Origin: Zancudomyces culisetae HAW-14-8
Taxonomy: Eukaryota; Fungi; Kickxellomycota
NCBI GenBank assembly: GCA_052426225.1
Contig: JBNJNM010000015.1
Location: forward strand, 1 to 64,000
Reading direction: 5' to 3'
DNA: 64,000 nt
Shown: one piece after another, positions 1 through 64,000 of the stretch
How the letters are laid out: each line of letters starts with the position of its first letter
Numbering within the stretch: the first letter of the stretch is position 1
The notes under the pieces: model-generated
Told to the model about the DNA's origin: nothing
The model's database searches: none
What the model saw: only the letters and a program-made list of their open reading frames with translations
Position numbers and translations under genes: made by a program

Positions 1-1398
1 TCTAACCCTAACCCTAACCCTAACCCTAACCCTAACCCTAACCCTAACCCTAACCCTAACCCTAACCCTAACCCTAACCCTAACCCTAACCTAACCCTAA
101 CCCTAACCCTAACCCTAACCCTAACCCTAACCCTAACCCTAACCCTAACCCTACCCTAACCCTAACCCTAACCTAACCCTAACCCTAACCCTAACCCTAC
201 CCTAACCCTAACCCTAACCTAACCCTAACCCTAACCCTAACCCTAACCCTAACCCTAACCCTAACCCTAACCCTAACCCTAACCCTAACCCTAACCCTAA
301 CCCTAACCCTAACCCTAACCCTAACCCTAACCCTAACCCTAACCCTAACCCTAACCCTAACCCTAACCCTAACCCTAACCCTAACCCTAACCCTAACCCT
401 AACCCTAACCCTAACCCTAACCCTAACCCTAACCCTAACCCTAACCCTAACCCTAACCCTAACCCTAACCCTAACCCTAACCCTAACCCTAACCCTAACC
501 CTAACCCTAACCCTAACCCTAACCCTAACCCTAACCCTAACCCTAACCCTAACCCTAACCCTAACCCTAACCCTAACCCTAACCCTAACCCTAACCCTAA
601 CCCTAACCCTAACCCTAACCCTAACCCTAACCCTAACCCTAACCCTAACCCTAACCCTAACCCTAACCCTAACCCTAACCCTAACCCTAACCCTAACCCT
701 AACCCTAACCCTAACCCTAACCCTAACCCTAACCCTAACCCTAACCCTAACCCTAACCCTAACCCTAACCCTAACCCTAACCCTAACCCTAACCCTAACC
801 CTAACCCTAACCCTAACCCTAACCCTAACCCTAACCCTAACCCTAACCCTAACCCTAACCCTAACCCTAACCCTAACCCTAACCCTAACCCTAACCCTAA
901 CCCTAACCCTAACCCTAACCCTAACCCTAACCCTAACCCTAACCCTAACCCTAACCCTAACCCTAACCCTAACCCTAACCCTAACCCTAACCCTAACCCT
1001 AACCCTAACCCTAACCCTAACCCTAACCCTAACCCTAACCCTAACCCTAACCCTAACCCTAACCCTAACCCTAACCCTAACCCTAACCCTAACCCTAACC
1101 CTAACCCTAACCCTAACCCTAACCCTAACCCTAACCCTAACCCTAACCCTAACCCTAACCCTAACCCTAACCCTAACCCTAACCCTAACCCTAACCCTAA
1201 CCCTAACCCTAACCCTAACCCTAACCCTAACCCTAACCCTAACCCTAACCCTAACCCTAACCCTAACCCTAACCCTAACCCTAACCCTAACCCTAACCCT
1301 AACCCTAACCCTAACCCTAACCCTAACCCTAACCCTAACCCTAACCCTAACCCTAACCCTAACCCTAACCCTAACCCTAACCCTAACCCTAACCCTAA
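1..1398 (+). repeat. Telomere, (CCCTAA)n = (TTAGGG)n on the opposite strand
   Basis: Near-perfect hexamer array from base 1 with the C-rich strand 5', as expected for a left chromosome end. A few 1-bp indels occur in the first ~220 bp. Confidence 0.99.
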
Positions 1399-1589
1399 CC
1401 CTATCCCTATCCCTATCCCTATCCCTATCCCTAACCCTAACCCTAACCCTAACCCTAACCCTATCCCTATCCCTATCCCTATCCCTATCCCTATCCCTAT
1501 CCCTATCCCTATCCCTATCCCTAACCCTATCCCTATCCCTATCCCTATCCTCATTCCCGTTTCCTATCTCTATCCCTATCCCTATCCCA
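1399..1589 (+). repeat. Proximal telomere-variant repeats (CCCTAT)n interleaved with CCCTAA, degrading into unique sequence
   Basis: Directly visible runs of ccctat with short ccctaa blocks, then degenerate units (cctcat, cccgtt, tcctat, ctctat). Confidence 0.95.
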
Positions 1590-1830
1590 AAATCAATCGT
1601 ATCTTCATGAAAACTGCTAACATAATCGCTTCTTTGATTAAAAGTTATCAACCTGAATGAGATAATTTCTCAAAGAACTGAACTTAATAATTTGAGATAA
1701 GTCCTAACACGCTTAAATTCATTGCAGTTAAAAACAATAACATTTCTAGAACTCAAAAGCTAGCTAAAATCATTGAAGCTCACTGTTTTACGATAATATA
1801 TAAAGCCACCAATGAAAAAATCCAACTAAT

Positions 1831-2163
1831 TGTCATAAACTAATATTAAACAGTTTCAATTTAAATCAACAAACAATATCAAACATGATTTGGATGAATC
1901 AGAAATATGATTTTAAACATGTTTAATATTGAAACTAGCACACAACACAACTTTACTTTAAATAGTTCATTAATTTTAACTCTTTGCTATTTATGCAACA
2001 TTTTAGTCTTTAATATGAATTTATATAATACATCCAAAAACTTTAAATAGCATACTCTATTTCTTCAGAAAAACTAATCTGACAACAAGTGTCAACTATA
2101 GTTATATTTTATAGTACTACTTAATAATCACCAAATTACACCAAAATAAATAATTTCATGTCA
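1831..2163 (+). repeat. 5' LTR of element 1
   Basis: Direct repeat of 7482-7814 with TG...CA ends. Confidence 0.92.
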
Positions 2164-2279
2164 GTTTGACAGATCAATAAATAAAACTACTACTATCATG
2201 TCAGTGAATAATTACATAGACCTTGATGCACTAATAATAATGACTGAAGTCATTTTAATGAATTACATAGGATGGCAAC

Positions 2280-2673
2280 TGTCACGACTTGACACTAAGT
2301 ACTATTTGTATTAACTATGGCTATGATTTATTTAATATAATAATATGAGATTAAAATTATTATTTTGCTAAAGTTTCCTAAAGCAATAAAATCATTGTCC
2401 TTATATAGTTTAACAATATACAAAATTAATTGTAAAACATAAAAAAATCTATACTTAAACTATATCTTAAAACTATATAATTTAACTGTCAACTCCACAG
2501 TTAACATTTAATAATTTGGGGTAAAACCAAATTAATAAATTTTATTAATTCTTACTCCATATTTAATAATTTATGAGTAAGAATTAAAGCTGAGAAAACG
2601 TCAATAAATTTAACATTTGCTATTTTTAATAACATATTAAAAATAGCAATAATAACATGAATAGATCATGACA
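2280..2673 (-). mobile_element. Solo LTR (394 bp) inserted in the gag of element 1, related to the LTR of element 3
   Basis: TGTCA...TGACA ends with a perfect 5-bp TSD GCAAC (2275-2279, 2674-2678). Removal restores ATG GCA ACC CAA CTA GAC (MATQLD). Both ends and an internal TTGCTAAAG...CAATAAAATCA segment resemble 31770-32092. Confidence 0.9.
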
Positions 2674-3792
2674 GCAACCCAACTAGACGATCTTCAGCAC
2701 CGCTTAAATATGTTAAGAATTAATCAAGCAAACGAGTTACCAGTGGCTAGAGAACCAAGAGTAGCAGATCCTGAAAACTTTAGTGGCAATAGAGACCAAC
2801 TAAGATACTTTGTAGCACAAGTCCAACTAGTCATACAAGCTCAACCCTCTAGATTTTCAACAGATACTCAGAAAGTCATTTTTGCTTCTACTTTCCTTCG
2901 TGGTCCTGCTATCTCGTGGTTACAATCGTTTCTAGAATCTAATGATTATTAACCAACCCTGGAAAATTTTGACATTTTCATAAACGAACTATATCTGTTT
3001 TCGGAAACCACACCAATCTTCGACAGCTGAACGTCAACTCAGAAAAATTCGCCAGTTGAAATCCGCAGCCACCTATGCTACTGTATTTCGTCGTATTTCC
3101 ACACTTATGTCCTGGCATGACGCAGCACTCTGTAGCCAATTTTATGAATGACTTGAATAAGACATTAAAGATTTATTAGCCCGTTTTGATAGACCTGACA
3201 ACTTTTCAGAATTAATTGACCTCGCTATAAAAATCGACAACAGATTATTTGAAAGAAACCTTGAAAAATCGTTTCGTCCTCGCCCAATGCATATTCAAAA
3301 TTTGGATAACTCTACACCATCAAATAACAATTTAATAAACATAACACAGCCTCGGGTGCAACAAATGGAAATTGACGGAAATTCATCTCGTCGCCCACCA
3401 CTCACTTAGACTGAAAAAAAACGCCGCCGCGACCTTAATCTTTGTCTATACTGTGGTATTCCTGATCATGTCATTTCATCTTTTCTTCGTCGCCCGTAAA
3501 TAAAGGTAATAAATACCTTATCTGCAATCATTATTAAGGAAAACAATTAAGCTCAAGACAATTTTCGGACGTAGTCTTGAGCGTATCTAATTATCCTAAA
3601 CCGTCCACTTCAATCAATAATCTTTACCCTTTAAGTATTGCAGCTAATGAAACATCCGGAAGTTTGTATCAAGCTGAATTAAATCTACCTTTACAATTTA
3701 ACAATAAAATAAACACTACTGAAATAACCAATCTAACACCTGAATTAAATGAAAAAAATACATTCTACCAATCTAACTATAACTCTGAAAAT

Positions 3793-3990
3793 AAACCTGA
3801 AACCAAATCTGAAGTCAAACCTGAACTTAATACTGAAATCAAACCTGAACTTAAACCTGAACTTAAACCTGAACTTAAACCTGTAACCATATCTTAACTT
3901 ATAATTAAAAATAATCCCGTACTTCACTCATAACCTGAACTTAAGCCTGAACTTAAGCCTGAATTTAAGCCTGAATCTATACCTGACTGC
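3793..3990 (+). repeat. 12-bp tandem repeat (AAACCTGAACTT, encoding KPEL) between gag and protease of element 1
   Basis: Visible tandem copies at 3841-3885 and 3931-3975, plus degenerate copies. Confidence 0.85.
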
Positions 3991-6900
3991 AACTTATAAA
4001 TTAATTCCACAATCAATAAGAATCTGACCTGGAACATTTAACTATGTCAACAAATAAAGTTAACTCTCATCTTATAGTATCAGTAACCCTTCGGGTAAAC
4101 AATAACCCGATAAAAACCGTTCCCATGATTGATTCGGTTTCAACTAATTGCTTCATTGATTCTACTTTTGCCAATACTAATAACATTCCATTAGTATTAA
4201 AAAAATTACCAATTCCGCTACTTGTAATTGACGGAAGATTAATTTCGTCAGAGACCATAACACACAATACAATACCTCTTCAACTTAACACCTATAATCA
4301 TCACAAAACTATATCTTTTGATGAAACCAAATAGGGAAAATACCCTGTCATTATTGGAATAAACTGGCTGCGAACCCATAATCCACACATAAGTGGAATT
4401 TTGATAAGTTGTATTTCATGTCTGAATATTGCCAAAATAATTGTAGTATTCAACAAAACCAATGTTATACACACACAATAACTTGCACAATAATTCCAGA
4501 ATAATCAGAAATAACTCCTATACCATCGGAATATTCAGAATTTAAAGATGTATTCGACGAAAAAGCAGCTAATAATTTACCACCTCATCGTACATATGAT
4601 CATAAAATTCCGTTAACACCAGGCTCACAACCACCATTTGGACCATTTAATCACTATCTGAAACAGAACTCGCAGCACTTCGTGATTATTTGAAAGTATA
4701 TTTAGATAACGGTTTTATATATCCTTCATCATCTCCTGCTGGCTCGCCTATACTTTTTGTAAAAAAATAAGATGGATCTTTAAGATAATGCGTTGATTAT
4801 AGCGGATTAAATAACTTGACAATTAAAAGCAGGTATCTCTTACCTTTAATTGGAGTGTTACTCGACAGATTCAGACAAGCGAAAATATTTTCTAAAATCG
4901 ATTGTAGAGGCGCTAATAATTTAATAAGAATAGCTAAGGGAGAAGAATGGAATAATGCATTCCGTACGAGATACGGTCACTATGAATATAGAGATATGCC
5001 ATTCGGACTCTGCAATGCTCCAGCATCGTTTAATATTTCATGAATGATGTATTAACTGACTGCTTAGATAGATTTGCAGTAGTATATTTATATGATATAC
5101 TGGTATATAGTACAATTAGAATACCATATTAAGCATGTAAAAGAGATATTAAGAAGACTCCGAAATAATTCACTATATGCTAAACTGGAAAAATGATGAA
5201 TTCACAAAACAGATGTCGAATTTTTGGGATATATTGTTTCCGATAAAGGGGTAAGTATGGATAAAACAAAGACAATAGCTGTAAGTGCATGGCCTGCACC
5301 AACCTCAATAATAGTAATTCAAACGTTCCTTGGTTTTGCAAATTTAAATAGAAAATTTATATTGAATTATTCAAAGATTGTGACACCTATAACAAAATTG
5401 TTACGAAATAATGAAAAATGGAACTGGACACTGAAGCACAAAACATTTGCGATCAATTAAAAAAACATCTACAACTGCACCTATTTTAAAATATTTTGAT
5501 CCGAATAAATCAATTACTATCGAATCTGATACATTAGACTTCGCAATTAAAGGAGTTATATCACAACGCAACGATAATAACAATTTACATCCTATAGCAT
5601 ATTATTCCAGAATGTTACAACCTGCTGAAATCAACTACGAAATTTATGATAAAGAAATGTTAGTCATAATTGAGGCTTTTAAAGAATGGAGATCATACCT
5701 CGAAAGAGCATTACATCAAATTACGGTTTTAACTGACCATAAAAATCTAGAATATTTTACTACCACTAAAACTTTGAATAGGCGTCAAGCACGATGGGCT
5801 GAATTATTAGGAAATTATAATTTCATTATTAAATACGCAACTGGTTCATCTAACGGGATACCCGATGCTTTGTCCAGACGCCCGGATCATTTGCCTAAGG
5901 AGGGGGATGACGCTCTACGTACTAATAAAACTTTGCTAAAGCCAGAACAATTGATAATTGCAGCAGTAGAACCAATGGTTATAATAATTTTGATAAAACT
6001 ATATTTAATAGTAGCTACGAAAAAGATATTAAAGCTAATTCCATTATTTCTAAATTGCAACATATTAACAATTCATCTAACTCTGAATATCCAAACTTAA
6101 AGGATTATAAATACGACAATGAAATACTTACTTTTAAAGGTAAAACATACATTCCAGATAACATTGAAATCAAACTACTACAACTCAACCAATTTCACGA
6201 TTCGTCTATTGCTGGACACTTCGGACATTCTAAAACCTTTGATCTGATTTCAAGATACTATTATTGGCCAAAAATGAAAAAAATGATTAAAAATTATATT
6301 AACTCATGCGATCAATGTTGCAGATGTAAACCGATAAGACACAAACCATATGGTCAACTACAACCTTTACAGATTCCAGAAAAACCGTGGGAATCAATTT
6401 CTATGGAATTTATTGTTGGGTTACCATTGTCACAAACTTACGATTCAGTATTGATTATTGTAGATAGACTAACAAAAATGGCGCATTTTATTCCAACAAA
6501 TAACAATATCAACGCACAACAAACAGCAAAACTATTTATCAATAACATATTTAAACTTCACGGACTGCCAAAAGATATCGCCTCTGATAGAGGTTCTATC
6601 TTCACTTCAAAATTTTGGAATACTATTATCAAAGTATTAAATATAAAATTAAATATGTCAACAGCATACCATCCACAAACGGATGGTCAAACGGAACGAG
6701 TAAAACAAGTTTTAGAACAGTATATCAGTTTTATTGTAACTACAACCAAACAAACGGGCATGATTTATTAGCACTTGCAGAATTTGCATAAAATAACTCA
6801 CAACACTCAACTACAAAATTTTCACCATTCTACGCTAATACTGGATATCATCCTTCAATATTTCCATCAAATATTTTGACTTCACCCAGTAACTCGCCCA

Positions 6901-7481
6901 TAATCACAGATTTAACTCAGAAAATGTCACAAATTTACAAGGAACTTATAAAAAATATTAAAAATGTAATGAAAGATATGCTAAACTAATGATAAAAACA
7001 GCCAAGCAGAACCCAAGTTTAAACTAGTATCAAAAGTGTGGTTAAATAGAAAATAATTAAAACTAACAGCCCAAATAACAAACTAGATTATACTAAATTA
7101 GGTCCATTGACAATAGTTATAAAAATAAGCAAAGTAGCATACGAACTTCAACTTCCTACGACTATGAAAGTACATCCTGTCTTTCACGTTTCCCTTCTAG
7201 AACCAGTAACTAACAACAATATTGAAGGCCAAATTCAGGAAGCTCCATTACCGGTACTAGTTGATGGAATATCAGAATACAAAGTCGAACAAATATTAGA
7301 CAGTCGTATTAAATATAATAAACTACAATATCTAGTAGACTGGAAAGGGTATGACGCAAGCGAAAGAACTTGGGAACCAGCCGAACATCTAACAAATACA
7401 AAAGAACTTGTGGAAAAGTACCATAATGAAAACCCGAATAAACCAATGTCGCATAGAGATCGTCACTAAGAGAGGGAATAC

Positions 7482-7814
7482 TGTCATAAACTAATATTAA
7501 ACAGTTTTAATTTAAATCAACAAACATTATCAAACATGATTTGGATGAATCAGAAATATGATTTTAAACATGTTTAATATTGAAACTAGCACAAAACACA
7601 ACTTTTCTTTAAATAGTTCATTAATTTTAACTACTTTCTATTTATGCAACATTTTAGTCTTTAATAATAAATTTATATATTACATTCAAAAAGTTTAAAT
7701 AGCATTCTTTATTCCTTCAGAAAAACTTATCGACAACAAGTGTCACAATTAATATATATTTTATAGTAGTACTTAATAATCATCAAATTTCACCAAAAAA
7801 ACAAGTTCATGACA
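7482..7814 (+). repeat. 3' LTR of element 1
   Basis: Follows the PPT; direct repeat of 1831-2163. Confidence 0.92.
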
Positions 7815-8719
7815 CCGATAACATTAAAAGTAAAGAACTCTATACAAACTTCACTTTAGATTTAAAATCATTGCTTCTATTACTTCACTTGCTGATACAA
7901 TTACAAATTTGATGCTGACCTCCTCAATATCTTTTATATTTATCTGCAAATTTTTAAGATTAATTTCAACTGAAGAAAACTAAAAAATCAGAAAATTGCT
8001 GAAGCTAAGAAGGCTATAAAGAAACGAGAACTAGAACATAACTTGTTGACCGTAGGTACACAAGATAGTTTAAAAGGACAAAGATATATATTATGGTAAC
8101 AAATTGCGTCGAAACCATCAACCAACAAAACCATAATATCACTAATATACTACAGTAGAAAAAACAATATAGGAAAGCTAAAAAACTACAAATCCAACAA
8201 AAGACATTCAATTAACAATAAATAAAGAGTAATTAACAACACAAATCTATACAAAAGTTTACATGGCGCTAAAGAAGAAACCACAACAAAATATTCAAAA
8301 AGAAAGTAAAACACAGTTTATACTTCAATTATCATTACCATCAACAATTACTAAGTAACTTTACCAAAAATACAATAAAGTCAACTAAAAATTATTCAGC
8401 TATATTTACTTTTGTTCACAACATGACTTCCAAATCTGATAGTAAAAGCTTATATTAAACAATTGAATTAAACACATACCTCAATTACTTAACAATGAAG
8501 TACATTACATTGACCTTTCTTTTTATAATACCACTCTTCTTTTTACCAAAAGTTATATTATTTTAACAACGTTGATGACAAATTATTATGAAATTATTCT
8601 GAAATGCTTGAGTAAAAATTATTATATTCTATCACTCCTAAACTCACAGAGAAAACTAAATTAATTACCTAAAGTTATCAATTATATCAACCATGACGGA
8701 ATTATTAACATAATAAATT

Positions 8720-9423
8720 TAATAATCACATAGGCCCTATAATCATGGATACACAAGATTATCACAAACAAGGATTCAAAATATTAAACAACATTAACAA
8801 TATTGTACAATTCGTAATAACTCAGATGACATCAATGATCAAGTATTTAATAATACATATATAATCTAATTAACTACTTCACTCCAAATTATTATTCAAA
8901 ATCAAATAAGCCTACTTCATAAAGACAATAATATCCAATTACCGAATTTCTACATAAAATTAATAATCCGTAAAACGCCAATTGAATTTCAACCAATTAC
9001 ATATTCTACCAATTGGTTAACAACGATTCTATCAAAAACAATAGCTATATATTAATTGAACTAGAAAACCCAGTAATCTAAGAAATTCTTAGAATTGATC
9101 AAACAACTTGAAAACAAAGTTATTCCCAATAACTACATCATAGGATCACACGATGATGTTACTTTAATTCATCAGTTAGAATCAAAACTTTGTCAGCACT
9201 ATATTTATATTGAATAAATCTCAATAGCTAACAGATGCCACAAATAATATTTGTAAATCCAACTATTTTATGTAAAATATAGCTGTATTTAAATATATTA
9301 TTGTTATCACAATGGGCACCAATGCAGAATAAATGAACTATACTATACCTTCAAATATTGATAATATTTTAAAATATTTTGCCTTCATTAATACAGATAT
9401 ATTAACGATAAATTCTAGAAAAC
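8720..9423 (+). pseudogene. Decayed Penelope-like (PLE) reverse transcriptase, N-terminal part
   Basis: Manual + strand translation gives, in order, NHIGPIIMDTQDY (DKNLG-type motif), LPNFYIKLIIRKTPIEFQPITYSTNWLTTILSK (cf. FYxLPKxHK..xRPI), ELIKQLE..IGSHDDVTL, VITMGTNA (GxAMGT motif) and YRYIND (RYxDD). Confidence 0.8.
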
Positions 9424-10111
9424 TGTTGTAAACAATGAGCTGCTTATAACTTTGGACCGTGGATTAGTTATGCTTGATTAATATTTATTAGAAGAAGTAT
9501 GTATTTAGAGTAATATATTAATAGATGAGTTAATAAATTAATTTTTATTCCGATGTATACCAACGGAATTTCGAAGGGTTTAATAATTTTTATTAGAGAA
9601 TTTTACTATGAAGAAAAACTTAATGACAATATATTTTAGCTATAAAAATATGATAATGTATAATCTAATTAGATTAGGTATCTACTTATCGTAAACTTAT
9701 AATTTCATTTTTTGATTTTAACATGTATTTAGATTATCGATTATAACATTATATTTGTATATCAATTTACATTGATTTTGTATTAAACTTTAACATTGAT
9801 TTTGTATATCAATTTTAGCATAGATTTTACTTAATGATTTTGGCATAGATTTTATTTATCAATTTAATCATTGATTTTAGATATCCAATTCTCTATGGAT
9901 TATGTCTATCCAGTTTTACCATGGTTAATTATAAATTTAATAATTGTAAAATTTCTTGAATTTTCTATGTAATTTTTCTATAAATAAATTCTGATATTTG
10001 ATGGTGTATTCTGCTAACATAATTTCATGTCGGATGACATTTTCGAATGCCGGAAATGAATTAATATAATAGGTTAAATTTTTCATAAGCCAAAATGTAA
10101 CTATAATTATT

Positions 10112-10413
10112 TGTCAAGGTCTGGACTTGGATAAAATATATTTATTAGTAAACTAGACTATAAGTGAATAAACTAAACGAAACTAAACTCGTTGTAAAAC
10201 TTATCGTTCCATCATGATAATCGTATAGCTTATATACTTTTCATGATGGGACGATAATTTTAAAATTATACTAATTTAAAACATAACTAAAACATAACTA
10301 AAACATTTAAATTAATAATGTGGAGGTCGGTAAATGTTATGGTTATAATTGATAAATTATATGAAACATTGTCCTGTGGAGACAAAGGTTTCATATAATT
10401 TAAAACCATAACA
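10112..10413 (-). repeat. 3' LTR of element 2
   Basis: Direct repeat of 15033-15334, adjacent to the PPT. Confidence 0.97.
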
Positions 10414-10458
10414 CTACCCCCCCCTTTAGACTTGAGTATTTATAACTGTATAGGCCTC

Positions 10459-10612
10459 GGGCCTCAATGGCATAGTCGGTATGTCTCATGATTGTGGTCT
10501 GGTGAATGCGAGTTCGAGTCATTGCTGAATCCTTTAGGTGGTAATGATGCAGGATATTGATTCAATTTTGCCAATCATAATGATGGCCGAGGTTCGATTC
10601 CTCGGGGGTCCA
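10459..10612 (+). tRNA. tRNA-like gene or pseudogene (possibly His-GTG with a ~75-nt intron), antisense within the 3' UTR of element 2
   Basis: Acceptor stem GGGCCTC(10459-65)/GGGGTCC(10605-11) plus discriminator A. A-box TGGCATAGTCGG. D-stem GGCAT/ATGTC. Anticodon stem ATGATT(10488-93)/AATCAT(10573-78). Perfect T-arm CGAGG-TTCGATT-CCTCG (B-box). Followed by a T-run. Non-canonical features: two extra A before T8 and a long variable region. Confidence 0.65.
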
Positions 10613-10614
10613 TC

Positions 10615-10640
10615 TTATTTTTTTTTTTTTTTTTTTTTTT
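10615..10640 (+). terminator. Oligo(dT) run, putative Pol III terminator of the tRNA-like gene; overlaps the pol stop codon on the other strand
   Basis: TTA followed by >20 T directly downstream of the acceptor stem. Confidence 0.6.
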
Positions 10641-13600
10641 ATGGTTTGTAAGGATGATTCTTGTGGTATAAATTAAGTAGGCGGTCACAGTTTAAATTCT
10701 CACTAGGTTCCCAAGATCGTTCAGCTGCGCTATGTCCTTTCCAATCAACCAAGTACTCGATTTTGTTGTATCGTTTTCTTGAATCGAGTATTTTTGCTAC
10801 TTCGTATTCATTTTGTCCTTCGACTGTGATTGCTGGAGGTGGTTCCTTGACTCGTCCTGGAATTTCATTAGGTTTGTATGGTTCCAATAGCGAAATATGA
10901 AATGTAGGATGAATCTTCATCGACTCTGGTAATTCTAGTTTATAAGCTACTTTTCCTATCCTTTTTAATACTTTGAATGGTCCAAGAAATTGGTGGTCTA
11001 ACTTCTTTGATGGTCTGTCAGTTTTTATATTCTTTGCATTTAACCACACTAGATCGTTTGGCTTGATTTCAGGTCCACTTGTTCTTTTCCTATCCGCGTA
11101 TAACTTAGATTTTTTGTTAGAATTATATAAATTAGTTTTTAATAATGTATTTATTTTTCTTAAGTTATTTATGTGTTCATCTGCTTCGGGTACTTGTGTA
11201 GTTGATAATTTGATTGTAGTGAAGTTCGGGTGATATCCCATGAGACTGTAAAACGGCGATGACTTTGTAGATGAGTGTTTAGAATTATTATACGAAAACT
11301 CTGCCATAGGTAATAGCGTGTCCCAATTATCTTGTTGATAAGAGATAAAAGCTCTAAGGTATTGTTCGAGAGTTTGGTTTGTTCTTTCTGACTGACCGTC
11401 AGTTTCTGGATGGAATGCTGAAGAGAGTTTAGATTTTATTTTCAGTAGTTTTAGTAATCTTTGCCAAAACTTTGAAGTAAATTGGCTACCTCGGTCAGTG
11501 ATTATTTCTTCTGGTAATCCATAGTTAGAGAAAATATGTTTCAGGAAGATGTCAGCAGTTTGTTGCGCAGTGGGAAGTTTCTTGATAGGCACGAATTTAG
11601 CCATCTTTGTAAACCGGTCTACCATTACTAGTATAGTTGTATACCCGTTGGATGGTGGTAACTCTACAATAAAATCCATTGTAACTGATTTCCACGGACC
11701 TGATGGAACTGGTAAAGGTGTTAGTAATCCAAACTTTCTGTGTCGAGGTATTTTTGTTCTTTTACAGATATCGCATGTTTCTATATATTTCCTTACATAG
11801 TTATTCATATCAGGGAACCAAAATGTGCGACGTAACAGGTCTAAAGTTTTCTTAATTCCATAGTGTCCAGCAGTTGTTGAATCATGGTGCATCTTGATAA
11901 CATCCAGCCTAGTGCTTTCTGGTAAATATATTCTTTCTTTGTACTTTATTATTCCATTGTCAATTCGATATATCGGTTGTTTATCATTATTTGATTTGGT
12001 CGGTAAATTTATTTTTTTCAGTAACTTAATTGCATATTTGTCTTTCTTAGACTCGTTTAGGATTTTAGATAATATAGGGTTATGTGGCTGGATAATTGCG
12101 TAAAGGAAGTTGGTATTGCGAAAGATGTTTTTAGGTAGTGGAGGACCTTGTTGGTATTCAGATCTTCTAGACAGTGCGTCAGGTTTGCCACCCTCAGTTC
12201 CCGGTCTGTATGTAATAAGGAAGTTATATCGTGATAGCGTAAGTGACCATCTTGCGTGCCGTCGGTTTAAGGTTTGAGCATTCTTAAAGTGTTCTAGATT
12301 TTTGTGATCCGTATATACAATTGTAGTTTGCTGTGTACCTTCGAGGTAATGTCTCCATTCTTTCATTGCTGTAACAATGGCAAGCATTTCCTTATCGTAG
12401 ATGTCGTAATTGATTTCCGCTGGGGTGAACTTTCTAGAGTAGTATGCAACAGGTCTTAATTCATTATCTTCATCATACTGCGATAATATTGCTCCCATAG
12501 CGTAATCCGAAGCGTCAGTCTCCACGATATATTGTTTGTCATGGTTAGGATAAGAGAGTAAAGGTAATCCAGCTAGATGTCTAATGAGTGTAGTAAACGA
12601 ATTCTGTTCTTCGTTGTTCCATTTAAATGCTATATCCTTTTTTAGTAAATTTGTTAAGGGTAACGCGATGTTTGCCATATTTGGGATAAATTTTCTGTAA
12701 TAGTTTACAAAACCTAAGAATACTTGTATATCTTTAATTGTTTTTGGTATTTCCCAGTCGATCAACTTGGCTACTTTTTGGGGATCAGATGTTATACCTT
12801 TTTGGCTTATTACGTGGCCTAAGAAATCGATCGATGTTTGGTGGAATTTACATTTTTCTAGTTTTGCATACAGTTTGTTTTCCTTGAGTATTTTTAGTAT
12901 TGTTCTTACATGGCTGTAGTGTTCCTCTAGACTAGATGAAAATATAAGTATGTCGTCAAGGTATGCAATAGCATATATATCCAGTGCTTCTCTGAGTATA
13001 TCATTCATAAACGTCTGGAATGTGGCTGGGGCATTAGTGAGCCCGAATGGCATCACCCTGTATTCATATAAACCGTATCTGCATCTGAAAGCAGTCTTCC
13101 ATTCATCACCAGGTCTGATTCGTACTAGGTTATATGCTCCTCTTAAGTCTAATTTGGTGAAGTATTTTGCCTTACTTAGATGATCGAACGATTCATCTAT
13201 TCTCGGTAAAGGGTATATATTTTTTGCTGTTATTTCGTTTATCTTTCGATAATCAACACAAGGGCGTAGGCCACCGTCCTTTTTATCTACAAACATTATT
13301 GGTGCTCCTATTTGTGACTTTGATTTAACTATAAAACCCTTTTTTAAATTTTCTTGGATGTAATCGTACAGTGCTTGTGACTCGACAACCGACAATGGGT
13401 ATATGGGTCCCATTTTCGGTAATATGTTTGACGTTAATTCTATTGGGCAATCATAACTTCTGTTTGGTGGTAATCTGTCTGCTTCGACTGGATCAAATAC
13501 CGATTGTAAATCATGATATTGTGGTGGAATATGTATAGGATCTGCGGAGTTGGATGTGTTGACGTTATCCGTATTGATGGAAAATGGTACTGGGTGATTG

Positions 13601-14226
13601 CTTTCGGTTTGGGTTTTATTTATGGGCTCAGACGGGGCATCATAGAATTCTTCATCTGAAGAAATATCTGGGCTACTAGGTCTATCTGCCTCGATATCAG
13701 AATGTTCATGAATTGGGGCTCTGAATACAGCATCTATTCTCTTTGGATTGCTAATACAGTTGTGTACACAGTAATTGGAGTTGAAAGATAATGAATGATT
13801 AATCCAGTGTATTTGTGGATTATGTTTACGTAACCAAGGTAATCCCAAGACTATGGCTATATCAATTGAGTTTATAGGTAGTAATGATATTTCTTCACAG
13901 TGGTTATTAGATAATGTTAGTGTAAACCCAATACAAGTTTCAGTTATGGGTGATCCAGTTATTTTATTACCGTCGATGGTTTCTAACTCGATGTGTTGTG
14001 ATATTGGTTTTCTGGGAAGGTTTAATCTTTTAGCTAACTTCTCCTGAATAAAGTTTCCTGTGGCACCGGAGTCAATTAGTGCCATTATTGGGACCGTAAT
14101 GTTGTTATAAGATAACTTTATTGGAAAAGTGAATTTCCTTAAACTGTCTGTAAGATTATTAACGCTAAATAGGTAACGAGAACCCAGTAATAACTTCCCA
14201 GGTATTACTGAGTGTGGACTTTTCCC
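10639..14226 (-). CDS. pol: Pol polyprotein (protease-RT-RNase H-integrase-chromodomain), reached by -1 frameshift from gag
   Basis: Open 1215-codon frame with ALIDSGATGNFI, YRVMPFGLTNAPATFQ, AYLDDILIFS, ETDASDYAMGA, HHDSTTAGHYG..CDIC, DFIVEL, TDRGSQF, HPETDGQSERTNQ and YEVAKILDSR..YLVDWKG..SWEP. Confidence 0.97.
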   Translation of the reverse strand, partial: GKSPHSVIPGKLLLGSRYLFSVNNLTDSLRKFTFPIKLSYNNITVPIMALIDSGATGNFIQEKLAKRLNLPRKPISQHIELETIDGNKITGSPITETCIGFTLTLSNNHCEEISLLPINSIDIAIVLGLPWLRKHNPQIHWINHSLSFNSNYCVHNCISNPKRIDAVFRAPIHEHSDIEADRPSSPDISSDEEFYDAPSEPINKTQTESNHPVPFSINTDNVNTSNSADPIHIPPQYHDLQSVFDPVEADRLPPNRSYDCPIELTSNILPKMGPIYPLSVVESQALYDYIQENLKKGFIVKSKSQIGAPIMFVDKKDGGLRPCVDYRKINEITAKNIYPLPRIDESFDHLSKAKYFTKLDLRGAYNLVRIRPGDEWKTAFRCRYGLYEYRVMPFGLTNAPATFQTFMNDILREALDIYAIAYLDDILIFSSSLEEHYSHVRTILKILKENKLYAKLEKCKFHQTSIDFLGHVISQKGITSDPQKVAKLIDWEIPKTIKDIQVFLGFVNYYRKFIPNMANIALPLTNLLKKDIAFKWNNEEQNSFTTLIRHLAGLPLLSYPNHDKQYIVETDASDYAMGAILSQYDEDNELRPVAYYSRKFTPAEINYDIYDKEMLAIVTAMKEWRHYLEGTQQTTIVYTDHKNLEHFKNAQTLNRRHARWSLTLSRYNFLITYRPGTEGGKPDALSRRSEYQQGPPLPKNIFRNTNFLYAIIQPHNPILSKILNESKKDKYAIKLLKKINLPTKSNNDKQPIYRIDNGIIKYKERIYLPESTRLDVIKMHHDSTTAGHYGIKKTLDLLRRTFWFPDMNNYVRKYIETCDICKRTKIPRHRKFGLLTPLPVPSGPWKSVTMDFIVELPPSNGYTTILVMVDRFTKMAKFVPIKKLPTAQQTADIFLKHIFSNYGLPEEIITDRGSQFTSKFWQRLLKLLKIKSKLSSAFHPETDGQSERTNQTLEQYLRAFISYQQDNWDTLLPMAEFSYNNSKHSSTKSSPFYSLMGYHPNFTTIKLSTTQVPEADEHINNLRKINTLLKTNLYNSNKKSKLYADRKRTSGPEIKPNDLVWLNAKNIKTDRPSKKLDHQFLGPFKVLKRIGKVAYKLELPESMKIHPTFHISLLEPYKPNEIPGRVKEPPPAITVEGQNEYEVAKILDSRKRYNKIEYLVDWKGHSAAERSWEPSENLNCDRLLNLYHKNHPYKP
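14177..14226 (-). promoter_or_regulatory. -1 programmed ribosomal frameshift signal (G GGA AAA, 7-nt spacer, stem-loop or pseudoknot)
   Basis: Gag frame TCG GGA AAA GTC; pol frame GGG AAA AGT. Stem CTCAGTAATA/TATTACTGGG; the loop GGGAA can pair with downstream TTCTC. Confidence 0.8.
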
Positions 14227-15005
14227 GACTGAGTTTTGTTTGGACAGCGAATAGCTATATGTCCTTGATTTCCACAATACATGCATAACCCAAGAGCTCT
14301 GCGTCTGTCCTTTTCTTCTTGAGAGAGATGTGGTCGCTGTTTGGTAACTAGTGCGTCTATTTCCATAGGTTCACCAGGTGGAAGGTCATCATGCATAGTA
14401 CTTTGAACAGGTTCTGCTTTAGTTGTTGGTCTCTGAAATGATGAATTATAATAACCCGGAGCGCTTCTTAACATTCGTCGATTGGAAAGGCGGTTATCAA
14501 CTTTTACAGCTAGAGCTATAGTGTCCTCCAGTTTTATAGGCATATCATTCATCATAAGAAAGTTCATGACATTGTCATTTAGTCCTCTTAAGAACTGGTC
14601 AATTAGTGCAGCTTGGTCAAATCCGCTGATTCTGGCTGAAGTCCTGAATTCGGCAGCATAGTTAGCCACGCTTCTTGGCCCTTGTTTACATCTACGTAAT
14701 TCTCCTCTAGCTCTTATTTCTTGGCTGGGGTCTGAAAAATTCTTCTTAAATAATTCCAAAAACTGAGCATAGTTTGCGAGGTCTGTTGATTTTTCCTCGA
14801 TGAGCGAGTTAAACCATATGGCTGTGGGTCCTGTTAAGTGTGCGCCAATAAATACTATTTTGTTTTTTTCAGTCTTGAATAGATCTCCACGTGCCCAAAA
14901 ATAAAGCTCAATGCTTGACATGAAGGCTTGGAATTCTGAAGGTTTCCCACTAAAACGTGGAGCGTCTGGAAGTTTAATGCTTGACTCGGTGAATATACTT
15001 GACAT
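14205..15005 (-). CDS. gag: Gag (capsid plus CCHC zinc knuckle) of element 2
   Basis: First ATG after the LTR is at 15005 (MSSIFTES). Motifs PRFSGKP, QGPRSVANYAAEFR, EPMEID, CMYCGNQGHIAIRC. Confidence 0.95.
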   Translation of the reverse strand: MSSIFTESSIKLPDAPRFSGKPSEFQAFMSSIELYFWARGDLFKTEKNKIVFIGAHLTGPTAIWFNSLIEEKSTDLANYAQFLELFKKNFSDPSQEIRARGELRRCKQGPRSVANYAAEFRTSARISGFDQAALIDQFLRGLNDNVMNFLMMNDMPIKLEDTIALAVKVDNRLSNRRMLRSAPGYYNSSFQRPTTKAEPVQSTMHDDLPPGEPMEIDALVTKQRPHLSQEEKDRRRALGLCMYCGNQGHIAIRCPNKTQSGKVHTQ

Positions 15006-15019
15006 GGTATCTTGAAGAG

Positions 15020-15030
15020 AAGTTTTACAA
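15020..15030 (-). promoter_or_regulatory. Self-priming primer-binding site (TTGTAAAACTT), complementary to the predicted transcript 5' end at 15123-15113
   Basis: No TGG tRNA-type PBS. 11/11 complementarity to LTR sequence AAGTTTTACAA lying ~30 nt downstream of TATATAAG (15157-15150). Confidence 0.8.
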
Positions 15031-15032
15031 AC

Positions 15033-15334
15033 TGTCAAGGTCTGGACTTGGATAAAATATATTTATTAGTAAACTAGACTATAAGTGAATAAACTAAACG
15101 AAACTAAACTCGTTGTAAAACTTATCGTTCCATCATGATAATCGTATAGCTTATATACTTTTCATGATGGGACGATAATTTTAAAATTATACTAATTTAA
15201 AACATAACTAAAACATAACTAAAACATTTAAATTAATAATGTGGAGGTCGGTAAATGTTATGGTTATAATTGATAAATTATATGAAACATTGTCCTGTGG
15301 AGACAAAGGTTTCATATAATTTAAAACCATAACA
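15033..15334 (-). repeat. 5' LTR of element 2
   Basis: Direct repeat of 10112-10413; contains a TATA box and the self-primer. Confidence 0.97.
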
Positions 15335-15363
15335 TTATTAACGGGAATTGGCCATTTCTAACA

Positions 15364-15990
15364 GTAACTCACAAAGACAATTTATCCAAACTTATACACA
15401 CCGCCAACAACAGCATCCCTGAAATAAATATGACCCTCGCTATCAATTCAGCAGATACTGTAGACTTCCTTGATAATACTGTTTACTTTAATACTGAAAT
15501 AAAAATCAGTCTCAATACGTATCTTAAACCACTTAATCTATACGGATAATTACTATTTTTTTATAAACACAGCATTTCTATTAAAAAAGCAGTTATATCT
15601 GGTGAACTAATCTGATATTATGACAATGCACAGATTATAATGACTTTGTTGATATTCGATAATTATTCAAATAACGACTACTAGCACCATGATATAACAT
15701 AAAATTCATAAATGACATATTCATTAAAAACACATACGATGTTAGAAAATTATTGCTAAAAACGACCAATAAACCTTCTAAAAACATTGTTCCATTAGTC
15801 ATACTCTACAACAAACATTCAAACTACCAAATATTACAAAGATTCATACAGGAACTCAACGCACCAAAACTGCTCTAAGTAAAAATTTAAGATTTATTAT
15901 TGCTTGAAAAAATCACCGAATCTTGGAGATTACCTACTAAAATTTGGGCTAAATAAAGCCCAAGCCGAATATATCAAAGATAATTATAGG
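15364..15990 (+). pseudogene. Decayed PLE reverse transcriptase, C-terminal (thumb) part; no GIY-YIG endonuclease seen
   Basis: Manual translation: TVDFLD, TYLKPLNLY, KKAVISGELI*Y, LFK*RLLAP*Y..FINDIF, IVPLVILYN, FIIA..KKSPNLGDYL. No CxxC or GIY-YIG motifs follow. Confidence 0.78.
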
Positions 15991-17138
15991 GCTGATTCAA
16001 ACCCAGCCACAATCCTATTCCTATAGATGCTCCAGCACGGAAAGTCTGTCTTCAAGGTAATTTTTCCAATGAATCGGAAGAACTTTAAATCAACCTCACA
16101 AACTCTGATAAATAATTTTGGAAATTCAAATTACCAACCTAATCACAAATATACTTAGCACTATTTTGATCAACCAAATTTTATTCTTGTATTTAAAAAA
16201 TATTTTCAGATACCAAGATTGAAAAATTATGCTATTTATACCAAATACCTTTTTTAGTGAAAATAATCATTAATGTAGCTAGAATTAATATTTATTCTTA
16301 TAATTTTCACAAATACAGATCGATATCAAACTGCTGACTATGTAACTTTAATATTTTTAAATTATTTTAATAATAGTTTAATAGATATAGCTTTTCTACA
16401 CCTATTATTAGATAAATAATATATTAACTTTTTAAAGCAGCTTCGATAGATAAATATGTAACTACCAACGAAGAACAATACATGGTTATTCATATTTCTA
16501 AAGCATAAAGAATATAACTATTATAATCAGATACAACCCACAACATTAATTTATAGATAGAAAGTAGCAAAAAGCAAGAACATAATATAAAATATGCACA
16601 TATTTAAATATCAAATTCAATTATATTTACAAGTGACCGTTATGATAATACAATTACAATCTACAATCATAATTTGAGTTTATTAAAAAATATTTTACAT
16701 TACTAATTCATTAATTCTACTTTAGTAAACTTGATTCAATATAAATATTCTATTCAAATCATAAAATCAATAATTTTAATATATCACAACTGAAGAGGAA
16801 CAATAAATTGTATTAGAAATGAAATCTGCAGTCCTTATTAATAAACCATAGTTTCATAATTCTTACTTTGCAACAACATAGGACTTTTAAGTCAATATAT
16901 AACTTTGTATATATAATGTGAGTTTCAAAAATGTCTTAAAATATTGAAAATAAATTTCAAAGTGTAATATCTCGCTCAATAATATCCAGATATTATATGT
17001 TATTTATAATATATAATGCACATTAGTTATATTAAAATTTTATAAAACTGTATTTTTATTGGTTATAAATTCATTATGAAATTAAAATTGAAAAAATTAT
17101 TAAATTGAGACAATTTTGGGAATTTTTCAAAAAAAACT

Positions 17139-17368
17139 TTAAAATTCTGTCCACCTTCCTTTAGACTTGTTAACTGCCTCAACACTTTTGGGCATACTAT
17201 CTATAAGACCAAGTATTGTTTCCACTGAAATTAAATTCCATTCCGTTTCTATTCGCTCCATAATTCGATCATCCCGAACGGAGGTTTGCTGTACCAATTT
17301 AGGCGTCTTACGGTGATTGTTCATATAGTTTCGATTGGGTTTAAGTCAGATAATGTGGCGGCCAGTCC
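17139..17368 (-). mobile_element. Tc1/mariner transposase C-terminal remnant
   Basis: DWPPH..DLNPIETI (cf. WPxxSPDLNPIE) and LIDSMPKSVEAVNKSKGRWTEF (cf. LxxSMPxRxxAVIxxKGxxTKY). Confidence 0.85.
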
Positions 17369-17732
17369 TGTCACAGAACGAGATTTATTGAATAAACAAG
17401 TTGTAATTCTTAGATAATTACAACGAAGCATAAACGAAATGATTAAATATAAGATAAAATATGAAGATTAATTATGGGTATTAAGAAGTAATATTATTGG
17501 CTATAACAGTTAGAGGGGCTTACTTAATTACCTAGTCGTTAAAAAAAGTCGTCAATATAATAGTTTTTTTACAAATTTAAACGCTTTAGGATTAAAATTC
17601 ACAATTAATAAAAAAAAACTTATAAAAACTCAAGTCTAATAAACAATAATAATGAAGCAAACGAGCCTTACCTTTGGTAATACCGGGACATCACAAAGTA
17701 GTTCAGCCAAAGGGAAAGCTAACAGCGCAACA

Positions 17733-18547
17733 TATATTACTACAGAAAGGAGGAGAAAATTGACAAACATACAATACACCCAAAGTATTTTTTTGCTGCA
17801 AGTCTGCACAACAATGAGGAAATACTTCCACAATTTATGCAAGAGCTGCTAAGGGTATTTAAATTATTGGGATTTGAAAATGTGTTCATATCGATATACG
17901 AAAATGGTTCTACTGATAAAACTAGAGAAATGTTAGAAAGCTTTTCAGCTCGTCTGGAGGAATACAAGGTTCAGCATAGGCTTAATATGAAGAATTCAAA
18001 ACGCCCTAAAAACTCTCACAGAATAGAATATTTGGCAAATGTTAGAAACAAGGCACTGGAGCCATACTATGAGTTTAGCGAGAAAAAAAGGCAGCAAAGG
18101 ATGTTAAGCGGTGATCGAAACATGGAGTTTGATAAAATTATATTTATCAATGATATTATGTTTTGCAGGAACGATATACTGGAACTGATTCTCCAATCTA
18201 ATAATAACCAGGCAGATATCACATGTCCAATGGATTTGGACTACTATGACAAAACAGATTCATCAGGAAATAAGATCCCAATAAAGACATTCCGTGATAC
18301 ATGGGTGGCGAGAGATATAAAGGGTGATGCGTTCAGAAAAAACATAAAGGATCTAACTACCGACAGCGAATCAAACAAAAGAGCAGAAAAGGGGCTACCA
18401 TTTCAAGTTCAATGCTGTTGGAATGGAGTTGTAGTATTAAATCCAAAGCCATTTGACAATCCGTTTAATCTAAGGTTTAGGAGATCAGTCCTTAATACAA
18501 CCGAATGTGCAGCATCAGAGTGCTCACTACTTTGCAACGATTATTAA
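17733..18547 (+). pseudogene. 5'- and 3'-truncated copy of the CAP59/CMT1-family mannosyltransferase
   Basis: Matches 53304-54118. Lacks the promoter, start codon and TM anchor because the duplication breakpoint falls inside the gene. Confidence 0.88.
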
Positions 18548-19195
18548 TTGTGCCGTTACCAGCTCAACCAAAGACGGTGATTCGGTTTCTCTCTTCTTAA
18601 CGGAGAGAGTAACCATTCTTTTTGACTCCCCTCCAAGGAGTCGCCCTACAAAAAAACTCCGCCATCCTTCACTACCACCTCTCTCCTCACTTCCTACAGT
18701 TGACATATCTGGGATACGTTCCAGAGTTTTATACCTAACTCCAGTCCAGTATTTACAGTCCAGTAGCATATGTTCAATAGTTTCTGCGCTGTTTTTTTTA
18801 CAAAATGGGCACCTAGTTTTGAACTTTTCATCCATTGTTCCCAGTTTTGCCAGGCTCTCTGCTGTCCAGAACCTACCTGTTCTTATTCTCCCTATCTCCA
18901 TAAGCCCCTGCTTATGCTCAGGGTATATAAGTTGTAGGTAAATTCAATTACCCATTGCCTCGAGATTCCTGTCTAATAACCATCTCGAGATTTTAGACTT
19001 GTCATTACGAGAATATAGTTCTAATAGTACGCTCCTCGTTGTTTTGCCCTTTTCCGATCCAATATATTTTTTCATCCGTTTTTTCGTTCCCGTAACCCAA
19101 GTGTTGGATCTGTTTGACATTGGGATTAAAATTAAATCAGCAATCCATGTTTTTAGTGTTGGCCATTTCTCAAACGCTCTTTCCCTCCAAACTCT
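18548..19195 (-). mobile_element. Non-LTR retrotransposon (LINE) C-terminal fragment with zf-RVT-like zinc finger
   Basis: RAFEKWPTLKTWIADLI..TWVTG, then RIRTGRFW..CPFCKKNSAETIEHMLLDC. Flanked by TTATTAA on both sides. Confidence 0.85.
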
Positions 19196-19527
19196 TTATT
19201 AAACGGAAAGTTGGCTTAGCACTTTATTGTAAGCCATAATTTTATATATACATAAACTCGAATACAAAAATGATAGCAGTTAAAAAACAACTTTACTTCA
19301 GCTTTTTCGTTGTCGGACTTTTTTTGTATCATAGATTTATTAAATAAACATTATTTAAATTTTCGGTTCATGAAACATGTAGAAACCAACACTAAAAAAT
19401 AACACCTGCTTTAATAAATTCTCCATATCCCTCTAAGGGCTCTAAATTCATTGAGCGTTATTCTAATGAGGTTTTTTTTTCATAAAAAATGTAATCTATT
19501 ACATTTTAAGCTGATAAACTCAAGAGT

Positions 19528-20844
19528 TTAGTACATAAGGTATTTGGATCTGAGTTGAGTAAAGGCAGCAACATCAGCTTGGTATGAGCTGACAATTGTT
19601 GGGTAGCTGGCCCCTTCGTTCAAGAAGTTTCTCAACTTTGTGTTTCCTGACAATTTGTCAATGAAGTTGGTTGCCAAGATTGTAAAGTTTGCTGGGAATT
19701 GGTTTCTGATGGTTGAAAGTGCTGCAATTGCAGATGTAATTGGGCGATAGGTTCTGCGGTCGCTAACGTAAACTTGCAATCCACCACATTCAACTCCAGA
19801 GAACTTAGAGAATGATGGTGTGAAGTAGAAAGGTCTGAAGATGACTCCTGGAAGTTTGTATGAGTTAAGTGTCTTTACCAATGTGTCAAGTGCAAGATCT
19901 TTCATGAATGGTGCTCCGACAGTTTCAAATGGTCTGGTTGTTCCACGGCCTTCGCTCAAGTTGGTTCCTTCAAAGAGTGATTGACCTGGGTATACCATGG
20001 CTGTTGATGGTGTTGGCATATTTGGTGATGGCATGATCCATGGGAGACCGGTTTGATCAAAGTACATGCTACGTTCCCATCCTGTCATTTTGATGACTTG
20101 GAGATCAATCTTCTTGACTGCTGTGTTGTTGAGCTGTACTTCATTTGGCAAGAATTCCTCGTTAAACAATGTTGCAAGTTCACCAACAGTCATGCCGTGT
20201 TGTTGAGCGATTTCGCGTCTTCCGACAAATGAGGCGTTTTGAAGTTGGAGAGTAGCTCCATCAACAACCAACCCTCCGACTGGGTTTGGTCTGTCGAGAA
20301 CTATAAACTTCTTTTTGGCAAGGGCAGCGCCGACCATTGCATCATACATAGTCCAGATGTATGTGTAGAATCGGGCTCCGACATCCTGGATATCGAAAAC
20401 CAAAGTGTCAGCTTCCATTTGGTTGAATGCGTTAGCCCATTGCGAGCCATTGGTAAATGCATATCCGTCATATACTGTAAGGTTAGTAATGACATCACGG
20501 TATGTGGCTGCTCCGAGTGATTCTCCTGCTTGAGCTGCTCCACGGAATCCGTGCTCTGGTCCGACGACACCAACAATCTTCATCTTATTTTGTGCAACGA
20601 GATAATCTACCTCATGTACCAGATTTCTATTTACTGCTGTTGGATTTGTGATGAAACCATAGCTTGACTTGAAGTCAAAGTCAGGAGATTTCATCATTTC
20701 AAGCCAGTTTTCAAATCCGGTTTTAACGTTTCCTACTGGGCTTCCTGTGTCTGGGCAGTGGGTGTTGTCCACGGGGTAGCGTGGCTTGCATTTTGCTGCA
20801 GCGGTTACAGACGCCAAAAGTGACACTATTGTCGTAAACTTCAT
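19528..20844 (-). CDS. namZ: Secreted exo-beta-N-acetylmuramidase NamZ-like protein (DUF1343/YbbC, GH171), 438 aa, copy 1
   Basis: ATG at 20844 gives signal peptide MKFTTIVSLLASVTAA. Family motifs GPEHGFRG, FDIQDVGARFYTYI, VLDRPNP, HGMTVGELA, WIMPSPNMPT, FEGTNLSEGRGTTRPFE. Intronless. Confidence 0.93.
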   Translation of the reverse strand: MKFTTIVSLLASVTAAAKCKPRYPVDNTHCPDTGSPVGNVKTGFENWLEMMKSPDFDFKSSYGFITNPTAVNRNLVHEVDYLVAQNKMKIVGVVGPEHGFRGAAQAGESLGAATYRDVITNLTVYDGYAFTNGSQWANAFNQMEADTLVFDIQDVGARFYTYIWTMYDAMVGAALAKKKFIVLDRPNPVGGLVVDGATLQLQNASFVGRREIAQQHGMTVGELATLFNEEFLPNEVQLNNTAVKKIDLQVIKMTGWERSMYFDQTGLPWIMPSPNMPTPSTAMVYPGQSLFEGTNLSEGRGTTRPFETVGAPFMKDLALDTLVKTLNSYKLPGVIFRPFYFTPSFSKFSGVECGGLQVYVSDRRTYRPITSAIAALSTIRNQFPANFTILATNFIDKLSGNTKLRNFLNEGASYPTIVSSYQADVAAFTQLRSKYLMY

Positions 20845-23800
20845 TTTTGCTTTGTTTATATTAATAAAACGGTTTAAAGGGGTAGTTCTGAGTGTTTCTT
20901 GTCTAAAACCAGTCTTCAAATACTTTCAGCTTATATACTTTTATATTTAAAAAATGAAAGAAACGCACTGTGCTTTGTTGTTTTTTTTTTTTTTGAACTT
21001 TGTTATTATATTTCGGCTATTACGGGCATTTTGATCTGATCCAGCCAACAGTCCTCGGTGGAATTCAAAAATTCGGGCAATTGGTAGCTATTAAAATTCT
21101 GATATCGCAGTGGTCCGTCACAGAACGTTTGTTTTTTAGATGCACATTTTTTTTATTTTGCATTAAGCATTATGTTATGGCAAAATCCTATTTAATTGCG
21201 ATATTTATTTAAATCCAATTGGGTTCATAGGCCACTATTATTTATTAACAGGCCAGTTTTTACATATTATAAATCGAAAAATATTTTCAAGGCTGTTTCC
21301 AAGAGCATATCATACTATAAAAATTGGTATTCATTGTATGAAATATGTTTCATATACGTGATGAATGTGATTAATACTTCGTAGGGTAGTAACAGTTTGG
21401 CATTTAATATATTTATAACCTACAGAATGTTGTGGAAAAGATTATTGTTACTGTAAAGGTGAGGATATTAATTCAGTAATAACAAGTTGTCAAGAATATA
21501 TCATTTGGCAAACACCGATAATATTTTACTCAATTTTTAACGAATAAAAATCACTGTAGCTTAAAATGTTTAAAAGAATTTTTTTTAATTTGAATACTGA
21601 TTGTTTTATATAATATATTTATGCATCCACTTATAGAGATAAAAGTGTTGATGTAATTATTGTCTTTTTCCTTTGGTAGCTATTGTTTTTTTTTTGGCAG
21701 ATTCGATGTTTACAGTTTTAACGGTCATTTTGTAGATAATCTTCGATGAATTACTATTTTGATTTTCCAAATTTTTGTTACATAAGAAATTTCAAAAATA
21801 TTTCGCGATAATAAAAAAAGCAAAATGCATAAAAAATAGTCCAAGTGCAAAAATAATTTAAAAATCAGTTACATATGATGGCCCAGGGCCAAAACAATAC
21901 CCATGAAATAGCACTTAAAATTATAGTTAAAACATGGCAAACAGTACTGAATCTGAATAACCAAGCTATTTCTAATAGGGATATATACCGTTTATCCTGC
22001 ATTCTGGTATAATTTCCGAAAAATATTGATCTTCTATATTTTTGGAATCCTGTATTTTAGCTTTATGACTATTTCTAAATCTACTATCAATGATTGTTAA
22101 AAAGTTAGTATAACGTTACATTCAGGATGGTATCTTTTTATTGTAAACATTAAATATTACTAAAATGCATTAAATACTCAACCCCTTTCCATTTCCCCCG
22201 CTTTACTAGAAAAAATAATGGCCAATAACTATACCTTAGCTGCACAGTCATCTTTTTTTAACCATTTGATAAAAAGCTAAATATTACAAACGTGAGACCC
22301 TGTTAAAATCTGAACATATCCTCAGCGACTTGGTAATAGCGTAAAAGAACACACCATATCACTAGCACAATGTTAACAATGGCTACTAAAGAATCAGAGT
22401 TGATCATTAAAAAAAAATTAAAAAAATTATTTGGGGGAGATTTGTTAGAGACAGCTTCTGTGGTTTTAAATGTTTTTGCGATTCAGTAAAAAAAATTGTG
22501 CTCCAAAAGTCGCCTTATTAGATATTTTTTCGGCTGTATTGAGTATATTTAATACTTATTTTTATTTATAATACATTAGGTTAAACTCAGTTTTAGGCTG
22601 TTTGCCACAGTTTGGTTAGTCATATTTTTGCTCCATCGGCTGATTATGTTGTGAATCCGACTGAAAATATTAGAAATAACAGTACGATATTGTACTGTGT
22701 CTACCAACAGACGTTTTTGCTTGCTACAAATATCTAGTAGTATGATTAACTGTTGGGATAAAAATGATGGAGGCGTTTCAAACCTTTCCCACTCTTTATT
22801 TTAGGTTTGTTCGATTGTCGTGTTTTTGAAATTACAACAGAATACGATGGTACACACCATACCATATATAATAAATACAAAGGTACACATGTTGTATGTA
22901 ATTTATAAAAATTGGTGGGGGTTATAGGAAATAAGTTGGGTATATTATAATATTTATAACATAATGCCTTTTCTTTCCGGGATAACTATTATATACACAT
23001 TAGTTTGCAGCAATTATATACTTTTATTTTTATTTTTCATAGCTACCCTCTATTTATGAGCTTTACATCATAAACTTCACTTTTTCAAAAAGAAGAAAGA
23101 AAAGATTATCAGTAATAGCGATTACTACTCGTCTCGGTATATTTTGTGGTCTCATGTTTTAGATTGAGTTATCTGTTTAAAAACAGGTACCACATAATAA
23201 CCATAAATAAATAGCTCCTAGACTATTCAAAATAAAACAACCTTAATCAAAAACCTGAAATTACCATTTTGCCTTTACAAATACAAAAATAATCTTGAAT
23301 ACTATCATACATGATCTAGATAAAGTTTATCACCATATGGATAACAAAGAATAGATGTATACCAATATAGAAACACTGCTTGGTCTATCTGCGTATCAGG
23401 GGTAGTGGTGTTATAACAACAAGTCTGTTGGTGATACAACTTTTTTTGTGGTAGGTTTTCTTTTAACACCATAACCATTTGTCCTTCTGTTTATACTAGA
23501 AATAATGGCTAGATTTCATACCTAACTGTTCTCTGATTCGTATTAAATGCTATTCCTGAAAAAGATGTATCCAACTTTTTCAAGTGGTTTTAACATTTTT
23601 TTATGAGCTGTTCAGCTTTAATGGTGGCTTGCTATTTTCTAACTAACCGATTTCATTTTTTAAAAACCATATTTTAAAGTTGAAAAAAATTTATATATTC
23701 AAAAGAAAAAGACAAATATCATAAATATATTAAAAAATGGATAAATCAAATAAGTTAAAAGTGTAATGTGAAAACTCAAAATCGATAAATTCTAGTAACT

Positions 23801-24064
23801 ACAGCATTGGCTGATATGGGTACGGTAACATATATGTTACTAATTGGTGAATATACTTTGAATTGGAGGAGACAGGTTTTGATGTTACACTGGTAGTGGA
23901 GGTATAGGCAAATTATGATTTGAATGTTAAATCAGGATTAGCATTTGAGACAGGATAAAATATCACTAGTTCATAACTGGTAGTAACTGTGACAGTTGAA
24001 GTTACGGTAGCAGCTGGTAGATAGTGAGTAACTGGAACACATTTTTTTGTTGGGTTTACAGTAG

Positions 24065-26974
24065 TTAAGCAACGGTTGGTGGTGCTGGTGGGTAGACAAC
24101 AACTTTACATGAAGTGGTAGGATATACTGTTTTGGTTACTAATATTTGGCCAAAAGTATAGGTGTTTGTGGTTGCAACTGGAGTATAGGTAACAGTGGTT
24201 GGTATAGTGCAATAAGTACATCCTGGCGTGCTTGGGGTGATTGTAACGGTGGTTGGTGCGGTAGGGTATATAGTCACAGTTGCAGTTGTTGGTTTAGGTG
24301 TGTAAGTAATGGTGCTTGGAACGGTGCAGTAAGTACATCCTGGTGTGCTTGGAGTAATAGTTACAGTTACTGGCTTAGTTTCATAACCTGGGGTTCCTGT
24401 AGTATTTGGAGTAACAGTGACGGTTGTTACAACGGTGCAGGTGCGGCATCCTGGAACTGTAACAGTGGTGGTGATAGTAGTTGGGACAGTTGGGTATCCT
24501 GTTGAGGTGGTAGTGGTTGGGTTGCATGGAAAATAGATGGTGATTGGGTTTTTAGTATAAGCAGGGAATGTAGTGGTGGCATTTGTGTTTTTGGTTGTTG
24601 TATCGGTTGTGGTATCGGTTGTGGTATCAGTGGTTGTATCGGTTGTGGTATCAGTGGTTGTATCGGTTGTGGTATCAGTGGTTGTGTCAGTGGTTGTGTC
24701 AGTTGTGGTATCAGTGGTTGTGTCAGTTGTGGTGTCAGTTGTGGTGTCAGTAGTAGTGTCAGTTGTGGTATCAGTTGTGGTATCAGTTGTGGTATCAGTT
24801 GTGGTATCAGTGATTGTATCAGTTGTGGTATCGGTTGGTGGTGCTGGTGGGTAGACAACAACTTTACATGAAGTGGTAGGATATACTGTTTTGGTTACTA
24901 ATATTTGGCCAAAAGTATAGGTTTTTGTGGTTGCAACTGGAGTATAGGTAACAGTGGTTGGTATAGTGCAATAAGTACATCCTGGCGTGCTTGGGGTGAT
25001 TGTAACGGTGGTTGGTGCGGTAGGGTATATAGTCACAGTTGCAGTTGTTGGTTTAGGTGTGTAAGTAATGGTGCTTGGAACGGTGCAGTAAGTACATCCT
25101 GGTGTGCTTGGAGTAATAGTTACAGTTACTGGCTTAGTTTCATAACCTGGGGTTCCTGTAGTATTTGGAGTAACAGTGACGGTTGTTACAACGGTGCAGG
25201 TGCGGCATCCTGGAACTGTAACAGTGGTGGTGATAGTAGTTGGGACAGTTGGGTATCCTGTTGAGGTGGTAGTGGTTGGATTGCATGGAAAATAGATGGT
25301 GATTGGGTTTTTAGTATAAGCAGGGAATGTAGTGGTGGCATTTGTGTTTTTGGTTGTTGTATCAGTGGTTGTGTCAGTGGTTGTGTCAGTTGTGGTGTCA
25401 GTAGTAGTGTCAGTTGTGGTATCAGTGGTTGTATCGGTTGTGGTATCAGTGGTTGTGTCAGTTGTGGTGTCAGTAGTAGTGTCAGTTGTGGTGTCAGTAG
25501 TAGTGTCAGTAGTAGTGTCAGTTGTGGTATCAGTGGTTGTGTCAGTTGTGGTATCAGTGGTTGTGTCAGTGGTTGTGTCAGTTGTGGTATCAGTAGTAGT
25601 ATCAGTAGTAGTGTCAGTGGTTGTATCAGTGGTTGTGTCAGTGGTTGTGTCAGTGGTTGTGTCAGTGGTTGTGTCAGTGGTTGTGTCAGTGGTTGTGTCA
25701 GTGGTTGTATCAGTGGTTGTGTCAGTGGTTGTGTCAGTTGTGGTATCGGTATCTGTATCGGTTGTTGTATCGGTTGTGGTGTCAGTGGTTGTATCGGTTG
25801 TGGTATCAGTGGTTGTGTCAGTGGTTGTGTCAGTGGTTGTGTCAGTTGTGGTATCGGTTGTTGTATCGGTTGTGGTGTCAGTGGTTGTGTCAGTTGTGGT
25901 ATCAGTGGTTGTGTCAGTTGTGGTATCAGTGGTTGTGTCAGTGGTTGTGTCAGTTGTGGTATCAGTGGTTGTGTCAGTGGTTGTGTCAGTGGTTGTATCA
26001 GTGGTTGTGTCAGTGGTTGTGTCAGTGGTTGTGTCAGTGGTTGTGTCAGTTGTGGTATCAGTGGTTGTGTCAGTGGTTGTGTCAGTTGTGGTATCGGTAG
26101 TAGTATCAGTAGTAGTGTCAGTGGTTGTATCAGTGGTTGTGTCAGTGGTTGTGTCAGTGGTTGTGTCAGTTGTGGTGTCAGTAGTAGTGTCAGTTGTGGT
26201 GTCAGTAGTAGTGTCAGTTGTGGTATCAGTTGTGGTATCGGTAGTAGTATCAGTAGTAGTGTCAGTGGTTGTATCAGTGGTTGTGTCAGTTGTGGTATCA
26301 GTTGTGGTATCGGTTGTTGTATCAGTGGTTGTGTCAGTGGTTGTGTCAGTTGTGGTTTCAGTGGTTGTTTCTGTCGAATTACACGTTTCTGGATCATTGC
26401 ATACATACTGAATATTTGAAATAACAGCTCCACTATCCTGCGCACCAAACGCCAAGTACAAATTTTGTGCGTCTACAAAATCGGTATTGTCAAACTCATC
26501 TGCAAATAATATAGCTATAAAATTGTCTTCATTACTATACCCCATTTTTATCCCACTACTATCAACTCGTAATATTAAATCTATGAGAGCCGTTTTTGCC
26601 ATAGCTGCGCGTACGTTTGGAAGATATGTACCTGCTCCTAGTGTCCATATGCGTGAGTTTAGGCCATATATACCTTCCACTACCAAGTTGCCATTAAACA
26701 GTGTTGCTGAAGTACTAATAGCTATATAAATATCAGACGTTCCGTCTACACTAAAAGTTACAGAATAATCTTGAGCTGGACAGGCTATCTGAAGCGCATC
26801 ATTCCAATCATATACTGGCACTACTTCATTATTTTGACCCTGTGGAATAATTATTGAGTCGATGGTCGTTTGACATTTTGAGTCATTTGATTGTGCAAGT
26901 GTACCTATGGGTAAAAGTAGTATCAACTTTGATACAACTAGTAATAGTGATATTATGCTCCCCATTGTATACAT
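24065..26974 (-). CDS. Secreted mucin/adhesin-like Thr-rich protein, copy 1 (TTTD repeats, two Cys/Thr/Pro modules, premature stop)
   Basis: Hydrophobic N-terminus (ATG 26974 or 26965), ~170-aa Cys-containing head, long TTTD array and a 759-bp internal duplication. The stop at 24065 is created by an indel relative to copy 2. Confidence 0.88.
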   Translation of the reverse strand: MYTMGSIISLLLVVSKLILLLPIGTLAQSNDSKCQTTIDSIIIPQGQNNEVVPVYDWNDALQIACPAQDYSVTFSVDGTSDIYIAISTSATLFNGNLVVEGIYGLNSRIWTLGAGTYLPNVRAAMAKTALIDLILRVDSSGIKMGYSNEDNFIAILFADEFDNTDFVDAQNLYLAFGAQDSGAVISNIQYVCNDPETCNSTETTTETTTDTTTDTTTDTTTDTTTDTTTDTTTDTTTDTTTDTTTDTTTDTTTDTTTDTTTDTTTDTTTDTTTDTTTDTTTDTTTDTTTDTTTDTTTDTTTDTTTDTTTDTTTDTTTDTTTDTTTDTTTDTTTDTTTDTTTDTTTDTTTDTTTDTTTDTTTDTTTDTTTDTTTDTTTDTTTDTTTDTTTDTTTDTTTDTTTDTTTDTDTDTTTDTTTDTTTDTTTDTTTDTTTDTTTDTTTDTTTDTTTDTTTDTTTDTTTDTTTDTTTDTTTDTTTDTTTDTTTDTTTDTTTDTTTDTTTDTTTDTTTDTTTDTTTDTTTDTTTDTTTDTTTDTTTDTTTKNTNATTTFPAYTKNPITIYFPCNPTTTTSTGYPTVPTTITTTVTVPGCRTCTVVTTVTVTPNTTGTPGYETKPVTVTITPSTPGCTYCTVPSTITYTPKPTTATVTIYPTAPTTVTITPSTPGCTYCTIPTTVTYTPVATTKTYTFGQILVTKTVYPTTSCKVVVYPPAPPTDTTTDTITDTTTDTTTDTTTDTTTDTTTDTTTDTTTDTTTDTTTDTTTDTTTDTTTDTTTDTTTDTTTDTTTDTTTDTTTKNTNATTTFPAYTKNPITIYFPCNPTTTTSTGYPTVPTTITTTVTVPGCRTCTVVTTVTVTPNTTGTPGYETKPVTVTITPSTPGCTYCTVPSTITYTPKPTTATVTIYPTAPTTVTITPSTPGCTYCTIPTTVTYTPVATTNTYTFGQILVTKTVYPTTSCKVVVYPPAPPTVA
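25358..26370 (-). repeat. 12-bp coding minisatellite (Thr-Thr-Thr-Asp)n; second block ~24598-24836
   Basis: Directly visible GTGGTTGTGTCA-type units with synonymous variation. Confidence 0.95.
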
Positions 26975-29900
26975 TTTTATTTTGTACAAGATATATATGT
27001 TTTTAGTATTAATAACCTTAATAAACTATAAATAAAATAGCAAACAGTATTTATCATATTTATATATGTTTGAAAGCAAAAAAATAAAATACATTTCACG
27101 CTGACGATGAACGATAGTTACACACAACATTGCTGACCTTGGTGTACTACTCTTATAATTAGATCTATTCCCTAAAAATATATTACCATCAATTAACTAT
27201 GTTAATTTAAATTTAACTGAGGTTCACATATCGGATTTACCTTTATTATTTTTACTAGGTTAATAAATGCATGAAGTCATAAATCCGACCTTTAGTTCTT
27301 TAACTAAACACGTGTAGTTGAAGCCCAGGTCTTGAAGTTCTTTTTTTTTAATTAAATCTTGGTTTTCATTTTTATAACAAAGTGCGTTCAACCCACATCA
27401 TCTTTAGCTTCAGTGTATCAAAAAGCTGCTCAGACACTGGGAAAGAAAAGGATAGGAAAGGGGATACCAAATAAAGCAAAGTATAACTCATTTGTTTTTA
27501 CTTTCTGTTAAAACCCTCTTTATGTTTGATACTCGTACTAATATGTGTTCGATCAGTTTCTCGCACAAATAAAAAACAAAACTTGTATTTGAGCTCTGGC
27601 AATCTACCGCTTATCAAAAATGATATTTGCTACGGGGCAAAACTTGATTTATGTGCTGTCTCCTTGGTTTACACTATCAAAAATATCTGGACTATGTACA
27701 TCATTTGGTTCAATAGTTGAGCCATTAGTTCTTTTTATTTTAACGCAAATTTGTTGTACAACTTTTAATTTTGAGCTAAATATTTTAATTAGAATTATCA
27801 TTTTCAGTATTTTTTTACTTATAATTAGTTAGTATAGTACGCACCATTCGCCATCACTAGGCTGCCAATTTAACATATTCACAAATTTAGCGACTATCTA
27901 ATTGCATTAAAATAATCAATATTTCACATATAATGTTCTTTGATATTAGGTGTTTTCTTCACAATCCCGGTTGTGTTTCCAGATTTAAGGACAATTTTCT
28001 TCATTACTGATTGATACAAAAATGTTTGTGTGAATTTTATCCAAGTTTATTATTTCTCAGCTATTGAGGTATTCACAAATGATTGTCGTGTTCACTGATT
28101 TCGAGCTCATTAGAGTACCCAAATTGCAAACTAATTGGCCCCTACTATATTAATAAATCTATTTAAAGTCGTGTACCACAACCTTTGAGCAACGAATAAA
28201 CAGCCTGCAAACAAAGCGCGCTGCTAAGCCTCACTAATAAATATATACAAACCACAATACTCAACTCGCTAGTTTCCGTTTATTTAAATGCAGAAGGATT
28301 CAAACGGTAACAAGGGCAGCAGTTTGTATAATTTTTTTGTAGGAAGGGGGTGTGCTAGGTCTCCTCAGCTTAAGAGCATGCACCATTTAACCACTCACAA
28401 ATAATTTGCTAGGTTACTGCTGACACCCCCGACCCTTTGAAGCTGTTTTTTTTCAGCTGCCATTGAGTGCGTATTTTTTAAATACTAGTTTATATACACA
28501 AGTAGCGGATAAACTATAGTAGCACAAGTCCTTTTGATTAAAATTATTGATAAATTTAACTGGAAAATTGACATATATTATGTATTGTACAATACCAATC
28601 ATTCAAATAATAAAATGTTTGTAATGTCAATATCTCATTAGTTGATGAGCAATCCTCTTTTTTACTGGTTTTCCTTCAATTTAGTTCAGAATTCCTGAGT
28701 TATACTGGGAAAATACTATCTGTTAAGCACCAATAAGACATCGCTAAATAGGCCCAATAAAAAAAAATGTTTACTTTGCTGTAACCAGAGAATAAAGCTT
28801 GTTAAATAAAACCATATACCTCATCAACTGAATTCGACGCAGAAATGCCATGCTGTTCCACGTTGGTTGAGGCTTATTTTAACTACACTGAACTCAACTT
28901 GATAGTTCTGTATTGTGCGATTTTACTTTTATCGCACCCCAACCTATAACCGACTTGTAAGCAAGTTTCATTAGACTTTTTCCTCAAGGAGAAAAGGATG
29001 AGTGCGTTCCTCCCCTCATCATTGGTAAGGATATACACATATCTTTGTCTATCTTTATCATAACTTTTGTATCACGCAGCATCTAGTGCTTTTAGATTTT
29101 GTTTAACCAACTAGACGCAAAAATTAGCGTATTTTACTACGCTCTTTTCTCTGCTACAACAAATATAGTTGTATCTAGGTATTTTTCCCATTTGTAAAAT
29201 TGTGGTTCTTTATCGGTGTTGATGGAGGTGCCATTGCATTTGAAAATTTATTAACACATTGCCTGCTTTAATTATTGCAATTAACTGCAATGCAACTTTT
29301 GTTTGTAACCTATAGCATGATATAGCTTGGGTTTCTACTCATGATACTTTTGGCATATTAAAAAACAGTACAGCAGCCAATTTTGTTAATAATATGACAA
29401 TTATAAATGAGAAGGGTGAAGAGATAGTTAAAAACCAGAACCTCGGTTGTATTTGTAGAACATTCTAAACAGGAATAAAATGTGAAATGGTACCCATTGC
29501 TGGTCATGCGTTCAGTATGGAAGGGTAATACCAGTGATAACACATCATTTATAACACCAACGACATTTCACCTATCCAGCAAATAAATTTGAAATCAATT
29601 TTTTGTAGAAATTAACTAGAGCATCAAGTAACCATAAAGGTAGTACCTACAAAGTTTATTCTCGAATTTCCAAGATATTAGTAGATACAAATATTGATTA
29701 TATTTGTTTAATAGAACTGTAATCACTAGCACCAAAAAAAAGTTTCTATAGAAATATTATTGTTGGAGAAGATGTCATAGGACAATACTTATACTGAGTC
29801 TAGCGGCATAAGGGAGTGAATAAAATAGCATTTTGACCTCATATCTATCCTATTTTTATGTTACCTTTTTCTATTGCAAAATACACGTATAATCTAGGAT

Positions 29901-31769
29901 AATTATTATGTAAATAGTGGTAGGAAAACCACCAGAACCAAAATTAAGTGAGAAAGAAAAGTATGGCATTCGTAAAGTTCGGGAAGCTATTGGCTTAACC
30001 AAGAAAAAATGTGCTTATGATTATTATAACGATGATTCGTATAATCTGTGTTGTAATTCTAAAACTAGCCGCTCTCGAACCAAGTTTGAAACTACCATGT
30101 GCTCATATAAAAGTGTAGTAGCCTTGAATGGGTGGATTATAATTTATTATTTTGGTTCTTTGAAACCTGAATTTTCTCTATATTTTACTTTTAAAAAATA
30201 AATATGGAAGGGCACAAACTGGACTAATTTGAAGTTTATTTTGTTTAAAAGTTGCACACTTTTCATAGAGTTGGAACACACTCGATAATTATAAAATTAG
30301 AACATTCTAATTTTTGTTTCTAAAGCATAGAAAAGATTTAATTTAAAAATATTGTAAAAAACACTACCTTTAGATTGCTAGACTATTTGGTGGTGTCGGG
30401 TGAGGTTGGGTGCAGCCTCATCCTTTGTCGGGTTCTTCAATTGCAAAAATACATAATCCATAATGTCAGCAAATGGGTCACTATCAGATGAGTATCTGTC
30501 CTCATCTCTTTCTGACTGGATCCATTTGGGTCTTAGTTTACTCATGAAGCCTGAAATTCTTTATGTTAGATTTAATAGTTTATAATATATTTTAAAGCTT
30601 AATATTCATCAACTAGCCGTAGTACTATTCCTAATAAACTTTGTATTTATCCTAATTTTTAATATCAATTTTTAACTTGTATTTATTTATCTTTCTTTTC
30701 TAAACTTATTAAAACTATAAAAGAGCTAAGAAATCCGCTAAATATCTATCTAGATTAAATATAATATTTCAATAAAACTACTGGTAGCTACATTATTTAA
30801 CCTATCTTATCCTTGATTCACTTGTCCTTTCTCTTGTTTTCGCTTTGACATTTGTGTTGCGTTGTTGATTTTTCCTTTTCTGGACTGTTTTTGTTCATCC
30901 CGGCTATATAGCAAAAGTTGCGTTCATATTATTTAAATTATTTAGTAAGTTGGCTTATGTGTTTTGAGAGAGTTTGTTTATTTAGAAAATTTTATTCATT
31001 AGTCTTGTAAACTTAAAAAAAACCAATATAATAACGACTGCTTTGACGACTAGGAAATTTGGTAATCCCCTCTAACAATCCTCTTTTTTGGGTAAATATT
31101 AGCGTGTTCCAAATCCTGTGTATATTATCAGGTTTTATTATAGTATTAAAAATTTAAACTTTATTTGACCGTTAGAATAAAACGAAAAGATTGTTAAATG
31201 AGTTTTTAATTATAAAGTTATACTTTATAAATTTAAATTAAGAGATATTAACTTTAATAATTACATAAACACTTATAGTAAATAATATATTATGCTTTAT
31301 TAAATAAAGTTTCAAAGATTAAAAAACCTAAGTAGCATAATGACGATTGTGTTCATTATATACTTTTCCTAGATAGTGATGCGATTCTTTTTCTCGTCGC
31401 TACTTTGCTATTCCGTTAAAAACGGTTTCTTTATTTAAGTTATTCTACTCGTCTTAAACTAAATAAAATGACTATTCTTTACTTTAAAACTATTTCTTAA
31501 AAAATAATATTTCCTCCTTGTTTCCTTTTCTTCCTTTTCTTCCTTTTCTTCTTAGTATATTTCCTTTTTTTCTTTTTGTGTTCTACTGTTGTTCGGTTGT
31601 AATATCCTGGTAACCTGATGACAAAACCCCATTAATTACGGTAATAATAATAATAGTACGTGAATCGTATAATATTAAAATTTAGAAATGTAAGTTAAAA
31701 AAATGATGTAGATTTAGGAATTTTAGTAAATTTATTCGGTCTGCTGACCACTTCGTAAACTGAACCGAG

Positions 31770-32092
31770 TGTCAGGACTTGACAACTGAGTGATATTATT
31801 ATTTAATTTATGTTTGAAACTATAGTTAAAGAAAGTTGATATTTTATTGCTAAAGATCTTTATCAATAAAATCACTAAGTATTTATAGTTTTAAAACTCA
31901 CTATCAAATTCGATAATAATTTAACGACAATAAATAACTAGGCATGAAACAAAATAGCACAACTCAATATTAAATGTAATTTATTATCTAGTTGGGTGTT
32001 GGGGAATTGAAAAAAAATATTAAACAATTTCCCTTTTCCCAATATGTGGTTAATTTTGGGTTCCCCCAAAATGTCATGATTGGATCATGACA
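31770..32092 (-). repeat. 3' LTR of element 3
   Basis: TGTCA...TGACA ends, adjacent to the PPT; similar to the solo LTR at 2280-2673. Confidence 0.85.
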
Positions 32093-34304
32093 TCACCCCT
32101 CATTAAGCCTGGCTCTTGATTGTGGCTTGTCAGGATACTTGGCATGAAACTCGGATACTAGATCAGGAGCATGAACATCTTCAGCTATCTCCATGTTCGA
32201 TCCTCTGGAGGGTAACCTTTCCAGTCTATTAAATACTTGAGTTTACCTCTATGTATCTTAGTATCTAGGATTGCCGATACCTCATACTCTTCCTGATTAT
32301 CAATGATTATCGGTGGTGGTGGCAACTGGGGACGTCCAGTGTATGAGGTCAGTTTGTATGGTTTAAGTAATGAGGTATGGAACACTGGGTGTATTCTCAT
32401 TGAACTAGGTAGCTTTAGTCTGGCAGCAACAGGATTGACCATTTCTAGAATTTCAAAAGGTCCAATGTATTTGAAATCTAACTTCTGGGATGGTCTCATG
32501 GATTTGATATTAGCTTGGGACAGCCATACCTTAGACCCTGGAAGAAAAACAGTGAAACCTGAGCGTTTCTTATCTGCAAAGTGCTTATATCGTTCTTTAG
32601 CACGATCCAGTTGATCCTTGAGTTGTAACTGAATGGAGAGTAACTGTGAAGCAAACTGTGATGCACTGGGGACATTGGATTATGAGATGGAGTCGAATAC
32701 CAGTTGGGGATTGTACCCATAGTTGGCATAGAAAGGGCTAACTTTAGTGGAAGCATGAGTTGCATTGTTGTATGCGAACTCAGCCATGGGTAGCAGGTGA
32801 ATCCAATTATCCTGATGGTAGTTAACGAAGCAACGGAGATACTGTTCAAGTATCTGGTTAACTCTTTCAGTCTGACCATCTGACTGTGGATGGTCGGCTG
32901 AGGACAGATGTGATTTAATGTTTAACATGCGTAGGAGTTCCTTCCAGAACTTGGAAACAAACTGTGGACCTCTATCAGACACTATACTCTGAGGCATACC
33001 ATGTAGTTTAAAAACATGATTAATAAATTTTGTAGCAGTCTCAATAGCTGATGGTGTTGAGCAAATTGGAATAAAGTGTGCCATCTTAGTTAGACGGTCT
33101 ACCACTACCAACACTACTGTATTATCCTGGGATTTGGATAATTCGACAATGAAGTCCAGCGATACGGCCTTCCAGGGGCCTGTAGGTGTATCCAGGGGCA
33201 TCAATAGTCCTCGTGGCTTACTTAAGCTATGCTTGGCCCTGTTGCATACAGTGCAACTGTCAATGAAGTCCTGAACAAAGTCCTTCAACTTCGGCCACCA
33301 AAATTTACGTGATACGAGGCTGTGTGTTTTTGCTTGGCCGAAATGACCAGCTAATGGCGAATCGTGAAACAATTCAAGTACTTTAATGCGGAGGGGCTCT
33401 GGTACGTATATCAGGTTACTGTATCGGATGAGATCGTCTATTATTTTTATCTGTGAGCTTGGGTCTTTAGCTTTTATTCTCAATTCATTTGCCACTGTAT
33501 CGCTTTGCAAAGCGTTTTTAATAAGGATATGCAAGTCAGTGGTTTTTTCAGTGTTTATGGCATTTACAACGTGGTTCGGGCTGAGTATGTTCTCAAGTTG
33601 CATGGTTGCTACTTCCCTCTTAAGAGTCTCTCTTCGTGACAGTGCGTCTGCCTTTCCGTTCGGAATTCCTGGCCTGTATTGCAAATTGATGTCAAATCGT
33701 GATAGAAACAGCGACCATCTCGCCTGTCGCTGATTAAGAATCTTGGCCGATTTAAAATACTCCAAGTTTTTATGATCGGTGATTATTGTTACGGGATTAT
33801 TAGCACCTTCCAGATGATGTCGCCAGTGTTCCAGAGATGCCTTTATGGCTAAGAGTTTCTTATCATATATATTGTAGTTTATTTCGTTTGGAGACAAGGT
33901 GCGGGAATAGAAAGCACATGGATAGTTTTTACCGTTATGGTTCTGTGACAATACTGCACCTAAAGCTGTGTTAGAGGCGTCGCACTCTAGTATGAATGGA
34001 AGAACTGGGTTAGGGTGTTTAAGGATCGGTGCTGTTGTAAAGCATTGCTTTAGCTTATCAAATGCATTCTGTTGAGTGTGGGTCCATATTAATTGTGCCC
34101 CTTTTTTCAATAATTTAGTTATTGGAGACACTACTTTAGAAAAGTCCTGGATATAGCGTCTATAAAAATTGGCAAAGCCCAGAAATACTTGGATTTCTTT
34201 AACTGATTTTGGCGCCTTCCACTCTTTTATAGCTGTGATGCGCGATGGGTCCATCGAAATACCTGTGGCCTTGACTATGAATCCTAAGAATTCGACATGG
34301 TTCT
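31770..34304 (-). mobile_element. 5'-truncated Ty3/gypsy chromovirus (element 3): RT end, RNase H, integrase, chromodomain, PPT, 3' LTR
   Basis: ORFs 32680-34254 (FLGFANFYRRYI, ECDASNTALGA, HDSPLAGHFG, SDRGPQF, HPQSDGQTERVNQ) and 32185-32499 (chromodomain), with frameshifts between. PPT GAGGGGTGA. LTR 31770-32092 TGTCA...TGACA. Confidence 0.93.
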
Positions 34305-34870
34305 TGTTAAGACTTGAATATTTTAAGATTATTTATTTATTACTATTATATTATTTAGAAAAATATGATATTCAATAATGAATAAGATATTTTTCACTGA
34401 AGTTCTCTTTCGTTGGATTTCGAAAGGGTTTTTATACTTTTACTCCAGAGATTTTTCCATATAAAATTTTCTTAAGTAAAGTTGCTATCAAACTATAAAT
34501 TTGACTATTTAACTTATGAGTAACTGATGTGATTAACTACCGTGAGTTTAGTGTGTCAATGATTGCGTCATTCATGTTATTCTGACGATTCTTTGAATTA
34601 TTAGTTTCGGAATTCTTTCTAGGTTTCTTATTTCCTAAAATGGTCTGTGAATATTATTATAACAAATTTCATCGCGAAATTCATTTTTTACTTGACTTGG
34701 TTAGATTAATTTAATAATTTGTACTTAGTTACATTTAATTAATTTGTACTTAGTTACATTTTAGTAATTTGTATATGGTTACAATTTCATTTTCTATCCT
34801 TCTTGATTTGGTCATGGAAAATTATAATAAACATGAATTTATTTAATTTATTTTAAAACAATTCCTAACA
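34305..34870. mobile_element. Probable solo LTR at the truncation point of element 3
   Basis: TGTTA...TAACA ends, flanks GTTCT/GTTAT, and shared segments with 9424-10111. Confidence 0.55.
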
Positions 34871-37800
34871 GTTATAACCAACATGCTGTCTCTGTATCGA
34901 TAATTGACCACAGGTGTCGATTTAAATATTGGTTCTGACTTTACTGTTTGTTACCTTATTATCTGGCTTAATTATTTATTGAATTTGAGAATGTCTTCAT
35001 TATTTAAAAGTGTAATGTATACATTTAATTGTTACAGCGAGCCCTCTAATCCTGTAAAAAAGTATATTAGTATACATTTATTCTAATTTTACAACTAATT
35101 AAAGTTTTTAGATTTGCATTTATGACTTGGTTAGTTATCTATTTTTCCTATTTAGTAGATTATGATAACGCTGGAGTACTTTCAGCTTGATGTTCATGAG
35201 TATTGTTTTCTTCTAGCCTTGGTCTGCCTAATACCTATTCGTATTTCTTTCTATGGTATTGTCAAACTTTGTATCTTCGATTGTATATGTTTTTTCAATA
35301 TTTTTCTCGTTTTTTGGTATGTCGAGCAAGTTAATACGATTATCCTTTTCCACAGGGCTGTAAATTTGATTATGTGTATTTTTCCCTTTGGAATTGACAT
35401 ATTTCATATAAAACCCATTTTATAAATGTAACACTCCTTTATTCGTGACTGACTATTATACTTTCATCTGTCTTTAGCTTTTACCAAATGCTTATCCACG
35501 ACCTCATCAACCTTAGAAACATTATTCACTGTTGCCTCATTAAACTTTTTCAAGCTGAGTATAGGCAAAGGTATCTTTGGATTTAGCTTTAAGTTGTTTA
35601 CTCGACTTCGATGCTGCGTTTCTGGAATATCATTGACTTTGTAAACGCCGATACTACTTGAGCATATTTTTAAGGGTTGTACTTCAGCTAAAGTTTCTTT
35701 TTGTGCGGATTTTATAACCTCATCCTAGACTTTACATTTTATTTCAATTACACGCTTCTGAGTGTGTTATCTATTAAACTTAATAACTAACCCACCTTAG
35801 TGGCATCAAAAGTTATTTTATCACTAGCCCAGAGATGTGTAAGTTTGCTCTCGAATTCCACAATACTTTTGTAATCGTTTTGTTTTATGACTCGTGTTAT
35901 TATAATATTAACTATACAACATTGTAACAAATTTAGTAACTACATTTTTTCCAGATCATCCCAGTTATTAAAATCTTTTTTCTAAATATATACCAAAATA
36001 ATTTACTTTTACCTAAAAATAACTTTACCAATTTCACCAATATTCTTTTTTCCATTTGATTAGCTTTACGATTAATCAATAATCTTCAATTTATTCTTGA
36101 GGGTCTAAGCCCTTAAGTATTCAAATATTTTTGCTTTATTCATATGATAGTTTAGTTTTATTTTGGCTTTTACATTACTCAAATTTTTTAGCATCTAATT
36201 TAAATTATTATTTATCATTTAAATTGAATATAGATGTAAATAAAGCACTCATGCGTTTCAATAAAATATTTAATTAATAACTACTGTTGCTTGATAAAGC
36301 TTAATATCCTGTAGCTGATGCCACTTCGATCAAAACCTTATTGTTGGTTCTAAAACAGTGATATTACCATCTAACTTAATACAAGAATATGATGGATATA
36401 TAGCATTGTTAATATCATTATCAATATTATATATTATTTTTTGTAATATATCTTATTATGTTTAATTATACTTCTTCAAATATTAATAATGTAAGGGTAC
36501 AAAAGTTCTAATGTTGTATGTTCTTTTTATTTATTTAACACATTTTACAATGAAGCGGGAGAGTTCCTCATACATTTAATAAATCTAATAAACAGTAATA
36601 TTTGCTTCTACAAGATAGAAAACAATTATCTGCAGTATATTATATAAAATTATTTGTATATCGATAATAATATCAAGTTGGTTAAAAAATTTATAATAAA
36701 ATGTTTTAAATAGATATTTACTACCAAATTAATTGTGACCTTCCATCGTTTACTCGCTATACGACACTTAAGAACATTAATAAACCTAAACATCTGTTAT
36801 TTAATTTACAGACTACATTAAATCTACTTTTACATAAAAACTTAGATTTTGACTTTAAACTCCATGATCTACGCCTATCATTGAAGAAAGAAGTCTTATG
36901 GACTCAAATCTTCTATGATCTCAGACAAATTGACATCCAAGCTCCATTTTCTGCTAGATATCTATGTATTTATGCTTTCAAGTGTAATAAATGGATTGTT
37001 AGTCGATGACCACTTCCTCTTCCTACTATGACAATTTTACTGCCAATAACCCAAGATGCAACACATTGGGCTTTTAATCAACACAACTATATATTTCGAG
37101 GAATGTTTTGGACTACCACCTTGCAGTTTCTGCTTTTTAGGGATAAGTCTCCCAGATATTTAATAAACTTACTATTCTCAAGTAACACTGAAGATATTTA
37201 AATTTGAAATAGTTTATTTAATGATTTTTAATATATTTAAACAAGTGATAACTTATCAGGGATAAGTAAACGAATAGATTAATATTTAGACTTACAAATT
37301 ATTTCGGAAGGCGAAGAGAGTCAGAAGACCAGATAATTAGGTTGTACAATTGCAACAGAGGTTGGCACAAATATCAAAGTTGTCAACTCACAGTGTCATT
37401 GATTGTCTGGTATAGTTTTCGAATCGTTTACTGATTAATTCAACAGTCGCCAACCATTATTAGATTTGGTCTTCAATCGAAAAGATTTACTCGATCCTCG
37501 ACTGAATTTATTTTCCACTCATTCGTACAAACGGTCTGATTTCAGTTTGCTCTACAATCTTCTCTAAGATTACCATCGATCCCAACTCAATTTGCCTTCG
37601 TGTATTCCTTGTTGTAAGATTGTGAAGGAATTACAGAAGAATATTTTTTATTTCTTAATATTTAATTAAGTACACTCTGAAGGCAAGGTAAGCGTATCTT
37701 TCAAACGAAATTCAGTTATAATCTGCTTAATTTTTATGTAAAGCTATAAATGAAAGAGTAGAACTATACGCTTAATACCCACCTTCCACTTCCATGTACC

Positions 37801-38600
37801 ACTAAAAATTCAGCTTCTAGTCAGTTGAAATTGATGATAATCCAGCAGCTTGACTTTGTATGGTGTCGATTTAGAAATGTGTACTCTAAGCAATTTATTT
37901 TGTAAAAAAATTTATTCCACTATCAAATGCCAAAAATTAAAAAAATTTTGGGTCATTTTATTGGGTATTTATGCAAGATTTAAAATGGTACACACACATC
38001 AAGCATTTTTTTACCACATTGTGCAATTATAATAGGTATTCATATATTTAAAGAATCCATAAATGTGTCACTCCAACAATTTATAAATCTTCAGCAATTT
38101 CCCAATCCATCAATTCTCTATCAAACCTACTAGGTAAAAAAATATAATATCAACTTCCGACAAAACGGATTCTTACCTTTTTAAAAAAAGATTACAATTT
38201 TTCTAATATACAAACTCGATGAACAGATTTTTCATTTAGTTACATTTTCTTGATTAGTGTTTCTTTCAATTTGATTTATTCTGTTTTTGGTAATTTATAA
38301 TAACTAAAAAAAAAAGATTATCATCACAAGTCATGGCTAGCAAATGAATAAGCCACTACCAACTTTTGAATGACCTCAATGCTAATAGTTGCGACTTTTT
38401 TTGGTTGATTAAAGTTAATAAATAAACACTTGTAATACCATGCTGACATGTCCACTTTTTTTTTCATGGAACCATGAAGATGAGATTTCTTTGGTGTCGG
38501 TGTGTCAAGCCATAAGCAAATTAAGGAAAAAAGACCTATCAAAACCTCCATAACTTTTATGAAGGGTATGTTTGTCAAATAACATTCATTTTGGTGCGAA
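34871..38600. mobile_element. Highly decayed retroelement relics
   Basis: Scattered weak motifs only: protease-like IDTCGQLSI (minus, ~34890-34925), RT-like remnant (~36950-37120), zinc-knuckle-like LYNCNRGWHKYQSC (+, ~37340-37385). Boundaries uncertain. Confidence 0.35.
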
Positions 38601-38890
38601 ATTTTTTTTTACTAGTAAATTGATTGAGTCGTATACACAGATCCAGAACAAAATGCAATCAATTATAAATATACCAATTTGAAACGCTTTTGTTAAACTC
38701 TCCGCTATAAATACTTAGTTCAGAATAACACCGTAGGATTTTTTTTTAAAGAAATGAGAATCCTGAAGCAGTTACTTTCTATCTAATATTTTGATAAATT
38801 ACTTTTTAAACTTGGCAATACTTGAGTATTCTAGCAGTCTATAATAATACGTTGCGAAACCAGAACTACAGTTATAATATAGTAAGACCA

Positions 38891-41035
38891 ATGGCTCCAG
38901 AAAAACCAATGATCCGGAAGAGTAGGATGATGACGATCAACAAGGTCACAAGCCTTGTTGCTAGCGTAGAGACCAAGGCTATAGAGATACATACCACTTT
39001 ATGCAACAGTAAACGATTTAAACTGGACAGCAGTAGTTCAAGAGTTAATTTTGATAAGATTTACGAGGAAATATACGAATATGTGCTGATAAAAAAAATA
39101 GATAACAGAAATTTTAGTTATGAAGCCTACTACGATGAAATCATAAAAACACACATGATAAATCTGGTGAACTTCATGGTAGAAACCACAAAGATTTGTA
39201 TTTTTGCAACACCAAATCTGGTGATACCCGTTAGAGTACCCATGCTGATAGAAAATATAAAAAATTTGAGACTTCCTAGATACATGATTTACACAATATT
39301 GATTCTTGGAACACAACTACTGCCAGAATCCAGAGTAACAAGATTTCTGAGCGCTAAAAAAGTGGGAGAAATGGTAAACTACGTCTGCAAAGTGCTTGAA
39401 AATAGAAAAAGTAAATTCAAAATGAATCACTTGTGGTGTCTCCAAGCTTTGCTTGAACATAAAACCTGTAATAGGTTTAGCCATGCTGCACATATAGATC
39501 AAATGAAATGTTACAGCGCATGTATCATGCTTGGATTGCATAAAGTTGATTCAAGTGCTTATTTAGGGCTAAAGCAGTCCAAGCAGAAACAGGATGAAAT
39601 GGAGTTTAAGCGGAGGATGTTTTGGATGGTATATCTAAACAACAGCATTCTAGCAGGAATTGTTAAACATACTATTTATGGTGGGTTTTTTAATAGCGCT
39701 AATAAACTCCCAAAAAACGACTATGAATGGAGAAACGGAATTGAATACAAAACGTCAACACATTTACTAGTGGAAAATAGACAATTAATCAGGACCAGCG
39801 AAAGCAGAAGAGTGAACTCGGATATAACAAAAATGAAATGTATAGTATTTGGTGTATATAACAAAATTTGTGCTTTTCGAAACCGAAGGAGCTATATGAT
39901 TAAACGAGACTATCAACTCGATTTTAAAAGGTACACGAATCTTTCAAAGCAACTGAATAATATTTTAAAGATGCTCGGAAGATATACATTTGACACACTT
40001 CAAAAACTTCAGTTATGTGAGAACGCAAACTTTCTTATAATCGATGAAGCCACTGTCAAAAATCTGATATTCCAGCTGTGGAGCTTGCGCCTTGCTTTGA
40101 TAAATGCAGCCGTCCATTTGTGTATGACTGAGATATTATTTCTAGAACGTTTTTATGATGAACCCTGGCGCGTACAAGTGGCAAAGATGCTATGTATTGA
40201 CTACTCTCTTGAAGGTATAAGGGTTTTGAAATGGGGTTATGCTAATATTCCAACACTATGTATGGATTTTTATATTCCTTATATGGTTTCTTGGATATTA
40301 CTAACACTCACCAATGCAGCTTACATTACAGATCATCCATATTACACAAAAATTGTTGATGGCAGAAATATTATTCAAATGGTATTACAAAAATTCGAAC
40401 CAAAGTTTCCAAATAGAGGGATACTCCAAGAATTTTTTACGCAAATAAGTAAAATAAAACAGCATTGTTACAACACCAACAGAATGGTTAGACCTGTGCC
40501 CAGCATTATTTTAAACAGTGCAATAACTGAGGAAGATGTGAATCCTTGGATTACTTTAGGTCATCATTCAACTGTGGGAAGCAGGTGTTGTCTTTCATCA
40601 AATAACACTGCCGTTTTACGTGTATTATCGCTGAAATACTATATGGATTATCCTAGTACACCTGTAGATTATGGCGATCACGAGAATTATACGAATTTAG
40701 TGCAATCAGTCAACATTTCTTTGGATTTTGCTTATCGAAAACCCACTCTTGACTTGAGAAAGAAAGGCCAGGACAAACACAAACTATCAAATAACACCAA
40801 AATCTTATTAGGGCGATGTGACAATATTGGCACGAATAACTTTCATACTCTAAATATTTGTAAACCACCAGATTATTATTCATGGTCAATGCGAAGTACT
40901 AGAGCGTCAATCAAATCGTTATTTAAACTGTTAATTCTTGGGTATGAGGTATCCGGATGTGAAATGGGCTATACTTTGTATCAATCAACACAAAAACGTT
41001 TACTTTCAAACGATTATGACGCGTGCTCAGTGTAA
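38891..41035 (+). CDS. Fungal-specific transcription-factor middle-homology-region (Fungal_trans-like) protein, divergent
   Basis: Long intronless ORF (first ATG 38891) with MLGLHKVD...EMEFKRRMFWMVY...KLPKNDYEW, matching the LGLH / ExRRRxFW / LP pattern. No Zn2Cys6 cluster in the ORF. Confidence 0.72.
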   Translation: MAPEKPMIRKSRMMTINKVTSLVASVETKAIEIHTTLCNSKRFKLDSSSSRVNFDKIYEEIYEYVLIKKIDNRNFSYEAYYDEIIKTHMINLVNFMVETTKICIFATPNLVIPVRVPMLIENIKNLRLPRYMIYTILILGTQLLPESRVTRFLSAKKVGEMVNYVCKVLENRKSKFKMNHLWCLQALLEHKTCNRFSHAAHIDQMKCYSACIMLGLHKVDSSAYLGLKQSKQKQDEMEFKRRMFWMVYLNNSILAGIVKHTIYGGFFNSANKLPKNDYEWRNGIEYKTSTHLLVENRQLIRTSESRRVNSDITKMKCIVFGVYNKICAFRNRRSYMIKRDYQLDFKRYTNLSKQLNNILKMLGRYTFDTLQKLQLCENANFLIIDEATVKNLIFQLWSLRLALINAAVHLCMTEILFLERFYDEPWRVQVAKMLCIDYSLEGIRVLKWGYANIPTLCMDFYIPYMVSWILLTLTNAAYITDHPYYTKIVDGRNIIQMVLQKFEPKFPNRGILQEFFTQISKIKQHCYNTNRMVRPVPSIILNSAITEEDVNPWITLGHHSTVGSRCCLSSNNTAVLRVLSLKYYMDYPSTPVDYGDHENYTNLVQSVNISLDFAYRKPTLDLRKKGQDKHKLSNNTKILLGRCDNIGTNNFHTLNICKPPDYYSWSMRSTRASIKSLFKLLILGYEVSGCEMGYTLYQSTQKRLLSNDYDACSV

Positions 41036-44000
41036 TTAGTGAATGATGTCATGTTTGTTTTAATAACAAGTAGCGGATATTATTTATTTAATTTTATAGC
41101 ATATGAAGGTAGTACTTTTGGTTGAGATAAATTTTATTATAAGGTATTGATAAATGGATTGTTAAATAATTTGAAACTAAGATCCCAAACATCTTCATAC
41201 GATGCTGAGTACTACTGATCGATGGGCAGTAGGCAATTGTTGTTTTAAATTCGCCATTAAAGTATATTTTGAATAATATTTTCAAATTTTAGCTTGGAAA
41301 AATTGTAGTAATGAATTTTCACTGTTTTAAAACAAAAGCACTACTGGTATAATTCACAATCGAGCTATCAAATAAACACTACAAAAAAACAACCCTACAA
41401 AATATCTACCTGAAAAATCACCCTTATACCACTCTATAAACTTTGTACCCACCATATTCCGATTGAAAGTATCACAGAAACAAATAAAACAGTAGTAAAT
41501 TACAATCCCATCATACATTGTAACTCGTTTCAGGTTATAGAAAGCATTAACAAAACAATTATTATTACTCTAGCTATTTTTAATATGTAAACCAAAACTC
41601 AACTTTCAACAGAGTCAGAAATGTATCAGCGCACAAAATTAAATAGGGCAACCTGATAAGCAAAAAAAAAATTAGTAAAAGGAAGCTGGCTGATTATTAT
41701 TGTTTTAAAAAGTATTGGCAAGTTAAAAATAATATGACTTTACAGAGAGTGTTCAGGTGCTCACATATAATATACAATCCGATATGAAACCAAAGAATTA
41801 CATCAAACCTAGAAATTAAAGTGAATAACTTTGTAATATTCTCAACTTTTTATGCTTTCTAATCCTCACAACACCCTTTCCAAACGTCTAGTTAGTAAAT
41901 GAAATAATTACTCGTACAGAGTAAACTACATTGAACAAACATTTCAATATAAATACCAGGTATGGACTTTATCACCAGTTAATTTTATAGACACTTGAGT
42001 ACTGAGTCCCATTTAAATTGCAAATCCTTGTAAAACCAGCACCAGCAACAATAGATACTTTTTATTTTTCATTTTACGTAATTAAACCCGAGAAATTAAT
42101 CACATGTACATTAATATTATTCAAAGTATAAATAGTGCAATCCATCAGTTGAATTAACCATATATTCTCATCTATACCAGATGATATGGCATTTGGTTAA
42201 AACTAATCCAAGTAAATACGAATTTTTAATAATATTAACATAACACTGATCAATATTCTGTGTTAATATTGAAATAAGAACAGGCAAATGTTAAGAACTA
42301 GATAACATTGATGTAAACAGCACAATGCAAGAAATTGATAAAGAATTTGGCGAGCACTGGCACTTATTATCGAAATTTTGGAACTTGATGTCAAACTAAA
42401 TCCATTCTAATCAAATTAAAAAAGTCTAACTTTTTGGATGAAGGAAACAAGGTATGGTGATATATGTATTCTATTCATCATTTTTGTGTAGATATATACC
42501 TAAAATGTGCAAAACTTGTAAAAACAACTCTTTAAAAAACTCAAAGCGTTTATTTAATAGCTAATAGTTTGAGGTGCTCTATATAAGCAGATATTAATGA
42601 GATGAAAAGAAACAAACTCAGAAAAAATAAAACAGATTTATAAAAATCCATTCGGTATTTCCATTCTAGTAATAATTAAGAAAAACTAATATGTAATGAA
42701 GATAAACACAATTAACAGCCATTTATACTTTGCATTCATAAACTCTTGAGTATTAGCTAAACGATCTAAAAAAAAGAAAACCATATCATTTAATAACCCC
42801 TACAAACGAGAAGCATCAAGGTTATTCCGCAAACAGGCTGATGATCAACCATAATCATCCCTGACTTTATAGCTGATTATTTGCCTATTTTTTGTACCAA
42901 GTCTCAAAATTTATAGTAGCTGTCACACAATAAACCCAACTACAGTTCTAGAATTGACAATGCCAAGAGTCGTGACAATAGATGGATCCACATCTACTAC
43001 CTCCTCAGCACCAACCACACCCACTCCTGTCTCAATTTTGAGTCAATTATTTTGTATTGAACTATCTTGGAGTACCAATAGTGCCCACTTTAAACAAATT
43101 CAGCGCTATACAACATACCGCAATCGACAACTAGAATATGTTAAATCTAAGTGTTTATAGAAAAATTGATTGCAGCGACTTAAATTAACCGCTCTCCTAA
43201 GTATTATTTCAGTTTTATAAAGATACATATTTGATTTATATTCCCAACACAATTTTAATTGTTTTTAGTAAATGCATAATATATTCACACTACATTGATG
43301 TAAAAATACATATTGCATATAGCCACATCTATTTCCAAAAAAAATATTTATGGATTGTTTTAGCTGTTGTTATGCCTATAAGCTCTAGACATATACTGTG
43401 GTAAAATAGCTATTTACTAATATTTATACAATATTTATAAATTGTACCCACTAACAAAGTGTTGTGGCTATGACATTTATTATTCTTTATTTTGATAAAT
43501 ACGCTTTACTCTTTCTGCTATTGCTGTCTTTTTGGTTCGATTTTTTAATGAAAGATAGCTGGAATATAGATTCTGATTTACATCACATGTTTCCAACTAA
43601 GCTAAACTACCCAACAATAAAACTATACACAAACTTGGATACATTATATTTAGCTGTATAATAATGTTTATTTGTGCATTAATATACACCAAGATTCACT
43701 AGTGCAATCTAAAAAGATATTTATGCTTACCTAGTATGATAAAATTTGAAACGCTGCTTCATTCTCACTATTTTACTTATTTTAGACAATTTGTAATCAT
43801 TGGGAAGAGGTGATCTTATGGTCATTTACATTAGGTTAATCACAGTATTTTTATTATTTTCCGTCTACAACAATTATTTCTCACTATAAAAAAGAAGGGT
43901 GAAAGTAAAGAATATTAAGTTCATTAATTTAATAGGATCGGGTCTGCTCTATTTGGTTTAGATAATTTTAAACAATTTCTAAGAATAGATTGACTTTAAA

Positions 44001-44699
44001 TACTATTTTTAGTTCAATTTAATTTGTTCACTAAACCACCGTTAAATCGATAATTATTTGCTCTGGTTAAATATCAGTAGGATGAATTAGATTACCAATA
44101 ATCCATAACTGGTTGTAGCACGGGTATGATTATACTTTGGTATTTGTGAATCAAAAGTCAAAATAAAATAAAATATAGACCTTGGTTTGTGTTATGTAAG
44201 AATTACAAAATACCTCTAGCGTATTTGTTAAGCTCGCGTTTTACTTTACCATAAATCAAGTAAACACAATTATCGAACACAAATTAATATTGTTTGCTCT
44301 TTGTGTTCTAACACTTACTACAAAATATTATTTTTTTCAAATAGAGTTAAGGTTAGGGTATATTACAAAACCTGATTCTCTAAAATTACACATGCTTTCT
44401 AAATTTAGCCCTATATTCAATACCAATATTTTTTACGGTTCTAAAATTAGGATTATTACTAGCACTTTATAATTGATATAGGATACCCGTGAATTGTGTT
44501 TAAAGAGTAAAGTAGATTAAAAATGAGAATAGAAAAAGTATAAAATGGGTCAAGATGTCACTGTCAAAAAAAAATTATCAACAGTTGAAGATTCTTCAAG
44601 TGACAATTTAAAGCATAATCATAATCATAATCATTTGTATTAAAATATTGCATTAGCAATCAGCTACACATAACGCTCATTTTAAACTAGATATCAAAA

Positions 44700-45104
44700 A
44701 TGGTAAAATCAACACTCGCACTCTTCACAGCCGCAGTTGCCACAGTATCAGTAAATGCTGCATCCGCTCCAAGACCAAGAGCAAATGTCGGACCTATGCA
44801 ACCACCAATGGAACAGGTCCAGGACTTTGGAAGATATGCACCACCATCTCGCCCTGCCTTTAACAACCGCTTTGCCGCTCCAGCCTACCGCAAGCGTGCT
44901 GACGAGGAGGAGGAAGTTGCACCAGCTGACGACGATTCTGCTCAAACTGTTGATCCTTCAGCAGAAGGTGGTGATGCAGGAAATGGAACCGATGACCGTT
45001 GGTGGTACGGATACTACGGCTACCCATACTATGGCGGATACTACGGATATCCATCGTATGGTTACGGTTACAGATACCCATACTATGGTGGATACTACTA
45101 CTAA
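44700..45104 (+). CDS. Small secreted Gly/Tyr-rich preproprotein
   Basis: Signal peptide, RKR dibasic site, acidic spacer, and a C-terminal 34 aa containing 18 Tyr. GC-rich relative to flanks; TATAAAA ~160 bp upstream. Confidence 0.88.
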   Translation: MVKSTLALFTAAVATVSVNAASAPRPRANVGPMQPPMEQVQDFGRYAPPSRPAFNNRFAAPAYRKRADEEEEVAPADDDSAQTVDPSAEGGDAGNGTDDRWWYGYYGYPYYGGYYGYPSYGYGYRYPYYGGYYY

Positions 45105-45687
45105 CTTGCCAGTCTTTAAAACTTTATTGGTTTTAGTCGTTACTTTAACTAATTCTAAGGGTCTTTATATATTATTTAAATAAATATATATCGAACAATA
45201 TACATGAAGATACATAAGTTGCTGCATGAATCGATTATAAATTTAGAATTTACTACTAGATAGCAATTAAATTACCAGTATTCAATTTATTCCGTTTATT
45301 AAATTAGTAATATTATCATTGGTAAAGTACACATAGTTTATTAAGATAATTGGCTTTGATCTACCTAAGGCAGAAAATACATCATCTGATCAATTACCAG
45401 TGAGTATGCTGTCTCTAGAGTTGCGGGAACAGACTTTTCATACTATGTTTTAAGAAATTTTTTACCTACTATCTTTTTAATATTTGTGTACTTGTTGTGA
45501 CATTAAATTATACTATCAACTAAAATATACGTAAATACTAAAAGTTATGGATCATTTTGGTTTCGCTTTAAAGTAGAATATTGTAATTTATTTATGCAAA
45601 GATTGGATACTTTAATTAATCTCAGCTTTTTAAGGCTAGAAAAATGATATTACAGTCTACTAAACTTGACTCTAAGGTGATTTATTA

Positions 45688-46106
45688 TTAGTTAAAAGGT
45701 GTATTAAAGATTACTCGTTGGGGGCAGTACCCATTGACACCCATAATAATTGAAAGTGGACCAGATTTGAGATCTTCAGGGAAATTCCACAGACCAGTTT
45801 GTAAAAACCTGGTATTTACTGTACACACACCTCTACAGTCGTTTTCTCTGCATACTAACATTCCTCCTGACCTATCCGTGGGATCAAGAAATTGCGCTGA
45901 GGCGCCCTGCTCAATGTTATAACACTTGTGTTTTCTCATTTGGAAGTCGTTTATTACATCTCCTGAAAAGCGGTAGCTGAGAATACTTTAACGTGTAAGG
46001 TTGGTCGAGAGGACCCATGGTGGTGATGATGGCAATGGCCTGATACTAGCAGGGTTTGAGTAGCTGACAGAAGCTGGATAGCCAATGTATAACTTGAAAC
46101 GCGCAT
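45688..46106 (-). pseudogene. Small secreted His-tract, Cys-rich protein with a single frameshift (pseudogene or assembly indel)
   Basis: ATG 46106: MRVSSYTLAIQLLSATQTLLVSG-HCHHHHHGSSRPTLHVKVFSA, then a frame change near 45975 into RFSGDVINDFQ-MRKHKCYNIEQG...CRENDCRGVC...YCPQ (ORF 45688-45939). Total 419 nt, one short of 140 codons. Confidence 0.7.
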
Positions 46107-47390
46107 TTTTAGAGGTTTTCTTTTTCAGGAATGAACTTTGTCGTTATTTTGATCTTGTCTCGTTTAGTTAAGGATGGAATTAAGATTAAAGCTATAATAT
46201 CGCTATTTATACTCTATTGCTACTAAACATAAACAGTGTATTAATAATTTTTTTGATAAGATAATCAATAGTATTAAATAGAGGTAACATTAATGCAAAT
46301 TGAAGGCAAGTATTCCAGTATTATTAGGTGAAACCATTTGCTTGTGCGTCATTTTTTAGCTATACTTGATATACTTTTATATACAAAGTGGAATATATAT
46401 ATATATGATTTGAAACAGCTAATTTAAAATATTCGATAATAATTTAACGAATAGGTAGCTGAAGAAAATATTCCAGTACCAATCTAATAAAATCCCACCT
46501 TTATGAAGCCCAAACTGTCAAAAAAAATATTTTTGTTTTTTGTTTTATCCAAAGATTTTTTGGAACAGAGTGTTTTTAAATATTTCAATGTGCCGAATAA
46601 TAAAATATTATGATTAGATAATGAAACTATATAAGATTGTTATATACAAAATCTTGATAAAAATCTGTGTTGTTTCAATTTTTAGTGTAAATCAAAAATT
46701 ATTTCCTATAATCTTGTTCTTGTCGTTTAATCACACACAATAAGATTAGGTAAAACATTAATCTATGAATTGTGAATTTAACTTTAGAAACTTTATTCAT
46801 TATATAAATTTAATGACGTATATCATAGTATAAGTTTTATAAAATATAACTAAAAAACAAATGTACAATCCTATTAAATCGATTTCTGTATTTCTTGCAT
46901 TTCTTCTCATTTTCAATAATGAATATAGATATTTTGTGTGATAAAATATCATTTGAATGCATGCATAGATATAATTTTTTTATTTAAGCAAATATTCCTT
47001 ATTTAAAAAAGTATTTGTTTTATCTTTATACTTTCAATACTTTACTAAAAGTAGCTCATCAAAATTACTTATACCAGAAATTAAAGCTTTTACCTGATAT
47101 AATAATAATCTTTACTGAATTTTTAAAACTATTTGCTATTTGTGTAACACATAAATAATAACTAAATTTTCATTTTAACATTTTAATCGCTGCACCCCAT
47201 TATTATGGTTTTTTTACCATAACCTTGAAAAAACTATTATTTAGTATAATTTTATTAAATGAAAATTAAATATCTATTAATAACGTAGTAAACCAATTAA
47301 AACTGAAAGCTCGGAAATATAGTCTAGAAATGTTTAAATGTAATTATTTGGCATATCAATAGAAAATAGAACCTAACCACAGATCTAGTT

Positions 47391-48242
47391 CTATTGATAG
47401 ACCACAGCTGCAATTGGACTAATACCCAACTCAGGTGAGGTAGCAGTAGGTGTTTCAACTGGAGCGGGAGCCTCGGTTGGCGCGGGAGCTTCGGTTGGTG
47501 CAGGAGCTTCAGGTTTTCCATGACAGGGGCGGTGGTGATGATGATGATGATGACAGGGGCGGTGGTGATGATGATGATGATGACATGGTGGAGGTGGTGG
47601 AGGTGGTGGAGGTGGTGGAGGTGGTGGAGGTGGTGGAGGTGGTGGAGGTGGTGGAGGTGGTGGAGGTGGTGGAGGTGGTGGGGGTGGTGGGGGTGGTGGG
47701 GGTGGTGGGGGTGGTGGGGGTCTGCATATTGGTCTGTGTATTGGTCTGTGTATTGGCCTGCATATTGGTCTGTGTATTGGTCTGCATATTGGTCTGCATA
47801 TTGGTCTGCATATTGGTCTGCATATTGGTCTGCATATTGGTCTGCATATTGGTCTGCATATTGGTCTGCATATTGGTCTGCATATTCGATGGTGGTGATG
47901 GCAACGATGATGATGGCGATGGTGGCAGAAAGGTCTACATATTGGCCTGCATACTCTACGACAACACTTGAGGTCTACAGATCCTGCATTGTTGCTTGAA
48001 ACGCGAATGTTGTTGGTAGCTACTTTATCTTTGTTTATTTGCATACTTTGTGTGAGGCTGCGCTGGCCATCGGTGGACATATTCAACCCTACATTTTCAT
48101 TCTTTTTTAACATTTTCCCTACATTCTTAGCATTTTGAAGTGATAGTTGCCCAATATTTTTTATCTGCTTAATTTCATTTCCTTGGGGATGAGCAGACAC
48201 AGAAAAGAGTGCAGCAAGACATAACAATTGGATTTTAACCAT
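47391..48242 (-). CDS. Secreted Cys/Arg/Pro/His-rich repeat protein (CRPI repeats, Pro45, His tracts)
   Basis: Signal peptide MVKIQLLCLAALFSVSA; ~14 [CH]RPI units; 45 consecutive Pro codons (47586-47720); two CH7 tracts; EAPAPT repeats. Confidence 0.88.
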   Translation of the reverse strand: MVKIQLLCLAALFSVSAHPQGNEIKQIKNIGQLSLQNAKNVGKMLKKNENVGLNMSTDGQRSLTQSMQINKDKVATNNIRVSSNNAGSVDLKCCRRVCRPICRPFCHHRHHHRCHHHHRICRPICRPICRPICRPICRPICRPICRPICRPICRPIHRPICRPIHRPIHRPICRPPPPPPPPPPPPPPPPPPPPPPPPPPPPPPPPPPPPPPPPPPPPPCHHHHHHHRPCHHHHHHHRPCHGKPEAPAPTEAPAPTEAPAPVETPTATSPELGISPIAAVVYQ

Positions 48243-51200
48243 CCTGTGTTTTTGAAATTTTCTATACTTTGTAAACCAGGGCCTTTTATCTGCGCGAATA
48301 CTTAATCTAATAAAAGTAAGAATATCTCCAATTGTATACTGCTTAAACTTTTATGTATTGACCTGGATTCTAGTAATTGAAGTAATATTATGCTCTAATT
48401 TTGCTTTTATATTTTGTCACTTGCTATAGTTTTCCGCTCAGCTGATTGCAAAGTGAGTTGATATTGAGCTACTTTAACTGCGTTTTCTGTCATTATTTAT
48501 ACTTTTTCTAGATGATGGTTTAATTTTATTATTCATATTTTTTGCTACTTATTTATCGATATTATTGCTGATTGTGTGTTTTTTGTTTTTTATCTTCAAT
48601 TGATATTTAACCCCGAATATTTATTTTGAACTTAGCAGAAAAATTTAATTATGTCTAGTTACTATCACGGAGTATTCTAGACTCGAACCATTTAATTACC
48701 AGCAGAGTATTAGTATTTACAAAAAAAAAACACGCTCCAACGTTTAAATTTCAACCACTTATCTATTCAACTCTATTATTTTGAGATTTAGATCTGGATC
48801 CGTAGTTAGAAAAAAGATTATTAAAATGGAATCCTTTTAATTTTTAAACGTGTATTTATATTGACTAGTTCTTAACCAATATTCTAGAAAATAACCTTAA
48901 CTAATGAGATATTAAGCATTCAAAAACGAAAAAAAATTTAAACTCCATAACTATTTGTTTAATAACCATTTTAACGAGATGTGTCAGCCTAGAAGCTAGT
49001 TCAAATTTGATTTTTGCACTGCCATTTACCATAGTTTTTTTTGGTAAAATTCAAATGTAAAATAATATTTTCTGCTCAATTTTTAGACATTGAAATTATA
49101 CTTTGTATTTAGTAGAACTGTGTAAAGACGGCTCTTTTTGGAATATTACCCCATACATTTATTTATCTAAGCGAATGGAATTTGAATTTATTTTTTTTCA
49201 TTTGAAGAAAATTTAGCATATTGGAGTTATAGATAATTTTTCATTTTTTTTAGTTCTTAATACCTTTAACAGCTATAGCAAAGCCTTTTAAATATGATAT
49301 TTGGTGTTTTGTATTAATACTGTATTTTATATATTCGGTTTTAATTGATATTAGTTTAGCTTATCTGGAGATTATTTTTTTTTCAATCTCAAGTAAAATT
49401 TAAGAATGCTATTGACAAAGTCACTTTACTCTTAAATTCCAGTATACATAAGCATGTTGTCATCATCCTTCGCGTATTTTTAAATTTTCAAATGGGTATC
49501 TACTCATTTCTAATCATCCATTTGTCATTCGAAATTTTTTTGTTTATTGAATAAGCTGGAATTTATTATTTTATTTATATATATCATAACAGAGTATCAA
49601 GAAAATTTATAGACGATGATGAATTCAAGCATCCAACTGTTAAATTTAATACTTTAAGAATACAAATTCTGATTCCGATTACAGCCTAGTTAACTTGTTA
49701 TGGGGTTTTATCACTTTTATTAAATGTACTTTTTTTTTGAATCATTGTAAGTGTATATAATTACCTAATTATAAGCAAAAAAAGCAAGTATGCTACGCAT
49801 GACAAATACAAGAACAATATTAAATTGAAGCTCCAAGTTAACGTTGACTTTTATACTAAAGTAGCATAGTTAAATTGTGCTTCACTTTCCTGATGCTAGT
49901 TTTTATCAATTAACCAATTACAATAAAACTATGAAAAAAAATACAATAAATACTTTTTACTAAGGTTACACTTACAAGTAAAATGACATGTAGTTAGCCT
50001 GTTAATAGTTTTTTATTTTAGAAACTCGATTCGGCTTTGTTAATCGCTAAAACGAGTTACCAATGAAATAGGCTCAGAGATTTTATCTACTATGAAGAGT
50101 CTGGATTCAAAAAAGATATAACATGGTGTGATAGATTGATTGCGCTCAAGGTTTATATATAATATACAAGATAATTTATAAAACAAATTGAACTTCCAAA
50201 GATGGTAACTTATTAACTTTGAATGTTAGAAAAAGAACAATTGAAAATGTATGTTGAAACTTTTTGGGGGTAGGGCACAGTGTCTCTAACTAGTTTGTAT
50301 TGATTATACTTTTCAAATTTTGATATTTAATTATTAAATATTATAGTAATCTGAAATTTCGAGCCAGTAAAACTCGTAAGTAATGAACAATAAATTGATT
50401 TCAAACCCAATATAGTACCATAAAAATGATTAATTTACATTAGTAGTTTCATTGAATATATGAATAAACTAACTATGATGGTTTATGGTAACTATATAAA
50501 CAATAACTATCAACGATTTGTTTTTTATCTTCTTTATCCATTCTAATGTAGTTTAAAAATATACAAACAATTTTATCGTAGAAGAAAATAGAGTATAGCT
50601 TGGTACTATTTTTGAGAGTACATAATTATATATCAAATAACAACCAAATTATATAAACATATTCAGGATTGTATCAATTGTGTATTTCAGAACTTCGGGA
50701 TTTAAAAACAGGATCTGCTATATTCGTTATCGAGATTTGGCCCAGTTGCTAGAAAATGTTTACTATTGCAATACACAAGTCTTTAGACATCAACGTGTGG
50801 TCATTTTGACTTTATATAATTAATAATAGTTAATAAAACAAACATCTCAATATCATGATTTTACCCTGTTGTTTAAAATTTTGATTTTGCAAAATACTGC
50901 CAATCAATTCGGTTAAAAAATATGGTAGTATTGATGTGACTATTAAACGTATAGCCTTTTAAGTCTAGTAATTCAGTCGAAACAGTGTAGATACGCTTGT
51001 TTCAAATGGGTTTCTAAGCTATACAATACAAGTTAAATGGGCAAATTAACGATAGTTTAAATATATCGGATTGAAGAATTATAAAATAATAGATATTAGT
51101 ATAATAAAACCTACACAATCTATAAACCTTTTAATGATTATATAAAATTTTACCTTTAAAAGTACTGGTGTAATACTGAATATATTGAATAAATATAATT

Positions 51201-53017
51201 AATCACAGCAAAGATAATTCTCACACATTATCTGATTGATCATTCCCCCCATTCCTCATCCATCACTAGGAACTATATAACTGCTCGATGTTTGTTTAAG
51301 TATTTTGGAGTTTATGATTTATCTTTGTATAACGTACAAGAACCTATTAAACTTTTTTTTATTTGCACAAATATTAAAACTTTCCACCTAATACAAATAT
51401 AATTGACAATAGTCAATTATGGTGTATCATTTGTCTCTAAACAGACATAACCTAATAGATAGACAGGGTTTCTTAATATTTTTTAGACTGAGGCGTCTAG
51501 ATTATTACTTAGTATTTTTCATGATACGATCATATTCATACTACTAAGAAACATAATTGATCATTTATAGAAAATACACTTGAAATTTAAACTGGACTTA
51601 AATATTTTGCTATGAATTAGGTTTCTGTTTCACAAAAAAAACAAAAGTATAAATTCCTATATAAATTTTAGAAAAACCAAAGCAAAGATGTGGTTTTTGG
51701 TAAGTCTTGCCACTCATTATATAATTTAACACTACTTGGATAGTATCCTAGTTTAAATTAAATATAAGCGTGACCTTTTCTACTCTCTGATCTTTTTATT
51801 TCTTACATGCGAGTCCGCACTTTCAACACAAACAGTTGGATAGGGTACTGAGGGAGATATCACACTTGACACTCAACTTTTTATGTTGGGTGCCTTAAAA
51901 AAATCAAAACTATCGGGAACTTTTCTAGTAACTAATGAAGATGTAAAAAATAAATCGTCAGTTGATAATAATAAGGACCCAAAATATAACACAACGAAAC
52001 TGTTTAAAACATACAACTTATTAAACAGAAAAGGTTTCAAATTCTAAATAAAAAATTGTATCCTTGGCTCAAACTTTTTATGTAGGTCTAAATATGGTCT
52101 TTATACATTGACTACCATTGTATATGTTTTCCATCATATATTTGAATTTCGAAACGTTTGATATTTATTTGAGTGAAATTCAATAATTCTAAGGGTGGTA
52201 AATCATACACAAGACTCATCAACTTGCTCGATGAGGCTGAGTCATTACTTAAATGTGAAAGTGGTTTCGCAAATAAGGTAAACCGCCTATGAAAAGGGTA
52301 GTAATTTTGACCAATCATGCTATTCATGATACCCAATTTCTTCAAATCTGTCTCAAGTGCAGACTAAGCTACTTTTTGATTGTAGAGATGTTAAGAGTTG
52401 TCTATTAGCATGAAAAAGGGTTTAAATGACTGATTCTAATTGGTTAATCTAATATGATTAGGCTGTTACTATTTTTTTTATTAATGCTAGTATAAGAACT
52501 GTTATTATTTGTTAGTTAATTTGCAATAATATTCACTACTCGAATAGTTTATACTATATCTGTTGGTTAGCACTTTATAATTTTAGTTTAATATATTTTT
52601 TGTCATCGCAATAGATATATTTACTTATATAATTTGATCAAACCGATTGAATTATTATTTCTTAAATGAATGGTAGTAATTTTTACATCAATTACTTTCT
52701 TTATAGGTTTTAATTTCTTAGCTCAATATTGTTCAAAAATGAATTATTACCATGTGTCTATAAAGCAGATAGAAACGAGGGAAAATTTATATATTAAAAG
52801 GCGGTATGATGGGTATTAATAGAAAAACAAAAAGATTTATTGTAAATAAACAAATGTAAACCTATTTTTATGACTATATTGGTAAGTTTATTTGAGAAAG
52901 AGTGATAATATGTTTAAGAAGACTAAAAATATAAATTTTAACACTACAATGTGATCAAAGCATATTTTTATAAAGATTACTTGATCTCAGTATTTTGTAA
53001 AGAAAAAAAACTAAAGT

Positions 53018-54118
53018 ATGAAATCTAAAACTAGGTATATTTTGATAATATCTATACTTACTTCATTCATTATTACTTCAACTTTTGTTCTTTACAAACT
53101 GTTAAGAAGGAATGGTGTGGGGAAACGGGATATAGTAGAAATTGTAAGAAAAGTAAAAATTGAATCGATCCGACCTGCAGAGCTTTGTTCTACAGATGCC
53201 CGGATAGACTTTGATAAAAACAGAGAGGTGTATGGAAGATATTTTCCGCTTTTTGCTTCAAGCCTCGACTATGTTGTTTATGAATATTCCGTTCGAAACA
53301 AGGTATATTACTACAGAAAGGAGGAGAAAATTGACAAACATACAATACACCCAAAGTATTTTTTTGCTGCAAGTCTGCACAACAATGAGGAAATACTTCC
53401 ACAATTTATGCAAGAGCTGCTAAGGGTATTCGAATTTTTGGGATTTGAAAATGTGTTCATATCGATATACGAAAACGGTTCTACTGATAAAACTAGAGAA
53501 ATGTTAGAAAGCTTTTCAGCTCGTCTGGAAGAATACAAGGTTCAGCATAGGCTTAATATGAAGAATTCAAAACGCCCTAAAAACTCTCACAGAATAGAAT
53601 ATTTGGCAAATGTTAGAAACAAGGCACTGGAGCCATACTATGAGTTTAGCGAGAAAAAAAGGCAGCAAAGGATGTTAAGCGGTGATCGAAACATGGAGTT
53701 TGATAAAATTATATTTATCAATGATATTATGTTTTGCAGGAACGATATACTGGAACTGATTCTCCAATCTAATAACAACCAGGCAGATATCACATGTCCA
53801 ATGGATTTGGACTACTATGACAAAACAGATTCATCAGGAAATAAGATCCCAATAAAGACATTCCGTGATACATGGGTGGCGAGAGATATAAAGGGTGATG
53901 CGTTCAGAAAAAACATAAAGGATCTAACTACCGACAGCGAATCAAACAAAAGAGCAGAAAAGGGGCTACCATTTCAAGTTCAATGCTGTTGGAATGGAGT
54001 TGTAGTATTAAATCCAAAGCCATTTGACAATCCGTTTAATCTAAGGTTTAGGAGATCAGTCCTTAATACAACCGAATGTGCAGCATCAGAGTGCTCACTA
54101 CTTTGCAACGATTATTAA
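53018..54118 (+). CDS. CMT1: CAP59/CMT1-family alpha-1,3-mannosyltransferase (GT69), type II membrane protein, probably 3'-truncated
   Basis: N-terminal TM; motifs FFAASLHNNE, FISIYENGSTDKT, RIEYLANVRNKALEP, IIFINDI..C..DILEL, RDTWVARD, VQCCWNG, CAASECSLLCND. The stop abuts a LINE fragment. Confidence 0.88.
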   Translation: MKSKTRYILIISILTSFIITSTFVLYKLLRRNGVGKRDIVEIVRKVKIESIRPAELCSTDARIDFDKNREVYGRYFPLFASSLDYVVYEYSVRNKVYYYRKEEKIDKHTIHPKYFFAASLHNNEEILPQFMQELLRVFEFLGFENVFISIYENGSTDKTREMLESFSARLEEYKVQHRLNMKNSKRPKNSHRIEYLANVRNKALEPYYEFSEKKRQQRMLSGDRNMEFDKIIFINDIMFCRNDILELILQSNNNQADITCPMDLDYYDKTDSSGNKIPIKTFRDTWVARDIKGDAFRKNIKDLTTDSESNKRAEKGLPFQVQCCWNGVVVLNPKPFDNPFNLRFRRSVLNTTECAASECSLLCNDY

Positions 54119-54766
54119 TTGTGCCGTTACCAGCTCAACCAAAGACGGTGATTCGGTTTCTCTCTTCTTAACGGAGAGAGTAACCATTCTTTTTGACTCC
54201 CCTCCAAGGAGTCGCCCTACAAAAAAACTCCGCCATCCTTCACTACCACCTCTCTCCTCACTTCCTACAGTTGACATATCTGGGATACGTTCCAGAGTTT
54301 TATACCTAACTCCAGTCCAGTATTTACAGTCCAGTAGCATATGTTCAATAGTTTCTGCGCTGTTTTTTTTACAAAATGGGCACCTAGTTTTGAACTTTTC
54401 ATCCATTGTTCCCAGTTTTGCCAGGCTCTCTGCTGTCCAGAACCTACCTGTTCTTATTCTCCCTATCTCCATAAGCCCCTGCTTATGCTCAGGGTATATA
54501 AGTTGTAGGTAAATTCAATTACCCATTGCCTCGAGATTCCTGTCTAATAACCATCTCGAGATTTTAGACTTGTCATTACGAGAATATAGTTCTAATAGTA
54601 CGCTCCTCGTTGTTTTGCCCTTTTCCGATCCAATATATTTTTTCATCCGTTTTTTCGTTCCCGTAACCCAAGTGTTGGATCTGTTTGACATTGGGATTAA
54701 AATTAAATCAGCAATCCATGTTTTTAGTGTTGGCCATTTCTCAAACGCTCTTTCCCTCCAAACTCT
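54119..54766 (-). mobile_element. LINE C-terminal fragment (duplicate of 18548-19195)
   Basis: Identical ORF with CPFC..ETIEHMLLDC. Confidence 0.85.
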
Positions 54767-55098
54767 TTATTAAACGGAAAGTTGGCTTAGCACTTTATTG
54801 TAAGCCATAATTTTATATATACATAAACTCGAATACAAAAATGATAGCAGTTAAAAAACAACTTTACTTCAGCTTTTTCGTTGTCGGACTTTTTTTGTAT
54901 CATAGATTTATTAAATAAACATTATTTAAATTTTCGGTTCATGAAACATGTAGAAACCAACACTAAAAAATAACACCTGCTTTAATAAATTCTCCATATC
55001 CCTCTAAGGGCTCTAAATTCATTGAGCGTTATTCTAATGAGGTTTTTTTTTCATAAAAAATGTAATCTATTACATTTTAAGCTGATAAACTCAAGAGT

Positions 55099-56415
55099 TT
55101 AGTACATAAGGTATTTGGATCTGAGTTGAGTAAAGGCAGCAACATCAGCTTGGTATGAGCTGACAATTGTTGGGTAGCTGGCCCCTTCGTTCAAGAAGTT
55201 TCTCAACTTTGTGTTTCCTGACAATTTGTCAATGAAGTTGGTTGCCAAGATTGTAAAGTTTGCTGGGAATTGGTTTCTGATGGTTGAAAGTGCTGCAATT
55301 GCAGATGTAATTGGGCGATAGGTTCTGCGGTCGCTAACGTAAACTTGCAATCCACCACATTCAACTCCAGAGAACTTAGAGAATGATGGTGTGAAGTAGA
55401 AAGGTCTGAAGATGACTCCTGGAAGTTTGTATGAGTTAAGTGTCTTTACCAATGTGTCAAGTGCAAGATCTTTCATGAATGGTGCTCCGACAGTTTCAAA
55501 TGGTCTGGTTGTTCCACGGCCTTCGCTCAAGTTGGTTCCTTCAAAGAGTGATTGACCTGGGTATACCATGGCTGTTGATGGTGTTGGCATATTTGGTGAT
55601 GGCATGATCCATGGGAGACCGGTTTGATCAAAGTACATGCTACGTTCCCATCCTGTCATTTTGATGACTTGGAGATCAATCTTCTTGACTGCTGTGTTGT
55701 TGAGCTGTACTTCATTTGGCAAGAATTCCTCGTTAAACAATGTTGCAAGTTCACCAACAGTCATGCCGTGTTGTTGAGCGATTTCGCGTCTTCCGACAAA
55801 TGAGGCGTTTTGAAGTTGGAGAGTAGCTCCATCAACAACCAACCCTCCGACTGGGTTTGGTCTGTCGAGAACTATAAACTTCTTTTTGGCAAGGGCAGCG
55901 CCGACCATTGCATCATACATAGTCCAGATGTATGTGTAGAATCGGGCTCCGACATCCTGGATATCGAAAACCAAAGTGTCAGCTTCCATTTGGTTGAATG
56001 CGTTAGCCCATTGCGAGCCATTGGTAAATGCATATCCGTCATATACTGTAAGGTTAGTAATGACATCACGGTATGTGGCTGCTCCGAGTGATTCTCCTGC
56101 TTGAGCTGCTCCACGGAATCCGTGCTCTGGTCCGACGACACCAACAATCTTCATCTTATTTTGTGCAACGAGATAATCTACCTCATGTACCAGATTTCTA
56201 TTTACTGCTGTTGGATTTGTGATGAAACCATAGCTTGACTTGAAGTCAAAGTCAGGAGATTTCATCATTTCAAGCCAGTTTTCAAATCCGGTTTTAACGT
56301 TTCCTACTGGGCTTCCTGTGTCTGGGCAGTGGGTGTTGTCCACGGGGTAGCGTGGCTTGCATTTTGCTGCAGCGGTTACAGACGCCAAAAGTGACACTAT
56401 TGTCGTAAACTTCAT
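55099..56415 (-). CDS. namZ: Secreted exo-beta-N-acetylmuramidase NamZ-like protein (DUF1343/YbbC, GH171), copy 2
   Basis: Translation identical to copy 1, same motifs and signal peptide. Confidence 0.93.
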   Translation of the reverse strand: MKFTTIVSLLASVTAAAKCKPRYPVDNTHCPDTGSPVGNVKTGFENWLEMMKSPDFDFKSSYGFITNPTAVNRNLVHEVDYLVAQNKMKIVGVVGPEHGFRGAAQAGESLGAATYRDVITNLTVYDGYAFTNGSQWANAFNQMEADTLVFDIQDVGARFYTYIWTMYDAMVGAALAKKKFIVLDRPNPVGGLVVDGATLQLQNASFVGRREIAQQHGMTVGELATLFNEEFLPNEVQLNNTAVKKIDLQVIKMTGWERSMYFDQTGLPWIMPSPNMPTPSTAMVYPGQSLFEGTNLSEGRGTTRPFETVGAPFMKDLALDTLVKTLNSYKLPGVIFRPFYFTPSFSKFSGVECGGLQVYVSDRRTYRPITSAIAALSTIRNQFPANFTILATNFIDKLSGNTKLRNFLNEGASYPTIVSSYQADVAAFTQLRSKYLMY

Positions 56416-59400
56416 TTTTGCTTTGTTTATATTAATAAAACGGTTTAAAGGGGTAGTTCTGAGTGTTTCTTGTCTAAAACCAGTCTTCAAATACTTTCAG
56501 CTTATATACTTTTATATTTAAAAAATGAAAGAAACGCACTGTGCTTTGTTGTTTTTTTTTTTTTTGAACTTTGTTATTATATTTCGGCTATTACGGGCAT
56601 TTTGATCTGATCCAGCCAACAGTCCTCGGTGGAATTCAAAAATTCGGGCAATTGGTAGCTATTAAAATTCTGATATCGCAGTGGTCCGTCACAGAACGTT
56701 TGTTTTTTAGATGCACATTTTTTTTATTTTGCATTAAGCATTATGTTATGGCAAAATCCTATTTAATTGCGATATTTATTTAAATCCAATTGGGTTCATA
56801 GGCCACTATTATTTATTAACAGGCCAGTTTTTACATATTATAAATCGAAAAATATTTTCAAGGCTGTTTCCAAGAGCATATCATACTATAAAAATTGGTA
56901 TTCATTGTATGAAATATGTTTCATATACGTGATGAATGTGATTAATACTTCGTAGGGTAGTAACAGTTTGGCATTTAATATATTTATAACCTACAGAATG
57001 TTGTGGAAAAGATTATTGTTACTGTAAAGGTGAGGATATTAATTCAGTAATAACAAGTTGTCAAGAATATATCATTTGGCAAACACCGATAATATTTTAC
57101 TCAATTTTTAACGAATAAAAATCACTGTAGCTTAAAATGTTTAAAAGAATTTTTTTTAATTTGAATACTGATTGTTTTATATAATATATTTATGCATCCA
57201 CTTATAGAGATAAAAGTGTTGATGTAATTATTGTCTTTTTCCTTTGGTAGCTATTGTTTTTTTTTTGGCAGATTCGATGTTTACAGTTTTAACGGTCATT
57301 TTGTAGATAATCTTCGATGAATTACTATTTTGATTTTCCAAATTTTTGTTACATAAGAAATTTCAAAAATATTTCGCGATAATAAAAAAAGCAAAATGCA
57401 TAAAAAATAGTCCAAGTGCAAAAATAATTTAAAAATCAGTTACATATGATGGCCCAGGGCCAAAACAATACCCATGAAATAGCACTTAAAATTATAGTTA
57501 AAACATGGCAAACAGTACTGAATCTGAATAACCAAACTATTTCGAATAGGGATATATACCGTTTATCCTGCATTCTGGTATAATTTCCGAAAAATATTGA
57601 TCTTCTATATTTTTGGAATCCTGTATTTTAGCTTTATGACTATTTCTAAATCTACTATCAATGATTGTTAAAAAGTTAGTATAACGTTACATTCAGGATG
57701 GTATCTTTTTATTGTAAACATTAAATATTACTAAAATGCATTAAATACTCAACCCCTTTCCATTTCCCCCGCTTTACTAGAAAAAATAATGGCCAATAAC
57801 TATACCTTAGCTGCACAGTCATCTTTTTTTAACCATTTGATAAAAAGCTAAATATTACAAACGTGAGACCCTGTTAAAATCTGAACATATCCTCAGCGAC
57901 TTGGTAATAGCGTAAAAGAACACACCATATCACTAGCACAATGTTAACAATGGCTACTAAAGAACCAGAGTTGATCATTAAAAAAAAATTAAAAAAATTA
58001 TTTGGGGGAGATTTGTTAGAGACAGCTTCTGTGGTTTTAAATGTTTTTGCGATTCAGTAAAAAAAATTGTGCTCCAAAAGTCGCCTTATTAGATATTTTT
58101 TCGGCTGTATTGAGTATATTTAATACTTATTTTTATTTATAATACATTAGGTTAAACTCAGTTTTAGGCTGTTTGCCACAGTTTGGTTAGTCATATTTTT
58201 GCTCCATCGGCTGATTATGTTGTGAATCCGACTGAAAATATTAGAAATAACAGTACGATATTGTACTGTGTCTACCAACAGACGTTTTTGCTTGCTACAA
58301 ATATCTAGTAGTATGATTAACTGTTGGGATAAAAATGATGGAGGCGTTTCAAACCTTTCCCACTCTTTATTTTAGGTTTGTTCGATTGTCGTGTTTTTGA
58401 AATTACAACAGAATACGATGGTACACACCATACCATATATAATAAATACAAAGGTACACATGTTGTATGTAATTTATAAAAATTGGTGGGGGTTATAGGA
58501 AATAAGTTGGGTATATTATAATATTTATAACATAATGCCTTTTCTTTCCGGGATAACTATTATATACACATTAGTTTGCAGCAATTATATACTTTTATTT
58601 TTATTTTTCATAGCTACCCTCTATTTATGAGCTTTACATCATAAACTTCACTTTTTCAAAAAGAAGAAAGAAAAGATTATCAGTAATAGCGATTACTACT
58701 CGTCTCGGTATATTTTGTGGTCTCATGTTTTAGATTGAGTTATCTGTTTAAAAACAGGTACCACATAATAACCATAAATAAATAGCTCCTAGACTATTCA
58801 AAATAAAACAACCTTAATCAAAAACCTGAAATTACCATTTTGCCTTTACAAATACAAAAATAATCTTGAATACTATCATACATGATCTAGATAAAGTTTA
58901 TCACCATATGGATAACAAAGAATAGATGTATACCAATATAGAAACACTGCTTGGTCTATCTGCGTATCAGGGGTAGTGGTGTTATAACAACAAGTCTGTT
59001 GGTGATACAACTATTTTTGTGGTAGGTTTTCTTTTAACACCATAACCATTTGTCCTTCTGTTTATACTAGAAATAATGGCTAGATTTCATACCTAACTGT
59101 TCTCTGATTCGTATTAAATGCTATTCCTGAAAAAGATGTATCCAACTTTTTCAAGTGGTTTTAACATTTTTTTATGAGCTGTTCAGCTTTAATGGTGGCT
59201 TGCTATTTTCTAACTAACCGATTTCATTTTTTAAAAACCATATTTTAAAGTTGAAAAAAATTTATATATTCAAAAGAAAAAGACAAATATCATAAATATA
59301 TTAAAAAATGGATAAATCAAATAAGTTAAAAGTGTAATGTGAAAACTCAAAATCGATAAATTCTAGTAACTACAGCATTGGCTGATATGGGTACGGTAAC

Positions 59401-59483
59401 ATATATGTTACTAATTGGTGAATATACTTTGAATTGGAGGAGACAGGTTTTGATGTTACACTGGTACTGGAGGTATAGGCAAA

Positions 59484-61913
59484 TTATGATTTGAATGTTA
59501 AATCAGGATTAGCATTTGAGACAGGATAAAATGTCACTAGTTCATAACTGGTAGTAACTGTGACAGTTGAAGTTACGGTAGCAGTTGGTAGATAGTGAGT
59601 AACTGGAACACATTTTTTTGTTGGGTTTACAGTAGTTGGAGCAACGGTTGGTGGTGCTGGTGGGTAGACGACAATTTTAATTGAATTGGTAGGATATACT
59701 GTTTTGGTTACTAATATTTGGCCAAAAGTATAGGTGTTTGTGGTTGCAACTGGAGTATAGGTAACAGTGGTTGGTATAGTGCAATAAGTACATCCTGGTG
59801 TGCTTGGGGTGATTGTAGCGGTGGTTGGTGCGGTAGGGTATACAGTCACAGTTGCAGTTGTTGGGCTAGGTGTGTAAGTAATGGTGCTTGGAACGGTGCA
59901 GTAAGTACATCCTGGTGTGCTTGGAGTAATAGTTACAGTTACTGGCTTAGTTTCATAACCTGGGGTTCCTGTAGTATTTGGAGTAACAGTGATGGTTGTT
60001 ACAACGGTGCAGGTGCGGCATCCTGGAACTGTAACAGTGGTGGTGATAGTAGTTGGAACAGTTGGGTATCCTGTTGAGGTGGTAGTGGTTGGGTTGCATG
60101 GAAAATAGGTGGTGATTGGGTTTTTAGTATAAGTAGGGAATGTATATGTGTTGGTTTTGGTTCTTGAGTTTGTTGAGTTTGTTGAATTGGTTTTAGTTCT
60201 TGTGTTGGTTGAATTGGTTTTGGTTCTTGAGTTGGTTGAGTTTGTTGAATTGGTTTTAGTTCTTGTGTTGGTTGAATTGGTTTTGGTTCTTGAGTTGGTT
60301 GAGTTTGTTGAATTGGTTTTGGTTCTTGAGTTGGTTGAGTTTGTTGAATTGGTTTTGGTTCTTGTGTTGGTTGTGTTTGTTGAATTGGTTTTAGTTCTTG
60401 TGTTGGTTGTGTTGGTTTTAGTTTTTGTGTTGGTTGAGTTGGTTGGAGTGGCTGAGCATGAAGTGTTTGTTCTATGATATTTGTGTATTTTTTTAAGCCA
60501 TTCAACAATAAATTTAATCAATTCACGAAAATGGACTACTGGATTACGAAGCCATTCGAGGATTTCAGGCGGAATTGTATCCAAACCCAATTGAACAAGA
60601 ATGGCCAAGAAATCAGTCAAAGGCATGTCAGCTGATAGAGAAACACAGAGTAAAGCACTGAGTTCGTCTAGAGTGGGTACCCCGGGGACTCCAAGACGAT
60701 TCAAGATATCCAAGAATTGACCCAATGTCATATTTGGATGTGCAGATGTAGTTGATGTTGAAGTGATAGTGGTATCAGTTTTAGTGTTTGTTTTTGTAAC
60801 TGTTGTTGTTTCAGCGTCAGTTGTGGTATCGGTTGTGGTATCGGTATTTGTATCTGTATCGGTTGTTGTATCGGTGTCAGTGGTTGTGTTAGTTGTGGTG
60901 TCAGTGGCTGTATCAGTTGTGGTGTCAGTTGTGGTATCGGTTGTGGTATCCGTATCTGTATCTGTTGTGGTATCGGTTGTAGTAACAGTGGCTGTATCAG
61001 TTGTGGTGTCAGTAGTTGTATCGGTTGTGGTATCGGTATCTGTATCGGTTGTTGTATCGGTTGTGGTGTCAGCGGTTGTGTCATTTGTGGTATCAGTGGT
61101 TGTGTCAGTTGTGGTATCGGTTGTGGTATCAGTGGTTGTGTCAGTGGTTGTATCAGTGGTTGTGTCAGTGGTTGTGTCAGTGGTTGTGTCAGTAGTAGTG
61201 TCAGTGGTTGTATCAGTGGTTGTGTCAGTGGTTGTGTCAGTCGTGGTATCGGTAGTAGTATCAGTAGTAGTGTCAGTGGTTGTGTCAGTTGTGGTTTCAG
61301 TGGTTGTTTCTGTCGAATTACACGTTTCTGGATCATTGCATACATACTGAATATTTGAAATAACAGCTCCACTATCCTGCGCACCAAACGCCAAGTACAA
61401 ATTTTGTGCGTCTACAAAATCGGTATTGTCAAACTCATCTGCAAATAATATAGCTATAAAATTGTCTTCATTACTATACCCCATTTTTATCCCACTACTA
61501 TCAACTCGTAATATTAAATCTATGAGAGCCGTTTTTGCCATAGCTGCGCGTACGTTTGGAAGATATGTACCTGCTCCTAGTGTCCATATGCGTGAGTTTA
61601 GGCCATATATACCCTCCACTACCAAGTTGCCATTAAACAGTGTTGCTGAAGTACTAATAGCAATATAAATATCAGACGTTCCGTCTACACTAAAAGTTAC
61701 AGAATAATCTTGAGCTGGACAGGCTATCTGAAGCGCATCATTCCAATCATATACTGGCACTACTTCATTATTTTGACCCTGTGGAATAATTATTGAGTCG
61801 ATGGTCGTTTGACATTTTGAGTCATTTGATTGTGCAAGTGTACCTATGGGTAAAAGTAGTATCAACTTTGATACAATTAGTAATAGTGATATTATGCTCC
61901 CCATTGTATACAT
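59484..61913 (-). CDS. Secreted mucin/adhesin-like Thr-rich protein, copy 2 (TTTD repeats, helical insert, NSTN/RTKT repeats, one Cys/Thr/Pro module)
   Basis: Head domain essentially identical to copy 1. Shorter TTTD array, a unique ~90-aa Leu-rich domain, N-S-T-rich repeats, and 51 extra C-terminal residues. Confidence 0.9.
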   Translation of the reverse strand: MYTMGSIISLLLIVSKLILLLPIGTLAQSNDSKCQTTIDSIIIPQGQNNEVVPVYDWNDALQIACPAQDYSVTFSVDGTSDIYIAISTSATLFNGNLVVEGIYGLNSRIWTLGAGTYLPNVRAAMAKTALIDLILRVDSSGIKMGYSNEDNFIAILFADEFDNTDFVDAQNLYLAFGAQDSGAVISNIQYVCNDPETCNSTETTTETTTDTTTDTTTDTTTDTTTDTTTDTTTDTTTDTTTDTTTDTTTDTTTDTTTDTTTDTTTDTTTDTTTDTTNDTTADTTTDTTTDTDTDTTTDTTTDTTTDTATVTTTDTTTDTDTDTTTDTTTDTTTDTATDTTTNTTTDTDTTTDTDTNTDTTTDTTTDAETTTVTKTNTKTDTTITSTSTTSAHPNMTLGQFLDILNRLGVPGVPTLDELSALLCVSLSADMPLTDFLAILVQLGLDTIPPEILEWLRNPVVHFRELIKFIVEWLKKIHKYHRTNTSCSATPTNSTNTKTKTNTTNTRTKTNSTNTTNTRTKTNSTNSTNSRTKTNSTNSTNSRTKTNSTNTRTKTNSTNSTNSRTKTNSTNTRTKTNSTNSTNSRTKTNTYTFPTYTKNPITTYFPCNPTTTTSTGYPTVPTTITTTVTVPGCRTCTVVTTITVTPNTTGTPGYETKPVTVTITPSTPGCTYCTVPSTITYTPSPTTATVTVYPTAPTTATITPSTPGCTYCTIPTTVTYTPVATTNTYTFGQILVTKTVYPTNSIKIVVYPPAPPTVAPTTVNPTKKCVPVTHYLPTATVTSTVTVTTSYELVTFYPVSNANPDLTFKS

Positions 61914-64000
61914 TTTTATTTTGTACAAGATATATATGTTTTTAGTATTAATAACCTTAATAAACTATAAACAAAATAGAAAACAGTATTTATCATATTT
62001 ATATATTTTTGAAAGCAAAAAAATAAAATACAATTGACGTTGACGATGAACGATGGTTACACACAAATTTGCTAACCTTGGTATATTACTCATACTTAGG
62101 ACTATTGCCTTCAGATATATTACCATCAATTAATTATGTTTTAATTTAAATTTAACTGAGGTTCACATACCGGATTTACCTTTTTATATTTTTGTTGGGT
62201 TAATAAATGCATGAAGTCATAAATCTGACCTTTAGTTCTTTAATTAAACACGTGTAGTTGAAGCCTTGGTCTTGTACATCCTTATTTTACTTAAAATCTT
62301 GATTTTCATTTTTATAATAAAGTGCGTTCAACTCACATTATCTTTAGCTTCAGTGTATCAAAAAGCTGCTCAGACACTGGGAAAGAAAAGGATAGGAAAG
62401 GGGATACCAAATAAAGCAAAGTATAACTCATTTGTTTTTACTTTGTGTTAAAACCCTCTTTATGTTTGATACTCGTACTAATATGTGCTCGATCAGTTTC
62501 TCGCACAAATAAAAAACAAAACTTGTATTTGAGCTCTGGCAATCTACCGTTTATCAAAAATTTCATTTGTTACGGAGCAAAAGCTTGATTTATGTGCTGT
62601 CTCCTTGGTTTACACTATCAAAAATATCTGGACTATGTACATCATTTGGTTCAATAGTTGAGCCATTAGCTTTTTATTTTAACGCAAATTTGTTGTACAA
62701 CTTTTAATTTGGGTTAACCACTTTAATTAGGATTATCATTTTCAGTATTTTTTTACTTATAATTAGTTAGTATAGCACGCACCATTCGCCATCACTAGGC
62801 TGCCAATTTAACATATTCGCTTGTTTCACTTTTTATCTTTTTGCATTAAAATGATCAATATTTCACATATAATGTTCTTTGACATTGGATTTTTTCTTCA
62901 CAATCCCGGTTACATTTCCGGATTTAAGGACAATTTTCTTCATTACTGATTGATACAAAAATGTTTGTGAATTTTTATAAGGTTTTTTATTCCTCAGCTA
63001 TTGAGGTATTCACAAATGATTGTCGTGTTCACTGATTTCGAGCTCATTTGAGTACCCAAATTGCAAACTAATTGGCCCCTACTATATTAATAAATCCATT
63101 TAAAGTCGTGTACCACAATCTTTGAGCAACGAATAAACAGCCTGCAAACAAAGCGCGCTGCTAAGCCTCACTAATAAATATATACAAACCACAATACTCA
63201 ACTCGCTAGTTTCCGTTTATTTAAATGCAGAAGGATTCAAACGGTAACAAGGGCAGCTGTTTGTATAATTTTTTTGTAGGAAGGGGGTGTGCTAGGTCTC
63301 CTCAGCTTAAGAGCATGCACCATTTAACCACTCACAAATAATTTGCTAGGTTACTGCTGACACCCCCGACCCTTTGAAGCTGTTTTTTTTCAGCTGCCAT
63401 TGAGTGCGTATTTTTTAAATACTAGTTTATATACACAAGTAGCGGATAAACTATAGTAGCACAAGTCCTTTTGATTAAAATTATTGATAAATTTAACTGG
63501 AAAATTGACATATATTATGTATTGTACAATACCAATCATTCAAATAATAAAATGTTTGTAATGTCAATATCTCATTAGTTGATGAGCAATCCTCTTTTTT
63601 ACTGGTTTTCCTTCAATTTAGTTCAGAATTCCTGAGTTATACTGGGAAAATACTATCTGTTAAGCACCAATAAGACATCGCTAAATAGGCCCAATAAAAA
63701 AAAATGTTTACTTTGCTGTAACCAGAGAATAAAGCTTGTTAAATAAAACCATATACCTCATCAACTGAATTCGACGCAGAAATGCCATGCTGTTCCACGT
63801 TGGTTGAGGCTTATTTTAACTACACTGAACTCAACTTGATAGTTCTGTATTGTGCGATTTTACTTTTATCGCACCCCAACCTATAACCGACTTGTAAGCA
63901 AGTTTCATTAGACTTTTTCCTCAAGGAGAAAAGGATGAGTGCGTTCCTCCCCTCATCATTGGTAAGGATATACACATATCTTTGTCTATCTTTATCATAA

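Follow-up and report, generated by a model that had tools for sequence, protein, structure and literature searches.

Why does an intact retrotransposon carry a tRNA-like sequence, read from the opposite strand, between the end of its pol gene and its polypurine tract (PPT)? The question is raised by a 64-kb stretch of DNA from Zancudomyces culisetae HAW-14-8 (contig JBNJNM010000015.1 of assembly GCA_052426225.1, positions 1 to 64,000), referred to here as the window, which has a G+C content of 33%.

An intact chromovirus with an extended 3' end

Element 2, the host of the tRNA-like unit, occupies 5.2 kb of the minus strand (Table 1) and displays the full set of Ty3/gypsy chromovirus features, namely gag, a PR-RT-RH-IN pol with a C-terminal chromodomain, LTRs with TG..CA ends, a PPT and a 5-bp TSD. 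The initial annotation had described the element as intact with identical LTRs, and the data bear this out: the LTRs align over 302 bp without a difference (the single mismatch of their 305-bp BLAST match falls beyond the TG..CA ends), and the gag and pol frames, which overlap each other, are both open. Element 2 is a young, intact chromovirus. Its primer site begins 2 nt past the 5' LTR and is complementary to the LTR itself, from which self-priming is predicted; the earlier claim that no tRNA primer is needed agrees with this prediction. A primer role for the cassette was rejected, since element 2 has this 11-nt site of its own.

The pol stop codon, which overlaps a run of A on the element strand, is separated from the PPT by 211 nt, close to the 210 bp first estimated, whereas in elements 1 and 3 of the window the stop adjoins the PPT or falls inside it. 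These two elements share only 42-53% identity with element 2 over most of pol and therefore represent other families, which provide no empty-site test. Element 1 (1831-7814, plus strand) is an older, broken chromovirus with LTRs that are 91% identical; element 3 (about 31800-34332, minus strand), also older and broken, is truncated at its 5' side, and no second LTR of it was found in the window.

Several further features of the window were recorded along the way. The LTR of element 2 contains long, imperfect hairpins (10334-10413 and 10190-10266), whose weak matches to microRNA families lie far under the Rfam thresholds. An 11-kb segmental duplication (17733-29063 and 53304-64000; 98.8% identity over 7 kb and 93% over 3.2 kb) contains a CAP59-type mannosyltransferase, a NamZ gene and a long ORF with 12-bp repeats. 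The mannosyltransferase has 86% identity to a Zancudomyces culisetae protein and at most 57% to the other matches listed, mostly from Smittium, Furculomyces and Coemansia, which makes a fungus of the Harpellales, inhabitants of insect guts, the probable host. The NamZ exo-beta-N-acetylmuramidase is encoded by a single ORF and is likely to have a signal peptide. Its two copies lie at 19528-20925 and 55099-56496 on the minus strand, and the gene could be of bacterial origin and serve this gut fungus in digesting peptidoglycan. Additionally, long tandem arrays lie in open frames at about 60-1700, 24430-26700 (a 12-bp unit in both), 47300-48400 and 60000-61400.

Table 1. Features of element 2 and its antisense cassette, in coordinates of the window
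Feature	Position	Strand	Remarks
5' LTR	15033..15334	-	302 bp, TG..CA, identical to 3' LTR
3' LTR	10112..10413	-	identical to 5' LTR
TSD AATAA, 5 bp	15335..15339, partner 10107-10111	-	flanks both LTRs
Primer site, 11 nt, complementary to LTR positions 212-222	15020..15030	-	predicted Tf1-type self-priming
gag, 266 aa, Cys/His knuckle	14205..15005	-	Pfam Retrotrans_gag, Ty3_capsid; translation
pol, 1243 codons, PR-RT-RH-IN-SH3-chromodomain	10639..14370	-	ends HPYKP-stop; Pfam
PPT	10414..10427	-	
Putative native tail between cassette and PPT	10428..10452	-	length comparison with elements 1 and 3
tRNA-like unit, antisense to element; acceptor with G3:U70, discriminator A73	10459..10612	+	ARAGORN with intron 101.3, shuffles, stems, fold
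A box, 11/11 to TRGYNNARNNG	10468..10478	+	consensus from PMC7954030
Inner B box, 10/11, 44 nt from T8 of A box	10511..10521	+	likely relic of decayed 3' tRNA half
Outer B box, 11/11	10591..10601	+	within intact T arm
79-nt segment removed if spliced at canonical 37/38 (His register)	10498..10576	+	putative
3' trailer, 5 nt	10613..10617	+	
T23, predicted Pol III terminator	10618..10640	+	A23 at pol stop on element strand
6-nt direct repeat of 10460-10465	10453..10458	+	at putative 5' junction

A tRNA-derived Pol III unit on the opposite strand

The additional sequence is a tRNA-derived Pol III unit that lies in antisense inside element 2. Specifically, a run of ARAGORN, one of the checks that the initial annotation had proposed, returns 10459-10612 with a score of 101.3 as the sole match in 64 kb when introns are allowed at the default threshold; no second tRNA gene is called in the window at this threshold, and the cassette gives no match when introns are disallowed. 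Dinucleotide shuffles of the whole stop-to-PPT interval never reach a score of 100 (0 of 2000), and those made without the T run do so once in 2000. The cassette strand folds with a z-score of -2.6, compared to 0.0 for the element strand, and 12 of the 55 pairs in the predicted fold are G-U. A comparison with Rfam families went the other way and gave no tRNA match for the cassette at E values up to 10. Neither LTR holds a second copy of the cassette, and none was found elsewhere in the window.

The antisense cloverleaf that had been claimed stands in most of its parts. The acceptor stem pairs at 7 of 7 positions (two of them G-U), the T stem at 5 of 5 around a TTCGATT loop and the D stem at 4 of 4 (one G-U), and the A box, B box and oligo-T terminator that a functional nuclear tRNA gene requires are all present. 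The predicted terminator, T23, is the sole run of at least 15 T or A in the window. The claim needs correction at the anticodon stem, which has one mismatch in each of the three registers laid out, and the geometry departs from the canonical cloverleaf expected of a functional nuclear tRNA gene in two further respects, namely two extra nucleotides between the acceptor and T8 and a D arm that is one nucleotide short or displaced. Because the boxes and the terminator are intact, binding of TFIIIC and a short, tRNA-shaped transcript that ends before pol are predicted. The resulting RNA is probably not a normal decoding tRNA.

The apparent intron of this unit deserves a closer look, as the second B-box-like sequence reported within it was recovered (10 of 11 positions). 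From this inner B box to T8 of the A box, the distance equals that of a tRNA without an intron, which suggests that the insert is likely an extra, decayed 3' half. The simplest layout would have one 5' half and two 3' halves behind it, of which the inner one has decayed. In shuffled inserts, a B core occurs at any position in 98 of 20000 cases, and at the canonical spacing in 11 of 20000. Taken alone, the first 76 nt form a weak intron-less cloverleaf with the anticodon TGT, one transition away from TGC, and a score of 86.8 that 56 of 3000 shuffles reach. An exact tandem dimer was set aside, since the similarity between the halves is not significant: the observed global score is reached by 1242 of 3000 and 587 of 3000 shuffles, and that of the 3' halves by 426 of 3000 and 200 of 3000. 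A hairpin or small-RNA precursor was discarded as well, given that the insert folds no better than its shuffles (z of -0.1 to -1.0). Elsewhere in the window, the insert finds nothing beyond 11 identical bases or 13 of 14.

Which tRNA, then, is represented here? The acceptor carries G3:U70 and A73, which points to a tRNA body of the Ala type, and the D loop and 3' end presumably resemble those of yeast tRNA-Ala. According to the accessible text of PMC7954030, G3:U70 is the principal alanine identity element and enough for charging by AlaRS, and Thg1 recognises GUG. The anticodon is ambiguous on the available sequence. The initial annotation had offered His and Gly. Splicing at the canonical 37/38 site would indeed remove 79 nt and yield GTG within a normal loop (T32 T33 GTG G37 A38) and a 5-nt variable region, with T32 paired to an A at intron position -3 and with a G30-A40 mismatch, and the spliced forms score 109.9-110.4 in ARAGORN. 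A His label nevertheless ignores the Ala-type acceptor on which this geometrically possible reading sits, and the Gly label, which needs a non-canonical splice site, disregards the acceptor stem as well. The ARAGORN score selects no anticodon, as excisions that produce Gly, Ala, Asp, Lys or Thr forms score about equally (107-111). By register, the anticodon is GTG with the canonical splice, TGT in another register and TGC with a non-canonical splice only, the last being ARAGORN's own call, Ala(TGC). A tRNA-Sec was also considered, as Z. culisetae has Sec machinery according to the available part of bioRxiv 10.1101/314781, and rejected: there is no Rfam match, the discriminator is A, and the TTCAA near 10561 has no flanking stem as judged by eye.

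Origin and persistence of the cassette

How did the unit get there, and why is it still present? The annotation had taken the lack of a poly(A) tail and TSD as one reason why the cassette may be stable cargo. This step is not supported, since the junctions do look like those of an insertion: T23 at one end, TAT repeats, a 6-nt duplication and a pol frame that is cut short. Specifically, about 185 extra nucleotides open with six nucleotides repeated from the tRNA 5' end and close at the T run, and the 3-nt sequence TAT stands at both junctions. From 10452 to the LTR there are 39 nt; the corresponding distance, measured from the K-P codons, is 36 nt in element 1 and 30 nt in element 3. Among 101 homologues that could be parsed out of 120 (at least four large values are parsing errors), pol ends exactly at K-P in one and within three residues of it in 14, so the short pol end is weak evidence. 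As such, the unit looks like an insertion of about 185 nt at the end of pol, bounded roughly as a Pol III transcript would be.

The available data are compatible with a model in which element 2 captured a Pol III unit that has since been inherited as a tolerated passenger, a reading that we favour and hold with middling confidence. Given G3:U70 and A73, the donor would have been a tRNA gene of the Ala type, or a sequence derived from such a gene, in which the extra, decayed 3' half was present before capture. Capture may have taken place at the RNA level, as suggested by bounds that fit a Pol III transcript and not a random fragment of chromosomal DNA. The oligo-U end of the transcript could pair with the A-rich element sequence at the end of pol, and the reverse transcriptase could subsequently switch template, which would leave about 185 nt, from near the tRNA 5' end to the T run, and a new stop right after the last conserved K-P codons. 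The U tail of a Pol III transcript is shorter than T23, which counts against this route, and a read-through transcript with two template switches would give an identical layout. The insertion would have survived because hardly any other site would have spared both pol and the PPT, and because the antisense orientation would keep a tRNA fold, an expected target of RNase P and RNase Z, out of the element RNA. The element would then have kept moving with the cassette aboard.

Most likely, the cassette was already present before element 2 last moved, because the LTRs are identical, the unit is non-canonical and the sole harmless site is occupied; a later insertion would need to have happened within little time and to have landed in a target of about 40 nt out of 5.2 kb. 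The case for inheritance is hence an argument from likelihood. The outer cloverleaf is better preserved than the inner half, which selection would also produce.

In total, 118 relative loci were collected (one collection was scanned in 3 of 64 parts, and the best 80 of 598 matches were kept), of which 106 reach the end of the chromodomain and 96 have at least 250 nt beyond it. Among the matches listed, full-length identity is at most 52% and none is a family member. Likewise, no sister proteins above 60% identity were present among the best 120 of 1691 and the best 120 of 204 matches, the gag protein was absent from the protein collection searched, and a protein scan of viral contigs gave no match. 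Thirty integrase-region relatives in prokaryote assemblies (L089-L118) most likely represent eukaryotic contamination. Tails of several hundred bases are common among the relatives by a rough PPT pattern, so a tail of 210 nt is in itself not unusual. None of the 96 relatives has a comparable unit between stop and PPT in ARAGORN or in a T-arm scan of the first 600 nt. Two related chromovirus loci contain antisense tRNA relics on the minus strand, at L004:3358-3401 and L015:3360-3403. In each, A and B boxes spaced by 44 nt fall within the initial 90 nt of the 3' LTR, and these boxes match the consensus at 10-11 of 11 positions for the A box and 10 of 11 for the B box. Neither shares significant sequence with the cassette or has an Rfam tRNA match (14 of 88 loci scanned), and a further antisense stretch that resembles A and B boxes lies near position 130 of L004. 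L001 has one sense-strand T-arm match, 520 nt out.

The cassette was also sought beyond these loci. An exact pattern found no copies in viral or metagenome contigs, and a combined D-arm and T-loop pattern found none in prokaryote genomes or viral contigs. In a BLASTN comparison with phage records, the matches listed (15 of 174) were all short, at an E of 0.5, and those under annotated tRNAs cover the T arm.

The barrier, antisense, decoy and tRNA-spreading roles offered by the initial annotation would all be candidate functions. One alternative is a selected cis module, which we regard as possible but unlikely. According to this explanation, TFIIIC and TFIIIB would occupy both B boxes and the PPT/U3 edge and would either maintain the element in an open state inside heterochromatin, the predicted target of its chromodomain, or shield the 3' LTR. 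The promoter and terminator parts are all intact, there are two B boxes, and L004 and L015 repeat both the 44-nt spacing and the antisense polarity in the 3' LTR. The MAGGY chromodomain, which binds H3K9me (PMC4600332), also counts for a cis module. So does the barrier activity of tRNA genes in yeasts. On the other hand, the cassette lies about 4.4 kb from the 5' LTR promoter, and a unit between stop and PPT is missing from all 96 relatives with a tail of at least 250 nt. The shared polarity would follow equally from the loss of sense-strand insertions, which are expected substrates of RNase P and RNase Z. A bolder, doubtful extension would hold that autonomous elements of the gypsy type repeatedly adopt an antisense tRNA-gene module by the PPT. 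The module would be unusually complete here, with TFIIIC recruited through the two B boxes so that the element stays active within its target heterochromatin, and would release an alanine-chargeable mimic (Ala acceptor and His anticodon if spliced at 37/38) that could act as a mistranslator or decoy.

Alternatively, a T-tailed, tRNA-derived SINE or retrocopy might have inserted after this copy jumped, which is rather improbable. T-tailed SINEs do occur in grasses, and the cassette has the TAT repeat on both sides. Its length of about 185 nt, its homopolymer end and the 44-nt spacing of its A and B boxes agree with the SINE anatomy described in PMC3531059. Against this, there is only one copy in 64 kb, the LTRs are identical, no other site would be harmless, a 3-nt repeat carries little weight in AT-rich DNA, and the 5' and 3' ends of the cassette pair as a complete acceptor stem.

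More improbable still is a working, intron-containing tRNA gene that would produce a His tRNA or put alanine at His codons. The His register speaks for such a gene with its T32-A pair, 5-nt variable loop and well-scoring spliced forms, as do the sufficiency of G3:U70 for AlaRS charging and the recognition of GUG by Thg1 noted above. The two extra nucleotides before T8, the D-arm defect, the G30-A40 mismatch, the comparable scores of other excisions and the missing Rfam match all argue against it, and mistranslation should come at a cost to the host.

Finally, chance resemblance in a non-coding tail has a very small probability and is largely refuted by the shuffles. The right order of T23 and of A and B boxes that are both perfect also speaks against it. 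In its favour, Rfam gives no tRNA match, and ARAGORN made calls in 3 of the 118 relative loci (L019, L048 and L109, at 95-100% of the threshold) that were judged spurious on inspection and have no TTCRA loop; L109 has a second call below the threshold.

Relation to known systems

The result has consequences whichever of these readings applies. If the cassette is selected, elements that seek heterochromatin would have a means of bringing along a Pol III site of their own. As a passenger, it would still document the uptake of Pol III genes by LTR elements and would serve as a caution that tRNA predictors count units of this kind among host genes.

Known systems share individual aspects of this arrangement. 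Skipper-2 of dictyostelids is likewise a chromodomain element associated with tRNA genes and, in the accessible part of PMC5006619, is described as inserting 7-136 bp downstream of them, which represents one route to read-through capture. The tRNA genes in that case lie outside the element, and such targeting is not seen in the present window. Tf1/Tj1-type elements and fungal chromoviruses resemble element 2 in their LTR-complementary primer site and gag-pol organisation and, for the chromoviruses, in the chromodomain, and the available portions of PMC4600332 and PMC2864245 make no mention of an internal tRNA-like unit in either; Tj1 inserts upstream of tRNA genes and carries none (same sources). 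Full-text literature searches, with most subscription journals and Repbase outside their reach, returned no description of an internal antisense tRNA unit in an autonomous chromovirus, and the terms 'tRNA', 'LTR' and 'SINE' are absent from the main text of PMC12611240 as far as it was accessible.

Among SINEs, dimeric families such as Twin of Culex and simple SINEs of Ala origin are known. The cassette differs from SINEs in that it ends in T rather than A and its ends close into an acceptor stem; one copy occurs in the 64 kb. What it shares with simple (ID, vic-1, DAS-I) and dimeric SINEs, as far as these are covered in the accessible text of PMC3531059, is an A/B-box head, an extra tRNA-like part, a homopolymer end and its size.

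Further parallels come from non-autonomous LTR elements. The Cassandra and Ajax TRIMs also have a Pol III promoter inside an LTR element, but according to the part of PMC10886601 that was available, their promoters are derived from 5S and located in the LTRs of non-autonomous elements, and that of Cassandra transcribes the element itself. Helenus/TRIMp3 (Kojima 2024, PMC10886601), which occurs in fungi, contains a tRNA-derived sequence with conserved A and B boxes within an LTR retrotransposon, as element 2 does. The same text describes it as short and non-autonomous, with the tRNA part in both LTRs and proposed as a promoter of the element, judges this part mostly to be neither a functional tRNA nor a primer, and states that 'not a few' Repbase LTRs contain tRNA-like sequence. 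Promoters derived from tRNA have been described in the LTRs of non-autonomous elements (PMC10886601). Element 2 has the A/B-box sequence in common with Helenus and differs in being autonomous and in holding its unit internally (its LTR ends at 10413) and singly; the unit here lies in antisense and has a T run of its own. Taken together, the cassette is an unusually complete tRNA-derived Pol III unit in an autonomous LTR retrotransposon, seen here in a single copy.
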